Shown piece by piece: positions 1 to 64,000 of a stretch of DNA of 64,000 bases. The stretch is from Bacteroidales bacterium. Its GTDB lineage: Bacteria; Bacteroidota; Bacteroidia; Bacteroidales; ML635J-15. The notes beneath the pieces are model-generated. The model saw only the letters and a list, made by a program, of their open reading frames with translations, made no database searches and was not told where the DNA came from. Numbering within the stretch: position 1 is the stretch's first letter; each line of letters begins with the position of its first letter. The stretch is taken from positions 3,769,342 through 3,833,341 of the forward strand of contig OY781043.1 in NCBI GenBank assembly GCA_963676165.1. The letters are read 5' to 3'. The position numbers and the translations under genes are program-made.

Positions 1-2606
1 TTATTCTGCAACGTCTGGAAAACATTTGGGAAAAAGCAAATGCACGCTTCGACAATCACCAAAATATGGATGTAGAATCTCATCCTATGTTAGACCCTCA
101 ACAGCATCTTACACATCCTAAAGAAATTGAGTCGTATCTTGAACGTTTTCCTCAAATCCTTTTCGGACAAATACAAGATGCAGACTACAGTCAAAAACTG
201 AGCTTTTCAACAGCTCCCCAACCAGCATTTCAAAAGAATTTTGACTTGCTAATTCAAGAGCTTCAAAAACGAAAAGACGATGGTTACTCTTGTCACATTT
301 TATCTGATAATGAGAAGCAAATTCAACGAATTCGGGATATTTTTACGGATAAAGAAGAAAATATTTCGTTTGAACCTGTCTTTTTCGCACTCCATCAAGG
401 GTTTATTGATCACGATCTGAAATATTGTGTCTTTACGGATCATCAAATTTTTGAACGATATCATAAATATCAACTTAAAGGAAATTTTGCTCGCAAAGAT
501 GCCATTAGTCTTAAAGAATTACATGACTTAAAGCCTGGCGACTACGTTGTTCATGTCGATAATGGCGTCGGAAAATTTGAAGGACTTCAGCGCATTGTAA
601 ACGATGGAAAAACCCAAGAAGTAATCCGTATCAGATACAATGAAGGAGACGTTCTTTTTGTTAACATTCATTCTTTACACCGGATCTCTAAATACAGAGA
701 TAAGGAAGGAGACAAACCCAATATCCACCGTTTGGGATCGGGACATTGGGCAAGAATAAAAGAGAAAACAAAGAAGAAAGTTAAAGATATTGCGCGAGAT
801 TTGATCCTCTTGTACGCCAAACGACAAGAAAGCGATGGATTTGCATATTCTCCTGACACATATCTTCAGCGTGAATTAGAATCTTCATTCATTTATGAAG
901 ACACTCCTGACCAATTGACAGCAACGCAAGCAGTCAAAGAAGACATGGAAAATAAAATTCCCATGGATCGTTTGGTTTGTGGTGATGTTGGTTTTGGTAA
1001 AACTGAAGTCGCAGTACGAGCAGCATTCAAAGCTGCCAACGATAGTAAACAAGTTGCGATATTGGTTCCAACTACTATTTTAGCTTTTCAGCATTACAAC
1101 ACTTTCAAGTCTCGTCTTCAGGATATGCCAGTGAAAATTGATTATGTGAGTCGATTAAAAACAAGCGGTGAAATCAAAAAAACGCTCAAAGCTTTAAAAG
1201 AAGGTGAAGTTGACATTATCATTGGCACACATCGACTTGTTAGTAAGGATGTTGAGTTTAAAGATCTTGGTTTGCTTATCATAGATGAGGAACAAAAATT
1301 TGGAGTTTCTGTTAAAGAGAAACTCAAGCAAATAAAACTCAATGTTGACACCCTTACATTAACGGCAACACCAATTCCACGTACTATGCAGTTTTCGTTG
1401 ATGGGAGCCAGAGATTTGTCTGTCATCAACACACCACCACCAAATCGACATCCAATTATTACCGAATTGCACACGTTTAATCACGATATTATTCGTGAAG
1501 CAATCATGTATGAAGTGAATCGCAATGGTCAAGTATTTTTCATTCATAATCGGGTGCAAAATATTATGGAGGTTGAAACCTTAATAAACCGAATTTGTCC
1601 TGAAGTAAAAACCCGCTTTGCACATGGTCAGATGGATGGAAAAAGCTTGGAGCGCATCATGCTGGAATTTATGCGTGGTGATTTTGATGTTCTTATTGCA
1701 ACTACTATCATCGAAAACGGACTCGACATTCCAAATGCAAATACTATCATCATCAATAATGCAAATAATTTTGGATTAAGTGAATTGCACCAATTGCGCG
1801 GTAGAGTTGGTCGCTCAAACAAAAAAGCATTTTGCTACCTGTTGGCACCTCCATTAACACATGTTAGTGGTGATGCTCGACGCAGACTTAAAGCCATAGA
1901 AGAATTTACCGATTTGGGTAGTGGCTTTAATATTGCCATGCAGGATTTGGATATCCGTGGTGCTGGAGATATGCTGGGAGCAGAACAATCAGGTTTTATT
2001 TCAGATATGGGTTATGAAACCTATCAGAAAATTCTTAAAGAAGCCATTCAAGAGCTTAAAGAAGATGAATTCAGGACAATGTTTCAGGAAAAAGATGCAG
2101 ATAAAACATTACCAATAGACCATCAATTTGTCAACGATTGCCAAATTGAAACCGATTATGAAGTTTTGTTGCCGGATGATTACATTGAATCAGTATCAGA
2201 ACGCATACACTTATATCGCAAACTTGATAACATTGAACAAGAATCGGAGATTTTGCGTTTTGAACAAGAATTATTGGACCGTTTTGGACCATTGCCAGAG
2301 CAAGTACTTGGAATGATGGAAGTTGTACGGTTGCGCTGGATTGCTTTAAAGCTTGGTTTCCAACGTATTGTAATAAAAAACCAACGATTCATTGGCTATT
2401 TTCCTTTAGATCAACAATCTGTATTTTATCAAAGTCGTATTTTCTCTGGCGTAATTGCATTCATGCAGAAACATCCTGGAAAAGTGATGTTAAAAGAGCA
2501 TAATAACAAATTGAGTTTACGCGTTCGAAATATCAAAGACATTTACAGCATAAGAACATTTTTGGAAACTATGCATGCAGATATTCTGAACATGCATGAA
2601 AACTAA
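1..2606 (+). CDS. mfd: transcription-repair coupling factor Mfd (5' end upstream of window)
   Basis: The reading frame is open from base 3, so the Met at 66 is internal. It has the CarD-like motif GDYVVHVDNGVGKF and helicase motifs GDVGFGKTEVA, IIDEEQKFG, TLTATPIPRT and QLRGRVGR. Confidence 0.93.
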   Translation, partial: ILQRLENIWEKANARFDNHQNMDVESHPMLDPQQHLTHPKEIESYLERFPQILFGQIQDADYSQKLSFSTAPQPAFQKNFDLLIQELQKRKDDGYSCHILSDNEKQIQRIRDIFTDKEENISFEPVFFALHQGFIDHDLKYCVFTDHQIFERYHKYQLKGNFARKDAISLKELHDLKPGDYVVHVDNGVGKFEGLQRIVNDGKTQEVIRIRYNEGDVLFVNIHSLHRISKYRDKEGDKPNIHRLGSGHWARIKEKTKKKVKDIARDLILLYAKRQESDGFAYSPDTYLQRELESSFIYEDTPDQLTATQAVKEDMENKIPMDRLVCGDVGFGKTEVAVRAAFKAANDSKQVAILVPTTILAFQHYNTFKSRLQDMPVKIDYVSRLKTSGEIKKTLKALKEGEVDIIIGTHRLVSKDVEFKDLGLLIIDEEQKFGVSVKEKLKQIKLNVDTLTLTATPIPRTMQFSLMGARDLSVINTPPPNRHPIITELHTFNHDIIREAIMYEVNRNGQVFFIHNRVQNIMEVETLINRICPEVKTRFAHGQMDGKSLERIMLEFMRGDFDVLIATTIIENGLDIPNANTIIINNANNFGLSELHQLRGRVGRSNKKAFCYLLAPPLTHVSGDARRRLKAIEEFTDLGSGFNIAMQDLDIRGAGDMLGAEQSGFISDMGYETYQKILKEAIQELKEDEFRTMFQEKDADKTLPIDHQFVNDCQIETDYEVLLPDDYIESVSERIHLYRKLDNIEQESEILRFEQELLDRFGPLPEQVLGMMEVVRLRWIALKLGFQRIVIKNQRFIGYFPLDQQSVFYQSRIFSGVIAFMQKHPGKVMLKEHNNKLSLRVRNIKDIYSIRTFLETMHADILNMHEN

Positions 2607-2664
2607 AAATTCAATTTTTGCAATTCAACAGAATGTTTAAATTTACTGTCTAAATTCAGAAACT

Positions 2665-2922
2665 ATGTTTTTACTACGCTTATTGCTACTCTTTTTCATT
2701 TTCATGTTTATCCTTTTTCTTTTGATTAGGATTATTCTCCCTTATAAATTCCGTCAGCTCTCAAAAAAAATGAATCAACAAACAGAGGAACAAAAAAGAG
2801 CATACCGGCAATCCGAAAAACAGGAGGGCGAAGTTACCATAGAAAATACTCAACAAGCAAAAAAAGGGCAATCCTCTACCAAAGGGGAGTATGTGGATTT
2901 TGAAGTTGTTGATGAAGACTGA
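2665..2922 (+). CDS. small membrane protein (DUF4834-like)
   Basis: 85 aa with an N-terminal hydrophobic helix, a charged K/E/Q-rich linker and a C-terminal GEYVDFEVV motif recalled from the Bacteroidota DUF4834 family. Confidence 0.5.
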   Translation: MFLLRLLLLFFIFMFILFLLIRIILPYKFRQLSKKMNQQTEEQKRAYRQSEKQEGEVTIENTQQAKKGQSSTKGEYVDFEVVDED

Positions 2923-3037
2923 TAATCACAGCTAAAATTCAAGTTGACAAACAATAAATGCATCCAATTGTTAGTTGTTTTGATGCAGCAATTTTGAGTT
3001 TAAGAACTTATTAATAATAAGGTATCATTTAATTTCA

Positions 3038-3045
3038 TAGTTTTG
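3038..3045 (+). promoter_or_regulatory. Bacteroidota-type -7 promoter box (TAGTTTTG)
   Basis: Matches the TAnnTTTG consensus and lies 18 nt upstream of the ATG at 3063. Confidence 0.4.
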
Positions 3046-3062
3046 CATCAGAAATAGAAATT

Positions 3063-3350
3063 ATGGCAGGAGGATTTTTTAAAATACCGAACCATTCAGT
3101 GTTCAACTATCAACCGGTTTTTTACGACCCGGAAAAAGAGCGTCGTGAAAAAAAACGTCGTCAGTTGCGAATGGAGCAAGGTAAAGACCCTGATATTGAT
3201 GATGATGCGAGTACAGAAGATCGTATTCGTGGGCGTATGTCTGCTTATCGCATTAAACCGGTAAAAAAGGCAAAACGCGCATCGAATCTCAGGTTACTTG
3301 TCATTTTTGGCATTCTATTATTACTCACTTACGTCATTTTAGCGTTATAA
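3063..3350 (+). CDS. hypothetical tail-anchored membrane protein
   Basis: 95 aa with a basic/acidic N-terminal part and one C-terminal TM helix (LLVIFGILLLLTYVILAL). Its stop lies 2 nt before the mutL start. Confidence 0.45.
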   Translation: MAGGFFKIPNHSVFNYQPVFYDPEKERREKKRRQLRMEQGKDPDIDDDASTEDRIRGRMSAYRIKPVKKAKRASNLRLLVIFGILLLLTYVILAL

Positions 3351-3352
3351 TT

Positions 3353-5179
3353 ATGGCAGATTGCATTCATTTGTTACCGGATGCAGTAGCCAATCAAATT
3401 GCAGCTGGAGAGGTTATCCAGCGTCCTGCATCCGTTGTTAAAGAGTTGGTTGAAAATGCTGTTGATGCTGAAGCATCAAAGGTCACTATCATTGTGCGTG
3501 ATGCCGGAAAAACATTAATCCAAGTGATTGATGACGGAAAAGGCATGAGCGAAACAGATGCACGAATGGCATTTGAGCGCCATGCTACATCAAAAATCAC
3601 CAAAGCAGAGGATTTATTTGCAATTCGAACCAAAGGTTTCCGTGGCGAAGCACTTGCGTCCATTGCCGCTGTTGCCAGTGTCGATTTAAAAACCCGAGCC
3701 AAAGGCGAAAGCATAGGCACATACATTCGTATGTCTGCCTCAGTGGTTGAATTGCAAGAGGCAGATGCTTACCCTGAAGGAACTAACTTCATGGTAAAAA
3801 ATCTCTTTTTCAATATCCCGGCACGACGAAAATTTCTAAAAACCGAGCAAACAGAACTCAAACATATCATTAACGAAGTACAAAGAGTTGCACTTGCTCA
3901 CCCTGAAATTCGTTTCAAATTGTCGCATAATGATCATGACATCATGAATTTGCAAGCTGGAAATGTCAAACAGCGTATCGTTGGTATTTTTGGTCGTAGC
4001 ATGGAAAATAATTTGATTGATGTCAATATTGATACTGACATTGTTCGATTACGTGGCTATATCGGAAAACCGGAGAAAGCAAGGAAAACATCAGGAGAGC
4101 AGTTCTTTTTTGTGAATCGCAGATACATGCGTCATGGCTATTTTTATAAAGCAGTAGCCAGTGCTTATGAACGACTCATTCAAGAAAACTCTTACCCTCA
4201 GTTTTTCATTTATTTTGATATTAATCCGGATAAAATTGATGTGAATATCCACCCGACAAAAACTGAAATTAAATTTACAGACGAGCGTCCTATTTATCAA
4301 ATGCTTCATGCTGCCGTAAGAGAGGCGCTTGGAAAATTTAATTTGGTTCCTTCTTTGGATTTTGAAAAAGATGAAACCATGGATATTTATTCTGGTTCGA
4401 AAGCAAGCTTTAAAGCCCCTGATATTGATGTTAACCCTGGGTTTAATCCTTTTGAAGAAGAGAAAAAATCAGCCGCTGGTTTTTCTCGTTCAACGGATTA
4501 TTCGCATCCGCACCAAAAGGAAGTTTCTCCAGATTTGAAACATTGGAAAAGTTTGTATCCCGAACCAGAAATCGAAACTGAAAATCAACAACAGGAAATT
4601 CCAATTGAGAATAAAACCAACTCTCAATTTTTCCAAATTAAACAACGATACATCATTACCACAGTCAAGTCAGGTATGATGGTTATTGATCAAACAAGAG
4701 CCCACGAAAGGATACTCTATGAGCAATTTATGGAATTTCTGGGGAAACGCGAAGGAGTAGTTCAAAAGGAACTTTATCCTGTCAATGTACAATTGAATCC
4801 TGAGGATTTTGCCCTAGCAATGGAATTAATGGACAAATTGAATGAACTTGGATTCGATCTATCTGTTTTTGGTGATAACAGTCTTGTTGTAAATGGTTTG
4901 CCTGCAGATATCATTGTTGAAGATCCGAAGCGTTTAATTGAAGAAGTTTTAGAAAATTATAAAACGCATACGGGCGATATCAAACTCCAACTTGACGAAC
5001 GCCTAGCATGGGCAATGTCTAAAACTTCGGCAAAACACTTTGTAAGACATCTTCAACCTGAAGAAATGCAGGAACTGTTTTATCGTTTAATGGCGTGTAA
5101 AATCCATAATTATACACCGAGCGGTAAATCCATTATCAGCATTATATCTGTTGATGAACTTGAAAAACGTTTAAAATAG
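3353..5179 (+). CDS. mutL: DNA mismatch repair protein MutL
   Basis: GHKL ATPase N-terminus (LPDAVANQIAAGEVIQRPASVVKELVENAVDA, DDGKGM, GFRGEAL). 608 aa with a C-terminal dimerisation region. Confidence 0.95.
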   Translation: MADCIHLLPDAVANQIAAGEVIQRPASVVKELVENAVDAEASKVTIIVRDAGKTLIQVIDDGKGMSETDARMAFERHATSKITKAEDLFAIRTKGFRGEALASIAAVASVDLKTRAKGESIGTYIRMSASVVELQEADAYPEGTNFMVKNLFFNIPARRKFLKTEQTELKHIINEVQRVALAHPEIRFKLSHNDHDIMNLQAGNVKQRIVGIFGRSMENNLIDVNIDTDIVRLRGYIGKPEKARKTSGEQFFFVNRRYMRHGYFYKAVASAYERLIQENSYPQFFIYFDINPDKIDVNIHPTKTEIKFTDERPIYQMLHAAVREALGKFNLVPSLDFEKDETMDIYSGSKASFKAPDIDVNPGFNPFEEEKKSAAGFSRSTDYSHPHQKEVSPDLKHWKSLYPEPEIETENQQQEIPIENKTNSQFFQIKQRYIITTVKSGMMVIDQTRAHERILYEQFMEFLGKREGVVQKELYPVNVQLNPEDFALAMELMDKLNELGFDLSVFGDNSLVVNGLPADIIVEDPKRLIEEVLENYKTHTGDIKLQLDERLAWAMSKTSAKHFVRHLQPEEMQELFYRLMACKIHNYTPSGKSIISIISVDELEKRLK

Positions 5180-5941
5180 TTGATTATGAATTTATTTGGA
5201 AGAGGATTTAGCATAAATATGACACCAGTTGTGAAAAACTTGGTAATCATTAATGTAGCCATGTTAGTAGCGACATATTTAGCAGAAAATTTGTTCATGT
5301 TCAACCTCACAGAAAAACTTGGTTTATTTTATTTTGATTCCAACTATTTCAACCCATTACAAATTGTTACACATATGTTTATGCATGGGGGTATTGGTCA
5401 TATCTTTTTTAACATGTATGCTTTGGTGATTTTTGGAAACGTTTTGGAACAAACCTGGGGTGGAAAACGCTTTCTGATTTATTATCTGGTTACAGGTCTA
5501 GGAGCTGCATTATTGCACAACTTAGTAAATTTTATTCATGCACAAACCATTATTTCCAATATAAGCCCTGATGATTTAAACCTTGTTATTAGTGAGGGAA
5601 GAGAAGCACTTCTGAACTATAAGAATTTCATTAATCCTCAACTAGCCGACCTTAACTTGATTTATAACATTCCTACCGTTGGAGCATCAGGAGCTGTTTT
5701 TGGGGTTTTATTAGCCTTCGGAATGCTTTTCCCCAATGTAAGATTGCAAATGATTTTTCCTCCAGTATCTTTAAAAGCAAAACATTTAGTCATTGGATAT
5801 GGCGTTTTGGAATTATACCTCGGATTAACTCAACCAGGAAGCAATATTGCCCATTTTGCTCACCTAGGAGGTATGCTGTTTGGCTTTATTTTGATTAAGA
5901 TTTATAAGAAAAATCAGTTTAATCAAAACCGTTGGAACTGA
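5180..5941 (+). CDS. rhomboid family intramembrane serine protease
   Basis: Multi-TM protein with the catalytic GASGAVFG motif and a downstream HFAHLGG histidine motif. Confidence 0.85.
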   Translation: MIMNLFGRGFSINMTPVVKNLVIINVAMLVATYLAENLFMFNLTEKLGLFYFDSNYFNPLQIVTHMFMHGGIGHIFFNMYALVIFGNVLEQTWGGKRFLIYYLVTGLGAALLHNLVNFIHAQTIISNISPDDLNLVISEGREALLNYKNFINPQLADLNLIYNIPTVGASGAVFGVLLAFGMLFPNVRLQMIFPPVSLKAKHLVIGYGVLELYLGLTQPGSNIAHFAHLGGMLFGFILIKIYKKNQFNQNRWN

Positions 5942-6834
5942 TGAATTTTCAGGATTACATAAAACAAAGTTTTCAAAACGGCACTGTACTAACACGCTTG
6001 ATATACATCAACTTAGGCATGTTTGTCCTCGTTGTTACTTGGTTTATTTTGAGCCGTTTAGGTGGTTTTGATACTGAAGCCTTACACGATCTTTTGGCAT
6101 TTCCTGCAAGCTTGGAACGTGCCATTCTAAAACCATGGACAATCGTAACTTACATGTTTACTCAGATAAATTTCTTTCATTTGCTCTTTAATCTGGTTGC
6201 ACTTTCATGGTTCGGAAAAATGTTTCTCCAATGGCTGGATGAAAATAAACTTTTGTCCGTTTATATTCTTGGAGGATTAAGTGGAGCTGGTATTTATCTG
6301 CTTTCTTATCAAATTTTTCCAGGATTAGCAATTCATAACAATACGGTAGGAGTTGTCGGTGCTTCTGCATCTATTTATGCCATTTTAATGGCACTTGTAG
6401 GAATAGCACCAAAACATAAAATTCACATTCCATTGATTGCAAGTTTTGACTTACGACAATTGGGATTGGCTGTATTGGCCATTGATGTTTTCAGCATTGC
6501 ATTTAGTCACAATATCGGAGGACATTTAGCTCACATGGGAGGAGCTCTCTTTGGGTTTACTTTTGGTTATCTTCATAAACAAGGTACAGATATTTCGTGG
6601 TGGTTAACTCAAATTATTAAAGCTGTTGGCAAATTTTTTAAGCCAAAACCGAAAATGAAAGTAAATTACAAAACCGAAAATCGTACCCGTCACGAAACTG
6701 ACATGGAATACAATGCGCGGAAAACAGCAGAACAAGAAGAGGTCAATCGTATTTTGGATAAAATTGGGGAATCTGGATATGAAAGTCTAACAAAACGTGA
6801 GAAAGAAATTTTATTTAAGTCAAGCCGGAAGTAA
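5932..6834 (+). CDS. rhomboid family protein (second, tandem copy)
   Basis: Multi-TM protein with GASASIYA and HLAHMGG motifs and a C-terminal soluble extension. It overlaps the upstream rhomboid by 10 nt. Confidence 0.8.
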   Translation: MELMNFQDYIKQSFQNGTVLTRLIYINLGMFVLVVTWFILSRLGGFDTEALHDLLAFPASLERAILKPWTIVTYMFTQINFFHLLFNLVALSWFGKMFLQWLDENKLLSVYILGGLSGAGIYLLSYQIFPGLAIHNNTVGVVGASASIYAILMALVGIAPKHKIHIPLIASFDLRQLGLAVLAIDVFSIAFSHNIGGHLAHMGGALFGFTFGYLHKQGTDISWWLTQIIKAVGKFFKPKPKMKVNYKTENRTRHETDMEYNARKTAEQEEVNRILDKIGESGYESLTKREKEILFKSSRK

Positions 6835-6835
6835 C

Positions 6836-7927
6836 ATGAAATTTATTCGAGCCATTTTTGTATTCCTTAACATCTTGGTTGTCATTCTATTGATGATGAG
6901 TTATGCTGCCGGATTTTTATCACCAGAAAAATTTCATCTTCCTACCTTAATGGGATTCCTGTTTCCATACATTGCAGGTTTGAATGTTCTCTTTGTCATC
7001 TTTTGGCTAATCTTTAAATATCAATATAGCCTAATTTCATTGATAGCACTACTTGCTGGCTTTGGCTTAATAAGTCGATTTGTTCAAATATCAGGGAAAA
7101 ATCTACCAGAAAACGAGGAAAAGGAAATAATGTATGTAATATCATACAACACTCAAATTTTTGGCTGGTATCATTGGGATAATAATCTTGAAATTCGAGA
7201 CTCTATCCTTGATTTTATTGAAAAGGAACAACCTGATATTCTGTGTATTCAAGAATATTTCACAACAAGAAACTCCCGTTTTCAAACCGGAAAGCTAATC
7301 CAAGAAAAATTAAATGGAATTTCCATTCATGAAGCGTTTGCTATTATGCCTGATAATAACCAGGCTTTTGGACTTGCAACATTTATTCGGTATCCCATTA
7401 TCGGAAAGGGGAATATCCAATTTGAAAACAGCAATAATTTGGTGCAATTCACCGATTTTATTTTTCAGAATGATACTTTACGACTATACAATGCCCATTT
7501 ACAATCATTGCACTTCAACCTCAACGATTATTCTGAAGTTGATGAAATAAATTTGAGAGAAATAAGCATTGAACAGCTGGGAAGTAAAAAGCAGATCATT
7601 AAAAAGTTTCTTGCTGCTTCAAAACAACGGGCAGCACAAGCCGATAGTTTGGCATCACATATTGCATTGTCACCATATCCTGTCATTGTATGCGGCGATT
7701 TTAATGATACACCCGGATCCTATGCATATCATCAAATTGCAAAAAACCTCAAAGATGCCTTTAAAGCTTCCGGTCAAGGGTTTGATTTCAGTTACAGTCG
7801 AAAAATACTAAAGCTTCGAATTGATCATATTTTATACGATAAGTCTCTGGAATCCTATGCTTTTAATACAAAAAACGTGAATTTTTCTGATCATTTCCCT
7901 GTAAGTTGTTATCTTAGTAGCAAATAA
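6836..7927 (+). CDS. endonuclease/exonuclease/phosphatase (EEP) family membrane protein
   Basis: N-terminal TM helices and a C-terminal EEP fold with CGDFNDTP and SDHFPV motifs. The start is moved to ATG 6836 (MKFIRAIF), just after the rhomboid stop at 6834. Confidence 0.75.
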   Translation: MKFIRAIFVFLNILVVILLMMSYAAGFLSPEKFHLPTLMGFLFPYIAGLNVLFVIFWLIFKYQYSLISLIALLAGFGLISRFVQISGKNLPENEEKEIMYVISYNTQIFGWYHWDNNLEIRDSILDFIEKEQPDILCIQEYFTTRNSRFQTGKLIQEKLNGISIHEAFAIMPDNNQAFGLATFIRYPIIGKGNIQFENSNNLVQFTDFIFQNDTLRLYNAHLQSLHFNLNDYSEVDEINLREISIEQLGSKKQIIKKFLAASKQRAAQADSLASHIALSPYPVIVCGDFNDTPGSYAYHQIAKNLKDAFKASGQGFDFSYSRKILKLRIDHILYDKSLESYAFNTKNVNFSDHFPVSCYLSSK

Positions 7928-7933
7928 TATCAC

Positions 7934-8680
7934 ATGAAGGGTTCAAGAATCATAATTATACTCCTAATTATCAGTCTATTAGTATCTTGCCAGGCAAATC
8001 GTCAATTTGAATGGCCCAGAATTGAACGAAATGAAGAAGTTGTGACTCATAAGTACTACGCATTAGTGTATGATGAGGATCATGAAATAGCAAAATGGAC
8101 AGCGTACAGCATCGACAAATCTGAAACTTATCCGTACGTTGACCGTTTGTATCAATACAATCAAGACCCAAAAGTTTTTACCTATACTGCAACCTATGAC
8201 GATTACAAAAAGTCTGGTTACGACCGTGGTCACTTAATCCCTGCACGTGACATGATGTTTAACGAATTGGCTCAAAAGGAAGTCAATTTTATGAGTAATA
8301 TTACTCCACAGGATCCAGGGTTTAATCGTGGAATTTGGCGAGTACTTGAACGCAATGTCAGAAGTTGGGCGAATCAATACGATTCTGTTCTTGTAGTCAC
8401 CGGACCAGTATTGAAAGATTCTTTGCCTAAAATTGGAGATACCAACGAAATATCTGTACCTGAGTCCTTTTTTAAAACAGTTTTGATTTATAATGACACC
8501 ATAAAATCTGGTATTGCCTTTCATATTCCCAATGAAAAAGCTGAAAGCGCAGATATTCTCGATTATAGTATCAGTATTGATAGTTTAGAAATTATTACAG
8601 GAATGGATTTTTACCCCAAGATTCCCAAAAAACTTAAAGCCATTGAAGACACTGTAATTGTTGAACATTGGAAACGATAA
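7934..8680 (+). CDS. secreted DNA/RNA non-specific endonuclease (lipoprotein)
   Basis: Lipobox LLVSC plus the catalytic DRGHLIPARD motif of the beta-beta-alpha-Me non-specific nuclease family. Confidence 0.85.
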   Translation: MKGSRIIIILLIISLLVSCQANRQFEWPRIERNEEVVTHKYYALVYDEDHEIAKWTAYSIDKSETYPYVDRLYQYNQDPKVFTYTATYDDYKKSGYDRGHLIPARDMMFNELAQKEVNFMSNITPQDPGFNRGIWRVLERNVRSWANQYDSVLVVTGPVLKDSLPKIGDTNEISVPESFFKTVLIYNDTIKSGIAFHIPNEKAESADILDYSISIDSLEIITGMDFYPKIPKKLKAIEDTVIVEHWKR

Positions 8681-8721
8681 ACTGTTCGATAAGGAGTAAT
8701 ATCTTATAATTAGAAATTGCT

Positions 8722-9522
8722 ATGGATCATAATGTACTAATTGCCCTTGGATTGACTCTATTTGCTGGTTTAAGTACCGGTATTGGGAGTATTATCTCGG
8801 TCATGTATAAAAAGACAAATCAATCTTTATTATCTGTTGCATTAGGTTTTTCTGCAGGAGTTATGATTTACATTTCTTTTGTAGAGATTCTACCTGAAGC
8901 CAATGCATCTATGCATAAATATTTCCAAAACGATGTCGGAAATTGGATTACATTAGCAGCCTTCTTTGGAGGTATGTTACTTGTTACACTGATTGATAAA
9001 CTTGTGCCTTCAGAAGAAAATCCTCATGAAATTCATGAAGTGGAAGACATCAATGATGAAGCAGCAAAAACCAAGAAGTTACAACGTTTAGGAGTACTTT
9101 CTGCTATTGCCATAGCCATCCATAATTTCCCTGAAGGAATTGCAACTTTCATGTCTGCGTACAATGATATTGAGCTTGGATTACCGATTGCCATTGCTGT
9201 GGCTATTCACAATATCCCGGAAGGAATTGCTGTAGCTGTTCCCATTTATTTTGCAACCCAAAGTCGGAGAAAAGCGTTTCGTTTATCTTTTTTGTCAGGC
9301 TTGTCAGAACCAGTAGGTGCAATTTTAGCATATCTGATTTTAATGCCATTCCTCAACGAATTGGTAATGGGAATTGTTTTTGCTTCTGTTGCCGGAATTA
9401 TGATTTTTATTTCTCTTGACGAACTTTTGCCAACAGCTGGAAAATACGGAAAACACCACCATTCAATTTACGGTTTACTTGCCGGAATGATGATTATGGC
9501 TATTTCACTTTTGATTCTTTAA
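8722..9522 (+). CDS. zupT: zinc transporter ZupT (ZIP family)
   Basis: 266 aa, multi-TM, with duplicated HNFPEGIA and HNIPEGIAVA ZIP motifs. Confidence 0.9.
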   Translation: MDHNVLIALGLTLFAGLSTGIGSIISVMYKKTNQSLLSVALGFSAGVMIYISFVEILPEANASMHKYFQNDVGNWITLAAFFGGMLLVTLIDKLVPSEENPHEIHEVEDINDEAAKTKKLQRLGVLSAIAIAIHNFPEGIATFMSAYNDIELGLPIAIAVAIHNIPEGIAVAVPIYFATQSRRKAFRLSFLSGLSEPVGAILAYLILMPFLNELVMGIVFASVAGIMIFISLDELLPTAGKYGKHHHSIYGLLAGMMIMAISLLIL

Positions 9523-9523
9523 C

Positions 9524-10483
9524 ATGCACAAAATTGCTTACATACTGATTTTTTCACTCACACTTTTAGGTGTATCCTGCCAAAAAGAGAAAAGTTTGCC
9601 GAGTGACTTGTTATTAAGTGAAATTTATTTTCCAGAAAACACTGAAATCAAAGATATGATTAGTGTCAACGATTCCGTATTATTTGTTTGTGGAGGACGA
9701 AGAGACCAACATGGATATATCTATCAATCGAAGGACAAAGGTGAAAGCTGGAGTATGCGTTTAATTCTTGATGATGCATCAATTAATTGCATCCATATCA
9801 GTGATGAAGGTGGATACTGGGCAGGAAGCGATTCTTTGAGAATATGGCATAGTAAGGATCTTGGACAAACTTGGGAAGAATATGAAATCAGTAATTACCC
9901 GTGGGACAATTATCTGAATCCATATCATGCAATTTACGCATGGAATTCAAAATCGATTCTTGCAATTGGGGGAGAATATTACCAGAAAGGCATCACAAGC
10001 AAAACCGAAACAGGAGACTATCCTTGGGTTCAGACTTCTTGGGATAATCAGTGGTTTGATCTTATTGTTTGGTTTGAGAACAATGTGCTTATTTCAGGGT
10101 ATGGACAAGTGTTATATAGCGATAATTTTGGAAAAGAATTTCATGAAACAGGTTTGTATGGAGATGCCTTTATTGATCTTGAAAAAACGGATGATAATGA
10201 AATTTTTGTACTTGGTGAACATGGAGAAATATTTCAATATAATAACCTTTCATGGGTAAGACATACAAACATTCAAGGGCGTTTTAACGATATGGCTTTG
10301 GGCGAAAAATATTCACTTTTTGTGGGACAAAGTGGAATATTCTTCCTTGCCGATGAGAACTTAAATGAGCCGATAGAAATTGAACCTTTCACTAGCTCGC
10401 ATTTGAGCTTAGCTCATGCCCATGGAAATGATTTCCTAATTGGCACATTAGATGGTAAAATATATCGCTTATCTGGAAAGTAA
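9524..10483 (+). CDS. BNR/Asp-box beta-propeller lipoprotein (Ycf48-like)
   Basis: Lipobox LGVSC with repeated SxDxGxxW-type boxes (SKDKGESW, SKDLGQTW, SDNFGKEF). Confidence 0.55.
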   Translation: MHKIAYILIFSLTLLGVSCQKEKSLPSDLLLSEIYFPENTEIKDMISVNDSVLFVCGGRRDQHGYIYQSKDKGESWSMRLILDDASINCIHISDEGGYWAGSDSLRIWHSKDLGQTWEEYEISNYPWDNYLNPYHAIYAWNSKSILAIGGEYYQKGITSKTETGDYPWVQTSWDNQWFDLIVWFENNVLISGYGQVLYSDNFGKEFHETGLYGDAFIDLEKTDDNEIFVLGEHGEIFQYNNLSWVRHTNIQGRFNDMALGEKYSLFVGQSGIFFLADENLNEPIEIEPFTSSHLSLAHAHGNDFLIGTLDGKIYRLSGK

Positions 10484-10616
10484 TAAATCTAACTTTTTCA
10501 CCTTTTACAATCTCATTTATTGGCATTTAGCTTTCCATTTAATTACGTTCATATTCGGTAAATACACACACAAACTACAATAGTTTATGAGGAAAATATC
10601 ATTTGAGATCTAATTT

Positions 10617-11846
10617 TTACAAATAAACCTCAGATTTCGAGGCACTTGTAAATGGTGCAACAGCACGATCATAGATCCCTTGTACCCAGGCAATTGCCAT
10701 TCCGTAATTTGTCACAGGCACACCAGCTTTAATTGCTGGCTGAATTCGATTAATAAGCTGTTTACGTGTAATCACACACCCTCCACATTGAATAACTAAT
10801 GCATAATCGGTGATTTCGCCGGGGATATTATCTAATCCTGAAACGACTTTATATTCAAGTTTTTTTCCTGTAAAATCTGAAATCCAACGTGGTATTTTAA
10901 CTCGTCCTATGTCGTCGCAAGCCACATGATGTGTACATGATTCCAACAACAAGACTTTATCCCCATCTTTCAGCTCAGAAATTTTAGGTGTACCTTGAAG
11001 ATAGGCAGCAAAATCACCCTTATACCTTGCCAATACAACTGAAAATCCTGTCAAAGGAATATCTGCAGGAATAGAAGCATCAGCTTTCAAGAAAATTTGA
11101 CTGTCAGTAATTGCTAAAGCTGGTTTAATCGCCGTTTTTCGAAGAAAAGCATCCACTTCACGCTCTTTTAAAACAATGGCAATGGCATCATTATCCAAGA
11201 TATCGCGAATTGCTTGTACTTGAGGCAAAATCATTCGTCCTTCAGGAGCTTCAATATCTATCGGCGTAATAAGCAAAACAATATCTCCGTATTGAATTAA
11301 ATCCCCGATTAAGGATGGTGTTTGCATGGCAGATTCAGGTATGCTTTCACGAATTTTCCTGATAAGTATTTCTTTAGCACTACGATCATCTACACAAGAA
11401 TATTCTATGACACCTTGCTTAAAATCATCTTTGATTTGTTGTTTGAAATCTGCATCAAGCTTAATGACATCGCCTTTATTATGGACAATAAGAAACGGGA
11501 TATCTTGTTTCTTAAATTTGTCAAGCATGAGTTTTTCAGCCTCTTCAAATTGATTTGAAGTAATTACTAAAATTGCCAGATCAATGAGTTTTAATGATTC
11601 AAAAGATTTTTTTATGCGCAACTCTCCCAATTCTCCAACATCGTCAATACCAGCAGTATCAACAAGTATAACAGGTCCGAACCCTGTAATTTCAAACGAC
11701 TTTTTCACGGGATCAGTAGTAGTACCTGCAACATCGCTAACAATAGAAATATCTTGTCCTGCTAAGGAATTAATCAAGGAAGATTTCCCATTATTTCGAC
11801 GACCGTAAATTCCAATATGTACTTTATTTTCCTTTGTTTTTTTCAT
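10617..11846 (-). CDS. hydF: HydF-like [FeFe]-hydrogenase maturation GTPase
   Basis: Single G domain (GRRNNGKSSLIN, DTAGID, NKGD) and a C-terminal Cys/His cluster (ESCTHH ... QCGGC) resembling the HydF FeS-binding motif. Confidence 0.7.
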   Translation of the reverse strand: MKKTKENKVHIGIYGRRNNGKSSLINSLAGQDISIVSDVAGTTTDPVKKSFEITGFGPVILVDTAGIDDVGELGELRIKKSFESLKLIDLAILVITSNQFEEAEKLMLDKFKKQDIPFLIVHNKGDVIKLDADFKQQIKDDFKQGVIEYSCVDDRSAKEILIRKIRESIPESAMQTPSLIGDLIQYGDIVLLITPIDIEAPEGRMILPQVQAIRDILDNDAIAIVLKEREVDAFLRKTAIKPALAITDSQIFLKADASIPADIPLTGFSVVLARYKGDFAAYLQGTPKISELKDGDKVLLLESCTHHVACDDIGRVKIPRWISDFTGKKLEYKVVSGLDNIPGEITDYALVIQCGGCVITRKQLINRIQPAIKAGVPVTNYGMAIAWVQGIYDRAVAPFTSASKSEVYL

Positions 11847-12039
11847 AACTCATGCTTATAGCTGATAAACAGCAGATTGCTTTTGTTGTTTCAAATATTC
11901 ATGAAAAATACGAAATATTACAAAAAGAAAGCATGTGGTTTGAGCAAAGATCACTTGTTCAGTGTTCAAAAACAGGAAAATAAACGCAAAATTAAACGGT
12001 AAGAAGGGAGTAAAAAGACATAAAAACGGAATCTTTCCT

Positions 12040-12047
12040 TAACTTTG
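12040..12047 (+). promoter_or_regulatory. -7 promoter box (TAACTTTG)
   Basis: TAnnTTTG match 33 nt upstream of the ATG at 12080. Confidence 0.45.
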
Positions 12048-12079
12048 CAACTTATTTATTGTATTACTGTTTAAGTTTT

Positions 12080-13213
12080 ATGATTATGGAACTCAATAAA
12101 AATAATGTAAGCAAAGCTTTGGCAGAAGTGCTTTATCCAGGCAATGCCAAAGATATTATTAGCCTGAGAATGGTGGAAAATCTTCAAATCGAAGGAAAAA
12201 AAGTTAGTTTCGATTTGGTTTTTGAAAAAGATACTGATCCTTTCATCGCATCAATGAAAAAAGCCTGTGTTAAAATACTTGAGTCTGCTTTCGGTGAAGA
12301 CAAGATCGAAATCAAAGGAAATATCCAAGCAAAAAGCAGAGCCATTACTAAGGAAGCTGAAATTCATACAGGACAAGCTGAAACCGGAATTGGCAAAGTA
12401 AAAAATCTGATTGCTGTTGCATCAGGAAAAGGTGGCGTTGGAAAATCTACAGTTTCCGTCAACATGGCAATTGCTTTAGCTCAACATGGTTACAAGGTTG
12501 GTTTACTCGATGCAGACATCTTTGGTCCTTCAATTCCTAAAATGTTTGGTCTTGAAGATGAAAAACCTCGTGGCAAACAAGAAAATGGGAAAGAATGGAT
12601 TTTGCCATTGGAAAAATACGGAGTAAAAATGCTTTCTGTTGGTTTCTTTGTGGATCCTGATTCTGCGCTTGTATGGCGTGGTGCTATGGCTACCAATGCA
12701 TTGAAACAACTAATTAACGATGCAGATTGGGGCGAATTGGATTATTTACTTTTCGATTTACCTCCAGGAACAAGTGATATTCATTTGACATTGGTACAAA
12801 CCGTTCCTGTAACTGGTGCTGTAATTGTTTCTACACCTCAAGATGTTGCCCTTGCTGATGCTCGTAAAGGAATATCCATGTTTAAAACGAAAGGAATTGA
12901 AGTACCAATTCTTGGTTTGGTGGAAAATATGGCTTGGTTTACTCCAGAAGAATTACCTGATAACAAATATTATCTTTTCGGTAAAGATGGTTGTAAAAAA
13001 CTTTCTGCTGAAACAAATATTCCATTGTTGGGACAAATTCCTCTCGTTCAAAGCATTCGCGAAGGCGGTGACGAAGGAAAACCTGCTAGTATGCAATTAA
13101 GTTCTCTCACAGGAAAAGCATTTGAAACTGCTGCAATTGCAATGATTGAACAGGTTGATGTGAGAAATAAAACAATGGATCCAACAAAAATTGTTGAAAT
13201 CAAACACAAATAA
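12080..13213 (+). CDS. apbC: Mrp/NBP35 (ApbC) family iron-sulfur cluster carrier ATPase
   Basis: N-terminal DUF59-like domain, deviant Walker A ASGKGGVGKST, and DLPPGTSD. The start is moved from TTG 12059 to ATG 12080. Confidence 0.9.
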   Translation: MIMELNKNNVSKALAEVLYPGNAKDIISLRMVENLQIEGKKVSFDLVFEKDTDPFIASMKKACVKILESAFGEDKIEIKGNIQAKSRAITKEAEIHTGQAETGIGKVKNLIAVASGKGGVGKSTVSVNMAIALAQHGYKVGLLDADIFGPSIPKMFGLEDEKPRGKQENGKEWILPLEKYGVKMLSVGFFVDPDSALVWRGAMATNALKQLINDADWGELDYLLFDLPPGTSDIHLTLVQTVPVTGAVIVSTPQDVALADARKGISMFKTKGIEVPILGLVENMAWFTPEELPDNKYYLFGKDGCKKLSAETNIPLLGQIPLVQSIREGGDEGKPASMQLSSLTGKAFETAAIAMIEQVDVRNKTMDPTKIVEIKHK

Positions 13214-13219
13214 CGCTTT

Positions 13220-13450
13220 ATGGAAGAAATTAAAAAACGTATTGCAAAATCCATCGAAGAAGTACGCCCTTATTTACAGGCTGACGGTGGTGATATTTCA
13301 TTGGTAAATATTACTGATGATTTTGTGGTAGAGGTAAAATTGCTGGGTGCATGTGGATCATGTCCTTTCAGCATTCAGACACTGAAACTTGGGGTTGAGG
13401 AAAAACTCAAACAAGATGTCCCTGAGGTAAAAGAAGTTGTCTCTGTATAA
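13220..13450 (+). CDS. NifU-like Fe-S cluster scaffold domain protein
   Basis: 76 aa containing GGDISLV and the GACGSCP CxxC motif typical of the NifU C-terminal domain. Confidence 0.85.
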   Translation: MEEIKKRIAKSIEEVRPYLQADGGDISLVNITDDFVVEVKLLGACGSCPFSIQTLKLGVEEKLKQDVPEVKEVVSV

Positions 13451-13457
13451 GTGATTG

Positions 13458-13492
13458 GCATCCGTTAGGATTCCTAGCGGATGCACTTTTTA
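13458..13492 (+). terminator. rho-independent terminator after the nifU-like gene
   Basis: 10-bp stem GCATCCGTTA/TAGCGGATGC (one G-U pair), a 7-nt loop, then ACTTTTTAT. Confidence 0.6.
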
Positions 13493-14721
13493 TGCATCCT
13501 GTTCTATACATATCTTATGATGGAATGACTGATTCTTTGGGTCAATCTCAAGTAATTCCATACCTGATTGAACTTAGCAAAACTGGTTTGGAATTTCATA
13601 TTATCTCAGCAGAAAAACCATCAAACTTTCAAGCCAATAAATCACAAATATCTGCTTTACTCAAAGCCCACAATATTCATTGGCATCCGGTACAATACAC
13701 AAAAAAGCCTCCGCTAATTTCTACAATGAAAGATATCCGTGCAATGAAAAACTTAGCAATTAAATTGCACAAAACACACCAGTTTCATGCGACACACTGC
13801 CGAAGCTACATCAGTGCTTTTGTCGGAATGGCACTTAAAAAGAAATTTCATGTTCCTTTCCTTTTTGATATGCGAGGTTTTTATGCTGATGAAAGAGTGG
13901 ATGGAGGCTTATGGAATCAGTCAAATCCTGTTTACCGCCAAGTTTACAAGTTTTTTAAGCGGAAAGAAAAAGTCTTTATGAATACTTGCGATCAGCTTAT
14001 TTCTTTGACAGAAAATGGGAAGCAATGTATTGCATCTTGGGAATTTGAGCATCTTAAAACTGATGACATAACTGTCATTCCATGTTGTGCAGATTTAGAT
14101 CATTTCAATCCCAAAAAAGTGAATCCAACTCAAAGAAAAGAGATTCAATCATCATTGAATCTCTCCGATGATGATTTTGTGCTGTCTTATTTAGGATCTA
14201 TAGGAACGTGGTATTTACCTGAGGAAATGCTTGATTTTTTTGCTGTTTTATTAAAAAATCGCCCGGAAAGTAAGTTTCTTATTTTGACACGAGACAATCC
14301 GGATAGTATGCGTGAAATGGCCAAACAGAAATCTATTCCTGAAGAGAAACTCATATTCCGACCAGCAAGTAGAGATGAAGTTCCTGCATTGATCTCTTTA
14401 TCCGATTTATCCATCTTTTTTATTAAACCTGTCTTTTCAAAAAAAGCTTCCTCGCCAACAAAACTTGCAGAACTATTAGGAATGGGTGTCCCTGTAATAT
14501 GCAATGGCAATGTGGGCGATATTGATAACATCATCGAAAAATATCAAACAGGTTTGGTAATCCGTGAGTTTGATACCGAGACATATCAAAAAGTTGTTGA
14601 CAAATTACCAGAAATCTTACAAATTGATTCTCAGCACTTACGTTCTGTTGCAGACGAGTATTTTTCACTTACTGTTGGTACAAAATCTTACCAAAAAGCC
14701 TATGCAAAAATCTTAAAATGA
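13492..14721 (+). CDS. glycosyltransferase (GT-B fold, GT4-like)
   Basis: 409 aa. The C-terminal nucleotide-sugar binding region (SSPTKLAELLGMGVPVICNGNVGD) is typical of GT1/GT4 enzymes. Confidence 0.75.
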   Translation: MHPVLYISYDGMTDSLGQSQVIPYLIELSKTGLEFHIISAEKPSNFQANKSQISALLKAHNIHWHPVQYTKKPPLISTMKDIRAMKNLAIKLHKTHQFHATHCRSYISAFVGMALKKKFHVPFLFDMRGFYADERVDGGLWNQSNPVYRQVYKFFKRKEKVFMNTCDQLISLTENGKQCIASWEFEHLKTDDITVIPCCADLDHFNPKKVNPTQRKEIQSSLNLSDDDFVLSYLGSIGTWYLPEEMLDFFAVLLKNRPESKFLILTRDNPDSMREMAKQKSIPEEKLIFRPASRDEVPALISLSDLSIFFIKPVFSKKASSPTKLAELLGMGVPVICNGNVGDIDNIIEKYQTGLVIREFDTETYQKVVDKLPEILQIDSQHLRSVADEYFSLTVGTKSYQKAYAKILK

Positions 14722-14792
14722 TCAATACTTCATCTTAAGTTTATTTGTTTATTGCCAATCTGCTTCTATCTTTGAACGATAATTCACAAAAC

Positions 14793-15890
14793 ATGCGAAA
14801 AAAAGTACTGCTTTGCCTAGTTCATCATCGCCCGGATCGTTCGCCCGGACAACGATTTCGAATTGAGCAATTTCTACCAGCGCTTGAGAGAGATGCTTGG
14901 GAAATTCAGTATTCTAACATCCTAAATGAAAAGGATGATTTAACCTTTTATGCATCAGGACATTATTGGGGTAAGTTTCGCATCATGGTGAAAAGTTTTT
15001 TTCATCGTTTAAAAGATATTAAGCGTGCAAAACATGCCGATGTTGTTTTCATTTATCGTGAAGCTTTTATGATGGGGACAAGTTACATTGAAAAGCGCTT
15101 GTCAAAAATTCATACTCCGCTTGTTTTTGACTTTGATGATAGCATTTGGCTCAATGATACTTCAGTTGGGAATCAGAACCTCAGTTGGCTTAAAAAGCCA
15201 GAAAAAACAGGAGATATCTGCAGGTACTCAGATCATGTTATGGTTGGGAACGCTTATTTGGCTGATTATGCCAAAAAATTCAATTCCAACACACATGTTT
15301 TTCCAACAGTGATTGATACAAATTATCATAAGCCGAATGAAAAACGAACTGAAAATCAGAAAATTTGCATTGGCTGGACAGGAACTCAGCCCACGATAAA
15401 GCACTTTGAAACCATTCTCCCTGTGCTTAAAAAATTACATGCTTCTTTCCCTGACAAGTTATGTTTCCGTATGGTTGTAAACTTTCCATATGATTGCAGT
15501 AGCATACCATTGGAGGTTATACAATGGGAGAAAGCAAGTGAAATTGAAACCCTTCAACAATTTGATATCGGAATAATGCCACTTCCAGACAACCAATGGA
15601 CACGTGGAAAATGTGGTTTCAAAGGATTGCAGTATATGTCCCTTGAAATTCCAACAATTATGTCACCAGTTGGTGTAAACACAGACATTATTCGCCATGG
15701 TGAAAATGGATACCTTGCTGATTGTGAGGATACTTGGCTTAAAACACTCACTCAACTTATTGAGAACAAAAGTGAGAGAGAACGCATAGGAAAAGCAGGC
15801 AGACAAACCGTTGAGAAATATTACTCAAGACATGCTTGGGAAAATAAATGGGTGGAATTTTTTAATCATGTGAGTTCAGATTTTCATTAG
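14793..15890 (+). CDS. glycosyltransferase (GT-B fold, GT1/GT4-like)
   Basis: GFKGLQYMSLEIPTIMSPVGVNTDIIRHGENGYL motif. The start is moved to ATG 14793 (MRKKVLLCLVHH). The last 36 codons lie inside the 135-bp repeat. Confidence 0.75.
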   Translation: MRKKVLLCLVHHRPDRSPGQRFRIEQFLPALERDAWEIQYSNILNEKDDLTFYASGHYWGKFRIMVKSFFHRLKDIKRAKHADVVFIYREAFMMGTSYIEKRLSKIHTPLVFDFDDSIWLNDTSVGNQNLSWLKKPEKTGDICRYSDHVMVGNAYLADYAKKFNSNTHVFPTVIDTNYHKPNEKRTENQKICIGWTGTQPTIKHFETILPVLKKLHASFPDKLCFRMVVNFPYDCSSIPLEVIQWEKASEIETLQQFDIGIMPLPDNQWTRGKCGFKGLQYMSLEIPTIMSPVGVNTDIIRHGENGYLADCEDTWLKTLTQLIENKSERERIGKAGRQTVEKYYSRHAWENKWVEFFNHVSSDFH

Positions 15891-15915
15891 TAAGTGAACC
15901 CTAAAAGCCAAAGTG
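15781..15915. repeat. 135-bp direct repeat, left copy (candidate attL)
   Basis: Base-for-base identical to 26071-26205. It contains the glycosyltransferase 3' end and stop (15888-15890) and, on the other strand, an ATPase-type 3' end and stop (15887-15889). Confidence 0.95.
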
Positions 15916-15981
15916 TACAGTGGTATGAAAGTTTTCCACTAGGTTAAAACCTAGAAGCTGCCTATTGATTATGCTCTGATT

Positions 15982-18879
15982 TTATTGATAATATTGAGTT
16001 TGACGAGTTGGTTTTGAATCATTAGAGTTGGAATATTGATTTTTTATCTTACCTGTCCCTGTTGAAGCACTGCTTGATGGAGATGTTCTTGAGGGAGAAC
16101 TTACTAGTTTTCTATTTATTCTTCCATTATTTATTATATTTAAGTTTGGTTTTCTTGTTCTTCCTCTACTATTAGAGCCAATTCTTACTGATTTACCTGT
16201 TGTAGTACTTGTACTTTCTGCAGTAACCCAAGTGTATTGAGGAATATTTGTTCCATTATCTTTCCAATAATTAATACTATGTCCTTCTAAACCTTGAAAA
16301 TCATTACAATCCATTAATCCATCACCCGCAATAACAGGTGTATTTCCTTCTACTCCTCCATATGAATTACCACCTAAAATTTCGTTTAAAAAAAGAATAT
16401 CTCCATCTTCATAACAAATTGTTCCCACATCTACATTGTTTGAATTAAAATCAATACCAGAAACATTGGATAGAAAATAATGTAAATCACCAGCTGTTCT
16501 GGTAAAATCTGCATCAACACTTGGATTTAATGATAAAAATATGCTACCACTATTATATGCGCTTGCATTTGAAATTTTGTTAAACATACACCTTTTTATT
16601 TGTATTTTTTCACCTGGACTTGTTATATTTGCTAATATAATACTTGTTGTTGCAACAAAAGTTTCTCCATCTGCAACATCAACTGTTACAGGAACATCGT
16701 TATCATCAGATATTAGAATTACATTTCTTAGACCTTCTATTCTAATTCCTGAACCTGTATATCCATTAATATTTACATCAGCCATTGCTTTTGTAATTGC
16801 TTCAGTATTTACTAATGAATAGGCTTCTTGAGTGCCAACAAACCCGACAGGACCAAAATTAATTTCATCGCGAGTACCAATAATTTTTAATGCATTTAAG
16901 GCTTCTTCATATCCATCTAAAAATTTCCCAGATTTATCAAGTAGTTTTTGTAATGGGCTACCTGTGAAGGATATTCCCTGAGAAATGCTTATATTATCTA
17001 TATAATCCATATAAGGGATATTTGAATCTGATAGTGTTTTTACATAATTTGAAAGATCATATTCTGGAGATCCTAATATCATTGATTCTATTGTACCATT
17101 TCCAGTAAAATTAAAAACATAATTACATGGTATTGATGTAGTATTTTCATAATTACTTATCTCTGCAAAATCACAAGCAAAATATCCATCCCAAACATAA
17201 TTAGTTACACCAACTTGTCCTATTAAAGGAAAAATTCTATTTCCTGTATGTACATCTATTGATTGATTATTAACATCAAAAATAGCTTCTGAGAAATTAT
17301 TATTATTAGGATTATGAGGAATAGCTTGTCCAGAAATTTCAATACTACTAAAATCAATTATTTTATCTAAATCTGAAAGGGTTGCATCACCTTCATTTGT
17401 ACAGGTTACATTTTGAAAGTTTGAATTAAACTCAAAATCTTCATTATTAGCTAATAAAGCATATAATCTTATTTGATCCTTATTCATTTCTACATTGCTA
17501 AGATTTAAATTCAATTCACCAATATCATAATTAACGGTTAAATTATCATTAGATAATATATTATAACAAAAATAATTCCATTGTGCCGCAGTTGAAATAT
17601 TTATTGTATTATTTGAACTATTTAAAACTAAAACATTATTAGGAGTTGCAATAATTCCATTTAAAATATCTTCAATAAAAACTACATTTATATTTGCTTG
17701 GTAACCATCTGTTTCTTCTTCATATTGATTGTGTCTAGTTTGATTTGCATCATGATCTTCTTTTGCAGTTTGATAATTTTGAGTAGGAGTTTCACCAAAT
17801 AAATCTGAAACTATTTTATCTATAGCTTCTTTCATTGTTGTTAATCTAGCTGAATTTGTATTTAATAAAGACTGTATTTCATTTAATTTAGCTATAATAG
17901 TATCTATATCTTCTTGAGTTCCTCCTGAAGATACAAAATCCTGCATTAACGCATATACTTGATTTAGTTTTGAATTTATACTTGTATTAGCATTATTAAT
18001 TGTATTAAAATCATTAGAAAGTTTGCTATTTATAAGATTTACTATTTCTGAGCCATCTTGTTCTAATACATTTTCTATATAGGATATACTTTCATTTGCA
18101 TCACCAATAATATTAATAATAAGTGTTTTTAAATCTTCAAATCTCTCTAGTTGGTCTTCTGATAAAGTTATTATACCTTCATCGTAAGAAGCTTGTGTAA
18201 ATTCTGCATTGTCTCTTAAAGAATTTAAGTCTGTTATTATATTATTTTCTAATCCCTCAATTGCATCTATATTTTCATCTAATGCTTGAATGGTGGTTAT
18301 TATTTCAGGGAATGTCATTCTTGAATTTAATTCTGTTTTTATTTGTTCCATTTGTGCTTTTATAGAACTAATTGAATTTTCCAAAGAATCTAATCTTGCT
18401 CTATTTTCAGATACAGTAGTTTCGTAAGAATTTAGTATTTCATCTAAACTACCATTATATACAACAAAATATTTATTTTCTGCATTTTTATAACGACTAT
18501 CTGCTAATTCTGATAAATCATCAACTTTTTTAATACCTTCAACTGTTTGAATTTCACCTCTTTCTATTCTAATTTTAACTAATGCTTTCCATCTTTCTAT
18601 TTCACTTTCTAAAATACCAAGTGTATCACTTTCTGGTTGTAATCTATATATTATATTTGAAGAGTTAAGGTCTATACCTTCAATTCTGCCAGAAGCCTCA
18701 TCAGCTCTATATGCAATTTTGTTATAAGCCTCAACTGCATCGGCGATATTATCTTCTGGTTTATAACACCCTGTTGTGTAGATTGCTAATGAAAATAATA
18801 AAGCTATAATAGCATTTTTAGAAAAATGTTTTAAGTGTCTTGCTAAATTTAAAAGTTCTCTTTTTTTATCAGCAGTCAT
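15982..18879 (-). CDS. large coiled-coil surface lipoprotein, function unknown
   Basis: 965 aa with lipobox AIYTTGC and about 350 aa of heptad-like, N/E/I/L-rich sequence. This is followed by a beta-rich N-rich region and a basic S/T/N-rich tail. No family was recognised. Confidence 0.6.
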   Translation of the reverse strand: MTADKKRELLNLARHLKHFSKNAIIALLFSLAIYTTGCYKPEDNIADAVEAYNKIAYRADEASGRIEGIDLNSSNIIYRLQPESDTLGILESEIERWKALVKIRIERGEIQTVEGIKKVDDLSELADSRYKNAENKYFVVYNGSLDEILNSYETTVSENRARLDSLENSISSIKAQMEQIKTELNSRMTFPEIITTIQALDENIDAIEGLENNIITDLNSLRDNAEFTQASYDEGIITLSEDQLERFEDLKTLIINIIGDANESISYIENVLEQDGSEIVNLINSKLSNDFNTINNANTSINSKLNQVYALMQDFVSSGGTQEDIDTIIAKLNEIQSLLNTNSARLTTMKEAIDKIVSDLFGETPTQNYQTAKEDHDANQTRHNQYEEETDGYQANINVVFIEDILNGIIATPNNVLVLNSSNNTINISTAAQWNYFCYNILSNDNLTVNYDIGELNLNLSNVEMNKDQIRLYALLANNEDFEFNSNFQNVTCTNEGDATLSDLDKIIDFSSIEISGQAIPHNPNNNNFSEAIFDVNNQSIDVHTGNRIFPLIGQVGVTNYVWDGYFACDFAEISNYENTTSIPCNYVFNFTGNGTIESMILGSPEYDLSNYVKTLSDSNIPYMDYIDNISISQGISFTGSPLQKLLDKSGKFLDGYEEALNALKIIGTRDEINFGPVGFVGTQEAYSLVNTEAITKAMADVNINGYTGSGIRIEGLRNVILISDDNDVPVTVDVADGETFVATTSIILANITSPGEKIQIKRCMFNKISNASAYNSGSIFLSLNPSVDADFTRTAGDLHYFLSNVSGIDFNSNNVDVGTICYEDGDILFLNEILGGNSYGGVEGNTPVIAGDGLMDCNDFQGLEGHSINYWKDNGTNIPQYTWVTAESTSTTTGKSVRIGSNSRGRTRKPNLNIINNGRINRKLVSSPSRTSPSSSASTGTGKIKNQYSNSNDSKPTRQTQYYQ

Positions 18880-18907
18880 TTTTAAATGAATTTTTATTTT
18901 CTTCTTA

Positions 18908-19222
18908 AATTCTGACTAACGTAAAAATTAGTCTCTGATTTTCAGTTCTTTAAGATTTACTCAAATTTATCATTTTTAGCTCATTTTCGCACCCCATTTT
19001 TACGTTAGCAACAGGATTTAATAAGCTCTGGAAGATTAGATAATTTTATTTGTTTTTCTAATCTGGAAGTGCTTATGTGGCGAATTAGGTATAACGTTGA
19101 GAATATGGGACGTTTGGCATTTCAAAGTACCAACCGTTCAAACCTCTATATATTTAATTGATATACTCATTTTCAAATTTAGCACGATCCGCCAAATGAC
19201 CTATATTTATTGTTGTCCCCAG
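18908..19222. repeat. island intergenic repeat, copy A (intact)
   Basis: Contains a 13-bp perfect inverted repeat (18916-18928 / 18996-19008), a hairpin module (19033-19064) and a distal module (19085-19222). All three are alignable to the interrupted copy at 21632-24802. Confidence 0.6.
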
Positions 19223-20329
19223 TTATTTCTTATTCATTTCATTACTTCCAAATTCAAGTACCCAAGGAACTGCAAGCATATTGTATGCTGTATTAGCTAA
19301 TAGTACTTGAAATTCTTTGTTTCCCGGATGAAATCCAACAAAAGCAATGAAACCCATAGTCCCACCGAAATGTACAATAAAACCACTTTTATATTTTCCC
19401 CAGCCGAGGCAGATATCAGAATAGGTTAATGGTGTTTCTCCAGATATTTGTACTTCATGAGTTTTTTGCATTGCTGATTTTAAAGGGGAGTCTATTATTC
19501 CTACATTAGCCTTAGCATAAACTATTAAATCTTTCATACATGAACGAAGGCCTCCCGAAGTATTAAAAATACAGCTATCATTTCTATACCAGTTTACATT
19601 ATCCATCCCCAAATAACCATTGGCATAATTATCATCAGAGTGCTCTTGATAATTCACACCTGTTCGGGTCATTTTCAATGGCTCAGTGATTTTAATTTTT
19701 AAGAGTTCATTGTAGTTTTGTTCGTAAATATTTTCTAATGCATATCCAAGAATTGCAAAACCAAGCGGTGAATATATAATTGAATCTTTGGCAATGCCTT
19801 CTATTTTATAATTCTTTAGAAATTCATATAATTTAGTCGGTGTGTAATTCAAATAATCCTCTGTTTGTTGAACTGGATTATTCGTATGAATATCTGTTGG
19901 CATATACGGTAAGCCTGAGGAATGAGTAATTAATTGTCTTATTGTAATCTTCCCCGTACTATTTTCAGGAACTATGAATTTATTAGGAAGATATTTCTCA
20001 ATAGGATCATCATACGATAACTTTCCCTCCTCCTCTGCAATTGCAATTAACAAAGCGGTAAAGGATTTTGTAACAGAACCAATTTCAAATTGAGTTTCAA
20101 GGTTAATCTCTTTTTTAGTCCGTGAAGCACTTCCATGGATATAGAGAGAATCAGTATTTCCACTTGCTTTATAATATATTATTCCCAGATAGGTTGAATC
20201 ATTAAGCTTAGATTCCAGATAATCATTAAAATATACAGACGTGATTTCTTCCTTTTGTGGTTTATCATTATTACATGAATATAAAATTACTAAAACCACA
20301 ATAAATAATAAATAGATAATTTTCTTCAT
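19223..20329 (-). CDS. serine hydrolase (class C beta-lactamase / PBP-like family) lipoprotein
   Basis: SxxK motif GSVTKSF and a lipoprotein signal MKKIIYLLFIVVLVILYSC. The start is moved to ATG 20329, because the ORF-track N-terminal extension runs through a repeat copy. Confidence 0.75.
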   Translation of the reverse strand: MKKIIYLLFIVVLVILYSCNNDKPQKEEITSVYFNDYLESKLNDSTYLGIIYYKASGNTDSLYIHGSASRTKKEINLETQFEIGSVTKSFTALLIAIAEEEGKLSYDDPIEKYLPNKFIVPENSTGKITIRQLITHSSGLPYMPTDIHTNNPVQQTEDYLNYTPTKLYEFLKNYKIEGIAKDSIIYSPLGFAILGYALENIYEQNYNELLKIKITEPLKMTRTGVNYQEHSDDNYANGYLGMDNVNWYRNDSCIFNTSGGLRSCMKDLIVYAKANVGIIDSPLKSAMQKTHEVQISGETPLTYSDICLGWGKYKSGFIVHFGGTMGFIAFVGFHPGNKEFQVLLANTAYNMLAVPWVLEFGSNEMNKK

Positions 20330-20505
20330 GCGTTTAAATTTTATCATTATTTCTCCTAATTTATTTTTCTTAACGGATGGCGGTATGAAACGGTTGGGTT
20401 TTCGGAGCTCATAATTATCAACCGAGAAAAAGGCTGGCGCGAGAACCAAAGTTTCGCAAACCACTGAACCCCAACTGTTTTATGACCGCGTGTTGTGGGC
20501 AGTAA
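20330..20505. repeat. island intergenic repeat, copy C (distal module only, inverted)
   Basis: It shares GTTGTGGGCA (20492-20501, reverse complement of TGCCCACAAC at 24674-24683). It also shares TGAAACGGTTGG (20386-20397, reverse complement of the CCAACCGTTCA-type motif at 19130-19140). Confidence 0.45.
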
Positions 20506-21585
20506 TTAGTTCAGCTCAATTGCCTCATTAGTCTTAATTCGATAAACTAATCCATTTTCAAGTCCATAATAATAATATCCATTGAATTCTATAAAAAATG
20601 CTCCATCTGAATCGGAAAGTCCTTTATCTGTTATATTGTCGGTTTTTCCAGTTTCCAAATTTGAATATTTTAACCATTGTGACCAACCAAAATCAATTAA
20701 TAGATTATCAAATATATTTGCAACTGTAGTTGTACTCCAATTAACATTTGTTTCAATATCTACTTTTTTAGTCCAAGTAGAACCGTCATTACTTGTATAC
20801 ACGGAATTTCCTCTTAATTGCATGATGTTTTCAGAATCTTTGAAAATTGCTTGTGTTGATTCAATCTTTTCTAAATATCCGTTGTCATTTATAACATGCG
20901 TTCCATCAGAGGCTAATACATAATCAAAGTCTTTAAATCTTACTAAATCATACTTTTTAGGGCTTTCAAAAAAGGGTAATTCTGTAACATCAATCATCTT
21001 ATCAACAGTACTAGACAATCCACCTGTCTGATTTACCTTTATCCTTAAAATACAATAATAGTCATCTGAATTATCCATACCAGACGCATCCGATTTATCC
21101 CAACCGTGCATAATTACTGAAAAATCATCCCCATGATTAGACATTATATCTGATTCAAACATTCTTGTTTTATAACCTCGTGTTTGATAGTTTGGAATTT
21201 GCATATGCTCAACTTCTGATTTTTGATTACTTCCAATTTCTTGAAAACTAATCGAAATAGAATCCGTACTCCCGGGATTTGGAAAATAATAAATCGGAAT
21301 ACTTAGAATCTCCGCATTCTCAAATATGTATGCTGAACGAGTTTCTACAGATTTTTCTCCTGGAATTATTTGAGTATTAATAATATTGTGGTCTTTGTCA
21401 AAAGTAAAAATCGAATCTTTAGACATCAAAACTAGTTGGTTATTTATCACTGTTCCTGTCGTAAAATTCCGATTAGACATTTCTATGATTTTCTCCCAAC
21501 TATATTCAGAATTTGTATCAATCTCTTCTTTCTCACAGCTAATCAATCCGATTATTGCTATTATAAATAATAATTTCTTAATCAT
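20506..21585 (-). CDS. hypothetical lipoprotein
   Basis: 359 aa with lipobox IGLISC and a beta-rich sequence. No recognisable family. Confidence 0.55.
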   Translation of the reverse strand: MIKKLLFIIAIIGLISCEKEEIDTNSEYSWEKIIEMSNRNFTTGTVINNQLVLMSKDSIFTFDKDHNIINTQIIPGEKSVETRSAYIFENAEILSIPIYYFPNPGSTDSISISFQEIGSNQKSEVEHMQIPNYQTRGYKTRMFESDIMSNHGDDFSVIMHGWDKSDASGMDNSDDYYCILRIKVNQTGGLSSTVDKMIDVTELPFFESPKKYDLVRFKDFDYVLASDGTHVINDNGYLEKIESTQAIFKDSENIMQLRGNSVYTSNDGSTWTKKVDIETNVNWSTTTVANIFDNLLIDFGWSQWLKYSNLETGKTDNITDKGLSDSDGAFFIEFNGYYYYGLENGLVYRIKTNEAIELN

Positions 21586-21650
21586 ATCTATTGGTTTAGT
21601 ATTTAATTTCTAATTTCAACGATGCACGCCTCCCTTTATTCTGACTAACG

Positions 21651-23030
21651 TTAAAAATTACAATTGGGACTCAACGAGTTACCAACTCCAATTTCTTCCG
21701 GTTTTATGTCAAATTTAGCCATTTGTTTTTTAATTCTTTTAGCGATTCCCATTTTTCTTTTTTGATCAAGGAATAAATATTCTGTTGGGGGATTATATGG
21801 CACTTGCTTTACGACCATTGTCCAAATTATAGTGGCAAGCTTTCGAGCAGTCGCACTTACTGCTGCTTGTCGTCCTTTCCTATAAGCAATTCGATTAAAG
21901 AAATCAGACATATGAGTGTCTTTTAAATTCCCGATTGCATTTGCTGAATGCCGGAGTGCTATTTTTAATCTGCTACTCCCCTTGGGGATTCGATTACTCA
22001 ATACTTTTCCTCCTGATATTTTATTGTTCGGGGCAAGCCGTAACCATGAACAAAACTCCTTTGCTGTTTTAAACTTTTTAAATCCATCAATTCCAACCTC
22101 ACTCATTATTGCCATTACGGTTGCATGACTTACTCCTTCTATTGCCATTAAATCAACGCCTCCAAAATATTGAAAAGCAATTTGATTGAAGTTTTTAATG
22201 TCAATCGCATTTTTATTAATCCGCTTATATGGCTTATCTGTTGTTTTAAGCTTTTGTTTTTCCGGATTCTTTCGTATTTCTTTTTTAATTAATCGCTCAA
22301 TCTCTTTATCGCATGCTTTGATTTTCTTTTGAAAAAATTTGTAGCTGTCAAATTCCTGCTTTAATCCCAATAAATAGTCTTCTCTATTATTTCCATGCAA
22401 AGCTTTGGCTATTTCTTCTTTGGGCTTTCTGCAATTATAGTGTCGGTGTTCTGCTAATGAATATGGATCAAGATTCCCATTACAGATATCAGCAATGATT
22501 TTGATTCCTGTAAGCCCGCAAATATCATTTACCACAACATCTAAACGAAAGTTCAAAAACTTAAGGTATTTTGCCATTTTATGGGAGGCGCTTGATGCTA
22601 AATCAATCCAATTAGCCCTTTGACGGCAATAGGTCCGTAATGTTTCTGTGGTCTCATCGGGAAGAAAGCTACCCGAGAGCAATCCCAAAGAATGAAGTTG
22701 TTGAATCCAACGACTATCTTTTACATCTGTCTTTTTCCCTTTTGCATTTTTTGTAAACTTTCCATTGCACAAAATAACCTCAATGCCATGTTTTTGCAAT
22801 TCCACATATAAATTTTGCCAATAATCACCTGTTGATTCCATTGCTACTGTGGTAATATCATATGAAAGCAACCATTTGCAAAGTTTCACCAGATCTTCAG
22901 CATAAACACCAAATTCTTTTACATCTTCTAATGATTGCCCTACTGCAACAAAATGAGATCTGCTACCCACATCAATACCTGCTGCATTGTGATTTACAAT
23001 CTCCATTTCAATTTTCTTTTTCCTTGCCAT
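21651..23030 (-). CDS. IS110 family transposase (DEDD recombinase)
   Basis: N-terminal RuvC-like DEDD motifs (AAGIDVGSRSHFVAV, AMESTGDYW, DVKDSRWI) and a C-terminal Transposase_20-like HhH region (LMAIEGVSHATVMAIMSEVG ... ISGGK). Confidence 0.9.
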   Translation of the reverse strand: MARKKKIEMEIVNHNAAGIDVGSRSHFVAVGQSLEDVKEFGVYAEDLVKLCKWLLSYDITTVAMESTGDYWQNLYVELQKHGIEVILCNGKFTKNAKGKKTDVKDSRWIQQLHSLGLLSGSFLPDETTETLRTYCRQRANWIDLASSASHKMAKYLKFLNFRLDVVVNDICGLTGIKIIADICNGNLDPYSLAEHRHYNCRKPKEEIAKALHGNNREDYLLGLKQEFDSYKFFQKKIKACDKEIERLIKKEIRKNPEKQKLKTTDKPYKRINKNAIDIKNFNQIAFQYFGGVDLMAIEGVSHATVMAIMSEVGIDGFKKFKTAKEFCSWLRLAPNNKISGGKVLSNRIPKGSSRLKIALRHSANAIGNLKDTHMSDFFNRIAYRKGRQAAVSATARKLATIIWTMVVKQVPYNPPTEYLFLDQKRKMGIAKRIKKQMAKFDIKPEEIGVGNSLSPNCNF

Positions 23031-23245
23031 ATTTTTTCATTTTAATTCGTAAAATGACTCTAAGGAAATGTATCTTTGAATCGAGAAATATTCTGAACGG
23101 GGTCTTCGCTTAATGCGAGCCACCACTGGATTTATCAACAGGCCTCTGAAGTGAACTTTCAGAGGCTTTTTACATTTCAACCAGAATTACGCACGGGCTT
23201 TTTAAGCACCATTTAAAAGATCGGTCATACATAGAGTCGGCATAA
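21656..23245 (-). mobile_element. IS110-family insertion sequence (boundaries approximate)
   Basis: Similarity to copy A stops after ...CTAACGTTAAAAATTA (21660) and resumes near 23248. There are no terminal inverted repeats, as is usual for IS110. It has a long 5' non-coding end and almost no 3' end. Confidence 0.6.
23031..23245 (-). ncRNA. candidate IS110 bridge (guide) RNA in the left non-coding end
   Basis: The roughly 215-nt non-coding leader upstream of the recombinase is where IS110-group elements encode the bridge RNA. It contains a strong 9-bp hairpin (23141-23165). No covariance model was run. Confidence 0.25.
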
Positions 23246-23399
23246 AAATAGCAGAACTTTTCTTTCAAACACCCTCCTTCGTTAGCAAAAGGATTTAATC
23301 TGAGCTGGAGGAATAGATAACTTAAGTTTAAATCTATTTGGGAGGTTCTTATGTGGGGAATGTCTTGTCCTGAAATATGGCTACAGGTTAAACATACGA

Positions 23400-24260
23400 T
23401 TAAGCTCTATATTTAAACACCATATTAGGGGTTTTATAATTCAAAGATAAGTGTAATCTTTTATTATTATATATGCTGATAGCATTTTTAGTAGCGACTT
23501 TAGCATTTTTCAGGCTAAAGAAGCATTGATCGAGATAAAATTCTTCTTTAAGAATTCCATTAACTCTCTCAGCTATAGCATTTTCATAACAATGATTTTC
23601 TTCTGTCATACTTATCTTAATATTTCGTTTTTTTAATTCTTTTACATATTGATTACTACAGTATTGTATTCCACGATCAGAGTGATGTACTAATCCCGCC
23701 GCTGGTCGGGCATGCCACAGAGCCTTTTTGAGGGCTCGTAGGCAGCCCGCCAGCTCCAGTGAGTTGCTAATATCATATCCAACGATTTTCCTGGAATACA
23801 TATCAGTAATAAGTGCTAAATAACAAAAACCATTAACAGTTCTGATGTATGTAATATCAGATACCCAAACTTGATTAGGAGCAGTAACAGTCATGTCTTT
23901 CACAATGTTTTTATACTTGTGAAAACGATGATAAGAGTCTGTAGTTCTGCAGGATGCTTTTTTACGTTTTATAAGCATATTGTTGTCTCTGAGAATATCA
24001 AAAAGCTTATCTCTACCAACTTTAATACATCTCTTTTCAAAAATTGTATTTAGAGATTTATAGAGTTTTTTTGTTCCAACTCTTGGCTGTTCAATCCGTT
24101 CATTTTTCACAAGTTCAAGAACCTGATTTTCGACGTTTTCTCTTTTAAGTTTACGCTCTATAAATTTATAATAAGCATCTCTGTGCATACCAAAGCACTG
24201 GCAGGTTTGCTCAATGCTTGCCTGCCTTGTGTGCTTAATTTTTTCCACTGCCTTAACCAT
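23400..24260 (-). CDS. IS3 transposase OrfB (rve/DDE integrase core)
   Basis: DDE core motifs WVSDITY, HHSDRGIQY and NAIAERVNGILKEE. It lies in the -1 frame relative to OrfA. Confidence 0.9.
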   Translation of the reverse strand: MVKAVEKIKHTRQASIEQTCQCFGMHRDAYYKFIERKLKRENVENQVLELVKNERIEQPRVGTKKLYKSLNTIFEKRCIKVGRDKLFDILRDNNMLIKRKKASCRTTDSYHRFHKYKNIVKDMTVTAPNQVWVSDITYIRTVNGFCYLALITDMYSRKIVGYDISNSLELAGCLRALKKALWHARPAAGLVHHSDRGIQYCSNQYVKELKKRNIKISMTEENHCYENAIAERVNGILKEEFYLDQCFFSLKNAKVATKNAISIYNNKRLHLSLNYKTPNMVFKYRA

Positions 24261-24262
24261 AC

Positions 24263-24628
24263 TTAGATGTTTAAGTTTTTTTTTAGCTCTTCGACATCTT
24301 TATATCCCAGTTTTTCAGCTGCGACTTCAAGATATGAATCAGATGCTAATTTGTCTAAGTCTTTCTTAATCAATAACTCTTTGAGTTTTTTGATTTCTTT
24401 TTGTAAGGCTTTGAGTCTGGTTGTTTCGTCTTGAGTTTCCACTAATATACGAGTATTCATTAAATCTTTCCGGTTGTACTTTTTGATCCATTCGTTTATG
24501 GTAGTTCGGTTAATACCATAAATTTCACCTAGTTTTTTCTTTGAATAATTTCCAGTACTAAGTTCGGCTAAAATTTTCAATTTAAAACCTTCACTGTAAC
24601 GTTTTGTAATCCCATCATTTTTATACAT
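24263..24628 (-). CDS. IS3 transposase OrfA (HTH + leucine zipper)
   Basis: 121 aa with an HTH (LGEIYGINRTTINEWIKKY) and a coiled-coil C-terminus. Confidence 0.9.
   Translation of the reverse strand: MYKNDGITKRYSEGFKLKILAELSTGNYSKKKLGEIYGINRTTINEWIKKYNRKDLMNTRILVETQDETTRLKALQKEIKKLKELLIKKDLDKLASDSYLEVAAEKLGYKDVEELKKNLNI
24276..24284 (-). promoter_or_regulatory. programmed -1 ribosomal frameshift site (A9 run) of IS3
   Basis: The minus strand reads CTA AAA AAA AAC near the OrfA end. The -1 frame from this run is open and continues into OrfB (KKKLKHLSMVK...). Confidence 0.65.
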
Positions 24629-24802
24629 AATTTACTACATATTGTGTAGCCAGATTTTAGGACGGGTCAGAATTGCCCACAACGGTAAATTGTATGAGTA
24701 GTGGCAGATTGCGGGCTACTTTCCTGTCAAACCGCTATGCAGTTTGAGCGGGTTACAAACCTTGATGTTTACCACTTCGCCTGCCATTACTTATACAAAG
24801 TG

Positions 24803-25855
24803 TTACAGGGCGTTTTTATCTATTTCTATTCTATAAATCAAGTCGATAGGTTCAGGATATTTTAACGGAATATATTCTATTGCGAAAGGCAAATTCAATT
24901 CGCAAGCCGTATCAACATCTTTCTCTAACAAATCATTCTCTTGGCAATATTGAATTACCAATTTCATATAATTTCTCAATATCTGCAAGGATGGAAATCT
25001 CCCTTGCTTAGTCAACCACTCCATTAAGTCCGTGTCATTTTTTGAGGCATTACATTTTCGACAAGCCCAAACAAGATTTTCACCAGTGTCTTTCCCTCCT
25101 TTATTTCTTGGAATTATATGGTCAAGTTGTAAATTTCTTGTCTTACCGCAATAAACACAGCACTTGTCAGAATTTAATTTTGATTTCTCATCGTGAAACA
25201 ATGACCCCATATTCATTTGTCCAGACATCAATCCTTTAAATAGTCTTTGTCTGATAGCAAAATGATTTCTATTATATCTTTCAGTGTCATCCTCATTTGC
25301 TCTATATGCCATCGCTAAATTTGAATAAGACCAAAATAAAACGTCCTTAATTTTCTTGTATTCTCTTTTTGTCGATTTTCCGACAAAAGGATTTATTTTA
25401 ACTGGATATTTTGATTTATCTATGGAATACGGAACTCTCGGTTCTTTTCTTCTTTGTTCTCGGTCTTTCTCCGATTCAATTAACTCAGTTGCTATCTCTA
25501 ATCCTATTTCCGTTTCAAACTCAATTTGAGTGCGTGCCCACATTCCAATTTTAATTATCCAATTAATTTCCTCTGATAAATGATTTCCGAATAGTTTTTT
25601 ACAATTCTGGCAGGCAGGAAGTGAATTTTCGGCTGAATCTATCTCACTGAATGGAGTCGAAACACTAAATTTCTTATCGTCTAATTTCTCACCGCATATA
25701 TGACAGATTCCAGAAGTCTTTTCGAAAACCAATTGTTTTTCCGCTTTTCTCAAAGCTTTGGATTTTTCTTTTGACTTTGATTTATGTCGCAATTCACTCA
25801 ATCGTCTGAATTCTGCAAATAAAATTTCTTTGTCATCAATATATGGTAATTCCAT
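24803..25855 (-). CDS. HNH endonuclease with a degenerate N-terminal HNH-like zinc ribbon
   Basis: The C-terminal HNH motif is CVYCG...LQLDHIIPRNKGGKDTGENLVWACRKCNASKND. The N-terminal CHICG...CQNCKK ribbon lacks the catalytic D-H. No RuvC motifs. Confidence 0.8.
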   Translation of the reverse strand: MELPYIDDKEILFAEFRRLSELRHKSKSKEKSKALRKAEKQLVFEKTSGICHICGEKLDDKKFSVSTPFSEIDSAENSLPACQNCKKLFGNHLSEEINWIIKIGMWARTQIEFETEIGLEIATELIESEKDREQRRKEPRVPYSIDKSKYPVKINPFVGKSTKREYKKIKDVLFWSYSNLAMAYRANEDDTERYNRNHFAIRQRLFKGLMSGQMNMGSLFHDEKSKLNSDKCCVYCGKTRNLQLDHIIPRNKGGKDTGENLVWACRKCNASKNDTDLMEWLTKQGRFPSLQILRNYMKLVIQYCQENDLLEKDVDTACELNLPFAIEYIPLKYPEPIDLIYRIEIDKNAL

Positions 25856-25962
25856 CTTGTTGCGTCGTTTGTTTAAATGCCCTGTAACTCGTTTATCCCC
25901 TCACAAAACCTAACGAATACATCCAATATTTGTCATATATCTATAGGTTTGTTTGCTTCCTT

Positions 25963-25970
25963 CAAATATA
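25963..25970 (-). promoter_or_regulatory. -7 promoter box (TATATTTG on minus strand) upstream of the HNH gene
   Basis: TAnnTTTG match about 108 nt upstream of the ATG at 25855. Confidence 0.3.
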
Positions 25971-26070
25971 AACAAAATCGATGAAAAAAGCAATTGCTTA
26001 TTTATTTTATTTGGTAAATTGTCAAAAAGCTTGTTGTAGAATGCTTCTGAAGGCATTGAAAAAAGACTCC

Positions 26071-26205
26071 AACGCATAGGAAAAGCAGGCAGACAAACCG
26101 TTGAGAAATATTACTCAAGACATGCTTGGGAAAATAAATGGGTGGAATTTTTTAATCATGTGAGTTCAGATTTTCATTAGTAAGTGAACCCTAAAAGCCA
26201 AAGTG
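26071..26205. repeat. 135-bp direct repeat, right copy (candidate attR)
   Basis: Identical to 15781-15915. It supplies the last 9 codons and stop of the ATPase gene at 26177-27370. Confidence 0.95.
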
Positions 26206-27370
26206 GAATAATATTTTCTGAACCTATTTCAATATCATCTTTGATAACCCATGAGTTTTCAATATCTTTTATTTGCTGTTTCGACTTATTTTTGCCACCA
26301 ATTTCAAAATGATACTTCTCGTCCAACATAAAATCAACCTGCTTTGAAGCTGAAACTTGATGGTTTTGTTGTAATTGATTGAAAAAGAATGTCTCTCGAA
26401 CATTACCAGTATCCGGTTGCTGATCTGAAAGTGCAAACATCATATTGGAGTTATTGATATAAATTTTCTCAGGTTTATTCAAACTATTAATCCCTCTGTT
26501 TGCTGACTTCAATAAACTCAAAATTTCAGCATCATGCATAAGATACAAATACTGTTTAAGTGTATTTATGCTAATTCCTGTACGACTGCTCAATGAAGTC
26601 ATATTCGGTTTAAAAGGCACACTATTACTAAGAATCTGCAATAGCTTTTTCAAGTAATAAATATTTGCAGAAGGAATATTTATAAATTGAGGAATATCAA
26701 CTTCCAATATTGTTAAAATAACCTCTTCAAGTTTTCTGTGAAACGATATTTTATTTTCAATATAAAAAGGATAATAACCATGTAATAAATAGTCATTAAA
26801 ATATGCTAGTGGTTTAATTTGATTTTTAATTTGGAAGCCAATTTCCACATGATTTTTTAGAATATCTTTTAATTTATAAGATTCAAATTCATAAACACCT
26901 TCAAAGCTTAGATATTCACGAAAAGAAAGTCCTGGCATGTGATATATAACCGCTCTACGACTTAAATCTGCTTTTGCTTTTTGAAAATGTAATAATGACG
27001 AACCTGTAAAAATTATTTTCAGGTCAGAAAAATCATCATATATATTTTTTAACTCAATTGCCCAGTTATTATACCTATGAATTTCATCTAAAGCAAGCAA
27101 TCTACCACCTTTCATATAAAACGCTGAAGCAAGGTCATAAAGACGATTTTCAGTGAAGTACAAATCATCAAGGCTAACATATAGTACATTATCGAGTACT
27201 TTGTATTGCTGCTTTATATACTGAAGAATTAATGTTGTTTTACCAACACCTCTACTCCCCTTAATTCCAATCAAGCGATTTTTCCAATCAATGATATCTT
27301 TAAAATCTCTAACTGTTTCAAGATTTACTTCAGATAACTTAGTATAGAATTTTTGTATTAGCTCATTCAT
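26177..27370 (-). CDS. AAA+ ATPase (AAA_14 + DUF4143-like, COG1373 type)
   Basis: Walker A GSRGVGKTT and Walker B LLALDEIH. Paralogous along its length to 58219-59406 (shared ...KDDIEIG...IPLW..G..Y C-terminus). Confidence 0.8.
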   Translation of the reverse strand: MNELIQKFYTKLSEVNLETVRDFKDIIDWKNRLIGIKGSRGVGKTTLILQYIKQQYKVLDNVLYVSLDDLYFTENRLYDLASAFYMKGGRLLALDEIHRYNNWAIELKNIYDDFSDLKIIFTGSSLLHFQKAKADLSRRAVIYHMPGLSFREYLSFEGVYEFESYKLKDILKNHVEIGFQIKNQIKPLAYFNDYLLHGYYPFYIENKISFHRKLEEVILTILEVDIPQFINIPSANIYYLKKLLQILSNSVPFKPNMTSLSSRTGISINTLKQYLYLMHDAEILSLLKSANRGINSLNKPEKIYINNSNMMFALSDQQPDTGNVRETFFFNQLQQNHQVSASKQVDFMLDEKYHFEIGGKNKSKQQIKDIENSWVIKDDIEIGSENIIPLWLLGFTY

Positions 27371-27458
27371 GATTATTCATTTTAACAAAAATACTAAATT
27401 TATCAATGCATTGACAGTTTTTAAAATATATTTATCAATACGTTGACAGTTTTGCGAC

Positions 27459-28679
27459 TTAAAAACTCCATTTCCCTCGCAAAAAGGCATAAGTTCCACC
27501 GCCACCTTCATTGGTTGGGATATCGCTAAAGAAGCTTTGTGCAGTAATATCAAACATGAAATTTTTGGAAATGGAAAAAGAGCATGCCGGTCCTACATAG
27601 GTGAAATTATTTTGTGGTGAATACATACCTGAGAAACTAAGATTGATTAGAGGCGATATCGGATAGGTAAAATTTGCAAAGAAAGTCCAACGATTATAGG
27701 AAAGATTTTTCGCAGAAATCCGTTGGGTATAAAAATCGGATAAATTGAATGGTCTATCCTTATCAATCGCTGAGTTAAACATTACTTCAGCTTGTATCAT
27801 GCTACCATTTTTAAAGCTATAATCGGATCCTATACTGGCAATAAATGTTCCATTACTATCTGCAGCATACTCAATTGGATGAAAATATGACACTTCTCCT
27901 CTCAAGGCAGCATTCCACAAATTTCCTGACCACCCCATGCCGGCAACATAATCTTCGCTATTAAAAACACCTGCCAAAACTTGGATATCGTATTGCCATT
28001 TATTGAATTGATAGAGTGCTGCAGCAGTCATATTGGTATCTCGATTAACAGCAGCAGCAATTTCTAAGCGAGAGGCATAATTCAGATAGTACTGCGCACG
28101 GAAGGCATCGCTGCCGGGTTTTTCTTCGTAATCGAAATCAAAATACGAATAGGCGTTAAAAATATCGTTGGGATTCCAGACAAAACTCTGTCCCCAATTA
28201 ATACGCTGTCGCCCAGCAGTAATGTCCCATTTTCCTTTTTGAAATTTCAGAAAAGCCCTGTCAATACTGGTATTTAGAAAATAGGAATCTCCTTTTATCA
28301 CATTGTGATTGAGATTGAAAAAGCCAGAATCAAATTCTGTTTCATCCACAAAATTATAAGTGCCTGCAGCTCCTAAAAGTGCATTAAATGGTGGCTGTGA
28401 AAATGTAACCATCTCACCAAAATATAAACGATTTCGTAAAGACACTTGTGCACTAAGGTAATTTTTTGAATAATAGGCAATATCAAAGCGATTGTGAATA
28501 AGGGAATTTGTTATCCACATACTGTCAAGCTCCTGAAAAGAAATCATTTCCATATATTTAACATAGCCATTTACGACCAGTTTATTTTGAGCTTTTCCAC
28601 TCATGCTTATGATGAGTAAAAATGGGATCAATAGGTATAACTTTTTCATAGGTCTCGCTTTGCTATATTTCAATTTCAC
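27459..28679 (-). CDS. outer-membrane beta-barrel protein (last gene of the Lol-like operon)
   Basis: Signal peptide, alternating hydrophobic beta-strand pattern rich in aromatic residues, and a C-terminal ...RGKWSF ending in Phe. Confidence 0.6.
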   Translation of the reverse strand: MKLKYSKARPMKKLYLLIPFLLIISMSGKAQNKLVVNGYVKYMEMISFQELDSMWITNSLIHNRFDIAYYSKNYLSAQVSLRNRLYFGEMVTFSQPPFNALLGAAGTYNFVDETEFDSGFFNLNHNVIKGDSYFLNTSIDRAFLKFQKGKWDITAGRQRINWGQSFVWNPNDIFNAYSYFDFDYEEKPGSDAFRAQYYLNYASRLEIAAAVNRDTNMTAAALYQFNKWQYDIQVLAGVFNSEDYVAGMGWSGNLWNAALRGEVSYFHPIEYAADSNGTFIASIGSDYSFKNGSMIQAEVMFNSAIDKDRPFNLSDFYTQRISAKNLSYNRWTFFANFTYPISPLINLSFSGMYSPQNNFTYVGPACSFSISKNFMFDITAQSFFSDIPTNEGGGGTYAFLRGKWSF

Positions 28680-28688
28680 TCCAAACTT

Positions 28689-29372
28689 TTAACGACTTTC
28701 ATCCGATTTGATTTTTCCATCTTCAACGGTAATAATGCGTCTTGCTTTATTCACTACGCGCTGATCATGTGTGGAAAAGATGAATGTAATGTTCTCTTTT
28801 TCATTCAGCTCCTGCATAATATTTAGCAAGTTTTCAGTGGATGCTGAATCTAAATTTGCTGTTGGTTCATCGGCGAGTATAAACTTTGGACGCGAAGCCA
28901 ATGCCCTTGCTACAGCGACACGTTGCTGCTGTCCTCCGGACATTTTTCCTGGACGACTTTTTAAGCGATCACCTAAGCCTACAGCTTCAAGCATTTCAAT
29001 AGCACGCTGCTCCCGTTCTTTCTTATTCCATTTTTGCATCTGCATTATGAATTCCACATTTTCTTTGGCTGTCAATACCGGAATTAAATTGTATGCTTGA
29101 AACACAAATCCAATATTTTTTAATCGAAAATCAATGATTTGCTTATTGCTCAACTCTCCTATTTGAACGCCATCAATAATCACTTCGCCTTCTGTTGGTT
29201 TATCAAGACCTCCAAGCATATTCAAAAGTGTGGTTTTTCCTGATCCTGAAGGACCCACAATGGCAGTAAATTCACCTTGTTCAATTTCTAAATTTATACC
29301 ATTAACAGCATGGACAGGAATTTCGCTTCCGTTATAAATTTTATGGAGATTTTTGGTTTCTATAATTTTCAT
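28689..29372 (-). CDS. ABC transporter ATP-binding protein (LolD/MacB-type)
   Basis: Walker A GPSGSGKTT, signature MSGGQQQRVAVARAL and Walker B ILADEPT. Confidence 0.92.
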   Translation of the reverse strand: MKIIETKNLHKIYNGSEIPVHAVNGINLEIEQGEFTAIVGPSGSGKTTLLNMLGGLDKPTEGEVIIDGVQIGELSNKQIIDFRLKNIGFVFQAYNLIPVLTAKENVEFIMQMQKWNKKEREQRAIEMLEAVGLGDRLKSRPGKMSGGQQQRVAVARALASRPKFILADEPTANLDSASTENLLNIMQELNEKENITFIFSTHDQRVVNKARRIITVEDGKIKSDESR

Positions 29373-29390
29373 GATATCTGGTTTTTAAAA

Positions 29391-30614
29391 TTAATTACTA
29401 CTGATAATTTCAGCCGGTTTCATTTTTCCGGCGCGTAATATTGGGAAGATCGCAGCCACCAAAGCTGTCACAATAACCAAGGCAACAATTTGCAGATAAA
29501 AACTCGCATTGATTTCCGGATAAAGTACTGCGCTAAACCCAAAGGAAGAAAATCCCTCTGCGTATTTACTTAAATCGATGCCATTTCTTGCGGTTAAGCT
29601 TACCAAGACTTGATTTAGCGCCAAGCCTGCAAAAGAACCAATGGCAGTTAGGAAAAGGGTTTCCAAAATAATCATACGACGAATTTTGCCTTGATGCATT
29701 CCCACAGCCATCAACATGCCTAGTTCTTTTTTCCGTTCTAAAATTGACATAAGCATGGTATTGATGATACCGAAAGCCAAAGCAAACATAATGATTGCAA
29801 CTAAATACCAAAGGAACTGCTCTGTCATCATGTTCATCATTCCGAGATCAGGATTAATTTCTTTCCAATTTTTCCCTTCAAATTGCCCAGGTAAAAGCTT
29901 TCCAAGTTCTGCACTACGCTCTACTAGGTCTTCATTATCGACAAATCGGGTAATTATTTCATGAGAATCTTCAGGAGAAAATCCTGCAATAGACTCTAAA
30001 TCTGATCGTTTCACAAAAACATGAAACTGGTCATACATAGTATTGTCCGTTTGATAAATGCCCACAATCCGATATGCTCCACCAGTTAAATCTCCATTAT
30101 TTCCTAAAAATGTAATGACAGGTTTTGAGCGCATTTTAATTTTTAATTCCTCCGCCATTGTGCTGGAAATGATGAGTTGATTTTTTGTGTCACTATCAAA
30201 ATAACTGCCTTCAATGATTGCGTTTTCAAGCTCAGTGACTTTCATCTCATCTTCGGGATTAACCCCGATTAAAACTGCTCCTGTATTTTGATAGGCAGAT
30301 GCTATGCTGCAATCAATTTTAAGTCGAGAGCTGCTTGCCTCAACAAAATCCTTTTGGTTGATCTGAGCCAGTAGAAGGTTAACATTCTGCATGTAATTTC
30401 CAACTTCAGGATTGTCTAAAAACCCTTGCATATGCACCTGATAATGCGATGATTCTATGTCTATGGCTTTATCTATTCGCTGATTTACTGCTCCTATCAT
30501 AACGGCAGTCGAAAAACCACCACCTATCATTCCAAATGTCACGGCAATAATTACCACAAGACTACGCGAAGGGTTTCTCCAAATATTTCGCCAAGCTATT
30601 TTTATAAGTTCCAT
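29391..30614 (-). CDS. ABC transporter permease (FtsX/MacB-type)
   Basis: N-terminal AWRNIWRN TM helix, a large periplasmic domain and a C-terminal 3-TM FtsX domain. Confidence 0.88.
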   Translation of the reverse strand: MELIKIAWRNIWRNPSRSLVVIIAVTFGMIGGGFSTAVMIGAVNQRIDKAIDIESSHYQVHMQGFLDNPEVGNYMQNVNLLLAQINQKDFVEASSSRLKIDCSIASAYQNTGAVLIGVNPEDEMKVTELENAIIEGSYFDSDTKNQLIISSTMAEELKIKMRSKPVITFLGNNGDLTGGAYRIVGIYQTDNTMYDQFHVFVKRSDLESIAGFSPEDSHEIITRFVDNEDLVERSAELGKLLPGQFEGKNWKEINPDLGMMNMMTEQFLWYLVAIIMFALAFGIINTMLMSILERKKELGMLMAVGMHQGKIRRMIILETLFLTAIGSFAGLALNQVLVSLTARNGIDLSKYAEGFSSFGFSAVLYPEINASFYLQIVALVIVTALVAAIFPILRAGKMKPAEIISSN

Positions 30615-30630
30615 AATTCTCTATTATTAG

Positions 30631-31845
30631 TTAACGAATGGCTTTTGATACATTAATTTTAAATACTGAAAGCAAAGGGTATGCTATGGCAAGTAATGCA
30701 ATAATAAGTATGACAATGGTTTGCCCGGTAAAATATCCTGATTCCCATGCAATCGGCATGATTGGTTCCATTCCATATGTGTTCATTATTTCTGCGACAT
30801 CTCCGGAAAAGTTGAGTGGATTGAGGTGGAGATAATACATCACAGGTAAACTTGCCCCAATAGCCAGTACAATTCCAACCATAACAATAAATAGTGTTTC
30901 GAGAGTTACCAATATTGCAAGTTTGGTTTTCTGCATTCCTACCGATACCATGATGGCAAACTCTTTTCGTCGCTCAGCAATCATCATAAGCACAGTACCG
31001 AATATTCCGAATCCTATGACGATATAAAGTATCATTAGAATAATCATACCACTGGCATTATCGGCTTCTATACCTTGTAAAATTTCCGGAGACATGGTTT
31101 CCCAATGCATTACTTCATAATCATCAGGTAAAATAGTTTCAATCTGAGTAGTTGTTTCTTTAAAGAGTTCATTATCTTCCAACATGACAACCCACGCAGT
31201 TAAACCTCCATACAGACTTAAATATTCTTGGGCGACTTGAATGTCCATGTATGAAATTTGACGGTTAATTCTTGGATCAGGATAGGAAATGACTCCCAAA
31301 ACAGGATACAATCCGGCAGCCGAGAATCCATGATAACCTTGCCCAATATAAACGGCAGTATCCCCAACTTTAAGATCCAAATATGTGGCCAATTGCTCAC
31401 CAAGAACAACACCAGATTCTCCTGTTTTTGGAAATCTTCCAGCGATAAGCTTATCTTTCAATTTGGTTAACTGATCATCTTTCTCCGCATCAATACCCAT
31501 AATCATGGCAGGCTTCGATTTCTTATCGGTCGCAATGAGAGAACCACCTTGAAGACGAGGCAAAAGATCAGCCACATTCTCCTGCGCTAAAATCAGGCTT
31601 TTTAAACTGTCATTTACAAAAAAACTGTTATCTAAAATTTGATCGTCCTGATATCCATCGGCATGAATTTGGACATATCCACTGTAATACTCTACTGAGT
31701 TTTTCACCATACTATCGTATGTTCCCAGTTGTAGTCCCCGCATCAGTATTGCCAGGAACAAGGCAAAGAAAACCGAAGAAACTGTAATCAGTGTTCGTTT
31801 TCTATTCCTCCATATGTTTCGCCATGCAAGTTTTGTGTAGTTCAT
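30631..31845 (-). CDS. ABC transporter permease (FtsX/MacB-type), second copy
   Basis: Same architecture as 29391-30614 (LAWRNIWRNRKRT..., periplasmic domain, FtsX C-terminus). Confidence 0.88.
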   Translation of the reverse strand: MNYTKLAWRNIWRNRKRTLITVSSVFFALFLAILMRGLQLGTYDSMVKNSVEYYSGYVQIHADGYQDDQILDNSFFVNDSLKSLILAQENVADLLPRLQGGSLIATDKKSKPAMIMGIDAEKDDQLTKLKDKLIAGRFPKTGESGVVLGEQLATYLDLKVGDTAVYIGQGYHGFSAAGLYPVLGVISYPDPRINRQISYMDIQVAQEYLSLYGGLTAWVVMLEDNELFKETTTQIETILPDDYEVMHWETMSPEILQGIEADNASGMIILMILYIVIGFGIFGTVLMMIAERRKEFAIMVSVGMQKTKLAILVTLETLFIVMVGIVLAIGASLPVMYYLHLNPLNFSGDVAEIMNTYGMEPIMPIAWESGYFTGQTIVILIIALLAIAYPLLSVFKINVSKAIR

Positions 31846-31851
31846 GAGATT

Positions 31852-31914
31852 GATTGCTAATTGCTAATTGCTAATTGCTAATTGCTAATTGCTGATTGCT
31901 GATTGCTGATTGCT
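31852..31914. repeat. heptamer tandem array (ATTGCTA x5, ATTGCTG x3, ATTGCTA x1)
   Basis: Nine contiguous 7-bp units read directly from the sequence, lying between the permease start and the four-helix-bundle gene stop. Confidence 0.95.
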
Positions 31915-31949
31915 ATACTTCGAAATTAATCAGTGTAAATTTTTGTTTG

Positions 31950-32321
31950 TTAATATTTAAGGTTTTTTTGAGTTAATAGAATTAGCACATTAATTTCTTT
32001 TAATATTTCATCAATAAGTAAATTCAACTCTTTATATTGCTCTTCATTAATTAGATTTCTTCGGTATGATTTATTAAGCCAATCCATACATTCAAATCCT
32101 GAACCTCTTGAATATCTATAAAAATTGATTTTGTCTTTTTTAAAATGTCTCCCTTGACTTTCTGCAATATTTGCGGAAATTGAATCTGCTGCTCGTGTAA
32201 ATTGTGAACCTATTGTTTTCTTTTCAAAGCTTCCCCATTTAGAGACAAATTCCCACACTGTATCTGAAAACTCAGTTGCTTTTTGGTAGGCAGGGATGTC
32301 TGTTATTTCAAATATTTTCAT
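31950..32321 (-). CDS. four-helix-bundle protein (23S rRNA intervening-sequence protein / Avd-like family)
   Basis: Family-typical core QFTRAADSISANIAESQGR. The start is moved to ATG 32321 (MKIFEITD), because the ORF-track extension translates the heptamer array. Confidence 0.8.
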   Translation of the reverse strand: MKIFEITDIPAYQKATEFSDTVWEFVSKWGSFEKKTIGSQFTRAADSISANIAESQGRHFKKDKINFYRYSRGSGFECMDWLNKSYRRNLINEEQYKELNLLIDEILKEINVLILLTQKNLKY

Positions 32322-32323
32322 GA

Positions 32324-32393
32324 TGTTACTTGTTGATTGTTGATTGTTGATTGTTTTTTTATGTTCAATAGACAATTAGCTATTAGCAATTGA
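32324..32393. repeat. heptamer arrays on the other side of the four-helix-bundle gene
   Basis: TGTTACT, TGTTGAT x3 and TGTTTTT at 32324-32358, then CAATTAG CTATTAG CAATTGA at 32373-32393. The latter is the reverse complement of the 31852-31914 unit. Confidence 0.85.
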
Positions 32394-32403
32394 CATTTAA
32401 GTT

Positions 32404-33147
32404 TCATCTAATCCGTTTCATATTCATTTGACTAAAGAATGCCTCTGTTAAATCAAAATTAAAATCAACTTCTTTCATAGTCATGATGGTTTTGTGACCT
32501 TCTTTGTCTTCAGGAATGGTTTCAAAGCAAGTTGTAATTTCTTCACCACCCATTACTTTTACATCAGAAGCAATTTCAGTTTTTACGAGATAATTATCCT
32601 CATCGAAATACTCCGTTTTAAACATGTGTTTCCCATTTTTAGAAATTAATGCAACAATTTTCCCCCATACAACAGGTGCATCTGGGTGAGGAATAAACTC
32701 TATTTTCCAGCATTCATAGCCGTCATGTGTTTCTGTTCCTAGGATTTTGTGTGTATAATCGTTGACAATACTCGCTTGATTGATTAAATCATCGTTCGTA
32801 AAATCTGAACCCATCCAAGATTGCATCATCATTGAAGGAGGAAGCTTAATCATTCGATTAATTTTTGGTTGCCAATTCCACATTTCTTTATCACGCTTCA
32901 TGAAAACTTGTCCCTTTTCTTGTGCTGGCGCTGAGATATATACCATGGAATAATCCATTCCCAAAGCCCAAGTTTTCATACTGATACTTCGTGTCCAATT
33001 CGGACGAACAATTTCCATCGTCATTTCAATGTAACTCGATGTCCCATTGACCTTCTCATACGATTCACGTACAATTTCAGTGGCATCCTGTGCTTGCACA
33101 AAATATCCTGTTAACAACACATAAATTAGAATACTTAATTTTTTCAT
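32404..33147 (-). CDS. outer-membrane lipoprotein-sorting protein (LolA-like fold)
   Basis: Signal peptide plus family-typical WNWQPKINRMIKLPPSMMMQSWMGSDFTNDDL. Confidence 0.8.
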   Translation of the reverse strand: MKKLSILIYVLLTGYFVQAQDATEIVRESYEKVNGTSSYIEMTMEIVRPNWTRSISMKTWALGMDYSMVYISAPAQEKGQVFMKRDKEMWNWQPKINRMIKLPPSMMMQSWMGSDFTNDDLINQASIVNDYTHKILGTETHDGYECWKIEFIPHPDAPVVWGKIVALISKNGKHMFKTEYFDEDNYLVKTEIASDVKVMGGEEITTCFETIPEDKEGHKTIMTMKEVDFNFDLTEAFFSQMNMKRIR

Positions 33148-33158
33148 AATCTGCAGTT

Positions 33159-33737
33159 TTAATGAGATTCACTTGAATAATGAGCAATTATTTTGTCTCT
33201 TAATTTATCGATATTCATCACTTCGGGAGCAAAAGCATATTGCATTAATGCACCTTTGAGTAAAGATGAAAAATAGACTAGTTCAGTTTCCATATCATCA
33301 GGGTACTGTTTTGAAAAGTAGGAATAAAATAAGCCCATGATATTTTGAGAAATTGTTCCTAGCTTAGTCTGTATAATTTCCAACATCTTAGGCTGCAATA
33401 ACAAACTAAACATGAGCTTCCAAAATTTTTGATTGGCTTTGACGTTCTCAAATACATCATAAATAAATTGAATAAACTCCTCATGGCTGATTTCACCATC
33501 ATGATTGGCATCAAAATCACGATATATCTCTTTTACAGCATTAAGTACAATCTCAGATAACATCTTATCTTTACTCTCAAAATAGTTGTATAGATTTCCT
33601 TTTGATATACCAACTCCTTTCGAAATTTTCGCCATAGATACTGTATCATATCCTTCACTCGAAAATAAATTGAGCGATACATCCATGATCTTTTTTCGAG
33701 TCGCCTCTTTCTGCTTTGTTTTTACATTCTCTTTCAT
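33159..33737 (-). CDS. TetR/AcrR family transcriptional regulator with an EF-hand loop
   Basis: HTH VSMAKISKGVGISKGNLYNYFESK, with DANHDGEISHEEF in the ligand domain. The start is moved to ATG 33737 (MKENVKTK). Confidence 0.85.
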   Translation of the reverse strand: MKENVKTKQKEATRKKIMDVSLNLFSSEGYDTVSMAKISKGVGISKGNLYNYFESKDKMLSEIVLNAVKEIYRDFDANHDGEISHEEFIQFIYDVFENVKANQKFWKLMFSLLLQPKMLEIIQTKLGTISQNIMGLFYSYFSKQYPDDMETELVYFSSLLKGALMQYAFAPEVMNIDKLRDKIIAHYSSESH

Positions 33738-33745
33738 AATTTCAC

Positions 33746-33769
33746 TGACTGAACGGTCAGTCAAATATA
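33746..33769 (-). promoter_or_regulatory. candidate TetR operator palindrome overlapping a -7 box
   Basis: TGACTGA-ACGG-TCAGTCA (33746-33763) lies 9 nt upstream of the tetR ATG. On the minus strand, TATATTTG (33762-33769) abuts it. Confidence 0.5.
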
Positions 33770-33899
33770 CAGCAGTCAAATATCAATTTCCAAATATTTT
33801 TTGTTAAATTTCATCACTATCCGATAAAAAAATAAAATCACTTCTTTGATCTTACAAACACCTGATAAACTGTGAATTGTATTTTTGATACAATGTTTT

Positions 33900-34760
33900 T
33901 GGACAGTAAGCCACCTAAAACAAAGTTGATTGCATTAATTCGTCATATGTTTTTTGCCAATCTTTGTCTGGATTTTCAAGGAGTTTGAGCAGATAAATGT
34001 AATTAACGTGAATTCGATCTAAGAAATCCAAATCAGCTTCAAAAGATTTTTTCATATCAAATGAAATTTTTGAAAGACTATCGGGATAATTTGAGAAAAT
34101 TTCATGAACGAATATGGGGAAATATTTGAAGCCTGTAAAGGAAAGTCATTTTAATACCATCTTTTGCCTAAAAAATCCTTGAAGTAACCCGTTACTACTT
34201 CGTATTTTGTTAGGCTAAATCTGACATCAAAATGACTTTCTGTTTTAGATTTCTTACGTCGAACTCACGTTAATTGAATAAATGAATCTTACAAAAACTG
34301 ACCAAATTTGAAAAAGCCCACTATCTTTTTAACATTTTCTGGACAACTGTCATTATTAGGTTTGCGATTAGAACACAGTATAGGACTCATTGTCTTTTAT
34401 TTCGTGTAACAAAACCTGACTTGCTTGAGTAAGTTTATTAAAAATTTATAATCATTGTATCCTTTATCAAAAACGTAGATTGTGTTTGAATCAATATCGT
34501 TTTCTAAAAGCACAAATAGATTTTGATTACAGAACTCCTCCAAACCATTTTGGGCACAGTTTCATCAACATTAATTACCGTATGGAGTTTTATTCCACCC
34601 TTCTTTTTTCCATTTTGAGGATTCTGCCCAAATTCCTTTGTAAATGTCGAGCATAGGGATGTATCTCTTTGATTTCAGACAATTGATTGCAATACTTACT
34701 CAAAAAATTTAGCATTAAGCTCTTCACATATAAATCATTCACTAACTCTTTAAAAAGCAA
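33900..34760 (-). pseudogene. decayed DDE transposase (IS4/IS5-like) remnant
   Basis: The minus-strand translation gives DSNTIYVFDKGYNDYKF (34448-34498) and ...WAESSKWKKEGWNKTPYG..., resembling WAEFRKTKGGIKLHT-type IS4 transposases. It is broken by several stops and frameshifts. No ORF of 60 aa or more. Confidence 0.6.
34000..34277. mobile_element. MITE-like element inside the transposase remnant
   Basis: 35-bp terminal inverted repeats (34001-34035 versus 34241-34275, 30/35 match), no ORF, and a flanking direct repeat ATAAATG (33993-33999 and 34278-34284). Confidence 0.5.
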
Positions 34761-34970
34761 TTATTATAACTGGATTTTTTCAGATTAAATTTGCATATTT
34801 GAACTTTATAATGAGCTTACAAATAGACGTATTTAAAAGTCACACTTCAATTCGTATTATTTGAACAGCAAGTTAAAACAACAACACTACCTCTTTGTTA
34901 TATTGACAAATAGGTAATTTAAAACTCTCAATTTAAACATACATTTAGAATTTTTTTGAGGAGAAATAAT

Positions 34971-35546
34971 ATGTTTAGACATCCTTGCTTAATTTTTATT
35001 TTGATAGGTTTCGTGTTTTCAAACCAATGCATGTCGCAATCTGACGAAGACACTTTTAATAAATATTTTAAAATAAATTCGTCTTATGTTTTTGGTGGTC
35101 AAATTTATAATGACGATTTCTTGTACAATCCCGGTTATACAATTCAGTTAAGCCATGGATATAATGTTTCAAAAGGCATTTTTCTAGGTCTGGGCTCTGG
35201 TTTTATTAATTTGAAAGATCATCAGTTTGTCCCTGTTTTTATTGAGATCACAGGCGACAAAAAAAAGAAATCAAATACCCCGTTTATAAAATTTCAAGGT
35301 GGTTATTCTTTTGCTTTCGATAAATCTGCAATTGAATTGAAAAACTATGATTTGTCCGGAGGCATTTACGTTAACATGGGTCTGGGACATCGTATTGAAT
35401 TAAATGATTCATTTTCATTATTATTCGAGTGTTCATATTGCCATCAGGCTTCAAAAATGGAATATCAACTATTCAATGATAACAATTACACACAGGCTAT
35501 GAACTATGATTATATCATGCTATCTGTTGGGTTAATAATTTTATAG
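34971..35546 (+). CDS. small outer-membrane beta-barrel-like protein
   Basis: Signal peptide with a G/Y/F-rich alternating pattern. The start is moved to ATG 34971. Confidence 0.45.
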   Translation: MFRHPCLIFILIGFVFSNQCMSQSDEDTFNKYFKINSSYVFGGQIYNDDFLYNPGYTIQLSHGYNVSKGIFLGLGSGFINLKDHQFVPVFIEITGDKKKKSNTPFIKFQGGYSFAFDKSAIELKNYDLSGGIYVNMGLGHRIELNDSFSLLFECSYCHQASKMEYQLFNDNNYTQAMNYDYIMLSVGLIIL

Positions 35547-35548
35547 TA

Positions 35549-37780
35549 ATGAAACAAAAATTTCTATTTTATCTGATTATAGGATTGTTAAGCATACAGC
35601 AATCATTTGCTCAACAAATTGTTATTAATGAAATTCAATATACAAATCGGGTAACATGTACTGATTCTTTGGGCAACACCCCAGATTGGATTGAAATATA
35701 TAATAAGGGAAATACTCCGGTTAATTTATCGGGCTATTGCCTTACGGACAGAAAAAATGAAACCGAAAAAGGCATTTTACCTGATTTAACCCTAAAGCCT
35801 CAAGATTATTTATTAGTCTTTGCATCTGGAAATTCTATTCAGACAGAAAATGAGTTGCATCTTGACTTTAAACTCAAAATAATGGAAGACACAGTGTATC
35901 TGCTGAATCCTTATCATGAAGTAATTGACTTCAAAGCACCCGAATGTGTGCCGCCTGACAATAGCCTTGGACGATATCCTGATGGTGGTGAATCTTTTAG
36001 CGTTTTAACTGCAAGCCCCTCTTACTCGAACAACAACTCAGAAATTATAGAGCTGAATTATCGTAAAGACACACTTTTCATTAATCAGGAAGGTGGATTT
36101 TATAAAAACTCCATCGAGATTGAACTAACAAATTCCTGCTCTGACAATCAGATTTTCTATTCACTAAATGGCGATTCTCCGGATGACAAAGCCATACTAT
36201 ACAATGGTATTTTTCAGTTGAATGACATCAACGAGAACGAAAACAGGTTTGCAAATCAATGTGACGCAGGTATAATACCCGGAAATAAAATTTCAAAAGC
36301 CAATATATTAAGAGCACAGGTTTATAGCCATGGATGTCCGGCAAGCAACGAAATATCAGGTAGTTATTTCATAAGCGATCAAACTGTTTTTGATTACGAA
36401 GTACCGATTGTCTCTATAATTACTGATAAAAATAATTTGTTTGATGATGAAGAAGGCATTTATGTAAAAGGGAATTACGAAAACTATAACAGACGCGGCA
36501 AGGAGTGGGAACGGCCAATCCACCTAGAAATATTTGATGATAAAGAAAAGATTCTTACACAAGGTGCCGGCATGAGAATTCATGGACGGGGATCGAGAGC
36601 CGGAGCTCAAAAATCATTAAAAATTTATGCACGCGATGAGTATGGAAAAACTTCATTTGAATTACCTATTCTAAGTCAAAAACCATATCTCAATGAATTT
36701 AAAACTCTTTTAATCAGAGCAACTCGCGATTGGACAAGAACTCTGTTTAAAGATGAGATGTCCGGACGTATCGTAGAAAACATGAACCTTGACTATGCAG
36801 CCTCAGAAACCGTGATTTTATTCTTAAACGGCGAGTATTGGGGCATTTACAGTCTTCGGGAAAAACAAGACATTGATTATGTTAGAAACAACTATGATCC
36901 GGACATCGAACATATTGACATCATTGGACACAATAACAGCAACATTTCTGTTAATTTGGGAACTATTGAAGAATACAAGCAGATGATCTCCTGGCTTGAA
37001 ATGAATGATCCTGAAAATGAAAACTTTCTAACAGACATATCCGAAATAATTGATATAGACTGTTTAATTGATTATTTTATAGCTCAATTCTATCTGGCAA
37101 ACACTGATTTTCCTGATAACAATCTCGAATTATGGAAAAGTGATTCTGAAAACTCAAAATGGAGATATTTCTTTTTTGATCTGGACGCAGTCATGATTCA
37201 GATTGGAGATAATCGTTTAGCAACTTTTATTGACAAGTCAAAAAAACCTTTTCAAATCTCGGAATCCTCATTATACATCCTAAGCAGGTTATTTGAAAAT
37301 CAGGAATTTCGAATGAAATTTCAGATTAAGTTTATTAAACACCTGAACACAACCTTTGCTCCCAATCGAATGATTAAACTAATTAATGATTATCAGGAAC
37401 TATATAATTCGCTGGTTGTAGAGCATATTTATCGGTGGAAAGACCCATCAGATTATCATAAATGGTTGAGTAATGTAGATATGCTTAAAGATTTCGCAAT
37501 TCAAAGACCATTTGTTTTAAAACAACTAATGGATGAATACATTGAAGATCCTGTGGCGGTATATCCGAATCCCTCCTGCGGAAATATAGTATTGGAGATA
37601 CCTGATTTAAATACTGAAGTTAATTATTCGATTTATGATATTTCAGGAAAAAGACTTGTCAATGAAACACAGTATGTGAATAATAGTATTTCAATCAATT
37701 TAAATCTAAAAACAGGAATTTATATCCTTCGAGTCGAATTTTCAGGTTGTCATTTTTATAAAAAACTTTCAATAATATGA
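35549..37780 (+). CDS. CotH kinase-family protein with N-terminal lamin-tail domain and T9SS C-terminal sorting domain
   Basis: LTD (IVINEIQYTN...DWIEIYNKGNTPVNLSGYCLTD), CotH core (LFLNGEYWGIYSLREKQD) and a C-terminal YPNPSCGNIVLEI...GIYILRVEF Por-secretion tail. Confidence 0.8.
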   Translation: MKQKFLFYLIIGLLSIQQSFAQQIVINEIQYTNRVTCTDSLGNTPDWIEIYNKGNTPVNLSGYCLTDRKNETEKGILPDLTLKPQDYLLVFASGNSIQTENELHLDFKLKIMEDTVYLLNPYHEVIDFKAPECVPPDNSLGRYPDGGESFSVLTASPSYSNNNSEIIELNYRKDTLFINQEGGFYKNSIEIELTNSCSDNQIFYSLNGDSPDDKAILYNGIFQLNDINENENRFANQCDAGIIPGNKISKANILRAQVYSHGCPASNEISGSYFISDQTVFDYEVPIVSIITDKNNLFDDEEGIYVKGNYENYNRRGKEWERPIHLEIFDDKEKILTQGAGMRIHGRGSRAGAQKSLKIYARDEYGKTSFELPILSQKPYLNEFKTLLIRATRDWTRTLFKDEMSGRIVENMNLDYAASETVILFLNGEYWGIYSLREKQDIDYVRNNYDPDIEHIDIIGHNNSNISVNLGTIEEYKQMISWLEMNDPENENFLTDISEIIDIDCLIDYFIAQFYLANTDFPDNNLELWKSDSENSKWRYFFFDLDAVMIQIGDNRLATFIDKSKKPFQISESSLYILSRLFENQEFRMKFQIKFIKHLNTTFAPNRMIKLINDYQELYNSLVVEHIYRWKDPSDYHKWLSNVDMLKDFAIQRPFVLKQLMDEYIEDPVAVYPNPSCGNIVLEIPDLNTEVNYSIYDISGKRLVNETQYVNNSISINLNLKTGIYILRVEFSGCHFYKKLSII

Positions 37781-38427
37781 GAAGTATTTATAAAGGTTTA
37801 GTTAATACACTTTTTTTATTAATGATAGTTAATACAGCTATTGCACAAGAATTGAGGATTGGGCTTGATTATGACAAGAAAGTAAGTGAGAATTTAAAAT
37901 TCATATTCAAGGGACAAATCAGAAATAATCTACAATACGAAAACAGCACCTACTATATCATTCAACCCGGAATTTCATTTGATTTAACAAAGAGATTCAC
38001 CCTGTCAGGTGCTTATCGCTTTACCAGTGGATATAATTATACTGTTGAAGACGATATCGACATGATAAATCTGCATAAAAACAGAATTACCCTTGATGGG
38101 AAATACAAATTCAGACAATTATCTGATCGCTTTTGTTTAGATTATAGATTGCGGTATCAATATACTTACGAAAAGGGGAAGTCCAAAAAGTACATTAGAA
38201 ACAGGATGAAATTGAAATATAGCAACAGCAAACATTCAAACATTTCCTTTGGAGTAGAACCATATTACAGGCTGGATACAAAAGAATTAAGTCAACTAAG
38301 AATAAGCATTAGCAATTCATACAATTTTGAAGCCTTCGAATTAGAAGTATATATGCTTTTGGATGGGAGCTTTAATAATGGATCTCTCAAATCAATGCAT
38401 CAGATTGGTGTGAGCTTTGCCTTATAG
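37777..38427 (+). CDS. DUF2490-like outer-membrane beta-barrel protein
   Basis: Signal peptide and repeated Y/R-rich beta-strand pattern. Overlaps the cotH stop by 4 nt. Confidence 0.5.
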   Translation: MRSIYKGLVNTLFLLMIVNTAIAQELRIGLDYDKKVSENLKFIFKGQIRNNLQYENSTYYIIQPGISFDLTKRFTLSGAYRFTSGYNYTVEDDIDMINLHKNRITLDGKYKFRQLSDRFCLDYRLRYQYTYEKGKSKKYIRNRMKLKYSNSKHSNISFGVEPYYRLDTKELSQLRISISNSYNFEAFELEVYMLLDGSFNNGSLKSMHQIGVSFAL

Positions 38428-38784
38428 AATCTGTGCTTTATAAACTTGAAGTTAGGATTCAATTTAAAGAAAAAGAAATAATAATAACAACGAGTAAAAC
38501 ACAGATCCCAATTTTTGAATATATTAAAAAAATCAGCTGTCCAAAAACGGGTTTCAAAAAATGTGTAGTTTTATCTATTGTAGTTATGTTGTTTGGTCAT
38601 AACAAAACTACAAAAATAGTTGGGAGTATCTCATGATCTCCCTTCTCTTAATTTTTTATTTTTCTCAAGCAAAAGAATTTTATCTTCCTGAATATTAGGT
38701 TAATAAAATCACGTTAAATTTTTCTTATTAAATAAAAATTCCCTAACTTTCAAGAGAAATTTTCATATTTTCGCAACAAATCAA

Positions 38785-39357
38785 TTGCAAATGCATAAAC
38801 GAATCATCCTATTATTCTTAATAATCTGTGGAATCTTTTTGAGTTCATGCGATCCCTGTAATCCTAAAATTATTGATTATGGGAAACTATCTGAAGAAGA
38901 GAAATCCTGCATTCCTTATGAAAATGATCAAATCATTAGCCTCACACATAATTCAGGTTTTTCCATAAATTTCACATGCAAGAGAGAAACCACAACAGAG
39001 TTTCTATACTGTGATGAGTGCTGCGATTACCAAATAAAATACGAACGTGAAATCGTTACCTTAACACCTGATTACCCGATTTTCAACATTGAATTTTCGT
39101 TAGATAATGCCCAAGACACACTAATCGAATATGCTTGTAATATCGGATATTTTGCGTATTACCTACCATACACAGACACCGGATATTATCAGGATTCAAT
39201 ACAGATAAATGGGGAAATGTATTATAATGTATATGGTCTGAAATCTTACGATTATGATTACGCACAAGATTCCATCCGACCTGATAGTTTATTCATCAAT
39301 AAAACAGAAGGAATACTTAAAATAAGTATGTCAAACGGAGAATATTATGAAATATAA
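38785..39357 (+). CDS. hypothetical lipoprotein
   Basis: Lipobox IFLSSC; Cys- and Tyr-rich; no recognised family. Confidence 0.5.
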   Translation: MQMHKRIILLFLIICGIFLSSCDPCNPKIIDYGKLSEEEKSCIPYENDQIISLTHNSGFSINFTCKRETTTEFLYCDECCDYQIKYEREIVTLTPDYPIFNIEFSLDNAQDTLIEYACNIGYFAYYLPYTDTGYYQDSIQINGEMYYNVYGLKSYDYDYAQDSIRPDSLFINKTEGILKISMSNGEYYEI

Positions 39358-40009
39358 GATACTCATATTTTGCCTATGGCCTTTCTTTCTGTTATCTTGT
39401 GGAGAAGATTCTGCACTTAAAGAAGAAACTTTTTATTTTGAAGAAATTAGTCAGGCATGGATACCAGATTACGATCAAAATTTTCAATTTGTATTGAGTG
39501 ATATTAATGGAATTTCAGAATCATTTATGTTGGATCAAGACGAAGCCTATTTTACAAAATCCTGGGGCAGCTTTCTTGGTATCAATACCGATATGACACA
39601 TACAGAATATCGTTATCAGGCTTATAGTTCATCCTTTGGAAATCGTTTTACCATCTCATTAACAGCAGGATGGCCACCTTATGGGGATGAAATATTTGTT
39701 AGTATGAATAGTGTTGAATTTGCTTATGACCTGAAGAAGAACCGAGTAAACAGGATTTATTCCGAATTTGGATCGAAAAGTTTACTTATGACAGAAGATG
39801 GGTATGAAGAAAATGAAATCATATATTCCACAGTAGCGATTTTGTCAAATACAAGCATAGGTGCAAACGAATACAATGAAGTGTTGCATTTTATTTTTCT
39901 TGATTATGAGGAGCAACAAAAACCCTTAACAGTCAAAGAAATATTTATTGCTAAAGATTGTGGATTAGTTAAATACGTTTACAATAACGGTATTTCTTTT
40001 ACCCGTTAA
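39347..40009 (+). CDS. hypothetical lipoprotein
   Basis: Lipobox FFLLSC; overlaps the upstream gene by 11 nt. Confidence 0.5.
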   Translation: MKYKILIFCLWPFFLLSCGEDSALKEETFYFEEISQAWIPDYDQNFQFVLSDINGISESFMLDQDEAYFTKSWGSFLGINTDMTHTEYRYQAYSSSFGNRFTISLTAGWPPYGDEIFVSMNSVEFAYDLKKNRVNRIYSEFGSKSLLMTEDGYEENEIIYSTVAILSNTSIGANEYNEVLHFIFLDYEEQQKPLTVKEIFIAKDCGLVKYVYNNGISFTR

Positions 40010-40050
40010 ACAATCTATCTGCATTCATATTTTCAACTGTAATAAATCCT

Positions 40051-40058
40051 TATCTTTG
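40051..40058 (+). promoter_or_regulatory. -7 promoter box (TATCTTTG) for gltX
   Basis: TAnnTTTG match 27 nt upstream of the ATG at 40085. Confidence 0.45.
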
Positions 40059-40084
40059 TGCATCAAAGAAAAAATAAATTGTTT

Positions 40085-41599
40085 ATGAGTGATATTAGAG
40101 TACGATTTGCGCCAAGTCCTACCGGACCGTTACACATGGGAGGTGTACGAACAGCCCTTTTCAATTATCTGTTTGCAAAAAAACATGATGGTAAATTCAT
40201 TCTTCGAATTGAGGATACCGATCAAAGCAGATATGTCAAAGGAGCAGAAGCGTACATCATAGAATCCTTGGCATGGTGCGGAATTCATTTTGATGAAGGC
40301 ATACAAGAAGGTGGAGATTTTGGGCCATACAAACAAAGTGAAAGAAAGTCCATTTATCAACAATACGCAAAACAACTCATTGAAAGCGGGAATGCATATT
40401 ATGCGTTTGATACAGCAGATGAGTTAAATGCAGAACGTGCTAAAGCTGAAGAGAATAAAGAAAACTTTGCATACAATCACATCACAAGAAAACAACTCAA
40501 TAATAGCATTCATCTGGGAATGGACGAAGCTCAAAAACGCATTAATGCAGGAGATGCTTATGTTATCCGTTTTAAAATGCCGGACGAGCCTGTGGATATA
40601 TCAATGAAAGACATTATTCGTGGTGATGTTACTTACAACACTGCCAATTTAGATGATAAAGTTTTATTCAAATCTGATGGTTTGCCAACTTACCATCTTG
40701 CCAATATTGTGGATGATCATCTAATGCAGATATCTCACGTTATTCGAGGTGAAGAATGGCTTCCATCTATGCCTTTGCATGTGCTACTATACAAAGCTTT
40801 AAGATGGGAAGCTCCTGAGTTTGCACACTTACCATTAATTTTGAAACCAACAGGTAAAGGAAAACTTAGTAAACGCGATGGAGATAAACTAGGATTCCCT
40901 GTTTTCCCAACTGAATGGAAACCTGCAGAGGGAGAAACAGCACGTGGATATCGCGAAGATGGATATTATCCTGAAGCGTTTGTCAATATGCTTGCTTTGT
41001 TAGGATGGAATCCGGGAACTGAACAAGAACTGTTTAGCATGGATGAGCTTATTCAAGCTTTTGATCTTGAACGTGTAAACAAAGCGGGAGCACGTTTTGA
41101 TCCTGAAAAAACGAAATGGTTTAATCATCAATATCTCATTCAAAAGTCAGACGATACACTGGCAGCAGAGTTTAAACCAATATTGGAAGCGAAAGGCATA
41201 ACTTTTGACGATGCAAAGCTCGCTCGTATCATTGGTCTTGTGAAAGAACGTGTACAATTTGTTCCGGAATTATGGGAACAACTTGATTTCTTCTTTGTTT
41301 GTCCTCAGAAGTATAATGCTAAATTGCTGAAGAAATCCATGAAAGGTGATTCGCCAGAATTGCTTGCCGAGGTAAAAAATCTTTTAAACGAGCAAAACGA
41401 TTTCACTTCACAGGTGTTGGAAGATAATGTAAAAACATGGATAGAGTCGAAAGAAATCGGGTTTGGAAAAGTAATGACTCCTTTACGTTTAGCACTTGTG
41501 GGTGAAGGCAAAGGCCCACATTTGTTTAATATATTGGAAATCCTTGGTAAAGAGGAAAGTATTTTACGTATTGAAAAATTATTAACACACAATAATTAG
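40085..41599 (+). CDS. gltX: glutamate--tRNA ligase
   Basis: RVRFAPSPTGPLHMGG (HIGH motif) and KLSKR (KMSKS motif). The start is moved to ATG 40085. Confidence 0.95.
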   Translation: MSDIRVRFAPSPTGPLHMGGVRTALFNYLFAKKHDGKFILRIEDTDQSRYVKGAEAYIIESLAWCGIHFDEGIQEGGDFGPYKQSERKSIYQQYAKQLIESGNAYYAFDTADELNAERAKAEENKENFAYNHITRKQLNNSIHLGMDEAQKRINAGDAYVIRFKMPDEPVDISMKDIIRGDVTYNTANLDDKVLFKSDGLPTYHLANIVDDHLMQISHVIRGEEWLPSMPLHVLLYKALRWEAPEFAHLPLILKPTGKGKLSKRDGDKLGFPVFPTEWKPAEGETARGYREDGYYPEAFVNMLALLGWNPGTEQELFSMDELIQAFDLERVNKAGARFDPEKTKWFNHQYLIQKSDDTLAAEFKPILEAKGITFDDAKLARIIGLVKERVQFVPELWEQLDFFFVCPQKYNAKLLKKSMKGDSPELLAEVKNLLNEQNDFTSQVLEDNVKTWIESKEIGFGKVMTPLRLALVGEGKGPHLFNILEILGKEESILRIEKLLTHNN

Positions 41600-41601
41600 T
41601 T

Positions 41602-42057
41602 ATGAGAACAGCTGAGATTAAAACTGAAAAAGGAGTCATGAAAGTCGAATTTTACGACAACGATGCTCCAAATACTGTCGATAATTTTTGCAAATTGGCA
41701 AAAGAAGGATATTATAACGGATTACGCTTTCACCGTGTGATTCCTAACTTCGTTATTCAAGGTGGATGCCCTCATTCACGTGATGAAAACAACCCAAGAG
41801 TTGGAACCGGAGGTCCGGGTTACAGCATTGATTGTGAATTGGATGGCGATAATCAATATCATGACAGAGGCGTATTATCTATGGCACATGCTGGTAGAAA
41901 TACGGGTGGATCACAATTTTTTATCTGCCACAGCCGCGAAAATACTGCTCATCTAGATCATCAGCATACTTGCTTTGGTAAAGTGGTAGAAGGTTTGGAT
42001 ATCATTGACGATATTCGTGCTGGTGACCTGATTGAAGAGGTTGTAATTTCTGAATAG
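41602..42057 (+). CDS. peptidylprolyl isomerase (cyclophilin type)
   Basis: FHRVIPNFVIQGG...GGSQFFI cyclophilin motifs. Confidence 0.92.
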   Translation: MRTAEIKTEKGVMKVEFYDNDAPNTVDNFCKLAKEGYYNGLRFHRVIPNFVIQGGCPHSRDENNPRVGTGGPGYSIDCELDGDNQYHDRGVLSMAHAGRNTGGSQFFICHSRENTAHLDHQHTCFGKVVEGLDIIDDIRAGDLIEEVVISE

Positions 42058-42083
42058 AATTGATTAACAAACTTCAAGAAACT

Positions 42084-42129
42084 TTTCCCGTTGGCTGGTA
42101 TTGATCCCGTCAGCGGGAAACCTTTTTTC
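42084..42129 (+). terminator. rho-independent terminator after the cyclophilin gene
   Basis: 10-bp stem TTTCCCGTTG/CAGCGGGAAA (one G-U pair), followed by CCTTTTTTCT. The loop is long (17 nt). Confidence 0.5.
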
Positions 42130-42376
42130 TGCATATATTTTTCAAACAGTCGAGGCTGGGACTTACGTCGAGATTGCTTTGTATTGCAAACTCGCGAGCA
42201 TGCGTAGGCAAGTTTGAATATTGGATGTTGAAATTTGGAATTTATCCGTTTAAGCCAGACAGTCCGACCGCTGGTTTGTTATTTCCCTTACTTCCAGCTA
42301 ACACTCCTGCCTACCGGTTTACCAGCCAAAGATGGCAGGCTGGTGATCCATGCACCTGACTCATGTCCCCTGTCTT

Positions 42377-45157
42377 TTAATGTGCTTCTAACCAGTTTCT
42401 TCCAATTCCTAAGTCAACAGTAAGTGGTACAGAAAGATGGACAGCATTTTCCATTTCATATTTGACAATTTCCGCCAGTTTTTCTTTTTCACTGACAGGA
42501 CATTCAAAGTTTAACTCATCATGTACCTGAAGATTTAAACGAGCAAATAAGCCTTCCGAAATGATGCGTTTATGGATATTAATCATTGCCACTTTAATAA
42601 TATCAGCTGCAGATCCCTGAATAGGTGCATTAATCGCATTCCTTTCAGCCATGCCTCTTACAACTCCATTGCGTGAATTAATATCCGGCAAAAAGCGTTT
42701 TCTTCCCATTATCGTTTCTACATATTCTTCTTTCCGCGCTTTTTCAATACAGGAATCCATGTATTGTTTCACTCCGGGGAAACTTTCAAAATAGTCGTCG
42801 ATAAGTGTTTTTGCTTCAGTTCGTGAAATGTTCAATCGCTGAGACAAACCAAATGCTGAAATGCCATAAATAATTCCAAAGTTTGCGGTTTTTGCTTTTG
42901 ATCGTTGCTCTCTTGTCACATCAGAAACATCCACCTTAAACACTTTAGCTGCAGTGGCTGCATGAATATCAGTATCTTCATTCTGAAACGCTTCCAACAT
43001 GTGTTTATCTTGGCTCATATGTGCCATCAAACGCAATTCAATTTGTGAATAATCGGCAGACAGAAAAACATGCTCTTTATCGCTAGCGGTAAACGCTTTA
43101 CGAATTTCACGACCCCTCTCCTCTCGAATAGGAATATTTTGTAAATTCGGATTATTTGAACTTAAACGTCCGGTTGCTGCAACAGTCTGATTAAAGGATG
43201 TATGAATTTTTCCCGTTTGCGGATTAATCAGTTTAGGCAATGCTTCGACATAAGTGGATAAAAGCTTTTTCACTGAACGAAATTCCAATATTTCCTGAAT
43301 CACTGGATGTTTGCCACTCAATTTTTGCAATGTTTCTTCTGAGGTTGAGTACTGTTTTGTTTTCGTTTTTGGTGGTTTGTCAGTTATTTTTAAACGATCA
43401 AATAAGATCTCTCCCAACTGTTTTGGTGAGCTGATATTAAACTCATGACTAGTAAGTTCATAAATTCTCTTTTCAATGAAACTCAGCTCTTCGCTTAATT
43501 TTTCAGCATACGAATTGAGCTGATCGACATCCAAATGTACACCAACAAATTCCATATCAGCGAGGACATAAATGAGAGGACATTCCACTTCGCTGAACAA
43601 ATCATATAAACCGGAAGATTTCAATTCAGGCTCCAACTTCTCCTTTAACTGTAAAGTGATATCTGCATCTTCAGCAGCATAATCTCTGATATCTTCAAGA
43701 GGAACATCATCCATGGACTTCTGATTTTTGCCTTTTTTCCCTATTAAACTCTCAATAGAAATGCATTGATAGTTGAGCATGGTTTCTGCCATGAAATTCA
43801 TGTTATGTCGCAATTCCGGGTGCAAAAGATAATGAGCAATCATGGTATCAAAAAGTTCACCTTGAATTTCGATTCCATAATTTCGAAGCACTAACATATC
43901 GTATTTAATGTTTTGCCCAATTTTCAAAATGTCAGGGTTTTCCAAGACCGGTTTAAAATCATTCAGAATGGCTTGTTTTTCTTCTTCTTTTTTAGGCATC
44001 ATAACATACCAAGCCTTTTTCGCCTGAATGCAAAAAGATATTCCTGTCAATTTAGCTTCATGAACATTCAAACTGCTAGTTTCAGTATCGACAGCAAAAA
44101 ATTTTGTTTTGGAAAGTGCTTCAATTAATTCCTTACGGAGATAAGGCGTATCCACCAAAATATATTCCGGATTTTCCGTTGTAAAATCTTTCATGCTGAA
44201 TGTTTCTTCGGCAGAAGTATCATCTTGTACATCATCAGCAAAATCGAACAAACTCCCTTGAGCTGCAGGTTTTGGTTTGGCAGCAATTCCCAAAATACGT
44301 TGAGAAAGTTGATTAAATTCTAGCTCATCAAAAAGTGGTTTGAGCTTTTCTTTATCCAGCTCCTCATATTTCATGTTTTCAAAATTAATTTCCACAGGAA
44401 CATGTTGTTCTATGGTAACCAATTTCTTAGACAAAAGAATTTGTGCTTTATTGGATTCAATTTTTTCTTTTTGCTTACCTTTCAGTTGATCTGTATTGTC
44501 CAAAAGATTTTCCACTGACCCAAATTGGTCAATCAACTTAATAGCAGTTTTTTCACCTATGCCCGGAGCACCTGGAACATTATCAGCACTATCACCCCAA
44601 AGAGCCAAAATATCGATGACTTGTTCAGGTTTTTCAATACTGAATTTTTTCAGAACTTCAGGGACTTTGAGCACTTGATTTTCTTTTTCACCTGAGCGTC
44701 TTGGACGATACATAAAGACTTTATCTGTAACTAATTGCGCATAATCCTTATCCGATGTCATCATATAGACATAAAAATCGGCAGCAGCAGCAATTCGGGC
44801 AATGGTACCAACCACATCATCAGCTTCAAAACCTTCTTTTTCAATGACAGGAATGTTGTAAGCCGACAAGATATCTTTAATATACGGTACTGCTTTTTTA
44901 ATGTCTTCAGGAGTCGCATCTCGATTGGCTTTGTACTCAGTAAACATCTCATTGCGGAAAGTTGGTCCGGGAGGATCAAAAACGACAGCAATATGCGTAG
45001 GTTCCTCTTTCTTAAGTACTTCCTCTAGTGTATTGACAAATCCAAAGATTGCAGATGTATTGAGTCCTTTCGAATTGATGCGAGGGTTGCGAATAAACGC
45101 ATAATATGATCTAAAAATTAAAGCATAAGCATCAAGGAGAAATAGTTTCTTTTCCAT
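42377..45157 (-). CDS. polA: DNA polymerase I
   Basis: 926 aa with a 5' nuclease N-terminus, a 3'-5' exonuclease domain (AVDTETSSL) and polymerase motifs (DYSQIELR, QVHDEL). Confidence 0.96.
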   Translation of the reverse strand: MEKKLFLLDAYALIFRSYYAFIRNPRINSKGLNTSAIFGFVNTLEEVLKKEEPTHIAVVFDPPGPTFRNEMFTEYKANRDATPEDIKKAVPYIKDILSAYNIPVIEKEGFEADDVVGTIARIAAAADFYVYMMTSDKDYAQLVTDKVFMYRPRRSGEKENQVLKVPEVLKKFSIEKPEQVIDILALWGDSADNVPGAPGIGEKTAIKLIDQFGSVENLLDNTDQLKGKQKEKIESNKAQILLSKKLVTIEQHVPVEINFENMKYEELDKEKLKPLFDELEFNQLSQRILGIAAKPKPAAQGSLFDFADDVQDDTSAEETFSMKDFTTENPEYILVDTPYLRKELIEALSKTKFFAVDTETSSLNVHEAKLTGISFCIQAKKAWYVMMPKKEEEKQAILNDFKPVLENPDILKIGQNIKYDMLVLRNYGIEIQGELFDTMIAHYLLHPELRHNMNFMAETMLNYQCISIESLIGKKGKNQKSMDDVPLEDIRDYAAEDADITLQLKEKLEPELKSSGLYDLFSEVECPLIYVLADMEFVGVHLDVDQLNSYAEKLSEELSFIEKRIYELTSHEFNISSPKQLGEILFDRLKITDKPPKTKTKQYSTSEETLQKLSGKHPVIQEILEFRSVKKLLSTYVEALPKLINPQTGKIHTSFNQTVAATGRLSSNNPNLQNIPIREERGREIRKAFTASDKEHVFLSADYSQIELRLMAHMSQDKHMLEAFQNEDTDIHAATAAKVFKVDVSDVTREQRSKAKTANFGIIYGISAFGLSQRLNISRTEAKTLIDDYFESFPGVKQYMDSCIEKARKEEYVETIMGRKRFLPDINSRNGVVRGMAERNAINAPIQGSAADIIKVAMINIHKRIISEGLFARLNLQVHDELNFECPVSEKEKLAEIVKYEMENAVHLSVPLTVDLGIGRNWLEAH

Positions 45158-45165
45158 AAAACAAC

Positions 45166-45197
45166 ATTTTCATCAAAAATAGAAATAATTGATGAAA
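45166..45197 (-). terminator. AT-rich hairpin between the S8 peptidase stop and the polA start
   Basis: Perfect 10-bp stem TTTTCATCAA/TTGATGAAAA with a 12-nt loop. A T-rich tract follows on the minus strand. Confidence 0.4.
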
Positions 45198-45233
45198 AAA
45201 CAGCATCAACAAAATGCCGACATCATTTAAAAG

Positions 45234-46844
45234 CTAGTTATTTACAATAATTAGTCGTTTTGTTTCTGTTTCATTTGTGTCAAGATTATGAAACCGTAAA
45301 AGATAAACATTATCAGCTAAATCCGGTATCCTTATCCTGGTAAAAACTCCATCAATCTCTAATTTCTCTTTATGAACTAGCATTCCTGTTGTGGTATAAA
45401 AGTATAACCTTGTTTCTCCATTTTTCAAATAAAGCAAATTAATAGTTCCATTTGGCTTACAAATCGTTGGATAACATTGAAAGTCACTGTAAGTAACATT
45501 CATATTATCAATCTTCAATGTTTCTTGCAAAGCTGAAAACACATCAATTCTTCCATATCCATAATATTTATCAAAACCAGGTGTATCTTCAAACGCTTCA
45601 CCAATCATATCAACAGATGATTTCCTTAATACATCAAACACCTGATCTATTCTCAAATTGGGTTTGAGTGATTTCATTAAGGACACCAAACCAGCAACAT
45701 AAGGTGTTGCCATAGATGTACCAGTTTTTTCAACAATTTGATTATCAGTCCGATTATCAAGGCTTTTAATATTTGCACCAGGAGCAACCACTGTAATATG
45801 ATTGCCATAATTGCTACCATAACGTGGAAAATACCATCTGAAATCTTGCCAATTTGTTGCACCCACAGCAACAACATTATCATATCCCGCAGGGTAACTT
45901 ATATCTTCAGTATTTCCATTCCCCATTGCAGCAACCACTATTACTCCGTGATTATTAGCATATTCGATCGATTCTTTCAAAAAGATATTATCACTTGATG
46001 TACCCAGAGATAAACTAATTACATCTGCTCCATTGTCAACAGCATAATAAATAGCCTTTACTATATCAGAAATTTCACCATAATTTGATTCTGCCAAAAC
46101 CTTCAACACCATTAATTTAGATTTCCAATTTACACCGGCAATTCCAACTTCATTATTACCTGTAGCCATACAAATACCAGCACAATGTGTCCCATGACCA
46201 TTATCATCTGATGGATTATTATCATCATAAATAAAATTCCAACCATAAATGTCATCAACATACCCATTATTATCATTGTCTATCCCATCAAGAAGCTCTG
46301 CTGAATTTATCCAAATTCTATTTTGAAAATCTGGATGTTGCATGCGTAAACCTGTGTCAATAATAGCGAGCGTAATATCCTCACTACCTGTTGTTATACC
46401 CCATGCTGCTTCAATATTAATATCTGCACCGTATATAGCTCCCCAATTAGAACCATCATTATGGCAAGCCCATTGTTCAGAATAATATTCATCATTTGGA
46501 CTATTGTTTGTAGAATCAAAAAGATAGACAAAATGATTCTTTTCCACATTAATGAAAACGCCAATGGATTTTATCTTTCTTATAACATCATTAACTTGTT
46601 GCTTTGAAGTATCAATTTGAAGAACATACAATCCATTTCTAATAAATTCAAATTCTTCAACATCATAGTTCTGTTTTAACAATTCAAAATATTTTACAAT
46701 ATCATCTTTCTCTGATTTTTGCTTATCATCTAAAGGTATTTCAACCATTAATTCATTCAAAACAAAATTATCTACTTGCCCTTCTGCATTATATAATGCC
46801 ATTAACAAGAATAATATAGAAATACTTTTAAAAATTTTATTCAT
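45234..46844 (-). CDS. S8 (subtilisin) family serine peptidase with T9SS C-terminal domain
   Basis: Catalytic triad contexts AIIDTG, HGTHCAG and GTSMATP. C-terminal beta-sandwich tail ...VYLLRFHNLDTNETETKRLII. The start is moved to ATG 46844. Confidence 0.88.
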   Translation of the reverse strand: MNKIFKSISILFLLMALYNAEGQVDNFVLNELMVEIPLDDKQKSEKDDIVKYFELLKQNYDVEEFEFIRNGLYVLQIDTSKQQVNDVIRKIKSIGVFINVEKNHFVYLFDSTNNSPNDEYYSEQWACHNDGSNWGAIYGADINIEAAWGITTGSEDITLAIIDTGLRMQHPDFQNRIWINSAELLDGIDNDNNGYVDDIYGWNFIYDDNNPSDDNGHGTHCAGICMATGNNEVGIAGVNWKSKLMVLKVLAESNYGEISDIVKAIYYAVDNGADVISLSLGTSSDNIFLKESIEYANNHGVIVVAAMGNGNTEDISYPAGYDNVVAVGATNWQDFRWYFPRYGSNYGNHITVVAPGANIKSLDNRTDNQIVEKTGTSMATPYVAGLVSLMKSLKPNLRIDQVFDVLRKSSVDMIGEAFEDTPGFDKYYGYGRIDVFSALQETLKIDNMNVTYSDFQCYPTICKPNGTINLLYLKNGETRLYFYTTTGMLVHKEKLEIDGVFTRIRIPDLADNVYLLRFHNLDTNETETKRLIIVNN

Positions 46845-47086
46845 TAATCGTTTTTTAGAAGGGTCCAAGATTTATTTCAACGCTATTATTACCTATAATG
46901 TAAACACTTAATTTGTTTATAAACACACAAATATAACCATATTAATGCAAAACAAATAAGGACGAAGCATAAATTATCGATATTTAAAACCAATAATTGA
47001 TATCACATAATACTGACAACATATCGTATTTTTAATAATTTATACAAGCTTTTAATAAAGTGCTTGTTTAAACTCAAATTATTTTT

Positions 47087-47094
47087 TACATTTG
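47087..47094 (+). promoter_or_regulatory. -7 promoter box (TACATTTG) for tRNA-Leu
   Basis: TAnnTTTG match ending 13 nt before the tRNA 5' end. Confidence 0.5.
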
Positions 47095-47107
47095 CAACCT
47101 GATTTTT

Positions 47108-47191
47108 GCCCAGGTGGCGGAATTGGTAGACGCGCTGGTCTCAAACACCAGTGGTAGCAATACCGTGCCGGTTCGATCCCGGCTCTGGGTA
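47108..47191 (+). tRNA. tRNA-Leu (anticodon CAA)
   Basis: Hand-folded cloverleaf with anticodon stem CTGGT/ACCAG, loop CTCAAAC, a long variable arm (type II), and T arm GCCGG-TTCGATC-CCGGC. 84 nt, with no encoded CCA. Confidence 0.88.
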
Positions 47192-47192
47192 C

Positions 47193-47216
47193 AGCCCTCG
47201 CAAGAGGGCTTTTTTA
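47193..47216 (+). terminator. rho-independent terminator after tRNA-Leu
   Basis: Stem AGCCCTC/GAGGGCT, GCAA tetraloop, then TTTTTT. Confidence 0.8.
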
Positions 47217-47232
47217 TATAAACTAATGAGCA

Positions 47233-47679
47233 ATGAGTAAACATTCTAATCCTGAAAAACAATATCAGTTCGACAAGCATTACTTGCAAATGGCTCAGAT
47301 CTGGGCAAAAAACTCATATTGCAAACGCCGCCAGGTTGGTGCACTGATAGTTAAAGATCGCATGATTATTTCTGATGGATACAATGGCACACCTGCCGGA
47401 TTTGAAAATGAGTGCGAAAACGAAAATTATAAAACAAAAGCATACGTACTTCATGCTGAAGCAAACGCCATTACGAAAGTGGCAAAATCTGGCAACAACA
47501 GCGAAGGTGCAACACTCTATGTCACAACTTCTCCTTGTATAGAATGCTCAAAATTAATTATTCAGTCTGGTATTGTTCGAGTTGTATTTCTTGAATTGTA
47601 CTCAAAAAATGAAGGACTTGAACTTTTAAAACGTGCTGGTGTTGAAGTAGTGCACTTTAATTTAGATACTAATGAATAA
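47233..47679 (+). CDS. deoxycytidylate (dCMP) deaminase
   Basis: Zinc-binding motifs HAEANAI and PCIECSKLI. Confidence 0.9.
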   Translation: MSKHSNPEKQYQFDKHYLQMAQIWAKNSYCKRRQVGALIVKDRMIISDGYNGTPAGFENECENENYKTKAYVLHAEANAITKVAKSGNNSEGATLYVTTSPCIECSKLIIQSGIVRVVFLELYSKNEGLELLKRAGVEVVHFNLDTNE

Positions 47680-49279
47680 AAAATCTGCTTTTCTTCCACT
47701 GGTTATTGCTGTTTCTGTTGTAGCAGGAATTTTTCTTGCCAGCCTTATTTCAAATGGTAATAACCCTGTTTTTTCTGATGAACAAACTAAGTCGAATAAG
47801 CTGAATGCTATGCTCGATTTTATTTCAGAAAACTATGTGGATACTGTTTCAAAAGCAGAGATTATTGAAAATGCCATTCCAGATTTCCTTGAGCAGCTTG
47901 ATCCCCACTCAGTGTATATTCCGGCAAAAGACTTGAAAGAAATGAATGAGCCTTTGGAAGGTAGTTTCGAAGGAATTGGAATTCAGTTTAATATGAAAAA
48001 TGATACGCTTCAGGTTTTGCATATTATCTCTGGCGGACCATCTCAGAAAGCTGGTTTATTACCTGGTGATCAAATTCTTAGCGTGGACGATACTATCATT
48101 GCAGGAGTTGACATTTCAACTCAGGCAGTCATGAAAAAACTGAAAGGACCAAAAGGTAGCATTGTGAAAGTTGGGGTACTGCGTCGTGGAAACTCTGACT
48201 TGATTTATTTTGATATTGTTCGTGATAAAATCCCAATTTTTAGTGTGGATGTTGCGTATATGGCAAATGAAGATATTGGATACATTAAGATATCAAGCTT
48301 CTCACACACAACTTACAATGAATTTACCGATGCTGTGATTTCACTGAAAAAACAAGGCATGAAAAAGCTCATTTTAGATTTACGCTCAAATACCGGTGGA
48401 ATCATGGATGCAGCAACTAAAATAAGCGATGAATTTCTGCCAGAAGGTGAGATGATTGTATATACTCAAGGTAGAAAACACGGACGAATTGAAACCCATG
48501 CAACAAACCAATTGTATCGTTGCATTAATCTGGACTTGGCTGTTCTTATTGATGAATTCTCAGCCTCAGCAAGTGAAATTGTTGCAGGTGCCATTCAAGA
48601 TAATGACAGAGGTTGGATTATAGGTCGTAGATCATTCGGAAAAGGGCTCGTTCAGGAACCTGTTCAGTTTGAAGATGGATCAGCAATGCGTTTAACAATT
48701 GCCCGCTACCATACTCCTTCAGGTCGCTGTATTCAAAAAGATTATGGCAACGATTTGGAAGACTATTACAGCGATATCATGAATCGTTATGCCAATGGTG
48801 AATTCATGTCGGTCGATTCAGTGCATTTTGAAGATTCTTTGAAATATTACACGAAAAACGGACGTACTGTCTATGGTGGTGGTGGTATTATGCCAGATAT
48901 TTTTGTGCCCATTGATACAAGCATGAACGACTTGTATTTTACCATTCAAAATCGCAATTTAGTGTATGAATACGCCTTTGAATATACACGCATTCATCGC
49001 AATAAAATTGATGATTTTACATCAGCAAAACGTCTTGAAGAGTTTTTAAAACGTCAAAGAGTTTTTGATGATTTTGCAGAATTTGTACAGTCTTCTGGCG
49101 TAAATTATTCTCAAGCAGCCCTCGATGAATGTAAACCATATGTTGAAGTTCAATTGTATGCTAGCATTGCAAGAAATATTCTTAACGATGATGGTTTTTA
49201 TCCTATCATTCATCGCATTGATGATAGTTTTTTGAAAGCCGTAAAAATTCTAGAAAGCGACAAAGCAATTTTAAAATAA
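47672..49279 (+). CDS. S41 family C-terminal processing peptidase
   Basis: N-terminal TM helix, PDZ region (GGPSQKAGLLPGDQILSVDD) and catalytic region (SASASEIVAGA...RRSFGKG). Confidence 0.9.
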   Translation: MNKKSAFLPLVIAVSVVAGIFLASLISNGNNPVFSDEQTKSNKLNAMLDFISENYVDTVSKAEIIENAIPDFLEQLDPHSVYIPAKDLKEMNEPLEGSFEGIGIQFNMKNDTLQVLHIISGGPSQKAGLLPGDQILSVDDTIIAGVDISTQAVMKKLKGPKGSIVKVGVLRRGNSDLIYFDIVRDKIPIFSVDVAYMANEDIGYIKISSFSHTTYNEFTDAVISLKKQGMKKLILDLRSNTGGIMDAATKISDEFLPEGEMIVYTQGRKHGRIETHATNQLYRCINLDLAVLIDEFSASASEIVAGAIQDNDRGWIIGRRSFGKGLVQEPVQFEDGSAMRLTIARYHTPSGRCIQKDYGNDLEDYYSDIMNRYANGEFMSVDSVHFEDSLKYYTKNGRTVYGGGGIMPDIFVPIDTSMNDLYFTIQNRNLVYEYAFEYTRIHRNKIDDFTSAKRLEEFLKRQRVFDDFAEFVQSSGVNYSQAALDECKPYVEVQLYASIARNILNDDGFYPIIHRIDDSFLKAVKILESDKAILK

Positions 49280-49286
49280 CTTCAGA

Positions 49287-50087
49287 TCATTTTATTCGGA
49301 GTGCTTGCATTTCATCCAAATCACCCTCAAACACATTGAGATCCACATCTCCATCAATACCGGAAAGTTTTCCATTTTTTGTGTATTGCCAAAACAACCA
49401 GTTGTCACCAGGTTTAGTATAATTTTTGCCATTACTGTATCGTGCTAGCCACAAAGGATAACCATCAAAACGATCATCATCAGCAAGATGCGATTCATAA
49501 TATTTGTAATAAGTGTAAATTATTGGTTTCACACCGTAATGTGATTCTACTGCCTGAAGCCACTTGAGCAATCCAGTTTTTAAACTGTTCAATGATTGAA
49601 TATCTGAATAATCTTCAATATCCAGTACTGGCGGAAAATCACCTGATTCCAAATTCACATTTCGAATGAAATTTTCAGCTTGCTCAATGCTGTTTTCATC
49701 AGGACGATAGTAATGATAAGCACCACGTATTAATGATTGATTTTTTGCAGATTTCCAATTGTATGAAAAATACTTATCACGCAAATCTTTACCAGCTGTT
49801 GCACGAATAAAAACAAAATCAAGATCATGTTCTTCCTGCAACTTATTCCAGACTATAACATGCTGATATTGTGAGACGTCCAATCCAAATACCGCATAGT
49901 CATCAAGTGATTTCTTGCTTTCATTTAAACTAATTTCTGGAAAGGTTTTGTTGGAAAAAAGAGCAATCATACGATAACGAAAAGCAGGAACAGATACCAT
50001 CAACAATGCTAATAGCAGAATACTTATGCCAGCAATTGTCCAAACTTGCTTTTTACGTTTATATTTTCGACTCCTTTTTCGGCTCAT
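49287..50087 (-). CDS. GH25 family lysozyme (muramidase), membrane anchored
   Basis: Basic N-terminus plus TM helix. GH25-type FGLDVSQYQ and DFVFIRATAG motifs. Its start overlaps the asd stop (ATGA). Confidence 0.8.
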   Translation of the reverse strand: MSRKRSRKYKRKKQVWTIAGISILLLALLMVSVPAFRYRMIALFSNKTFPEISLNESKKSLDDYAVFGLDVSQYQHVIVWNKLQEEHDLDFVFIRATAGKDLRDKYFSYNWKSAKNQSLIRGAYHYYRPDENSIEQAENFIRNVNLESGDFPPVLDIEDYSDIQSLNSLKTGLLKWLQAVESHYGVKPIIYTYYKYYESHLADDDRFDGYPLWLARYSNGKNYTKPGDNWLFWQYTKNGKLSGIDGDVDLNVFEGDLDEMQALRIK

Positions 50088-51076
50088 GCAAGCAGGTTCT
50101 TTTGAATAAGATATTCAAGTATCTGTACAGCATTGGTAGCTGCTCCTTTTCTCAAATTATCAGCTACTATCCACAAATTAATTGCCTTGGGCTCTGATTC
50201 ATCCAAGCGAATCCGACCGACAAATGTTTCATCACGATTTTCAGATAAAATTGGCATAGGATACAAATTGTTGGACACATCATCTTGCACAATAAGTCCC
50301 GTAGTATGCTCTAAAATATCACGCACAGCCTCAACTTGAACGGACTTTTTGAACTCAATATTAACCGACTCTGAATGACCTCCTTTTACAGGAACCCGAA
50401 CAACTGTACCTGTCAATCGCAGATCTGGTAGTTGTAGAATTTTACGACTTTCATTCACTAATTTCATTTCTTCCGAAGTGTATCCATTGGATTCAAAATC
50501 ACCACCATGAGGCAAACAATTCATATCAATTGCATGAGGATAGGCTTCTCGGGAATGCTCTCCTCTTCGCTCAGCATCTAATTGATAAATACCTTTCATT
50601 CCACTACCAGTAACTGATTGATAAGTGGAAACGACAACACGCTCTAATTCGAACGCATTATGCAATGGACCAAGCACATGCACAAGCTGAATAGTACTAC
50701 AATTCGGATTTGCAATGATCTTATCGGCTTTCGTTAACACATCAGCATTCACCTCAGGAACAATTAAAGGAATCTTTTCATACATTCTCCATGCTGAGGA
50801 ATTATCAATAACTGTACATCCAACCTCAGCAAATTTTGGAGCCCAAAGTTTTGAAACCTTACCACCGGCAGAAAAAAGCGCCACATCGGGTTTAGAAGCA
50901 ACAGCATCCGATAAACTAATCACAGAAATCGTTTTCTTTCCATATTGTAGTTTTTTCCCCACAGAACGTTTCGATGCTGCAAAGATTATCTCATCTACTT
51001 TCACACTGCGCTCTATTAGCACATCTCGCATTTTCTGTCCAACCAGACCTGTTGCACCTACAATTGCAATTTTCAT
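50084..51076 (-). CDS. asd: aspartate-semialdehyde dehydrogenase
   Basis: NAD-binding MKIAIVGATGLVG and active-site IANPNCSTIQL. Confidence 0.95.
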   Translation of the reverse strand: MKIAIVGATGLVGQKMRDVLIERSVKVDEIIFAASKRSVGKKLQYGKKTISVISLSDAVASKPDVALFSAGGKVSKLWAPKFAEVGCTVIDNSSAWRMYEKIPLIVPEVNADVLTKADKIIANPNCSTIQLVHVLGPLHNAFELERVVVSTYQSVTGSGMKGIYQLDAERRGEHSREAYPHAIDMNCLPHGGDFESNGYTSEEMKLVNESRKILQLPDLRLTGTVVRVPVKGGHSESVNIEFKKSVQVEAVRDILEHTTGLIVQDDVSNNLYPMPILSENRDETFVGRIRLDESEPKAINLWIVADNLRKGAATNAVQILEYLIQKNLLA

Positions 51077-51263
51077 GTTTTATCACTTAAATTTCGACTA
51101 AAAATAAGGATTTTTTCCGAGCTGTTAGGAATTCTATTGTGAATTAAGTGAATTCAAAGCGTTGCATCTTACAAAAATTCTAGAAAACTTTACTCAACTA
51201 ATTCTGCATTACGCCACAATTTTTGTTAATTTTCGGAATTATTGTTTGACAAAATCTTTACCA

Positions 51264-54200
51264 ATGAGATATTTAATTAGTTTTCTTTTTGTTTTCATGA
51301 GCATTTTCACCCTTGCTCAATTCGCTGATGACTTTACGGATGGTGATTTTACAAGCAATCCGGAATGGGTTGGTGAAACGGAAAAATATGCTGTTAGTGC
51401 ATCCAATGAACTACAGCTTTATGACGAAACTCAAAGTGGATCGGCTTATTTATCCACAGCTTCAGAAGCTATCAACAATGCTGTTTGGGAATTTGTGTGG
51501 AAATACGAATTCAACCCATCATCTTCCAATTACACTGATGTGTATCTAGTTTCCAACCTTTCTGATTTAAGCGGTGATATCAATGGATATTTTGTACGAA
51601 TTGGTAACACTTCGGATGAAATCAGTTTGTATCAACAATCCGGTGGAACAAAAACAAAAATCATTGATGGTGTAGATGGTCGATTGGATGATGAACCGAT
51701 TAATGTGAAAGTACGTGTCACCCGCGATGATCTTGGTAACTGGACATTGGCATCAGACACATTGGGTGGAAGCGATTTTTTTATGGAAGGAAATGTATTT
51801 GACGATACACATATTTCAAGTTTTTTCTTTGGGGTTAAATCTGTGTTTAGTTCAACTCGTTGGGACAAAATGTTTTTCGATAATTTTATTGTCACTGGAG
51901 ATGCCTTTGTGGATGATATTGCTCCAGAATTTCTTGGATATAGCATTGTCAATAATACCGCATTGCAGTTGAATTTTTCTGAACCAATGGATGCAACAAC
52001 CGCGTTGGATCCGCTACATTACCAAGTTAGTGGAGGCTTAACAAATCCTGACAATGTGAGTTTTTCAGATGCTTCAAACACTGCGGTTATCTTGAGTTTT
52101 AATACAGAATTTACTCCAAATCAAGCCTATAATGTCTATTTTCAAGATATCACAGATGTTGCCGGAAATCCGGTTGCCGATGGAAATTTTTCCTTTGCTA
52201 TCATTGTAGTTGAACCTGATGATATTATCATAAATGAACTTATGGCAGACCCTTCACCTGTTGTTAATTTGCCAGAGAACGAATATCTGGAGTTTTTTAA
52301 CAGAAGAGACTTACCCATAAATTTACAAAATTGGAAATTGATAATAGGAACTAGTGAATATACTTTTCCAGCAACAACAATTGAGGCTAATGGCTATTTA
52401 ATTGTCTGCGATAGTGACATGTTATCAGAGTTCTCAGCTTATGGAGATGCAATTGGGATGAATTTCTCATCATACTGGCTGTCAAATGGCGGTACTAAAG
52501 TTGAATTATATGATGCAGAAGATAGTCTTATTACGACTGTCACTTATACGGATGATTGGTATCAAAATGCTGACAAAGACGATGGTGGATGGAGTATAGA
52601 ACGCATTGACCCAAACAACACTTGCAGCGGAATGAGCAATTGGAAAGCTAGTGAAAATCCGAACGGTGGAACACCCGGAACACTCAATTCAATTTATGCT
52701 GAAAACATTGACAATCAGGCTCCTGAAATTCTTTCTTGGGAATTAAGCAGTGGAAATGAAATCACTCTATTTTTCAGTGAAATACCTGATAACAGTTTGT
52801 TTGAATATTCCAATTTCAACTTAACTCCAGATTATGGTCAACCCATACTCATCAGTCAAGATGAGGATGATTCAAGAACTGTTCACCTTCAGTTTGTGGC
52901 ATCCTTTGTTGAAGATGTATTTTATACTCTCAGCATTCAAAATATCTCTGATATGTGCGGAAATGTCATGCCTGATACAAGTTTCAGTTTTATTAATTAT
53001 ATCGCCGGAAATTTTGATTTGTTAATAACTGAAATCATGGCAGATCCAAGTCCTCAAGTTTATCTTCCCGATGCAGAATATGTAGAGTTGTACAATGCCT
53101 CAAATTATCCGATTAACCTTTCAGGATTTGTCTTTTCACAAGGCGGAACAGAAGTAGTTTTACCAGCAGCAGAGATTCCTGCCAACAGTTTTGTATGCTT
53201 TACCGATGAAGATGATGTGATTGAGTTTAATGGCATCCCGAATGTTATTCCTGTTGATGGTTTTCCAAGTCTTACCAATGCTGATGGAGAATTGAAACTT
53301 GTGAGCCCTGAAGGAGTGCTTATTCATTTTGTAAACTACTCCGAAACGTGGTATGAAAGTGCTGTTAAAATGGAAGGCGGATGGTCATTGGAAATGATTG
53401 ACCGTGACAATCCTTGTGGTGAAGCAGAAAACTGGGCAGAATCTATATCGGAAAACGGAGGTACTCCAGGAGAAATTAACTCTGTAAACGGAACTGTTAA
53501 CGACCAAAGCTCGCCCGAAATTCTGCGTGCAATCGTAGGTGCTCCAGACACCTTAAATGTGTATTTCTCGGAGACTTTACACCCTGCATATATTCCAAAT
53601 CCATCAGAATTTTCAGTGGACAATGGCATCGGCACCGCTTTATCTGCCATCCGATTTGAAAATCGACAAGATGCCATCCAACTTGTATTCCCTAATGCTT
53701 TTGAAGCGCAAACCATTTACACTTTACAAATGACAGATACCCTTGAGGATTGTGTGGGTAATCGTGTTCCTGAAACCTTAACAAGTGTATTTGCTTTACC
53801 AGACACTCTGGAAACTCAAGATATTGTAATTAATGAAGTTTTGTTCAATCCTCTAGCAGGAGGATACGATTTTGTCGAGATTTACAATCGATCTGATAAA
53901 TACATTAACCTTGCAGATTTACGTATTGCAACACGAGACGATTCACTTCAAATTGATAACATGAATGTCATCACAGAAACCGGATTTATGATTTTCCCTG
54001 GCGACCATGTCGTACTTTCAGAGAACATTGCATCCGTTTACAGGGATTATTATTGTCAAAATCCACAGTTATTGCTTGAAGTGGAGGATTTACCATCATA
54101 CACAAATACTTCAGGTCGTGTTGTAATCTGTAAACGAAATTTGGAAGTGATTGATGAAATGTATTATCACGAGGATTACCACTTTGATTTGCTCAAAGAA

Positions 54201-54656
54201 GTCAAAGGTGTTTCTCTTGAACGCATAGACTACAATCAGCCTGCTGCAGATGAAAACAATTGGCATTCTGCTGCCGAATCTGCAGGTTTTGGAACACCAA
54301 CTTATCAAAACTCACAATATCGCGAATACGGAGAATACAATACAAGCTTTGAATTGAGTCCGGAAAGCATTAGTCCGGACAATGACGGGTATCAGGATTA
54401 TCTTAACATCAGTTACAGCATGGAGCAATCTGGTTATGTTATGACCATCACAATTTACGATGCTGCTGGTCACCTGATTCGCAATTTAACAGAAAATGAA
54501 TTACTGGCTGCAGAAGGAATCATTCAATGGGATGGTTTGGACGAGAACGGACAACATCCAGGTGCTGGAATTTATATAGTTCTTTTGGATTATTTTGATT
54601 TGCAAGGAAATAGAAAACAAGAAAAACATACTTGTGTGATTGCTGTTATGCATTAA
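51264..54656 (+). CDS. giant multi-LTD (lamin tail domain) surface protein with gliding/T9SS type-B-like C-terminal domain
   Basis: Three strong LTD cores (INELMADPSP...EYLEFFN, ITEIMADPSP...EYVELYN, INEVLFNP...DFVEIYN). C-terminal SPDNDGYQDYLNISY...IYDAAGHLI domain. The start is moved to ATG 51264 (MRYLISFLFVF). Confidence 0.75.
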   Translation: MRYLISFLFVFMSIFTLAQFADDFTDGDFTSNPEWVGETEKYAVSASNELQLYDETQSGSAYLSTASEAINNAVWEFVWKYEFNPSSSNYTDVYLVSNLSDLSGDINGYFVRIGNTSDEISLYQQSGGTKTKIIDGVDGRLDDEPINVKVRVTRDDLGNWTLASDTLGGSDFFMEGNVFDDTHISSFFFGVKSVFSSTRWDKMFFDNFIVTGDAFVDDIAPEFLGYSIVNNTALQLNFSEPMDATTALDPLHYQVSGGLTNPDNVSFSDASNTAVILSFNTEFTPNQAYNVYFQDITDVAGNPVADGNFSFAIIVVEPDDIIINELMADPSPVVNLPENEYLEFFNRRDLPINLQNWKLIIGTSEYTFPATTIEANGYLIVCDSDMLSEFSAYGDAIGMNFSSYWLSNGGTKVELYDAEDSLITTVTYTDDWYQNADKDDGGWSIERIDPNNTCSGMSNWKASENPNGGTPGTLNSIYAENIDNQAPEILSWELSSGNEITLFFSEIPDNSLFEYSNFNLTPDYGQPILISQDEDDSRTVHLQFVASFVEDVFYTLSIQNISDMCGNVMPDTSFSFINYIAGNFDLLITEIMADPSPQVYLPDAEYVELYNASNYPINLSGFVFSQGGTEVVLPAAEIPANSFVCFTDEDDVIEFNGIPNVIPVDGFPSLTNADGELKLVSPEGVLIHFVNYSETWYESAVKMEGGWSLEMIDRDNPCGEAENWAESISENGGTPGEINSVNGTVNDQSSPEILRAIVGAPDTLNVYFSETLHPAYIPNPSEFSVDNGIGTALSAIRFENRQDAIQLVFPNAFEAQTIYTLQMTDTLEDCVGNRVPETLTSVFALPDTLETQDIVINEVLFNPLAGGYDFVEIYNRSDKYINLADLRIATRDDSLQIDNMNVITETGFMIFPGDHVVLSENIASVYRDYYCQNPQLLLEVEDLPSYTNTSGRVVICKRNLEVIDEMYYHEDYHFDLLKEVKGVSLERIDYNQPAADENNWHSAAESAGFGTPTYQNSQYREYGEYNTSFELSPESISPDNDGYQDYLNISYSMEQSGYVMTITIYDAAGHLIRNLTENELLAAEGIIQWDGLDENGQHPGAGIYIVLLDYFDLQGNRKQEKHTCVIAVMH

Positions 54657-54698
54657 TTAGCATGGTATAGAATTTGTTAAACTAGGGAAAAACGTGTT

Positions 54699-55841
54699 AT
54701 GAAAAAAGGAATTGTATTAGGATTGATATTGAGTATTAGCTTGTTTGCTACAGCTCAAATTCAACGTATAAAGGCTCCTGTACCTCAAGATGAATTTGAA
54801 ACATTTTTGGAAAAATTTCAAATGACATCCACACAGACTAAACGGATAGAGTATGCAATGGCATTAGCCAATAGCAAGTATTTCACATGTCGTCAGATTA
54901 AAGAGGTCTCTGACATGTTACCAAACGACGAATTAAAACTTCAATTTAGCTTAAAAGCTTACGAACGAGCAGTGAATCCATCTGATTACTATGTGATTAT
55001 GGATAGTTTTGAAATGATGAGTACTGCCTTTAAATTTCACGATGCCAAAAAGGTAAATTCCAAACCTGAAATGGAAGTTATGGAGGTTAAACCAGTTGAA
55101 GAACCAGAAAAACCAGCAAATCTCTTTCCATACAATTTGCCTGATGCATCAAATTATACTGGCAGAACACAGTCCAATTGCAAACAGCCAATCAGTGAAT
55201 CTCAATTTAAATTATTAGCCGATCAGGTGCGCAATGTGAAAAGTCCAGCTGGAAAATATAACAACTCCATAACCATTGTTGAAAAGTACTGTCTAAGTGT
55301 TGCCCAATTAATGAAATTGGCTTATTTCATTGAAGACGAAAAAGTACAATATGACTTATTTGTTAACGCCTACTCCCACATCTATGATACGGATAACTAT
55401 ATGGCAGTAAGACAAATGCTTGAAACTCCATATTACAGTCAAAAAATTATGGAATTGTATGGGAAAAACAAAACAGAAAAACCTCAAGTCATAGATCCTA
55501 GTCACAAAGTGGAAGCCAAACCGAATGTTATTGAACGCACTGGTGGTGATTGCTTTGTAGAAACCCGTGAACTAGAGGAAATTCTTGCCGTACTTAAAGA
55601 AGAGAGCTTTGAAAGCTCAAGAGTAAGTACTGCCCAACAAATTATCAAGCGCAAAAAGTGCTTCAAAACAGAACAAATTATTCGTATTTTACAATGCTTC
55701 AGCTATGAAAGCTCCAAGCAAGATATGGCAAAGTTTGCTTTCCCATACGTTACTGACAAAACCAACTATTACAAAATAAAAGATGTGTTTGAATTTGACT
55801 CTAGCAAATCAGATTTGGATGATTTTTTAGAAAAACAATGA
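54699..55841 (+). CDS. secreted protein with internally repeated domain (DUF4476-like)
   Basis: Signal peptide. N- and C-terminal halves share a pattern (...KCFKTEQIIRILQCFSYESSKQDMAKFAFPYV versus ...KYFTCRQIKEVSDMLPNDELKLQFSLKAYERAV). Confidence 0.5.
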   Translation: MKKGIVLGLILSISLFATAQIQRIKAPVPQDEFETFLEKFQMTSTQTKRIEYAMALANSKYFTCRQIKEVSDMLPNDELKLQFSLKAYERAVNPSDYYVIMDSFEMMSTAFKFHDAKKVNSKPEMEVMEVKPVEEPEKPANLFPYNLPDASNYTGRTQSNCKQPISESQFKLLADQVRNVKSPAGKYNNSITIVEKYCLSVAQLMKLAYFIEDEKVQYDLFVNAYSHIYDTDNYMAVRQMLETPYYSQKIMELYGKNKTEKPQVIDPSHKVEAKPNVIERTGGDCFVETRELEEILAVLKEESFESSRVSTAQQIIKRKKCFKTEQIIRILQCFSYESSKQDMAKFAFPYVTDKTNYYKIKDVFEFDSSKSDLDDFLEKQ

Positions 55842-56066
55842 TCTGAGAATCAGGGGTCATGAGTCAGGGGCTAGGAGTCAGGGCTTTGCTGGAAGTATGG
55901 GAAATTGGCAAAGACTGGAGTTTTTCGAGTCCACACAACCACGTACAAACGAATGACAATTGCTTTCTCTTTCCCATTGAATACCAATTGTCTTTTCTCC
56001 AATTCGCAGCAATCAGGTGTCAGGTGAATTACAATAAAAAAGTTTTGACAGTAATAATATGTAAAG

Positions 56067-56074
56067 TATATTTG
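56067..56074 (+). promoter_or_regulatory. -7 promoter box (TATATTTG)
   Basis: TAnnTTTG match 35 nt upstream of the ATG at 56109. Confidence 0.4.
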
Positions 56075-56108
56075 TCATATTAGAAAGTTAACTTTACATA
56101 TATTTCTT

Positions 56109-56516
56109 ATGAAAGAGAAAAATAAACAACATGAACTAAGATTACTTCCAAGGTATTTCAACAAAATTGGAATTGGAATATTTCTAATTATTGGCTTAAT
56201 AGTCGTATTAACTGTTGTAGATATTTTTAAAATAAATCCAGATATTTTACTCACAATTACGAAATCTGGAATTTTAGTTGGTCTTTTAATTCTTGCAATG
56301 ACTAAGATTAAAACAGAAGATGAATTAACCTTAAGAATAAGATTAAAATCATTAGGCTTTGCTTTTATTTTCGGAGTTGGATATACTATTGTTGAACCAT
56401 TTATTAACCTTGTGTTTCAGAATAGTTTTATAACGAAAAGAAGTGTTTCAGAACTTCTAATTACAATGCTTCTTGTTTACTTTGTGATATTTCATTCAAT
56501 GTTAAAAAAACGGTAA
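56109..56516 (+). CDS. 4-TM membrane protein (DUF2975-like partner of the XRE regulator)
   Basis: 135 aa with about 4 predicted TM helices. Its stop overlaps the start of the next gene (TAATG). Confidence 0.55.
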   Translation: MKEKNKQHELRLLPRYFNKIGIGIFLIIGLIVVLTVVDIFKINPDILLTITKSGILVGLLILAMTKIKTEDELTLRIRLKSLGFAFIFGVGYTIVEPFINLVFQNSFITKRSVSELLITMLLVYFVIFHSMLKKR

Positions 56517-56716
56517 TGAAGAACTATATAAAAATTCATCGAGCAATTAACGATCTGACACAAGAAGAATTGGCGAAAATAATTGGAGTTTCTAGGCAAA
56601 CAATCAACTCGATTGAGAAAAATAGATATGTCCCATCGACAATCTTAGCATTAAAAATTGCAAAATGTTTCAAAAAAAGTGTCAATGAAATATTTGAACT
56701 TGAGGAATATGATTAA
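56516..56716 (+). CDS. XRE-family HTH transcriptional regulator (YozG-like)
   Basis: 66 aa containing LTQEELAKIIGVSRQTINSIEKNRYVPS. Confidence 0.88.
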   Translation: MKNYIKIHRAINDLTQEELAKIIGVSRQTINSIEKNRYVPSTILALKIAKCFKKSVNEIFELEEYD

Positions 56717-56720
56717 AAAA

Positions 56721-58199
56721 GAGACTGTATTCTGAAGTCTGTCCATAATTCAAACAAATATTAATTTTGTAACATTATGGGAAGAAGAAAAGAAAGTCCT
56801 GAGTACAAAGCAATGCGTGATTTAGCCTTGGAACAGTTAAAAAGAGGTCAATCGTTAACCGGTAAAGGTGGTGTTTTTGAACCTATTGTTAAAGAGTTTT
56901 TAGAAAGTGCTTTACAAGCAGAGATGGATGCGCACTTGGATCCAGCCGAACGTTCAAGTGGCAATAAGCGCAATGGCAAAGGGCAGAAGACACTTAAAAC
57001 AGATGTAGGAGAGGTAACCATTGAGCCACCTTATGATCGTAATGGCACATTTGAGCCAGAGATAATAAAAAAGCGTCAAACTGTTTTAGCGGATAATTTA
57101 GCCCCCAAGATCATAGGCCTTTATGGTAAAGGGATGAGTCTACGCGATATAGGCCTTTATATTGAGGAGATGTATGATGTGGAGGTTTCTTCTAGCGTTT
57201 TAAGCGAGATTACCGATCGAGTTATACCTCAGGTTAAAGAGTGGCAAAATCGCCCATTAGACGATGTTTATCCGATTGTGTGGCTTGATGCAATGCATTA
57301 TAAAGTACGTGATGGAGGGAAGGTGGTTTCCCGTGCAGTTTACAATATTTTATCCGTCAACAAAGAAGGCCGCAAAGAATTGATTGGGATGTATATATCA
57401 GAAAGCGAAGGTGCAAATTTCTGGCTTTCAGTCCTTACAGATTTAAAAAGTCGAGGTGTTAAAGATATTCTAATTGCTTGTACAGATAATCTTTCCGGCT
57501 TCTCTCAAGCCATCTTAAGCATTTTTCCAGAGGCAGAAATACAGAAGTGTATTGTTCATCAAATCAGGAATTCTATTAAATATGTAGCCTCAAAAGACCA
57601 GAAGCCTTTTATGAAAGATCTTAAAAAGGTGTATAAAGCAGCAACAAAGTCGGGAGCTGAAACAGAGCTGCTTAATTTGGAAGATATTTGGGGTAAGAAA
57701 TATCCAATTGTGATTAAGTCCTGGAATGAGAACTGGAATGAACTATCCAATTACTTCAAATATGATGAGCCTATTAGAAAACTGATTTACACGACTAATC
57801 CTGTTGAAGGTTTTCATCGTCAGGTCCGTAAAGTAACGAAAACCAAAGGTGCATTTACCAGCGATATGGCGCTGCTTAAGCTCATCTATTTGGTTACTGA
57901 AAATGTGTCAAAGAAATGGACTCAGCCTCTGCATAACTGGTCACTAACAGTACAACAACTGTGTATTCACTTCGAAGGTCGTTTTAAAATCGAACTCTAA
58001 AAACAGTGAACCAACTCTAAAAAGCAAAGGAAAAATAATTTATAAAACCTGTCAAGGGTATATAAACGGCTTCGTACCTCAGCCGCCCTTGACAGAACCT
58101 GTAAATTATTTAAGCGGGCTTTTAAGAATTGGTCTCGAAAAAAATATTAATTTTGATTATTCATTAACAAACAACTGGACAGAGTTCAGATTACACTCC
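56721..58199 (+). mobile_element. IS256-family insertion sequence, complete
   Basis: 1479 bp with 25-bp terminal inverted repeats (56721-56745 versus 58175-58199, 20/25 match). A perfect 8-bp target duplication TTAAAAAA lies at 56713-56720 and 58200-58207. Confidence 0.9.
56777..58000 (+). CDS. IS256 family (Mutator-type) transposase
   Basis: Motifs WLDAMHYKVR, ACTDNLSGF, QKCIVHQIRN and TTNPVEGFHRQVRKVTK. Confidence 0.93.
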   Translation: MGRRKESPEYKAMRDLALEQLKRGQSLTGKGGVFEPIVKEFLESALQAEMDAHLDPAERSSGNKRNGKGQKTLKTDVGEVTIEPPYDRNGTFEPEIIKKRQTVLADNLAPKIIGLYGKGMSLRDIGLYIEEMYDVEVSSSVLSEITDRVIPQVKEWQNRPLDDVYPIVWLDAMHYKVRDGGKVVSRAVYNILSVNKEGRKELIGMYISESEGANFWLSVLTDLKSRGVKDILIACTDNLSGFSQAILSIFPEAEIQKCIVHQIRNSIKYVASKDQKPFMKDLKKVYKAATKSGAETELLNLEDIWGKKYPIVIKSWNENWNELSNYFKYDEPIRKLIYTTNPVEGFHRQVRKVTKTKGAFTSDMALLKLIYLVTENVSKKWTQPLHNWSLTVQQLCIHFEGRFKIEL

Positions 58200-58218
58200 C
58201 TTAAAAAACTCATTTATC

Positions 58219-59406
58219 CTAATACAACAAACCAAACATCCACAGCGGAATACTGTTATTAATGCCAATTTCGATATCATCTTTTACTATAAATGCATTA
58301 TCCATTCCCGCAACTTGCTTTTGAGTTTTACTTTTCCCTCCAATCTCAACAATATAGGAATCATCAATTAAAATATCCCCTTTTTCAGGCAAACTTAATC
58401 GATGCAAGTGGGATAATTGTGATAAAAAGAAACTTTCACGTACATTTCCGATATCAGGATTTCCCTCGCTTAATGCATAAATATAGTTTGTGTTGTGCAA
58501 CCAGATTTTATCAGGCTTGTTTAACACACTAATGCTTTTTGTCCTTTTATAAAGCATTTGGATGAGTTCAGCACGTTCCAACAAATCCAATGCTTCTATT
58601 ACCGCATTTCGAGTTAAACCTATCTTCTCACTGAGTTTTGAAATGTTTGGAGTAAAAGGAACATTCACTGATAAAACATACAATAATCGCTTTAGCTTGG
58701 CAATGCTATTGTAATCGAAAGCTTTTACTGTCAATAAATCCAATTCCAATATTAAATTGACAATGTTACGTATGCGTTGATAATATTCAATTTCATTGTC
58801 CTCAAAAAATGGGAATGCACCTGTTTTTAAATAATCAGAAAAGTATTTCAGTGGCTTAAATTGCTTTAATAAATCATGTGCAATTGATTCATGATCAGAC
58901 AATAATATTTGGAGTGAGAGTTTGGGTGAATCAATTTTATGTTGAAATTGTAGAAACTCCCTAAATGACATTTCTTTCAAAGTATAACTTATTGCCCGGC
59001 GACTTAAATCTGATTCTCCTTTGTAAATATCAAGAATTGAAGAAGATGAAAAAATTAGTTTCAAACTAGGAAAATCATCATAAATCAATTTTAACTCTCG
59101 TGACCAGTTTGGGTATTTATGAACTTCATCCAGCAAAAGTAATTGTCCACCTTGCTTCTCAAATGCTTCTGCCAATGAATACAGATTATTTTCTGTAAAA
59201 AACAAATCATCCAAGGCAACATATAAACTTTCAATTTCTGGATGTTCTGCAGCAATTTGTAACATTAAAGTGGTTTTTCCTGCACCACGACTTCCTAACA
59301 AACTTATCTGTCGATTATCAAAATTCATTTCATTAAACAAATATCGCTTAAATGTAAGAGGTACATTTTTAATTTTTTGAGCCGATTTTATCAGAAGATT
59401 TTCCAT
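58219..59406 (-). CDS. AAA+ ATPase (AAA_14 + DUF4143-like), paralog of 26177-27370
   Basis: Walker A GSRGAGKTT and Walker B LLLLDEVH. The start is moved to ATG 59406 by alignment with the paralog. Confidence 0.8.
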   Translation of the reverse strand: MENLLIKSAQKIKNVPLTFKRYLFNEMNFDNRQISLLGSRGAGKTTLMLQIAAEHPEIESLYVALDDLFFTENNLYSLAEAFEKQGGQLLLLDEVHKYPNWSRELKLIYDDFPSLKLIFSSSSILDIYKGESDLSRRAISYTLKEMSFREFLQFQHKIDSPKLSLQILLSDHESIAHDLLKQFKPLKYFSDYLKTGAFPFFEDNEIEYYQRIRNIVNLILELDLLTVKAFDYNSIAKLKRLLYVLSVNVPFTPNISKLSEKIGLTRNAVIEALDLLERAELIQMLYKRTKSISVLNKPDKIWLHNTNYIYALSEGNPDIGNVRESFFLSQLSHLHRLSLPEKGDILIDDSYIVEIGGKSKTQKQVAGMDNAFIVKDDIEIGINNSIPLWMFGLLY

Positions 59407-59594
59407 AATTGCTTTCAATTTAAGCAAATTTAACAATATTTTGCTTTTCATCAAAGCATTTTTGTGTATTTTTTGCTTTTTTATTGAGCAATTTTGTGTT
59501 TTTTGACTTCTTCATCGTGCATTTTCGCCCTCTTGAAAGTGATTTCCCTTCATTTCAAAAAAATTTATACCTTGAGCATTCAAAATCGTTGACT

Positions 59595-61511
59595 ATGAAA
59601 ACAATCATTGATCTTTTTGAGGAAAGCGTAAAACAATATGCGGATAATCCCTTTCTATGGGAAAAACAAAATGGGAAATACCAAGCAACAACGTATAAAG
59701 CATGCAAAGAACAAGTTGAAATTCTTGCTGCCGGACTCATGTCGTTGGGATTGGAAGAAAAAGATCATGTCGCCTTATTAAGTGAAGGCAGAAACCAATG
59801 GATTATGAGCGAATTGGCAGTGCTTTATAATCATGCTGCTAACGTTCCATTATCCATAAAATTAGAAGCCAAAGAAATTCTGTTTAGAATCAATCATTCA
59901 GAGGCAAAATTTGTTATAGTATCTGGTCAACAAGCTGAAAAAATTGCTTTAATAAAAGATGAATTAACATCCGTAAAGCAAATTATTTATCTGGATACAG
60001 TACCTGAGTTGGACTCGGATGGAATATCGTATCAAGCGGTTTTTTCACGAGGTGAAGAGCTATTAAAATCACAAGCAGATGCAATATTCCAACGCAGGCA
60101 ACATATTGAAAATAATTCCTGGGTCAACATTACATACACTTCCGGAACAACAGCAGATCCGAAAGGCATTATATTAACTCACAGGAATTATACGGCTAAT
60201 GTGGAGCAGGCATACAGCTTAATGGATATTCCTGACTATTATAAAACCCTATTAATTCTTCCACTTGATCATTGTTTTGCGCATGTCGCAGGCATATACA
60301 GCTTTATGGGGAAAGGTGCATCCTTGGCCATGGTTGAAACCGGATCAACACCTATGCAAACACTGAAAAACATACCGAAAAATATTCAGGAAATTCAGCC
60401 TCATTTACTACTTAGTGTACCTGCACTGGCAAAGAACTTTAAGAAAAACATAGATGCCGGAATTAAAGCCAAAGGAAAATTCATGTATGGTTTGTATCAA
60501 GCAGCGTTAAAAAATGCCTATAAATACAATAAAGAAGGCTTTAATAAAGGAAAAGGCTTACAAATTTTAAGAAAACCCTTGCATGCGATTTTTGATGCCA
60601 TTTTATTTAAAAAAATCCGTCAGTTCTTTGGTGGAAATTTGGAGTTTTTCATAGGTGGTGGAGCTTTACTTGACATTGCATTACAACGCTATTTCTATGC
60701 AATAGGAATTCCAATGATGCAAGGATATGGACTGTCTGAAGCAACTCCAATCATTAGCTCCAATGCATTGCATAAGCACAAATTAGGCTCAAGCGGATTT
60801 TTAGTTGATCAACTTGATATCCGAATTTGTGATGATGATGGAAATGATTTACCGGTTGGACAAAAGGGCGAAATCGTTGTGAAAGGTGAAAATGTGATGT
60901 ATGGATATTGGAAAAATGAAAAAGCAACAGCAGAAACTGTCATTGATGGCTGGTTACATACCGGCGACATGGGTTATATGGATGCTGATGGCTTTTTGTA
61001 TGTGTTGGGACGATTCAAAAGCCTGCTGATTGCCAGCGATGGAGAAAAATACAGTCCTGAGGCCATTGAAGAATCGCTCACTGAAAAAACAAAGTATATT
61101 GATCAAGTCGTGCTTCACAACGATCAAAGCCCATACACTGTGGGCTTGGTTTATCCTGATTATAATGCGCTGGAATCTGCTCTGAAATCGCACAATCTGA
61201 ATTTAGCAAGTAAAGCAGGTCAGGAAAAAGCATTAAAGCTGGTTCAGCAAGACATAAATTTGTTTAAGAAAGGTGGAATATTTGAAGGGGAATTTCCTGA
61301 ACGTTGGTTGCCATCAGCCATTGCGTTGCTTTCTGAAGGATTTACAGAGCAAAATAAAATGATGAATAGCACCATGAAGGTAGTGCGTGGAAAAGTCACT
61401 GAGCATTACAAAGAAACCATAGATTTTCTGTACGATTTCCAGAAAAAAGATTTGGCTGAAACTCATAAAATCAAAGCAATTTCAGCCAGTGGAAAGACAG
61501 TAGTGGAATAA
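59595..61511 (+). CDS. long-chain fatty acid--CoA ligase (AMP-binding family)
   Basis: YTSGTTADPKG, GYGLSE and TGDMGYMDADGFLYVLGRFK. The start is moved to ATG 59595 (MKTIIDLF). Confidence 0.88.
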   Translation: MKTIIDLFEESVKQYADNPFLWEKQNGKYQATTYKACKEQVEILAAGLMSLGLEEKDHVALLSEGRNQWIMSELAVLYNHAANVPLSIKLEAKEILFRINHSEAKFVIVSGQQAEKIALIKDELTSVKQIIYLDTVPELDSDGISYQAVFSRGEELLKSQADAIFQRRQHIENNSWVNITYTSGTTADPKGIILTHRNYTANVEQAYSLMDIPDYYKTLLILPLDHCFAHVAGIYSFMGKGASLAMVETGSTPMQTLKNIPKNIQEIQPHLLLSVPALAKNFKKNIDAGIKAKGKFMYGLYQAALKNAYKYNKEGFNKGKGLQILRKPLHAIFDAILFKKIRQFFGGNLEFFIGGGALLDIALQRYFYAIGIPMMQGYGLSEATPIISSNALHKHKLGSSGFLVDQLDIRICDDDGNDLPVGQKGEIVVKGENVMYGYWKNEKATAETVIDGWLHTGDMGYMDADGFLYVLGRFKSLLIASDGEKYSPEAIEESLTEKTKYIDQVVLHNDQSPYTVGLVYPDYNALESALKSHNLNLASKAGQEKALKLVQQDINLFKKGGIFEGEFPERWLPSAIALLSEGFTEQNKMMNSTMKVVRGKVTEHYKETIDFLYDFQKKDLAETHKIKAISASGKTVVE

Positions 61512-61515
61512 TGAA

Positions 61516-61755
61516 ATGATAGACAAAAATAAAATACCAGAAAAAACTTTAGAAGATTTAGTTGAGTTGCTTGGCTATGATGGAGCCGAAGCATTTCTTA
61601 ATGATGAACGATACAATTTTCAAGCTGTTCAACGAAAAATCTTTTCCGAAAGGTTTAAACGAAGATATGGCAAAAGAATTTATGTTTATATTGGACTTAT
61701 TGCATTGATAATCACAATTATTTATGAAATTCTCAGAGCAAATTATATTATTTAA
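61516..61755 (+). CDS. small tail-anchored membrane protein, hypothetical
   Basis: 79 aa with one C-terminal TM helix, closely following the ligase gene. Confidence 0.4.
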   Translation: MIDKNKIPEKTLEDLVELLGYDGAEAFLNDERYNFQAVQRKIFSERFKRRYGKRIYVYIGLIALIITIIYEILRANYII

Positions 61756-61764
61756 TAAAAGATT

Positions 61765-61794
61765 AATCACTAAATTAAGTCTAATTTGGTGATT
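61765..61794. terminator. hairpin between convergent genes (possible bidirectional terminator)
   Basis: 13-bp stem AATCACTAAATTA/TAATTTGGTGATT (one mismatch), a 4-nt loop, and T-rich flanks on both strands. Confidence 0.45.
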
Positions 61795-61837
61795 TAATTC
61801 ACCGATTTTGATCAAATTTGGTGATTTTTGAACAGTC

Positions 61838-62662
61838 TTAAGCTGAAACATTATATTCCCTCAAAGCATCGTTAAGGGATGTTTTCTTATCAGTAGAAGC
61901 TTTACGTTTACCAATAATTAGAGCGCAAGACACCTGATATTCACCTGCAGGGAATTTTTTAGTGTATGAACCAGGAATTACAACTGAACGTGCAGGAATT
62001 CTACCTTTCATTTCCACGGGCTCATCTTCGGTAACATCAATAATTTTAGTTGATGCAGTCAACACAACATTTGCGCCAAGCACAGCCTCACGTTCAACAT
62101 GTACGCCTTCAACGACAATGCAACGTGAACCAATGAAACAATGATCTTCAATGATAACGGGAGCAGCCTGAACCGGTTCTAAAACACCACCAATACCAAC
62201 ACCACCTGAAAGATGAACATGTTCACCAATTTGAGCACATGAACCTACAGTAGCCCAAGTATCAACCATGGTATATTGACCTACCCAAGCGCCAATATTA
62301 ACATAAGATGGCATCATAATTACTCCATTGCTTAAGAAGGAACCGTAGCGTGCAATACCATCAGGTACAACACGAACGCCCATTTCAGCATAATTCTTTT
62401 TTAATGGAATTTTGTCATGATATTCAAAGATTCCTTCTTCGAAAGTTTCCATTTTACGAAGCGGAAAATACATAATGACAGCTTTTTTCACCCAATCATT
62501 GACTTTCCAACCACTTTCCGATGTTTCATCGGGTTCAGCAACACGAATTCGACCCTTGTCAAGATCTTCTATGGTTTCAATAATTGCTGATTCAGTTTTG
62601 CTATCTTTCAATAAATCTCGGTTTTCCCAAGCTTTTTCTATCAATTCTTTTCTTTGGTTCAT
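61838..62662 (-). CDS. dapD: 2,3,4,5-tetrahydropyridine-2,6-dicarboxylate N-succinyltransferase
   Basis: 274 aa with a left-handed beta-helix hexapeptide region and a DapD-like N-terminus (LIEKAWENRDLL). Confidence 0.88.
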   Translation of the reverse strand: MNQRKELIEKAWENRDLLKDSKTESAIIETIEDLDKGRIRVAEPDETSESGWKVNDWVKKAVIMYFPLRKMETFEEGIFEYHDKIPLKKNYAEMGVRVVPDGIARYGSFLSNGVIMMPSYVNIGAWVGQYTMVDTWATVGSCAQIGEHVHLSGGVGIGGVLEPVQAAPVIIEDHCFIGSRCIVVEGVHVEREAVLGANVVLTASTKIIDVTEDEPVEMKGRIPARSVVIPGSYTKKFPAGEYQVSCALIIGKRKASTDKKTSLNDALREYNVSA

Positions 62663-62674
62663 GCACCTATTTTT

Positions 62675-62989
62675 TTACAATAATCCAAGTTCAAGTTTCG
62701 CTTCATCGCTCATTTTTTCTTTGTCCCAAGGCGGATCAAAAACAATATTAACCTTCACTTTACCAACACCTTTAGCACGTAAAACGGCAGTCTCTGTCAT
62801 CATAACAATATTATCAGCCATAGGACAATTTGGTGCAGTCAGTGTCATATCAATTTCCACATTATTATCGTCATCCATGTCAATGCGATAGATTAAACCC
62901 AAATCGTAGATATTGACAGGTATTTCCGGGTCAAAAACTTTACGCAATTGGCTCACAATGTCCAATTGTATTTCTTGTTGATTCTTCAT
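62675..62989 (-). CDS. sufT: DUF59-domain Fe-S assembly protein (SufT-like)
   Basis: 104 aa containing DPEIPVNIYDLGLIY...LTAPNCP. Confidence 0.8.
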   Translation of the reverse strand: MKNQQEIQLDIVSQLRKVFDPEIPVNIYDLGLIYRIDMDDDNNVEIDMTLTAPNCPMADNIVMMTETAVLRAKGVGKVKVNIVFDPPWDKEKMSDEAKLELGLL

Positions 62990-62994
62990 AATGA

Positions 62995-63413
62995 TTACGA
63001 TTTTGCATGATAAGCCATTGCATAGGCTTTAATTCGCTTAATCATTGCTAAAAGTCCGTTTGAACGGGTTGGTGAAAGATGTTGATGCAGTCCAATTTGA
63101 TCGATAAAAAATAAATCTGTTTTCATGACTTCCTCAGGAGTTTCATCTTCGAGGACTCGAATTAATAAACTCGCAATTCCCTTCGTGATAATTGCATCAG
63201 AATCCGCTTTAAAATGCATTTTTCCATCTTTTACCTCAGCAGTAATCCATAATTTTGACTGACAACCATCAATCAAATATCTTCTGTTTTTTCTGAAGAT
63301 GGAAGATGCTCCAATTCATTTCCCAAATCTACTAAGTAAGCATATTTGTCCATCCAATCGTCAAAAACGGAAAATTCCTCAATGACAACATTCTGTTTTG
63401 TTTCAATACTCAT
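62995..63413 (-). pseudogene. sufE: cysteine desulfuration protein SufE, interrupted by a 1-nt frameshift
   Basis: The N-terminal 45 codons (MSIETKQN...SSEKTEDI*) are in one frame and the remainder (LIDGCQSKLW..., with the active-site Cys) is in another. The junction lies at an A3/T3 run near 63277. Confidence 0.7.
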
Positions 63414-63446
63414 AACACACATTCAACAATTAATAAAACACTTTGT

Positions 63447-64000
63447 TTAACCTCTCAAAATCATACTAATTTTCTGCAAATTTTTCATCAGAACATCGAT
63501 TTCCTTTTGGGTGTTATACAATGCTATAGATGCACGAATTGTTCCTGAAATATTGTAATGATTCATTACTGGTTCAGCACAATGTGTACCTGTACGAACA
63601 GCCACGCCAGTTTTATCCAACATGGTTCCCATATCGTAAGGATGAATTCCATCCAAAACAAAGGAAAGTACGGATGTCTTTTGCTGAGCAGTACCAATCA
63701 TTTTTAATCCATCAATTTGCAATAATTTTTCAGTGGCGTAATGAAAAAGTGCTTCTTCATGTTGAAGAATATTTTCTAATCCTATTTGACTAATGTATTG
63801 AATTGCAGCGTCTAAACCTATTGCTCCAACGTAATTAGGAGTTCCGGCTTCAAACTTAAAAGGTAATTCATTGTAAGTTGTTTTCTCAATGGAAACTGAA
63901 GAAATCATTTCTCCACCACCATGGAAAGGTGGCATAGCTTCCAAATATTTTTCTTTACCGTATAACACTCCAATTCCAGTAGGTCCATAAATTTTATGTC
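63447..64000 (-). CDS. sufS: cysteine desulfurase SufS (C-terminal part; gene continues past the window end)
   Basis: The frame is open to base 64000 (…HKIYGPTGIGVLYGKEKYL, PLP-Lys context). C-terminal ...RTGTHCAEP active-site Cys loop. Confidence 0.9.
   Translation of the reverse strand, partial: HKIYGPTGIGVLYGKEKYLEAMPPFHGGGEMISSVSIEKTTYNELPFKFEAGTPNYVGAIGLDAAIQYISQIGLENILQHEEALFHYATEKLLQIDGLKMIGTAQQKTSVLSFVLDGIHPYDMGTMLDKTGVAVRTGTHCAEPVMNHYNISGTIRASIALYNTQKEIDVLMKNLQKISMILRG

Follow-up and report, generated by a model that had tools for sequence, protein, structure and literature searches.

Integron-type cassettes with attC-like sites between perfect 135-bp direct repeats in a Bacteroidales chromosome: a possible integrase-less array

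The closest described systems include the CALIN/SALIN arrays, with which the locus analysed here shares co-oriented units made of an ORF and a structured attC, the lack of an adjacent integrase, the G|TT crossover, the R''/R' boxes of AAC-GTT type and a cassette start that complements its own R''. It differs from known integrons in that the recombinases of its relatives stay below the TIGR02249 cut-off, match this model in two pieces and are transcribed in the cassette direction, and in that two conserved A-opposite-C positions take the place of the classical extrahelical bases. To our knowledge, CALINs between the copies of a 135-bp duplication by which two genes are repaired have not been described. 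Integrons have been reported to be rare in Bacteroidetes. For IntI1 it has been documented that cassettes enter genomic G|WT sites, outside att sites, and that they can be excised through genomic sites nearby (bioRxiv 10.1101/2022.09.11.507474); in this respect our locus would resemble a genomic attG insertion. The rAID-1 arrays of gut Bacteroidales (Ross et al. 2019; bioRxiv 10.1101/471110) have an XerD-family tyrosine recombinase at the head of same-strand, low-GC gene arrays with repetitive intergenic sequences 'reminiscent of integrons'; this layout is present in two relatives of our locus (L125 and L148) and the order Bacteroidales is common to both systems, whereas the array described here has no recombinase and no immunity-gene match and comes from an environmental lineage. 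Finally, in genomic islands at gene 3' ends a direct repeat supplies a replacement 3' end and leaves the target gene intact, as is the case here, and CIMEs, which lack a recombination module of their own, rely on a recombinase in trans; in our locus, instead, the repeat rebuilds the ends of two convergent genes that overlap, with perfect identity over coding sequence, the likeness to a recombinase core is limited to one edge, and what lies between the copies is not a degraded ICE or prophage but an array of cassettes.

The features of the locus are collected in Table 1; the window is the whole stretch of 64 kb that was analysed. We give about even chances to the reading that the insert is an integrase-less (CALIN-like) integron-type array, part of a cassette system found in environmental Bacteroidales and served in trans by an Xer/IntI-like tyrosine recombinase that is encoded at another site, and that its repeats arose by the duplication route proposed below.

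Table 1. Features of the locus, in window coordinates.
Feature	Coordinates	Strand	Details
GT4-type glycosyltransferase (GT), resident	14745..15890	+	Pfam PF00534/PF13692
Left 135-bp repeat	15781..15915	.	GT last 36 codons and stop; antisense of ATPase last 9 codons and stop
965-aa orphan gene unit	15916..18907	-	ORF 15982-18879; 28% GC
Mini-IS110	18908..19085	-	both IS110 ends, interior deleted; aligned to the full copy's ends
Beta-lactamase-fold (PF00144) cassette	19086..20364	-	start G|TTAAGAAAAAT; attC-like site 19086-19221
Lipoprotein cassette	20365..21636	-	ORF 20506-21585 (359 aa, lipobox); attC-like site 20365-20501
Full IS110-family element	21637..23360	-	transposase 21651-23030; Pfam PF01548/PF02371, NCBIfam NF033542
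IS3-family element	23361..24669	-	orfA 24263-24628, orfB 23400-24260; Pfam rve/HTH_Tnp_1
HNH cassette	24672..25888	-	start G|TTACAGGGCATT; ORF 24803-25855 (350 aa); attC-like site 24675-24811
Head segment, repeat to first cassette	25889..26070	-	182 nt; AT-rich palindrome 25972-26015
Right 135-bp repeat	26071..26205	.	completes ATPase ORF
AAA_14/DUF4143 ATPase, resident	26177..27370	-	Pfam; 29.4% GC

The repeat search found two copies in the window and no others, identical at 135 of 135 positions (100%), while the in-register identity beyond them falls to the random level (25/100 to the left, 27/100 to the right), as expected from the perfect repeat with abrupt edges described in the initial annotation. 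The ORF coordinates and the termini of relatives likewise agree with its proposal that the repeat rebuilds the overlapping ends of two convergent genes and leaves both neighbours intact. In fact, the GT (likely start ATG 14793, stop 15888-15890) takes its last 36 codons from the left copy, and its homologues in L001/L002, at 71% aa identity, have the same terminal alignment position; the ATPase takes its end (PLWLLGFTY*) from the right copy, and the end in its relatives is PLWLFGFLY*. Since both termini are homologous to those of relatives, the 135 bp is native GT/ATPase sequence; in the right copy the 108 nt of GT origin are a non-functional fragment. The perfect identity says that the duplication is recent. 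The ancestral order, with GT and ATPase tail to tail, would have the repeat itself as its sole source: the empty site was not found among the GT and ATPase relatives examined, the closest GT relatives (71% identical) being without synteny downstream, and the relatives at 79-82% of the ATPase, whose 397-aa homologues number in thousands, occupying other contexts.

The 10,155 bp between the copies had been described as foreign-looking, co-oriented and AT-rich; indeed its GC content is 31.8%, versus 36.3% and 35.3% in the flanks, and its units, encoding an HNH nuclease, a 359-aa lipoprotein, a beta-lactamase-fold protein and a 965-aa orphan, are all on the minus strand. When all window ORFs of at least 110 aa were scanned against Pfam, no tyrosine or serine recombinase was found across the 64 kb and, in line with the initial annotation, no integrase, excisionase or conjugation gene in the insert, where the only DNA enzymes are the IS110 and IS3 transposases and one HNH protein. 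The insert has no terminal inverted repeats and no replication gene. The HNH protein, previously called a tandem-HNH nuclease, has one HNH domain only by Pfam (residues 233-274), with no clear tandem. The protein called a serine hydrolase does have the PF00144 fold, but its 413-aa ORF was over-extended, the first ~39 codons overlapping a recombination site; the likely ORF is 19223-20347, with start ATG 20347. The 965-aa protein shows a lipobox-like N-terminal signal and a coiled coil, has no Pfam domain, and its sole match among 5.8 billion proteins is itself.

At least three units (HNH, lipoprotein and beta-lactamase-fold) consist of an ORF and an attC-like site of ~136 nt at its end, in one orientation. 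The cassettes open at G|TT and their first 9-10 nt correspond, as reverse complement, to the R'' box in their own 3' site; this complementarity is the trace that a circular cassette leaves when it recombines at G|TT. The island first proposed was right in its duplication and missing integrase, but the nature of its cargo, integron-type cassettes with structured attC-like sites, had been missed. The site has the support of covariation seen in four genomes. In an alignment of six sites from three different cassettes, 95.6% of cells were paired, versus 31-35% with the partner slid, and compensatory changes occurred in 13 of the 19 pairs, a level reached by 0/500 shuffles. A covariance model rediscovered this type of site, finding a third example in the window plus four further sites in L129 and L147; three of these four show a start-to-R'' complementarity of 9-10/10; all attC-like sites (11/11) end in CG|TT. 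The HNH site, with structure and covariation, scored 131.9 bits, and its R'' (GCCCTGTAAC), which overlaps the stop codon, matches the inverted cassette start exactly. The site of the lipoprotein cassette, absent from the training set, was matched with 44 bits (E 4.9e-9). The first 11 nt of this cassette (TTGTGGGCAAT, 24672-24682) lie across the IS110 and IS3 elements, and its R'' (TGCCCACAAC) is the reverse complement of GTTGTGGGCA, 4 kb distant, so that it exactly complements the start that had been predicted across the insertion. The beta-lactamase-fold site scored 108.9 bits and has L-box sequences in common with the GmrSD cassette of L148; however, the R'' of this cassette does not match its own start, which counts against the integron-type reading.

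The 965-aa unit has an R''-like TAGGTTTTAAC (about 15953-15963), the inverse of the unit start GTTATACCTA with one indel, and no complete attC or covariance-model hit, neither in the unit nor after this box. The head segment carries a TAnnTTTG-type promoter-like motif, and has no recognisable attC and no homologue in any locus compared. Against the integron-type reading, these two segments may represent an unrelated island of greater age that received the cassettes at a later time.

As for the repeat edges, on the minus strand the left copy ends with ..CCTATGCG|TT, followed by GT sequence, and the head junction is ..CCTATGCG|TTGGAGTC; in the cassette sense it ends with ..GCG|TT, matching the cassette crossover motif. 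The base preceding CG is here a G, versus A or C in 11/11 attC sites, which counts against the integron-type reading. At the tail junction (..CCACTGTA|CACTTTGG), 27 nt past the R''-like box, the edge falls inside a truncated attC, where there is a microhomology of 5 nt (CCACT). The CG|TT signature is present at only one of the two edges; CGTT would occur by chance at a single specified junction with a probability of ~1/256, a value to be read knowing that several motifs were inspected. A diverged donor GT 3' end, suggested as a trace of homologous integration, found no support: in local alignment of the 200-nt flanks, 375/500 shuffles score equally high, and in tblastn with 16 GT homologues the alignments run on for at most 4-7 residues beyond the boundary, where a stop follows.

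The HNH unit, with a nucleotide identity of 97.3% in L129, 91% in L130 and 86.5% in L125 and a sharp 5' boundary common to four unrelated contexts at 86.5-97%, has moved between unrelated loci. In L147 and L148 it lies in the interior, as an ordinary cassette. An Xer/IntI-like tyrosine recombinase heads same-strand arrays in two relatives: in L125 it lies directly upstream of the HNH cassette, just after which the contig ends, whereas in L148 the order, on one strand, is recombinase, GmrSD, HNH, ThsB-TIR, SLATT and TIR, each 3' region opening with the start of its own cassette in inverse form and closing with ..CG|TT and the next start. The L148 recombinase scores 233 bits against NF040815 (cut-off 220); against TIGR02249 the recombinases of the relatives reach 195 and 217 bits, under the integron-integrase cut-off of 265. 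No long flanking repeats were found in the L125 (up to its contig end), L147 and L148 loci. A second example is given by L129, where an integrase-less array with the same HNH cassette is bracketed by a 110-bp direct repeat, derived from the 3' end of a convergent neighbour gene, whose displaced copy has decayed; CG|TT is absent from both edges of this repeat.

In the integron-type reading, the missing integrase is explained by a recombinase in trans, such as those heading the L125 and L148 arrays; that the cognate enzyme was not seen for this genome counts against the reading. The trans-acting enzyme would put a multi-cassette circle into a secondary site GCG|TT, at GT codons 346/347, giving the head junction GCG|TTGGAGTC and depriving the GT of its last 36 codons. 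Next, the interrupted locus would recombine with an intact one, carried by the sister duplex or by incoming DNA. This exchange would use homology at the GT end and an illegitimate joint (CCACT microhomology) within the attC of the last cassette; it would restore the GT and duplicate all sequence between the point of insertion and that joint, i.e., 135 bp. By an equivalent route, an aberrant excision could have captured the 135 bp, and the excised DNA could have gone back in at GCG|TT or through RecA acting on the repeat. Neither an empty site nor a circular form was seen, so that this order of events is derived from a single sequence; an att-like reading, with a circle bearing its own copy of the 135 bp, is viable. 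The two copies now permit a RecA-mediated loss of the island.

We consider it possible, albeit rather unlikely, that the duplication arose by homology or replication alone, without any site-specific step and with the cassettes as mere cargo: either a circle already bearing the 135 bp was integrated by RecA (Campbell), or a broken fork copied foreign DNA by microhomology-mediated template switching, coming back to the chromosome 135 bp behind the point of breakage. The 135/135 identity would suffice for RecA, and the tail junction with its CCACT microhomology and no core motif, the L129 repeat without CG|TT at either edge and an insert lacking terminal inverted repeats are all consistent with it; yet the source of a circle with host sequence is left unexplained, as are the repeats around two independent integrase-less HNH arrays, and the GCG|TT with a cassette-like start at the head junction becomes a coincidence. 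A classical attL/attR island that lost its integrase, a CIME-like cis-mobilisable remnant to which cassettes and IS were added later, appears improbable. Direct repeats rebuild gene 3' ends in many integrase-driven islands, the two internal IS elements tell of remodelling, and in L125 a tyrosine recombinase adjoins the HNH cassette; but no integrase fragment was detectable in the window by tblastn with the L125 integrase (E of at least 0.44), the IS boundaries are all accounted for and break cassette boundaries rather than a gene, and perfect identity over 135 bp of protein-coding sequence is unexpected for an element travelling from host to host.

It is very improbable that the HNH nuclease itself drives insertion, as a new kind of mobile element, by nicks ~110-135 bp apart whose fill-in would leave a long target-site duplication. 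Its cassette is indeed the first one within the repeat, in the window as well as in L129, with repeats of similar length (135 and 110 bp), and it is the only nuclease of the insert besides the IS transposases. These are two examples only, however: the cassette is internal in L147 and L148 and beside a recombinase in L125, with no such repeats found, and a 62% homologue in L128 is a plain chromosomal gene. Moreover, we know of no HNH enzyme that catalyses strand transfer, which also counts against it. An assembly artefact, a free 10.3-kb circle sharing the 135 bp with the chromosome and threaded in by the assembler, is hardly credible. A repeat near read length is a classic place for a mis-join, but the source record is one contig of 3,940,469 bp, which implies long reads or finishing, and the insert has no replication gene; the structure is likely real because of this single 3.94-Mb contig, and a circle would share the 135 bp with the chromosome regardless, so that the biology would be barely altered.

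The IS elements bear on the cassette boundaries as well. The 'private repeat family' of the initial annotation turned out, by end alignment of the full and mini copies, to be the two ends of an IS110 element, and is explained by an IS110 that targets attC boundaries. This family made two insertions at an identical position of a cassette boundary: the full copy interrupts the start of the lipoprotein cassette, at a distance of 9-11 nt on the 3' side of G|TT in the HNH attC, and the mini-IS110 lies at the equivalent position past the beta-lactamase-fold attC (..CAACG|TTATACCTAAT^). With their shared offset, ..G|TTnnnnnnAAT^, the two copies resemble the IS1111-attC group of the IS110 family (ISKpn4, ISPst6), DEDD-transposase elements inserted at one defined position at one attC end, although here the host phylum and the attC family are others. 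The IS3 element, with terminal inverted repeats TG.., sits in the tip of the full IS110, with a 3-bp target duplication (GAA).

The two copies of the 135-bp direct repeat that brackets the insert (S135, 15781-15915 and 26071-26205) do not differ at a single position (135/135), as the initial annotation had reported, and are the only two in the window. Outside them the in-register identity falls to 25-27 per 100 nt, and a gapped local alignment of the 200-nt flanks gave scores no higher than those of shuffled sequence, so that the edges of S135 are sharp. It had also been proposed that S135 carries the ends of two convergent genes, the glycosyltransferase (GT) on the left and the ATPase on the right; this was borne out, as both termini are homologous to the termini of relatives (for the ATPase, PLWLFGFLY* in the loci L132 and L133), and S135 is therefore native sequence of an overlapping tail-to-tail gene pair. 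The source is apparently one contig of 3,940,469 bp, which makes a short-read mis-join unlikely. The insert had been described as more AT-rich than its surroundings, and the GC comparison agreed with this, giving 31.8% against ~36% in the flanks, with 29% for the ATPase.

Two explanations of the repeat were tried and rejected. For a diverged donor GT 3' end by the right repeat, of which a hint had been seen in the sequence, flank similarity stood at the level of shuffles and a translated search with GT homologues gave no support. For a transposon with a target-site duplication, no terminal inverted repeats were found (15916-16015 compared with 25971-26070 scored 7, where shuffles averaged 8.6), nor a short duplication of fixed length; 135 bp is far longer than known target-site duplications.

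The entry point into the nature of the insert was the HNH gene, whose 90% cluster occurs on contigs with wholly different neighbours. The gene lies in a sharply bounded 1.2-kb unit, 97.3% identical in the relatives' locus L129, 91% in L130 and 86.5% in L125, that always starts with GTTACAGGGCATT, 32 nt upstream of the ATG, and whose stop codon overlaps an exact inverse of this start, GCCCTGTAAC. The ~130-nt region 3' of HNH folds as a long imperfect hairpin. The same two motifs, at the start and at or after the stop, are kept in the HNH cassettes of the window, L125, L129, L130, L147 and L148, even where the proteins are only 58-63% identical. The contigs L125, L126 and L127 all end 26 nt past the HNH stop, within the attC-like site, as they might if that genome had several copies of it. 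One strand of the locus L148 carries a 377-aa tyrosine recombinase followed by GmrSD, HNH, ThsB-TIR, SLATT and TIR, and its intergenic regions open with the inverse of the first bases of their own unit (GCACCTAAC against the unit start GTTAGGTGC) and close with ..CG|TT, after which the next unit starts. Judged from its sequence, this layout is that of integron gene cassettes, in which an ORF with its attC site would be circularised and recombined at G|TT. The evidence as a whole is strong that the insert is an integron-type cassette array, mapped in the table. The L148 genes behind the recombinase are of defence type (7615-13175; GmrSD, ThsB-like TIR, SLATT and TIR_2), and echo reports of chromosomal integrons that store anti-phage systems.

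Map of the insert and its neighbours, numbered in minus-strand order from the ATPase side
No.	Feature	Coordinates	Strand	Remark
	ATPase, AAA_14/DUF4143	26177-27370	minus	right S135 gives last 9 codons and stop
1	S135, right copy	26071-26205
2	182-nt head segment		minus	promoter-like TATATTTG
3	HNH cassette	24672-25888	minus
4	IS110 containing IS3		minus
	IS3-family element (in 4)	23361-24669		flanking GAA duplication; in last few bases of IS110 left end
5	lipoprotein cassette		minus
6	beta-lactamase-fold cassette		minus
7	mini-IS110		minus
8	965-aa orphan gene	15982-18879	minus
9	66 nt			after 965-aa gene
10	S135, left copy	15781-15915
11	GT, GT4-type glycosyltransferase	14745-15890	antisense	left S135 gives last 36 codons and stop

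Six sites from three cassettes (HNH, GmrSD and the beta-lactamase-fold gene of the window, bla) and four genomes were aligned (alignment A1). The named structure gives standard pairs in 95.6% of the cells, a share that drops to 31-35% once the partner is shifted by 1-3 columns; both sides have changed in 13 of the 19 pairs, and none of 500 shuffles reached the A1 values. At columns 20/117 and 25/112 (e.g., the 24792/24695 region of the window) A stands opposite C in all six sites on the cassette-sense strand, which corresponds to G-T on the complement; the analysis of these columns suggests strand-specific folding, in which only one strand of the site would fold well, as in the strand selectivity of attC. 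A covariance model built from A1 (R1) recovered both training sites of the window, at 24675-24811 (131.9 bits) and 19086-19221 (108.9 bits), and detected a third one outside the training set, at 20365-20501 on the minus strand (44 bits, E 4.9e-9). It had been predicted beforehand that the unit starting with TTGTGGGCAAT after the HNH site, cut by IS110 and IS3, ends with a site opening ..GCCCACAAC; the third site opens TGCCCACAAC, 4 nt past the lipoprotein stop and 4 kb from the start that it complements. R1 found further sites in the loci L129 and L147, and in three L147 cassettes the R'' box inverts 9-10 nt of the cassette start without a mismatch.

The CG|TT end is present in 11/11 sites, and the start is complementary to R'' at 10/10 positions in the HNH cassette, at 10/10 in the lipoprotein cassette, across the 4-kb IS insertion, and at 9/9 in GmrSD; in the bla cassette, start and R'' do not complement each other. 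No convincing hairpin was obtained by folding the 182-nt head, S135 or the 3' region of the 965-aa gene, and R1 had no match there. A first attC scan, which demanded R''/R' complementarity within the array, was dropped; it missed the positive controls. What is gained is a definition of the site supported by covariation (~136 nt, CG|TT end and the rule of start-to-R'' complementarity), and, with R1, a model able to find new sites.

All cargo genes of the insert lie on the minus strand. The 413-aa hydrolase ORF (19223-20464, GTG start) overlaps the lipoprotein attC site, so that its true start is probably the ATG at 20347, from which the bla gene would probably begin with the lipoprotein signal MIKFKRMKKIIYLLFIVVLVILYSC. 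The 965-aa protein matched only itself among 5.8 billion proteins and has no Pfam domain; it has 28% GC, a signal/lipobox, a coiled coil and a Ser/Thr-rich tail. Its unit starts with GTTATACCTA, the inverse of which, with one indel, is TAGGTTTTAAC, 18 nt past the stop, and the R1 search found no complete attC-like site after it. The repeats at 18908-19085, 21637-21660 and 23278-23360, initially taken for a private repeat family, represent both termini of a single IS110-family element, present as a full copy (transposase 21651-23030; NF033542, 210 bits) and as a mini copy with its interior deleted. Both copies have the same orientation and are inserted 9-11 nt past a G|TT crossover (..CCG|TTGTGGGCAAT^ and ..AACG|TTATACCTAAT^), after ..G|TT, 8 nt and AAT. 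Insertion in attC sites at a fixed position and in a fixed orientation has been described for the IS1111-attC group of the IS110 family. Because of the IS3 element in its left end, the full IS110 copy may have lost its mobility.

A Pfam scan of all ORFs of 110 aa or longer in the 64-kb window detected no tyrosine or serine recombinase, the L125 integrase used as a tblastn query against the window was negative, and no cryptic recombinase was recognised among the cargo proteins by PHROGs, NCBIfam and PADLOC. No integrase adjoins either repeat of the insert, the 182-nt segment by the right repeat being non-coding. The lack of an integrase, like the duplication, is a part of the initial interpretation that stood, and the donor GT remnant is the part that did not. 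The missing integrase would be explained by a system acting in trans. By Pfam, the genes of the flanks are housekeeping genes (Mfd, MutL, HydF, Mrp, GluRS, PolA and a Lol-type ABC transporter); no tRNA lies near the insert and no Rfam family matched within 14000-28000. By megablast, the insert had no match in the plasmid and phage collections, and the viral contigs carried neither S135 nor a relative of the HNH protein.

Exact-protein look-ups of GT and ATPase for an empty site found nothing. GT relatives reach at best 71% aa identity in species genomes and 60% in metagenomes, and in the closest of them the genes downstream of GT are homologous to those at 40-42 kb and 59 kb of the window, which rules out synteny. 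In these closest relatives (L001 and L002) the genes directly after GT are homologues of 40058-41599 (GluRS) and 41602-42057 (cyclophilin), and L001 also has a homologue of 59484-61511 (AMP-binding enzyme); by this gene order ~24 kb (15891-40057) and ~17 kb (42058-59483) are absent there or rearranged. ATPase relatives at 79-82% sit in different contexts: in L132 (~82% aa; 1192-11191) the upstream 406-aa neighbour (window 27459-28679) is kept, 7.6 kb from the ATPase, and GT is missing. These 7.6 kb hold other genes, and a second ATPase paralogue lies upstream. The window also has a second AAA_14 ATPase paralogue (58219-59454), with 42-44% identity to relatives of the ATPase by the insert and adjoined by an IS256/Mutator-family transposase (56777-58000). 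An empty site, with GT and ATPase tail-to-tail, was found neither in species genomes or metagenomes nor among the ATPase relatives, and we infer the ancestral GT-> <-ATPase arrangement solely from S135.

At the head junction, read on the cassette-sense strand, the sequence is ..CCTATGCG|TTGGAGTC and that of the chromosome ..CCTATGCG|TTCTCTC, so that S135 ends in the CG|TT common to all 11 sites. The tail junction, ..TTTCATACCACTGTA|CACTTTGG, has no core, falls 27 nt into the expected attC of the last cassette and has only CCACT in common with the breakpoint in the chromosome (..TTCCACTTTGG). Of the histories that we could construct for S135, the simplest, a model reasoned from these junctions, has two steps. 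A multi-cassette circle would insert at GCG|TT within GT, severing 36 codons; recombination with a copy of the locus that lacks the insertion, by homology in GT and illegitimately within the last attC, would then restore GT, and the 135 bp between both points would be duplicated by geometry. Integron insertion is resolved by replication, so that a recombinant and a naive sister duplex would be present in one cell, the latter serving as exchange partner. The same product would result if an aberrant excision took the 135 bp along and the excised DNA integrated again. The integrase IntI1 has been documented to insert cassettes at G|WT sites of the genome, and excision can use genomic sites nearby (bioRxiv 10.1101/2022.09.11.507474). 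Direct repeats with a crossover site are typical of an attL/attR island; here the repeats are present, with CG|TT at one edge and the other without core, and a recombinase-independent origin of S135 is a serious rival to the two-step history. If that history holds, S135 is one way for an array to enter two overlapping gene ends with both genes spared. The two copies also leave the insert poised for RecA-mediated loss.

Compared with known systems, the array has no adjacent integrase gene, the absence that defines an integrase-less cassette array (CALIN), and three attC-like sites, where at least two are needed (structure-conserved rather than sequence-conserved imperfect hairpins with L boxes and R''(..AAC)/R'(GTT..)). 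The complementarity of start and R'' that is expected of cassettes circularising at G|TT is present in the HNH, lipoprotein, GmrSD and three L147 cassettes and absent from the bla cassette. Against the integron-integrase model TIGR02249 the L125 and L148 recombinases score 195 and 217 bits, each in two pieces (cut-off 265), and that of L148 scores 233 bits against NF040815, 'tyrosine recombinase/integron integrase', above the cut-off of 220. Integrons have been reported as rare or nearly absent in Bacteroidetes, though detected in the phylum. The rAID-1 arrays of gut Bacteroidales (Ross et al. 2019; bioRxiv 10.1101/471110) are headed by a XerD-family recombinase, absent in the window and present in L125 and L148-150, and consist of same-strand low-GC genes with repetitive intergenic sequence, which the window matches in its GC difference and 136-nt sites. 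Their cargo is mostly interbacterial immunity genes; none of the four cargo proteins of the window matched an immunity-gene family of Pfam, PHROGs, NCBIfam or PADLOC. Membership of the window array in both classes is thus only partial. The L125 and L148 arrays share the rAID-1 layout, in which a XerD-family recombinase is combined with low-GC genes on one strand and intergenic repeats resembling those of integrons; the integron-like rAID-1 arrays had previously been characterised solely by gene content. The cassettes (HNH, GmrSD, TIR/SLATT, secreted lipoproteins) are shown moving among environmental Bacteroidales genomes, and can settle at a distance from any recombinase.

A second flanking duplication was found in L129 (9326-19397), where the same HNH cassette (99% aa) lies in an integrase-less array bracketed by a 110-bp repeat of 91% identity, which is the 3' end of a convergent GSCFA gene. 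An in-frame stop interrupts the displaced copy, the gene-side copy is intact, and there is no CG|TT at the edges of this repeat. Two loci, one with a perfect repeat and one with a diverged copy, are too few to call the duplication a rule, and we consider it rather unlikely that ~110-135 bp from the 3' end of the neighbour gene are duplicated as a regular by-product of the entry of Bacteroidales cassette arrays, by site-specific insertion into the gene end and repair against the uninterrupted sister duplex. If true, it would be a gene-sparing insertion pathway undescribed for integrons and, if systematic, a new outcome of integron-type recombination. The last five GSCFA codons in L129 are array-derived sequence, and the array carries HNH, S8 peptidase, DndB-like and Gp49/HTH toxin-antitoxin genes.

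Other repeats were rejected as target duplications. A 412-bp repeat in L129 has G|TT on both sides, and from its sequence we prefer to see in it an array unit without ORF that was duplicated; the repeats of L137 and L147 are multi-copy array elements. L147 (6052-14542) has five 390-450-bp units, 92-96% identical, between its cassettes, each ending in AGTAG|TT and each with a terminator-like hairpin, a Bacteroidetes-type promoter motif and a conserved 36-codon ORF; ordinary 136-nt sites are present in this array too.

Follow-up and report, generated by a model that had tools for sequence, protein, structure and literature searches.

An apparent intergenic repeat family in a Bacteroidales island probably consists of the ends of an IS110-family element and its miniature at attC-like cassette junctions

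Similar non-coding segments recur between the genes of an island in a Bacteroidales genome, which raises the question of whether they are a regulatory repeat private to the island or traces of something mobile. In the 64,000-nucleotide stretch that we analysed (hereafter the window), the first-pass annotation recognised a repeat family with a covarying hairpin, and proposed one intact copy (A), one copy split into pieces (B) and one inverted copy (C). Our results suggest, with a probability of about 0.8, that the repeat is made of the two ends, left (LE) and right (RE), of an insertion sequence (IS) that belongs to the IS110 family and is of the bridge-RNA type, with B as the full element, A as a miniature, and attC-like cassette junctions as the targets. 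The element is a new representative of already known kinds of mobile DNA.

Two of the three modules thought to be shared by A and B are homologous far above chance, and the third is not. Positions 18909-18931 and 21638-21660 agree at 22/23 positions with one indel (2 matches in the window, 0 in 100 shuffles), and 19003-19085 resembles 23280-23361 at about 80%. Within the latter, the hairpin arms AGATTAGA/TCTAATCT of A (19033-19040, 19057-19064) and AATAGAT/ATCTATT of B (23312-23318, 23332-23338) are indeed homologous, and the flanking words CTGGAAG, CTGGAGG and TGGGAGG contain an invariant GGA on both sides of the stem. The distal parts (19086-19222 in A, 24673-24802 in B) are only marginally alike (score 12.5, 6/300 shuffles). 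We rejected these distal modules as copies of the repeat: they appear to be attC-like cassette junctions that serve as targets of the element (CGTT-N7-AT). The stretch between the two modules of A (18931-19002) has no counterpart in B at about 23248-23279 (score 8.0, with 157/300 shuffles equally good). Copy C is at chance level against A and against B in either orientation and thus does not represent the repeat in inverted form. The inverted 10-12-mers that had suggested orientation switching do exist, but GTTGTGGGCA and TGCCCACAAC are better read as parts of one cassette, both on the same strand, whose 5' end and attC inverse core complement each other. The CGTTAG at 25910, also counted as a member of the family, lies outside any repeat copy and is a separate CGTT-type site. 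What stands is that these segments are not neutral spacer, that the hairpin is structurally constrained, and that IS110 biology and cassette boundaries, both among the options first offered, are both involved.

Copy B spans 21638-23360 on the minus strand. We set its boundaries where copies stop being alike, using more than 20 copies from one Draconibacterium genome and copies from other genomes. It encodes a 459-residue transposase (21651-23030, minus strand) with the domains of IS110-family RNA-guided DEDD recombinases, namely an N-terminal, RuvC-like DEDD_Tnp_IS110 (PF01548, 6.8e-20) and a C-terminal Transposase_20 (PF02371, 1.2e-12); it scores 210 bits against NCBIfam NF033542 (cut-off 140) and has homologues of 61-93% identity spanning residues 1-459. 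The RE module (TAATTTTTAACGTTAGTCAGAAT, 21638-21660, minus strand) includes the stop codon (21651-21653), and the element ends 13-15 nt past it. The LE is 331 nt long. Its tip holds a terminal donor sequence of 9-14 nt, ATTCCCCACAT, followed inwards by a stem-loop, GCTAACG, a promoter-like box and a structured non-coding RNA (ncRNA) of about 185 nt. In sequence comparison, the ends ATTCCCC... and ...GTCAGAAT have no inverted-repeat relation. The only inverted motif is the subterminal GCTAACG, whose inverted counterpart in the RE is CGTTAGTC; its distance to the LE tip is 77 nt in copy B and about 36-42 nt in relatives. With its long upstream non-coding end, its short end downstream of the gene and its lack of terminal inverted repeats, copy B has the layout of the IS110 group.

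The split appearance of B has a simple source, because an IS3-family element (23361-24669, minus strand) is inserted 3-4 nt inside its LE. It has orfA (24263-24628) and orfB (23400-24260), Pfam domains rve and HTH_Tnp_1, a 253-bit match to an NCBIfam IS3 model and imperfect terminal inverted repeats TG...CA, and is flanked by a 3-bp duplication, GAA (23358-23360 and 24670-24672). The first 3-4 nt of the LE of B and the core lie beyond it, at 24670-24673.

Copy A (18909-19085, minus strand) is a 177-bp transposase-less miniature composed of LE nucleotides 1-83, a diverged remnant of about 72 nt from the 3' end of the transposase gene, and the RE. Its RE module (...ACGTTAGTCAGAAT, 18909-18931, minus strand) has the same tip as that of B, and the two LE tips differ by one base. 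The last 45 nt or so correspond to the transposase 3' end and RE of full elements, and the interior (18931-19002) weakly resembles the 3' coding end of the B transposase (score 16, 2/300 shuffles). A single internal deletion that left LE nucleotides 1-83 and the last ~94 nt produced this structure. Copies similar to A over the full length occur in other genomes with other flanks, at 96% (L010:6372-6549) and 85% (L062:4392-4568) identity, and near-identical miniatures are present in a Draconibacterium genome. In one tandem case the miniature lies directly behind the RE of another element, whose CGTT-AGTCAGA mimics the target. Three miniature copies were found in all, and two metagenome scans gave 0 matches to them. 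We considered and rejected the label MITE, since there is only a 13-bp subterminal inverted repeat (18916-18928 with 18996-19008), no terminal inverted repeats and three copies; judging from its sequence, A is better termed a non-autonomous IS110 derivative. It follows the same target rule as the full element, and was presumably moved in trans by an element such as B.

The sequences next to these elements resemble the junctions of integron cassettes. The site occupied by copy B (24674-24812, minus strand, ending ...CATACAATTTACCGTT+GTGGGCA) closes an HNH cassette, with the inverse core GCCCTGTAAC overlapping the stop codon. The whole site forms one long imperfect hairpin, more stable on the bottom strand (-23.6 kcal/mol, z -2.9, 0/200 shuffles) than on the top (-19.5), and is near-identical in design to the flank of another locus (L035). 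The 5' boundary of the HNH cassette (GTTACAGGGC then AT, 25879-25888, minus strand) is the exact reverse complement of GCCCTGTAAC (24802-24811). The former copy C contains a second site (20365-20503, minus strand), which closes a cassette of 359 aa, has an L-box stem of 19-20 bp and a 3' half resembling the flank of locus L038, and offers an unoccupied target, CCGTT-AAGAAAA-AT. Here, the cassette 5' end GTTGTGGGCA (24674-24683) returns in exact reverse complement as TGCCCACAAC (20492-20501), so that the window has two successive 10/10 cassette-end complements in tandem. A third region, upstream of copy A (19086-19226, minus strand), is degenerate: it keeps the target motif CATAT-N6-ACGTT-ATACCTA and folds no better than shuffles, poorly on both strands. 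The array has about 4 units and lies between the two copies of a perfect 135-bp direct repeat.

The same relation recurs elsewhere. In six loci and at window copy B, the 10-mer at the LE junction (GTT+N7) has its exact reverse complement 560-2050 nt further downstream, for an estimated chance expectation of about 0.003 exact matches per locus; a control with reversed sequences gave no matches. The recurrence falls just past a same-strand ORF at copy B and in 5/6 loci, the sixth (L036) having no ORF of at least 60 aa before it. It is followed by CGTT after 125-130 nt in four of the six loci (85 nt in L063, 177 nt in L048) and after 126-127 nt in two near-match loci, and several further loci have 9/10 matches. 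Imperfect palindromes of the attC type (57-141 nt), with AAC...GTT as R boxes and with L boxes, a variable loop and a spacer left unpaired, were identified at 24674-24812, at 20365-20503 and in most flanks of other loci. Uniform attC-like sites of about 130 nt occur in genomes of Marinilabiliales, Prolixibacteraceae and Flavobacteriales, and across 21 sites the bottom strand is the more stable in 17 (mean difference -2.3 kcal/mol). The core words are non-canonical, e.g., GCCCACAAC / GTTGTGGGC. We found no tyrosine recombinase or integron integrase among the ORFs of 10.6-35.5 kb, and neither of them among the best 25 of 53 families in the rest of the window, so the array is at most a CALIN-like cluster.

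Two other explanations would change this picture. The modules might be a host intergenic repeat, of leader or REP-like type, that is itself an IS110 target, being intact in A and split in B by the IS110 and IS3 elements. They do flank the transposase gene in B and lie adjacent in A, and IS110-family elements do target repeats (PMC11208160). However, more than 30 loci of other genomes keep the distances between the modules and the transposase gene while the sequence outside differs, as expected if the element carries its own ends into unrelated flanks. No module copy lacks an IS or miniature partner, and the LE module was confined to IS left ends and miniatures (nhmmer, 80 loci and the window). 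Furthermore, the 72 nt between the modules of A resemble the transposase 3' end and not the LE of B, and the conserved target CGTT-N7-AT lies outside the modules. A split host repeat is thus very improbable, and is already contradicted by the sequences at hand. It is less far-fetched, although still unlikely, that ordinary terminators or REP-like palindromes make up the structured flanks and that the island is not a cassette array. The failure to find an integrase gene near the island, cores that deviate from RYYYAAC/GTTRRRY and the poorly folding site would all fit this. Yet, terminators would hardly explain why the 5' end of a unit exactly complements an inverse core placed after the ORF, twice here and in six loci, nor the uniform length (about 125-140 nt), the succession of R box, unpaired spacer, L box and variable loop, and the prevalence of bottom-strand stability. 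An IS110-family element at attC-like junctions accounts for these observations better.

How would the element find these junctions? The structured sense ncRNA of the LE (23053-23240, minus strand) is a candidate bridge RNA. RNAalifold on 39 homologues gave 36 pairs, 22 of them compensatory, with many G·U pairs on the sense strand and a better energy for sense than antisense. It is preceded by a TAnnTTTG-like box (23243-23250) that may be used as a promoter. Rfam models gave no credible match at E<=5 in 18700-26300; the sole match above the gathering threshold in the window is a tRNA-Leu located elsewhere. A loop segment of the ncRNA, GUGCGUAAUU, matches the target N7+ATT. Across 46 sites, identities between left guide and target reach 120/276 (81.8±7.5 expected; permutation p<1e-4), and the two covary among 38 unique pairs (p=0.0013); the right target gave no covariation signal (p=0.54). 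As the 3' side of the first internal loop equals the left flank of the target plus ATT, this loop would act as left-target guide by base pairing to the target's bottom strand. Two donor guides were assigned by resemblance, GUUCAGAAUAUU to GTCAGAAT+ATT and GUGCGUAAU to the complement of ATTCCCCAC; these segments and their partners are both invariant, which precludes covariation. Insertion occurs at CGTT-N7-AT, 7 nt past the GTT of attC-like sites, i.e. at the 5' edge of a cassette and co-oriented with its gene, leaving the attC hairpin intact. An AT follows N7 in 8/10 empty sites (eight loci and two window sites), and is probably the core dinucleotide.

The hairpin at the LE tip is a distinct feature. 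It occupies 23298-23352 in the LE module of B (23280-23361, plus strand; inner stems 23310-23318 and 23332-23340) and 19021-19076 in that of A (19003-19085, plus strand), where the plus strand also folds better. Its outer and inner stems are separated by a symmetric 3x3 internal loop, GGA/GGA, and the inner stem ends in an AT-rich loop. The covariation first noted between A and B was confirmed on 18 distinct homologues: 10/18 pairs changed on both sides, and pairing on the plus strand is kept in 88.9% of cells, a value attained in 0/500 shuffles (34-50% in slid controls). The GGA/GGA loop is invariant among the 18 sequences while neighbouring stem positions vary. The 33 wobble cells are all G·U on the strand antisense to the transposase and none on the sense strand, although they concern six pair positions in related sequences (roughly p≈0.02 if positions are independent), and the MFE is lower on the plus strand in 18/19 sequences. 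Selection acts on the hairpin to keep it paired on this antisense strand. Inserted in one clade, upstream of the separate ~185-nt sense ncRNA, it lies outside the guide RNA and is missing in more distant relatives that share the same target, which makes it dispensable for the basic reaction.

Its role is a matter for conjecture. Our best guess is a cis-acting bottom-strand structure beside the donor end, either single-stranded DNA or an antisense transcript, that would modulate end recognition or expression. Its sharper version, a strand-specific element gating the use of the donor end or the expression of the bridge recombinase, is doubtful. Such gating could operate on the single strand of DNA that is displaced upon bridge-RNA pairing with the donor top strand, or through an antisense transcript, and miniatures would keep the hairpin because it is needed for mobilisation. 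If true, it would be a donor-side structural checkpoint, which has not been described for bridge recombinases. Somewhat less plausibly, the hairpin could belong to a sense transcript, either as a 5' stem-loop from a junction or read-through promoter, comparable in action to the one that is repressive in the IS621 bridge RNA, or as a loop that binds the target. The LE-tip position is that of the IS621 stem-loop (bioRxiv 10.64898/2026.03.19.712850) and the stem, internal loop and stem would suit a binding loop, but every wobble cell becomes C·A on the sense strand, where the fold is weaker in the same 18/19 sequences. Moreover, the loop words TCC/TCC fit neither target nor donor, the segment covarying with the target sits in the downstream ncRNA, and the hairpin is separated from that ncRNA by a promoter-like box. 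A functionless palindrome inherited by descent within one IS clade is more improbable still. Relatives with the same target do without the hairpin and we identified no partner or function for it; on the other hand, pairing persisted through the double changes, GC and AU alternates are bridged by G·U intermediates, and the internal loop has stayed constant beside a varying stem.

An apparent private regulatory repeat can thus be re-annotated as a disrupted IS110-family element, a miniature, an IS3-family element and a short cassette-like array. A Bacteroidota lineage with an IS110-type layout seems to have settled on attC-like cassette junctions, a habit described, in the literature that we compared, only for IS1111-type elements of Proteobacteria. 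Since insertion leaves the attC hairpin unbroken, the elements could travel with the downstream cassette. The natural 177-bp substrate suggests an upper bound on the requirements in cis, and the same lineage carries an accessory hairpin with a bottom-strand bias.

Among known systems, the closest in layout are the IS110-group bridge-RNA elements IS621, ISEc21 and ISPpu10 (Durrant 2024, PMC11208160; Siddiquee 2024, PMC11187229). Copy B shares with them a recombinase with DEDD and Tnp domains, a left end that is long and non-coding, a right end that is very short, the lack of terminal inverted repeats, a structured left-end ncRNA with a loop segment fitting the left target flank, and strong target specificity in a fixed orientation. 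It differs in that its ncRNA is not of the simple two-internal-loop shape of IS621, that the 3' side of the loop carries the segment identical to the left-target top strand, that it has an apparent internal promoter, as reported for ISPpu9 (PMC12288879), that a bottom-strand-favouring stem-loop is added at the LE tip, and that its hosts are Bacteroidota. In targeting, it recalls the IS1111-attC group (ISPa21, ISPst6 and ISKpn4; Tetu & Holmes 2008, Post & Hall 2009, as summarised in PMC11187229), whose DEDD-transposase elements are there said to insert at one end of attC in a fixed position and orientation. Those elements belong to the IS1111 subgroup, occur in Proteobacteria, have their non-coding region and seekRNA downstream of the gene, and bear 7-17-bp subterminal inverted repeats near both ends, a description that does not fit copy B. 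The element works like this group without being a member, and its upstream non-coding region, an IS110-type layout, makes attC targeting look convergent. Degenerate footprints of IS1111-attC elements reportedly occur in cassette arrays.

Copy A has a parallel in ssr9 of ISPpu9, a small transposase-less module with IS110-family end sequences (PMC12288879). Like ssr9, which is thought to use the transposase of the element, miniatures of this kind are found both on their own and just after a full element; ssr9 adds an sRNA gene downstream of the transposase, whereas copy A is an internal deletion in which the LE tip is joined to the 3' end of the transposase gene. ISPpu10, whose targeting is gated by structure, also inserts right beside a DNA hairpin in its target (bioRxiv 10.64898/2026.03.19.712850). 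That hairpin is a REP element for ISPpu10 and an attC-like stem here, while the conserved hairpin of our element is in its own end. Finally, the island resembles integron cassettes and CALIN (Cury 2016, PMC4889954) in its succession of ORFs and imperfect palindromes of 125-140 nt with AAC...GTT cores, R and L boxes, an unpaired spacer and a variable loop, in co-oriented units with no integrase nearby; it departs from them in its non-canonical core words and in being a group of about 4 units held inside a perfect 135-bp direct repeat.

The genes between 15982 and 25855 all have the minus strand of the window as their coding strand, and the three sequences that the first-pass annotation had named copies A, B and C of one repeat are intergenic gaps of this run. 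It encodes a 965-aa protein without a family (15982-18879), a beta-lactamase-fold protein (19223-20329), a 359-aa protein without a family (20506-21585), an IS110-family transposase (21651-23030), the orfA/orfB of an IS3-family element (23400-24628) and an HNH protein (24803-25855), the named families being assigned by profile search. An exact-protein look-up of the IS110-family transposase returned no record, and Rfam scans at gathering and permissive thresholds gave nothing relevant to the repeat region.

A protein-guided scan with one genome per species found 80 loci encoding relatives of this transposase (61-93% identity), and more than 20 of the copies were in a single Draconibacterium MAG. 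We set the element boundaries where the aligned surroundings of these copies cease to be alike: similarity starts upstream at (A/C)ATTCCCCACATAAG and stops downstream at TTTTAACGTTAGTCAGAA(T). These limits coincide exactly with the hairpin module of the first-pass annotation, read on the minus strand, and with its first module. A profile of the 83-nt hairpin module matched, across all loci and the window, solely the left ends (LEs) of such elements or of their miniature derivatives. From these two observations, copy B (21638-23360) is a full-length IS110-family element. An IS3-family element (23361-24669) sits 3-4 nt inside its left tip; the ends of the insertion read TG...CA, and GAA is duplicated at 23358-23360 and 24670-24672. 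Excising the IS3-family element in silico restores ...ACCGTTGTGGGCA-AT-TCCCCACATAAG. In Mariniphaga sediminis (L009:157-171), an IS3-family end ~80% identical to window 23361-23375 joins an IS110-family LE at precisely the position found in the window (...GGACTAGAC/ATTCCCC vs ...GGACAAGAC/ATTCCCC). Either the IS110::IS3 composite is passed on whole, by descent or by transfer, or the site is one that this IS3 element favours.

The proposed homology between the leaders of A and B stands for two modules: 18909-18931 matches 21638-21660 at 22/23 positions (2 matches in the window, 0 in 100 shuffles), and 19003-19085 matches 23280-23361 at ~80%. It does not extend to the 72 nt between the modules of copy A, whose score of 8.0 against B 23180-23279 was equalled by 157/300 shuffles, nor to the distal stretches of A and B, where similarity is marginal (6/300 shuffles as good by Smith-Waterman). 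Copy C had been described as an inverted distal module; its Smith-Waterman scores against A and B were at chance level in both orientations. With scores at or near those of shuffles, the distal modules and copy C were dropped as repeat copies. Copy A, read on the minus strand from 19085 to 18909, is a 177-nt sequence made of LE nt 1-83, ~72 nt and the right end (RE). Full elements align with its final ~45 nt through the 3' end of their transposase gene and their RE, and its interior is weakly similar to B at the 3' end of the coding sequence. Full-length comparison gives 96% identity to L010:6372-6549 and 85% to L062:4392-4568, two miniatures in differing contexts of the Draconibacterium genome. 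By the composition of its ends and the existence of these further copies, copy A is a deletion derivative of the element and a member of a small family. The L010 miniature occupies its own ACGTT-GGCGGTA site, and the L062 one directly follows the RE of a full element, whose CGTT-AGTCAGA resembles the target. Copy A also carries a 13-bp subterminal inverted repeat. Two metagenome pattern scans gave 0 matches to further miniatures, and reading the sequence for a bottom-strand promoter common to miniature and full element revealed no Bacteroidetes-type boxes.

Nearly every copy follows the same target rule: CATAY-N6-9-(A/C)CGTT-N7 precedes the element and A/T-rich sequence comes after it, usually with a same-strand gene within ~20-50 nt. 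The dinucleotide AT follows N7 in 8/10 empty sites examined (8 loci and 2 window sites), which makes it the likely core. The flanks are long imperfect palindromes (~125-140 nt) that start with ...AAC just past the stop codon of the upstream gene, and finish with GTT; between these limits come a spacer that stays unpaired, an L-type box that pairs (GTATAAG/CTCATAC and variants) and a variable loop. They resemble attC sites, the junctions of integron-type cassettes, and their bottom strand is more stable in 17/21. Two pairs of reverse complements occur in the window: GTTACAGGGC (25888 to 25879) and GCCCTGTAAC (24811 to 24802) enclose the HNH gene, and GTTGTGGGCA (24683 to 24674) and TGCCCACAAC (20501 to 20492) enclose the IS3, IS110 and 359-aa gene unit. 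Such complementarity between a 5' end and an inverse core is the decisive, cassette-defining feature. The inverted 10-mers once read as evidence of an inversion are the 5' end of a single cassette and its own inverse core; cassette boundaries explain them, and there is no orientation switching.

We searched for the same feature elsewhere by comparing the GTT+N7 at the LE junction with the 3 kb downstream. Exact 10/10 reverse complements were found in L002, L030, L036, L045, L048 and L063, and 9/10 matches in several other loci, when by our own estimate chance would give ~0.003 exact matches per locus; a reversed-sequence control gave zero exact matches. The match lies just behind a same-strand ORF in 5/6 exact-match loci; in L036 no ORF of at least 60 aa was found. 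A CGTT follows 125-130 nt after the match in L002, L030, L036 and L045, 85 nt in L063 and 177 nt in L048. For L005 and L067, two near-match loci, the distance is 126-127 nt. Together, the target rule and the cassette test indicate that these elements insert 7 nt beyond the attC-like GTT, on the 5' border of the following cassette, which leaves the attC-like hairpin intact. Among the attC-like sites of the window, copy C (20365-20503) is an unoccupied target and the stretch upstream of A (19086-19226) is degenerate. Upstream of the HNH gene, the minus strand has two target-like sites that are empty: GAGTT-ACAGGGC-AT at 25879-25890, the cassette 5' boundary, and TTCGTT-AGGTTTT-GT at 25905-25915, to which belongs the CGTTAG at 25910 formerly listed as a repeat core. 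Neither the ORFs around the island (10.6-35.5 kb) nor the top families listed for the rest of the window include a tyrosine recombinase, and the array is at most a CALIN-like cluster.

Elements also pile up head to tail, at L062:4378-4568 (a miniature immediately after a full element's RE) and at L014:2210-2666, where a truncated copy is followed by ~330 nt of a different IS110-type LE (ATTCCCCATTTAAAG...) and then by a full copy; the same LE is found after the RE in L001. These arrangements fit the RE's own CGTT-N7-AT serving as a target.

The compensatory change noticed in the LE hairpin is real and general. Among 18 distinct versions of the 83-nt module, the hairpin has an outer stem (6-9 bp) and an inner stem (8-9 bp), separated by an invariant symmetric 3x3 internal loop that reads GGA/GGA on the + strand of the window and TCC/TCC in the sense of the transposase, and it is closed by an AT-rich loop (10-16 nt). 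Changes on both sides affect 10/18 pairs on either strand, and standard pairs form in 88.9% of cells on the + strand vs 78.7% on the sense strand, values equalled by 0/500 shuffles in each case; controls with slid partners gave 34-50% and 32-44%, respectively. The + strand has 33 G·U cells at six pair positions, the sense strand has none, and the MFE is lower on the + strand in 18/19 sequences. The hairpin folds, by these measures, on the strand antisense to the transposase. It is absent from more distant relatives sharing the same target, in which ATTCCCCACAT continues to ATTAAnTnCT...GCTAACG within ~40 nt. It is thus a clade-specific insertion of ~40 nt, dispensable in these relatives. Its loops might have guided recognition of target or donor, but the TCC/TCC words match neither flanks nor ends. 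It might have mimicked attC, but its outer stem lacks conserved AAC/GTT cores, which are missing in copy A. An intrinsic terminator is rejected on both strands, as no U-tract follows the stem. We infer, as a working view, that the hairpin is a bottom-strand cis structure beside the donor end.

A second conserved structure, on the sense strand (23240 to 23053), follows the hairpin and a TAnnTTTG-like box that we take to be a Bacteroidetes promoter motif. This structure has 36 pairs, 22 of them with compensatory changes, many sense-strand G·U pairs, and a better alifold energy in sense than in antisense. On its 3' side, the first internal loop (e.g., GUGCGUAAUU, GUACACAAUU, GUGGCGCAUU, UGCGUUCAUU) repeats the 7 nt immediately to the left of the element, followed by ATT. 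Over 46 sites, guide and flank are identical at 120/276 positions from -7 to -2, vs 81.8±7.5 with permuted flanks (p<1e-4), and they covary over 38 unique guide/flank pairs (p=0.0013). Covariation of this kind is expected of a bridge RNA's left-target guide (PMC11208160). The 5' side of the same loop seemed complementary to the A/T-rich right flank, but a permutation test (p=0.54) led us to reject it as a right-target guide. Donor guides (GUUCAGAAUAUU vs GTCAGAAT+ATT) are suggested solely by resemblance, because both partners are invariant.

The surroundings of the island have features of their own. Defence-system annotation gave weak HNH-domain matches alone for the island's genes: the HNH protein (24803-25855), which lies in a cassette, matches at the domain level the HNH regions of IscB and Cas9, as well as PADLOC PDC-M01B and PtuB, all under the family cut-offs wherever a cut-off exists (NCBIfam). 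For the neighbouring AAA_14/DUF4143 ATPase (26177-27370), there is a match at 2e-30 to PDC-S01, a candidate defence family. The entire 10.3-kb low-GC island is flanked by a perfect direct repeat of 135 bp (15781-15915 and 26071-26205). The repeat includes the 3' end of a glycosyltransferase gene (14745-15890, + strand) and the final 29 nt of the ATPase gene (- strand), and on the minus strand terminates ...CCTATGCGTT precisely at the border of the island. An att-type duplication, a single-crossover circle insertion or an assembly artefact could account for it. A tandem heptamer array, (ATTGCTA)n, lies at 31853-31908, just upstream of an FtsX-type permease gene (30631-31845). The 29 window ORFs outside 10.6-35.5 kb include a Mutator-family (IS256-like) transposase (Pfam PF00872, 1.2e-102), which brings the IS families of the window to at least three. 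The + strand GC skew is negative over the whole of 16000-34000; the cassette coding strand therefore has leading-strand composition, with attC bottom strands on the leading-strand template. This orientation bias of cassettes and attC sites has been reported for sedentary chromosomal integrons.

The first-pass annotation was right in expecting functional sequence involving IS110 elements and cassette boundaries, but had their roles reversed. The element shows the protein, layout and non-coding RNA of the IS110 group, and its guide in part, for the left flank alone. It behaves like the IS1111-attC elements of Proteobacteria (cited in PMC11187229), but its non-coding region is upstream, contrary to their defining layout, so we do not class it in that group. 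Its insertion next to a target hairpin recalls the structure-gated ISPpu10, and for copy A the closest precedent is ssr9, a module riding on the transposase of ISPpu9 (PMC12288879). At the LE tip, the stem-loop brings to mind the repressive one at the 5' end of the IS621 bridge RNA (bioRxiv 10.64898/2026.03.19.712850), but the strand bias found here argues for something else. Overall, the repeat is the IS itself rather than an IS target.

Follow-up and report, generated by a model that had tools for sequence, protein, structure and literature searches.

Bacteroidota and Cyanobacteria abound in proteins of the PF05635/TIGR02436 family, and one genome often encodes many of them; their annotation is merely 'four helix bundle protein'. 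Intergenic tandem heptamer arrays are known from Cyanobacteria as STRR, and long SSRs were reportedly treated by Mrazek et al. in 2007. Intercistronic hairpins of the REP/BIME type are stem-forming repeats in operons that shape differential mRNA decay in other bacteria. Among the described systems closest to the locus reported here is the intervening sequence (IVS) of 23S rRNA. In Coxiella burnetii, this element has a 28-bp terminal stem, inside which RNase III cuts have been mapped, and tandem GACAGAT heptamers lie upstream of its open reading frame (ORF) in a number that depends on the strain; for Leptospira, the same paper cites Ralph and McClelland 1993 (PMC4990558). PF05635 is also the commonest Pfam family beside DGR reverse transcriptases (PMC10053308). 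Intergenic arrays of the heptamer TAACTGA, placed shortly before start codons, have been described from Beggiatoaceae, Cyanobacteria and some Bacteroidetes in a paper that makes no link to PF05635 and in which the terms 'S23', 'four helix' and 'intervening' are absent (PMC4679880). In the literature covered, which takes in subscription journals thinly, so that an earlier description is possible, repeat arrays around PF05635 genes are undescribed beyond the Coxiella heptamers.

The window (the whole 64-kb stretch of DNA that was analysed) contains an operon of TetR, LolA_like, two FtsX permease and ABC ATPase genes, all on the minus strand. A PF05635 cassette gene lies between the LolA_like gene and the first FtsX permease gene, flanking genes that the ORF list and Pfam domains identify just as the earlier note had done. 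The features of this junction are as follows.

30631..31845, minus strand: first FtsX/MacB_PCD permease gene (PF02687 + PF12704), the downstream host gene, with its ATG at 31845-31843
31853..31915, minus strand: downstream sense-type array of nine heptamers (TRF ATTGCTA x9.0, score 105)
31916..31949, minus strand: non-repetitive spacer of 34 nt, from the ORF stop to the downstream array
31950..32321, minus strand: cassette ORF for a four-helix-bundle protein of 123 aa (PF05635/TIGR02436), stop codon included
32324..32358, minus strand: proximal array of sense-type units (RNA strand CAATCAA x3.7), adjoining the cassette ORF on its upstream side
32365..32400, minus strand: predicted 5′ arm (duplex and ensemble), an antisense-type segment with AATTGNN-like units, RNA ...GUCAAUUGCUAAUAGCUAAUUGUCUAUUG...
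32404..33147, minus strand: LolA_like gene (247 aa; PF17131, E 3.9e-50; ORF list), the upstream host gene, with its stop codon at 32404-32406

The heptamer arrays that the earlier note had placed on both sides of the gene were recovered by TRF with small corrections. On the RNA, the downstream array reads UAGCAAU once, CAGCAAU three times and UAGCAAU five times; its nine head-to-tail units, its end 7 nt before the permease ATG and its variable copy number are those of an intergenic heptamer array. The proximal array was detected as TTGTTGA x3.7 at 32330-32355 with 100% matches. The 5′ arm begins at the fourth nucleotide past the LolA_like stop and contains CAATTAG x2.7 at 32373-32391; by eye, about 19 of 20 positions in 32373-32393 agree with the reverse complement of the downstream units. 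The earlier description of the heptamers as inverted thus holds for this 5′ segment of about 35 nt, whereas most heptamers in the lineage, whichever side of the ORF they flank, are sense-oriented direct repeats. The 5′ segment looks nearly identical, on visual comparison, in the window and in related loci L088/L087 and L004, whereas the flanking genes share only ~75-77% nucleotide identity. Copy number is variable: the proximal array has about 9 units in L004 and, by eye, about 25 in L088 and 34 in L001, arrays in L087/L088 run to about 25-40 units by eye, and L003 and L004 differ by exactly 35 bp, or five heptamers. Over the 64 kb, TRF and period-7 scans found CAAT-core period-7 arrays only around the cassette gene; a period-8 match at 62115-62144 lies within a coding region and is unrelated. 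An assembly artefact was rejected because the same architecture recurs in dozens of independent assemblies.

An Rfam scan of 27000-35000 (E <= 1) returned no rRNA and two chance-level matches only. No sigma-70-type promoter or terminator was matched in 31600-32600, and the 34-nt spacer contains no terminator-like site. A TAnnTTTG motif is present at 32454-32461 within the LolA_like gene, where an internal promoter of the Bacteroidota type is possible.

The cassette protein belongs to PF05635, the 23S-IVS family that the earlier note had recognized, with a length of 123 rather than 124 residues. It scores 97.1 bits against PF05635 (cut-off 33.8) and 93.1 bits against TIGR02436 (cut-off 24). The AlphaFold2 monomer model (pLDDT 94.9) has four helices (10-26, 31-56, 61-87 and 93-120), predicted to form an up-down four-helix bundle as in the crystal structures 2gsc and 2rld; Foldseek gave TM scores of 0.81-0.94 with 2gsc, 0.73-0.86 with 2rld and 0.76/0.86, at 7% identity, with the DGR accessory protein Avd (4dwl). 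Each of the entries 2gsc and 2rld contains five chains, and a relative from Xanthomonas has been described as a homopentamer (PMC4990558); by analogy, the cassette protein is probably pentameric. It is evidently under strong purifying selection, as judged from a dN/dS of 0.04-0.11 in comparisons of the ORF with L004, L088 and L001. The protein matched no defence-system model in PADLOC-DB, no relative was found in viral contigs with the query patterns used, and a literature search returned no function for standalone PF05635/TIGR02436 members.

Folding calculations were performed on the operon RNA. The duplex between 32365-32400 and 31856-31892 has an energy of -30.1 kcal/mol, compared with -9.1 ± 2.9 kcal/mol for shuffled 5′ segments, the best of 300 of which reached -23.3. 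In the partition function of a 558-nt RNA, 25.5 pairs are expected between the 5′ segment and the downstream intergenic region versus 1.0 with the proximal array, and the minimum-free-energy (MFE) fold also contains the long-range stem. The long stem of inverted heptamers around the ORF that had been proposed from the letters is therefore predicted by duplex, ensemble and MFE fold, at about 30 bp. Its predicted 3′ arm is 31856-31892 of the downstream array, and because the stem ends 10 nt before the permease ATG, the ORF would be looped out. The whole-cassette fold is not more stable than its shuffles (z -1.25). In L088 and L004, pairing of the 5′ segment is as good with the proximal array as with the downstream one, and L001 lacks an inverted segment. 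The arms are imperfect (~76% identity over ~46 nt with relaxed scoring). Their mismatches, scored as a test for RNA-level selection, are not enriched for G·U (135 G·U-type versus 180 A·C-type), and for this reason selection on a sense RNA duplex is not demonstrated.

On balance, and with considerable reserve, we favour a reading that sees here a promoterless PF05635 gene cassette which belongs with the ORF-carrying IVS of 23S rRNA but is lodged between two mRNA cistrons. The cassette would be transcribed by read-through from the operon promoter. The antisense-type segment after the upstream stop would then pair with the sense-type heptamer array before the downstream start, looping out the insert of about 0.5 kb on a stem of about 30 bp and thereby bringing the host stop and start codons to within ~13 unpaired nucleotides of each other. 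By analogy with the rRNA elements, the stem would be a likely substrate of RNase III, whose cleavage at the window locus would free the cassette RNA and separate the flanking cistrons; formation of the stem in vivo may thus affect the coupling and stability of these cistrons. The tandem-repeat make-up would allow the arms to slip, to pair in several registers and to change length fast. Sense-type units would have expanded on both sides of the ORF in the window lineage, and recombination or slippage between them could delete the ORF; re-insertion would be possible in principle.

Relatives of the operon show the junction both with and without the cassette. The metagenome contigs Ga0307990_1000677 (L087) and Ga0307929_1000714 (L088) are 99.7% identical over 3,240 nt upstream and 100% identical over 1,742 nt downstream. 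They differ by the ORF and part of the arrays: the ORF-less L087 has a single continuous heptamer array, and the breakpoints lie inside the arrays. In the more distant operon L093, the junction is empty (~30 nt), and in L094 and L090 it holds ORF-less hairpins only, the L094 hairpin being built of GGTTAGG/CCTAACC units unrelated to those of the cassette. Absence from an allele with 99.7-100% identical flanks and from L093 agrees with the view, taken in the earlier note, that the cassette is an insertion in the operon, and by this comparison it is dispensable at the junction. The cassette gene occupies the LolA_like/permease junction in the window, L003-5 and L088, and a homologous operon in L014 has its cassette at the FtsX/ABC junction. 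A gene at this site without arrays had been named as evidence against the proposal, and a distant PF05635-like ORF that occupies the junction without arrays in L091 and L092 goes part of the way towards this. A 90%-identical ORF, with the same types of unit but other genes around it, is found in L001 and L002, and the window ORF shares 87.9% nucleotide identity with the copy of this type versus 84.7-84.9% with same-site copies.

We also compared 80 related loci from Bacteroidota, Ignavibacteria, Omnitrophota, Planctomycetota, CPR and others; cultured bacteria with such a cassette include Pontibacter indicus, Pedobacter agri, Mucilaginibacter spp. and Chitinophaga japonensis DSM 13484. Flank complementarity was scored by local alignment, which replaced RNAduplex energies of 130-nt flanks; those energies separated poorly because the controls were very negative too. 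In 69 of the 80 loci, the two flanks are complementary to each other (above the 99th percentile of same-locus controls). These inverted flanks are built of 7-8-nt units with the core A-R-C-M-A-T, in which A (94%) and R (92%) are conserved over phyla within this protein subfamily at two positions that the search had not fixed, whereas the 1-2 spacer nucleotides vary. Pairing alone needs no such core, an observation that counts against a view based on pairing only. The modal array has 4 units. Cyanobacterial relatives and the Coxiella IVS have a like arrangement with different units. Cassettes lie in sense between co-directional genes in 67 of 75 cases, and the gaps have medians of 62 and 52 nt. 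The median distance from the upstream stop to the 5′ arm is 0 nt, and that from the 3′ arm to the downstream start is 5 nt; the latter may be understated with starts taken as the first in-frame ATG, GTG or TTG. Within a locus, the two arms co-vary in core type (rho 0.64, p 2e-7) and in spacer (identity 0.217 within loci versus 0.088 across loci, reached in 0 of 2,000 permutations), and concerted evolution acting on the DNA itself could have produced this co-variation.

Related cassettes have unrelated housekeeping genes as neighbours (for example, the pairs LptB-like and GH3, GH3 and Dxr, Gfo-family and PdxB-like, HD and aconitase-family, and cas6 and cas4). Neighbours of matching length and domain content suggest that related cassettes persist at one site from genus to genus. 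The term selfish, used in the earlier note, suits a dispensable insert and fits less well with this apparent retention and with the low dN/dS of the ORF. The note had also asked whether the arrays occur independently of the genes. Arrays without a gene do exist, in L087 and as ORF-less inverted pairs in L050, L063 and L094 among the fetched loci; yet the 200 bp around PF05635 ORFs show a ~38-fold enrichment of CAAT/CCAT-core arrays (131 in 74 kb versus 22 in 476 kb).

Although unlikely in our estimate, the explanation that comes closest to the favoured one is that the repeats serve in the first place as cognate sites of the protein that the cassette encodes, a probable pentamer, and that arm pairing is secondary. 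The protein would bind tandem A-R-C-M-A-T units, e.g. (AACAAUNN)n, on RNA or DNA; parallels are TRAP on triplet repeats and the iterated binding sites in transposon ends. Within one protein subfamily, host phyla share the unit core while the spacers vary, and distant subfamilies have other units (GGTGACA upstream and TGTCACC downstream in Anabaena sp. 90, AGTCAGG upstream in Nostoc punctiforme, GACAGAT in Coxiella). The unrelated unit of the ORF-less L094 hairpin at the same site, the imperfect arms without G·U bias, the five chains of 2gsc and 2rld, the Xanthomonas homopentamer (PMC4990558) and the presence of an Avd homologue in the DGR ribonucleoprotein structures 8ube and 8ub7 are also consistent with such binding. 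However, neither unit period nor CCAT fraction or core type tracks protein distance (rho 0.04), and the window clade has an identity of 0.49 both to other period-7 loci and to period-8 loci. The period has switched from 8 to 7 at least twice, including within an apparent orthologous site (Adhaeribacter L038 versus Pontibacter L030), and the modal array has 4 units, not 5.

Decidedly doubtful is a DNA-level mobile element, in which the inverted arrays would be terminal inverted repeats or recombination handles, the ORF would be gained, lost or exchanged between array-bearing sites and the RNA stem would be a by-product. In its favour are the presence and absence of the ORF in near-identical strains with breakpoints in the arrays and the ORF of the L001/L002 type, which is nearer to the window ORF than the same-site copies are. 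The ORF-less inverted array pairs resemble remnants or landing pads, and L047 has up to three PF05635 ORFs within 6.3 kb. However, no transposase or recombinase fold is encoded, the sense bias (67 versus 4) and the stop-to-start fit point to transcript-level constraints, and mobility would be low given the apparent persistence of cassettes at their sites from one genus to the next. Target-site duplication is not evident at the outer array ends of 68 loci, where array ends are hard to define. As regards a DNA transposon or MITE, the four-helix bundle is the only ORF and no transposase is encoded. IS110 and IS3-type genes at 21.6-24.3 kb are separate elements, and an integron cassette was considered and judged unlikely; the sole integrase-like gene found is an IS3-type rve 8 kb away.

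It is very improbable that the arrays are ordinary slippage-prone intergenic SSRs whose nearness to a four-helix-bundle gene has no functional meaning. Heptamer arrays before start codons are indeed known in Beggiatoaceae, Cyanobacteria and some Bacteroidetes (PMC4679880), unrelated ones occur at other fetched loci (GGAATAG x16 in L086, CAGATAA x10 in L013) and copy number differs between samples; against this stand the ~38-fold enrichment beside PF05635 ORFs, the inverted layout in 69/80 loci, the per-locus co-variation of the arms, the 5′ antisense segment conserved in the window clade and the restriction of such arrays, within the window, to the cassette gene. We give equally little credence to the protein being a working accessory of the LolA-like/FtsX/ABC transporter, with repeats that merely tune expression: the gene is kept at the junction in the window, L003-5 and L088, with a distant PF05635-like ORF there in L091/L092 and the L014 cassette in a homologous operon, but an ORF-less allele has otherwise identical flanks, the L093 junction is empty, L094 and L090 have ORF-less hairpins only and related cassettes lie between unrelated genes.

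If the layout of the favoured reading, an IVS-like cassette between cistrons, is general, the family gains a defined cis-architecture, in which inverted arrays of 7-8-nt units run from stop to start and enclose a gene in sense within operons. Ribosomal RNA intervening sequences, intergenic heptamer or STRR-type repeats and Avd-fold proteins, which are usually treated separately, would then be linked, and the question of the protein's role becomes experimentally concrete. A wider proposal, which we regard as a long shot, is that the PF05635 genes not located in rRNA or DGRs belong together as a single, very large class of 'loop-out' cassettes acting at the RNA level. Their oligomeric product would specifically read its own repeat units; the cassettes would have spread into transcribed stem-loops, possibly via an RNA intermediate and a reverse transcriptase in trans, and would be the common root of rRNA IVS and DGR Avd. 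For annotation, the arrays can mislead start-codon calls, as for cas4 in Anabaena sp. 90, whose annotated start is upstream of the array, and they give strain-level indels and so broken assemblies.

Among known systems, Avd shares the four-helix-bundle fold, but the cassette protein is only 7% identical to it. The ORFs of 150 aa or more in 15982-49279 (~16 kb on either side) yielded no reverse transcriptase, and the tandem-repeat and period-7 scans, which gave heptamer arrays only, showed no TR/VR-like pair. A DGR was rejected for want of a reverse transcriptase; the earlier note, too, had seen neither a reverse transcriptase nor DGR repeats nearby. The ORF-less array hairpins of L050, L063 and L094 look similar to REP/BIME-type elements; unlike those, the stems here consist of short units in tandem, and in many of them the loop contains a conserved protein gene. 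With the intergenic heptamer arrays (LSSR, STRR and TAACTGA), the locus shares tandem 7-nt units in fixed orientation, often a few nucleotides from a start codon, a variable copy number and an occurrence in Bacteroidetes and Cyanobacteria. It differs in that the arrays form an inverted pair around one gene family, with arms that co-vary and span from stop codon to start codon.

Several features are shared with the 23S rRNA IVS of Coxiella burnetii and Leptospira. The ORF family is the same (PF05635, 'S23p'), terminal complementary sequences enclose the ORF (here in a predicted stem), tandem heptamers whose copy number differs among strains lie directly upstream of the ORF, and the element has no evident promoter of its own and would depend on transcription of the host. 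The geometry proposed in the earlier note accordingly matches that of the ORF-carrying Coxiella element, with its 28-bp stem and tandem heptamers (PMC4990558). By contrast, the window element lies between protein-coding cistrons and not in helix 25 or 45; its arms are arrays of 7-nt units (8-nt units in most relatives) and abut a stop codon and a start codon; and the ORF of the window clade is under strong purifying selection, whereas for the Coxiella ORF decay and a lack of translation have been reported. IVS-type PF05635 elements are known in rRNA, and the best reading of this locus is an IVS-like cassette outside rRNA, between the cistrons of an mRNA.

Gene calls, Pfam/TIGR matches and Tandem Repeats Finder together confirm what the earlier note had proposed, namely a four-helix-bundle gene cassette bracketed by heptamer arrays inside an operon. 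Its layout stands, but the ORF encodes 123 aa rather than 124 and the array ends shift by one base.

Operon, repeat arrays and adjoining gene cluster in the window
33779-33159, minus: TetR regulator, head of the operon
33147-32404, minus: LolA_like gene, upstream host gene
32373-32391: CAATTAG x2.7 array (Tandem Repeats Finder)
32330-32355: TTGTTGA x3.7 array (Tandem Repeats Finder)
32321-31950, minus: small ORF, 123 aa; PF05635, 97.1 bits (cut-off 33.8); TIGR02436, 93.1 bits (cut-off 24)
31853-31915: ATTGCTA x9.0 array (Tandem Repeats Finder)
31845-30631, minus: FtsX permease 1, downstream host gene
30614-29391, minus: FtsX permease 2
29372-28689, minus: ABC ATPase
27459-28679, minus: 406-aa ORF after the ABC ATPase gene, no Pfam match at E ≤ 0.001
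26177-27370: AAA_14/DUF4143 ATPase, cluster past the operon
24803-25855: HNH endonuclease protein, cluster past the operon
23400-24260: IS3-type integrase, cluster past the operon
21651-23030: IS110-family transposase, cluster past the operon

No CAAT-core array of period 7 was found elsewhere in the 64-kb window, nor was a second PF05635 ORF. The mobile/defence-like cluster (21651-27370) lies just beyond the far end of the operon; in the relative locus L004, an AAA_14/DUF4143-matching gene directly follows the ABC ATPase gene, where the 406-aa ORF intervenes in the window. The TetR regulator (33159-33779) also matches the EF-hand motif PF00036 at residues 82-106 (E 1e-6), and a weak EF-hand match is present in its orthologue at the relative loci L003/L004.

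The AlphaFold2 model of the cassette protein (pLDDT 94.9) has four helices. Its top structural matches are XCC0516 (2gsc) and BT_0352 (2rld), and the next are Avd (4dwl), the accessory protein of diversity-generating retroelements (DGRs), and DGR ribonucleoprotein chains, at 7-10% identity; PF05635 is structurally related to Avd (PMC10053308). PADLOC returned no match for the protein and, as already noted from the sequence, no reverse transcriptase lies nearby, here among ORFs of ≥150 aa between 16 and 49 kb of the window.

On the operon RNA, the LolA-like stop codon is followed by the antisense-type segment AAAUGUCAAUUGCUAAUAGCUAAUUGUCUAUUG, the reverse complement of the CAAT-core (sense-type) units, then by 3.7 sense-type units (CAAUCAA) and the ORF. 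Beyond the ORF, a 34-nt spacer precedes nine sense-type units (UAGCAAU/CAGCAAU), the last of which stops 7 nt short of the permease AUG. The predicted duplex between the antisense segment and the downstream array has an energy of -30.1 kcal/mol (shuffled segments, -9.1 ± 2.9), and that with the proximal array only -7.6 kcal/mol. Over the ensemble of the full 558-nt RNA, 25.5 pairs are expected between the antisense segment and the downstream spacer plus array. The predicted paired regions, 32365-32400 with 31856-31892, leave 3 unpaired nt between the host stop and the stem and 10 between the stem and the host start, and the long-range stem recurs in the MFE fold. Thus, by duplex energy, ensemble and MFE, the inverted heptamers are predicted to be able to form a long stem around the ORF, as the earlier note had suggested. 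The ORF dominates the whole-sequence fold, which explains the unremarkable z-score of that fold (-1.25). A scan of 31600-32600, whose models do not extend to Bacteroidota promoters, gave no match to a sigma-70-type promoter or an intrinsic terminator; a single TAnnTTTG motif lies inside the LolA-like gene (32454-32461), and its genome-wide frequency is not above chance.

A subfamily profile scan, using one genome per species, gave 555 confirmed loci. The analysis kept the best 80 (46-56% identity), which span Bacteroidota, Ignavibacteria, Omnitrophota, Planctomycetota, CPR lineages and others. Nearly all 80 carry short-period arrays within ~100 bp of both ORF ends, mostly of period 8 nt (7 nt in Pontibacter and the window clade), with the upstream unit being the reverse complement of the downstream unit. 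Flank complementarity exceeds the 99th percentile of same-locus distal controls in 69 of the 80 loci (median score, 16.2 versus 7.5 in controls). CAAT/CCAT-core arrays are enriched ~38-fold beside PF05635 ORFs, with 131 within 200 bp of one (74 kb) versus 22 in the other 476 kb, most of the latter being tight ORF-less inverted pairs. The neighbours are unrelated housekeeping genes, separated from the cassette by median gaps of 62 and 52 nt; 67 of 75 cassettes share the strand of both neighbours, and 4 lie on the strand opposite to both. Measured over 58 sense-embedded cassettes, the median start of the 5′ arm is 0 nt past the upstream stop (IQR -4 to 15), and the median end of the 3′ arm is 5 nt before the downstream start (IQR 0 to 14), which was crudely predicted. 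The unit consensus is A-R-C-M-A-T plus two variable nt, with A at 94% and R at 92% at the two positions left free by the search pattern. A G comes directly after the last core in ~19/68 loci (by eye), and in several of them the resulting ATG seems to be the start of the downstream gene. The two arms co-vary by locus, both in core type (rho 0.64, p 2e-7) and in spacer dinucleotide (identity 0.217 within versus 0.088 across loci; 0/2000 permutations reach the observed value). Within a family, different genera seem to carry the cassette at one and the same site, judging from neighbours that agree in length and domains, as in Pontibacter/Adhaeribacter and Mucilaginibacter/Pedobacter.

Several loci in this comparison contain further repeats or copies. 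An Ignavibacterium contig (L047) has three PF05635-type ORFs (482-841, 2989-3366, 4902-5294) inside 6.3 kb, and at L008, L044, L080 and L081 a further copy, weaker than the first, lies within 3 kb. Unrelated heptamer arrays, some in inverted pairs, occur in the same genomes (L049 4056-4273; L077 3865-4191 and 5076-5149; L086 212-326; L013 1978-2050), examples being CGGTTAT/AACCGAA, TTGGGCA, GATGTTG/TTCGATC, GGAATAG x16 and CAGATAA x10; array-built hairpins may therefore be wider than PF05635 cassettes. Small GC-rich hairpin-like inserts, such as ccctgagcgaagtcgaaggg and ccctgaaacaagttcaggg, lie in or beside AT-rich arrays and intergenic junctions (L001 4395-4425; L013, ~130-165 nt upstream of the cassette ORF; L014 290-380) and could represent miniature repeat elements of a separate family.

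The LolA-like/FtsX junction was also compared among relatives.

Junction in relative loci (percentages for LolA-like, identity to the window)
L003, L004, L005: ORF present, 89% aa identical to the window ORF
L088 (LolA-like 83%): ORF present, long sense arrays on both sides
L087 (83%): without ORF; 5′ antisense segment, then one continuous array of ~40 units (by eye)
L094, L089 (75%): no ORF; hairpin built of another heptamer, GGTTAGG x5 / CCTAACC x6
L090 (67%): inverted ~9-nt repeats (by eye) around ~100 nt
L091, L092 (50-52%): distant PF05635-like ORF, without arrays
L093 (50%): junction empty, ~30 nt

L003-L005 have ~5 antisense-type units, ~9 sense units, the ORF and ~20-25 sense units, and L003 and L004 differ in length by exactly 35 bp. 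The flanks of L087 are 99.7% (3240 nt) and 100% (1742 nt) identical to those of L088, and the ORF is therefore a dispensable insert, with the direct arrays as breakpoints of its loss or gain. The presence or absence at one site that the earlier note proposed to compare is thus seen (L088 versus L087; L093 empty), and the tie between gene and arrays is partly broken at L091/L092. There, a 132-aa ORF (L091 1290-1413; L092 1326-1721) matches PF05635/TIGR02436 over its full length, at 25.5 bits for PF05635, below the cut-off, and E 5e-4 for TIGR02436. The L094 hairpin (398-560; L089 1905-1976) has telomere-like heptamers unrelated to the CAAT type and a 19-nt loop. L001/L002 carry a 90%-identical ORF in different surroundings, downstream of a hybrid kinase/response regulator, and its sense arrays extend ~240 bp upstream and >270 bp downstream; no inverted segment was found there, the arrays being direct only. 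Values of dN/dS of 0.04-0.11 at dS 0.5-1.0 show strong purifying selection on the ORF. The window cassette is an unusual member in that most of its arrays are direct and its antisense arm is short and conserved.

The best-supported reading is that the cassette is a promoterless element between cistrons, of the type known from 23S rRNA intervening sequences (IVSs). A stem with tandem-short-repeat arms would loop the cassette out of the operon transcript. Homology with the rRNA elements makes this stem a probable RNase III substrate. Translation initiation in Bacteroidota favours leaders that are unstructured and rich in A, carry A at -3 and have few AUGs nearby (PMC6847099). Being poor in G and rich in A, the sense array at least does not conflict with a role as the downstream gene's leader; we speculate that, once unpaired, it could serve as one. 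Alternatively, the repeats could be recognition sites for the cassette's own protein. The conserved unit core, the imperfect arms without G·U bias, the alternative pairing partners that L088 and L004 offer for the 5′ segment, and L001 with its direct arrays only all count against a purely RNA-level account and leave room for this alternative. Protein distance, however, tracks neither unit period nor core type, and we consider protein recognition less likely than the stem reading. That the arrays act at the DNA level in ORF gain or loss is directly supported and fits either an RNA stem or protein recognition.

Cyanobacterial plasmid copies are 32-37% identical. In Anabaena sp. 90 (L097, plasmid pANA02, NC_019429.1 42786-46133), a type I-D CRISPR-Cas operon holds a PF05635 gene between its cas6 and cas4 genes. 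Upstream of the PF05635 gene are ~17 units (by eye) of GGTGACA/GGGAACA, and downstream of it is TGTCACC x4. In the annotation, cas4 starts upstream of the array; the true start may be the ATG just 3′ of it. AGTCAGG x5 occupies the gap from upstream stop to ATG in Nostoc punctiforme, and a Pseudanabaena copy has no arrays. In the Coxiella IVS, three or four GACAGAT heptamers, depending on the strain, immediately precede the ORF, and the element has a 28-bp terminal stem that is cut in vitro by recombinant Coxiella and E. coli RNase III (PMC4990558). The Anabaena, Nostoc and Coxiella elements indicate that the architecture spans subfamilies, with unit sequence differing between them.

PF05635 ORFs in rRNA intervening sequences with terminal stems, and the tandem heptamers of the Coxiella element, were already known, and intergenic heptamer arrays near start codons have been described in Bacteroidetes, Cyanobacteria and Beggiatoaceae (PMC4679880). 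We found no description of non-rRNA PF05635 genes with conserved stop-to-start inverted arrays in operons, in a literature search that covered subscription journals thinly, so an earlier account is possible. What appears to be new relative to these systems is the inverted-array architecture running from stop to start inside operons around non-rRNA PF05635 genes, of which the window cassette is one member.
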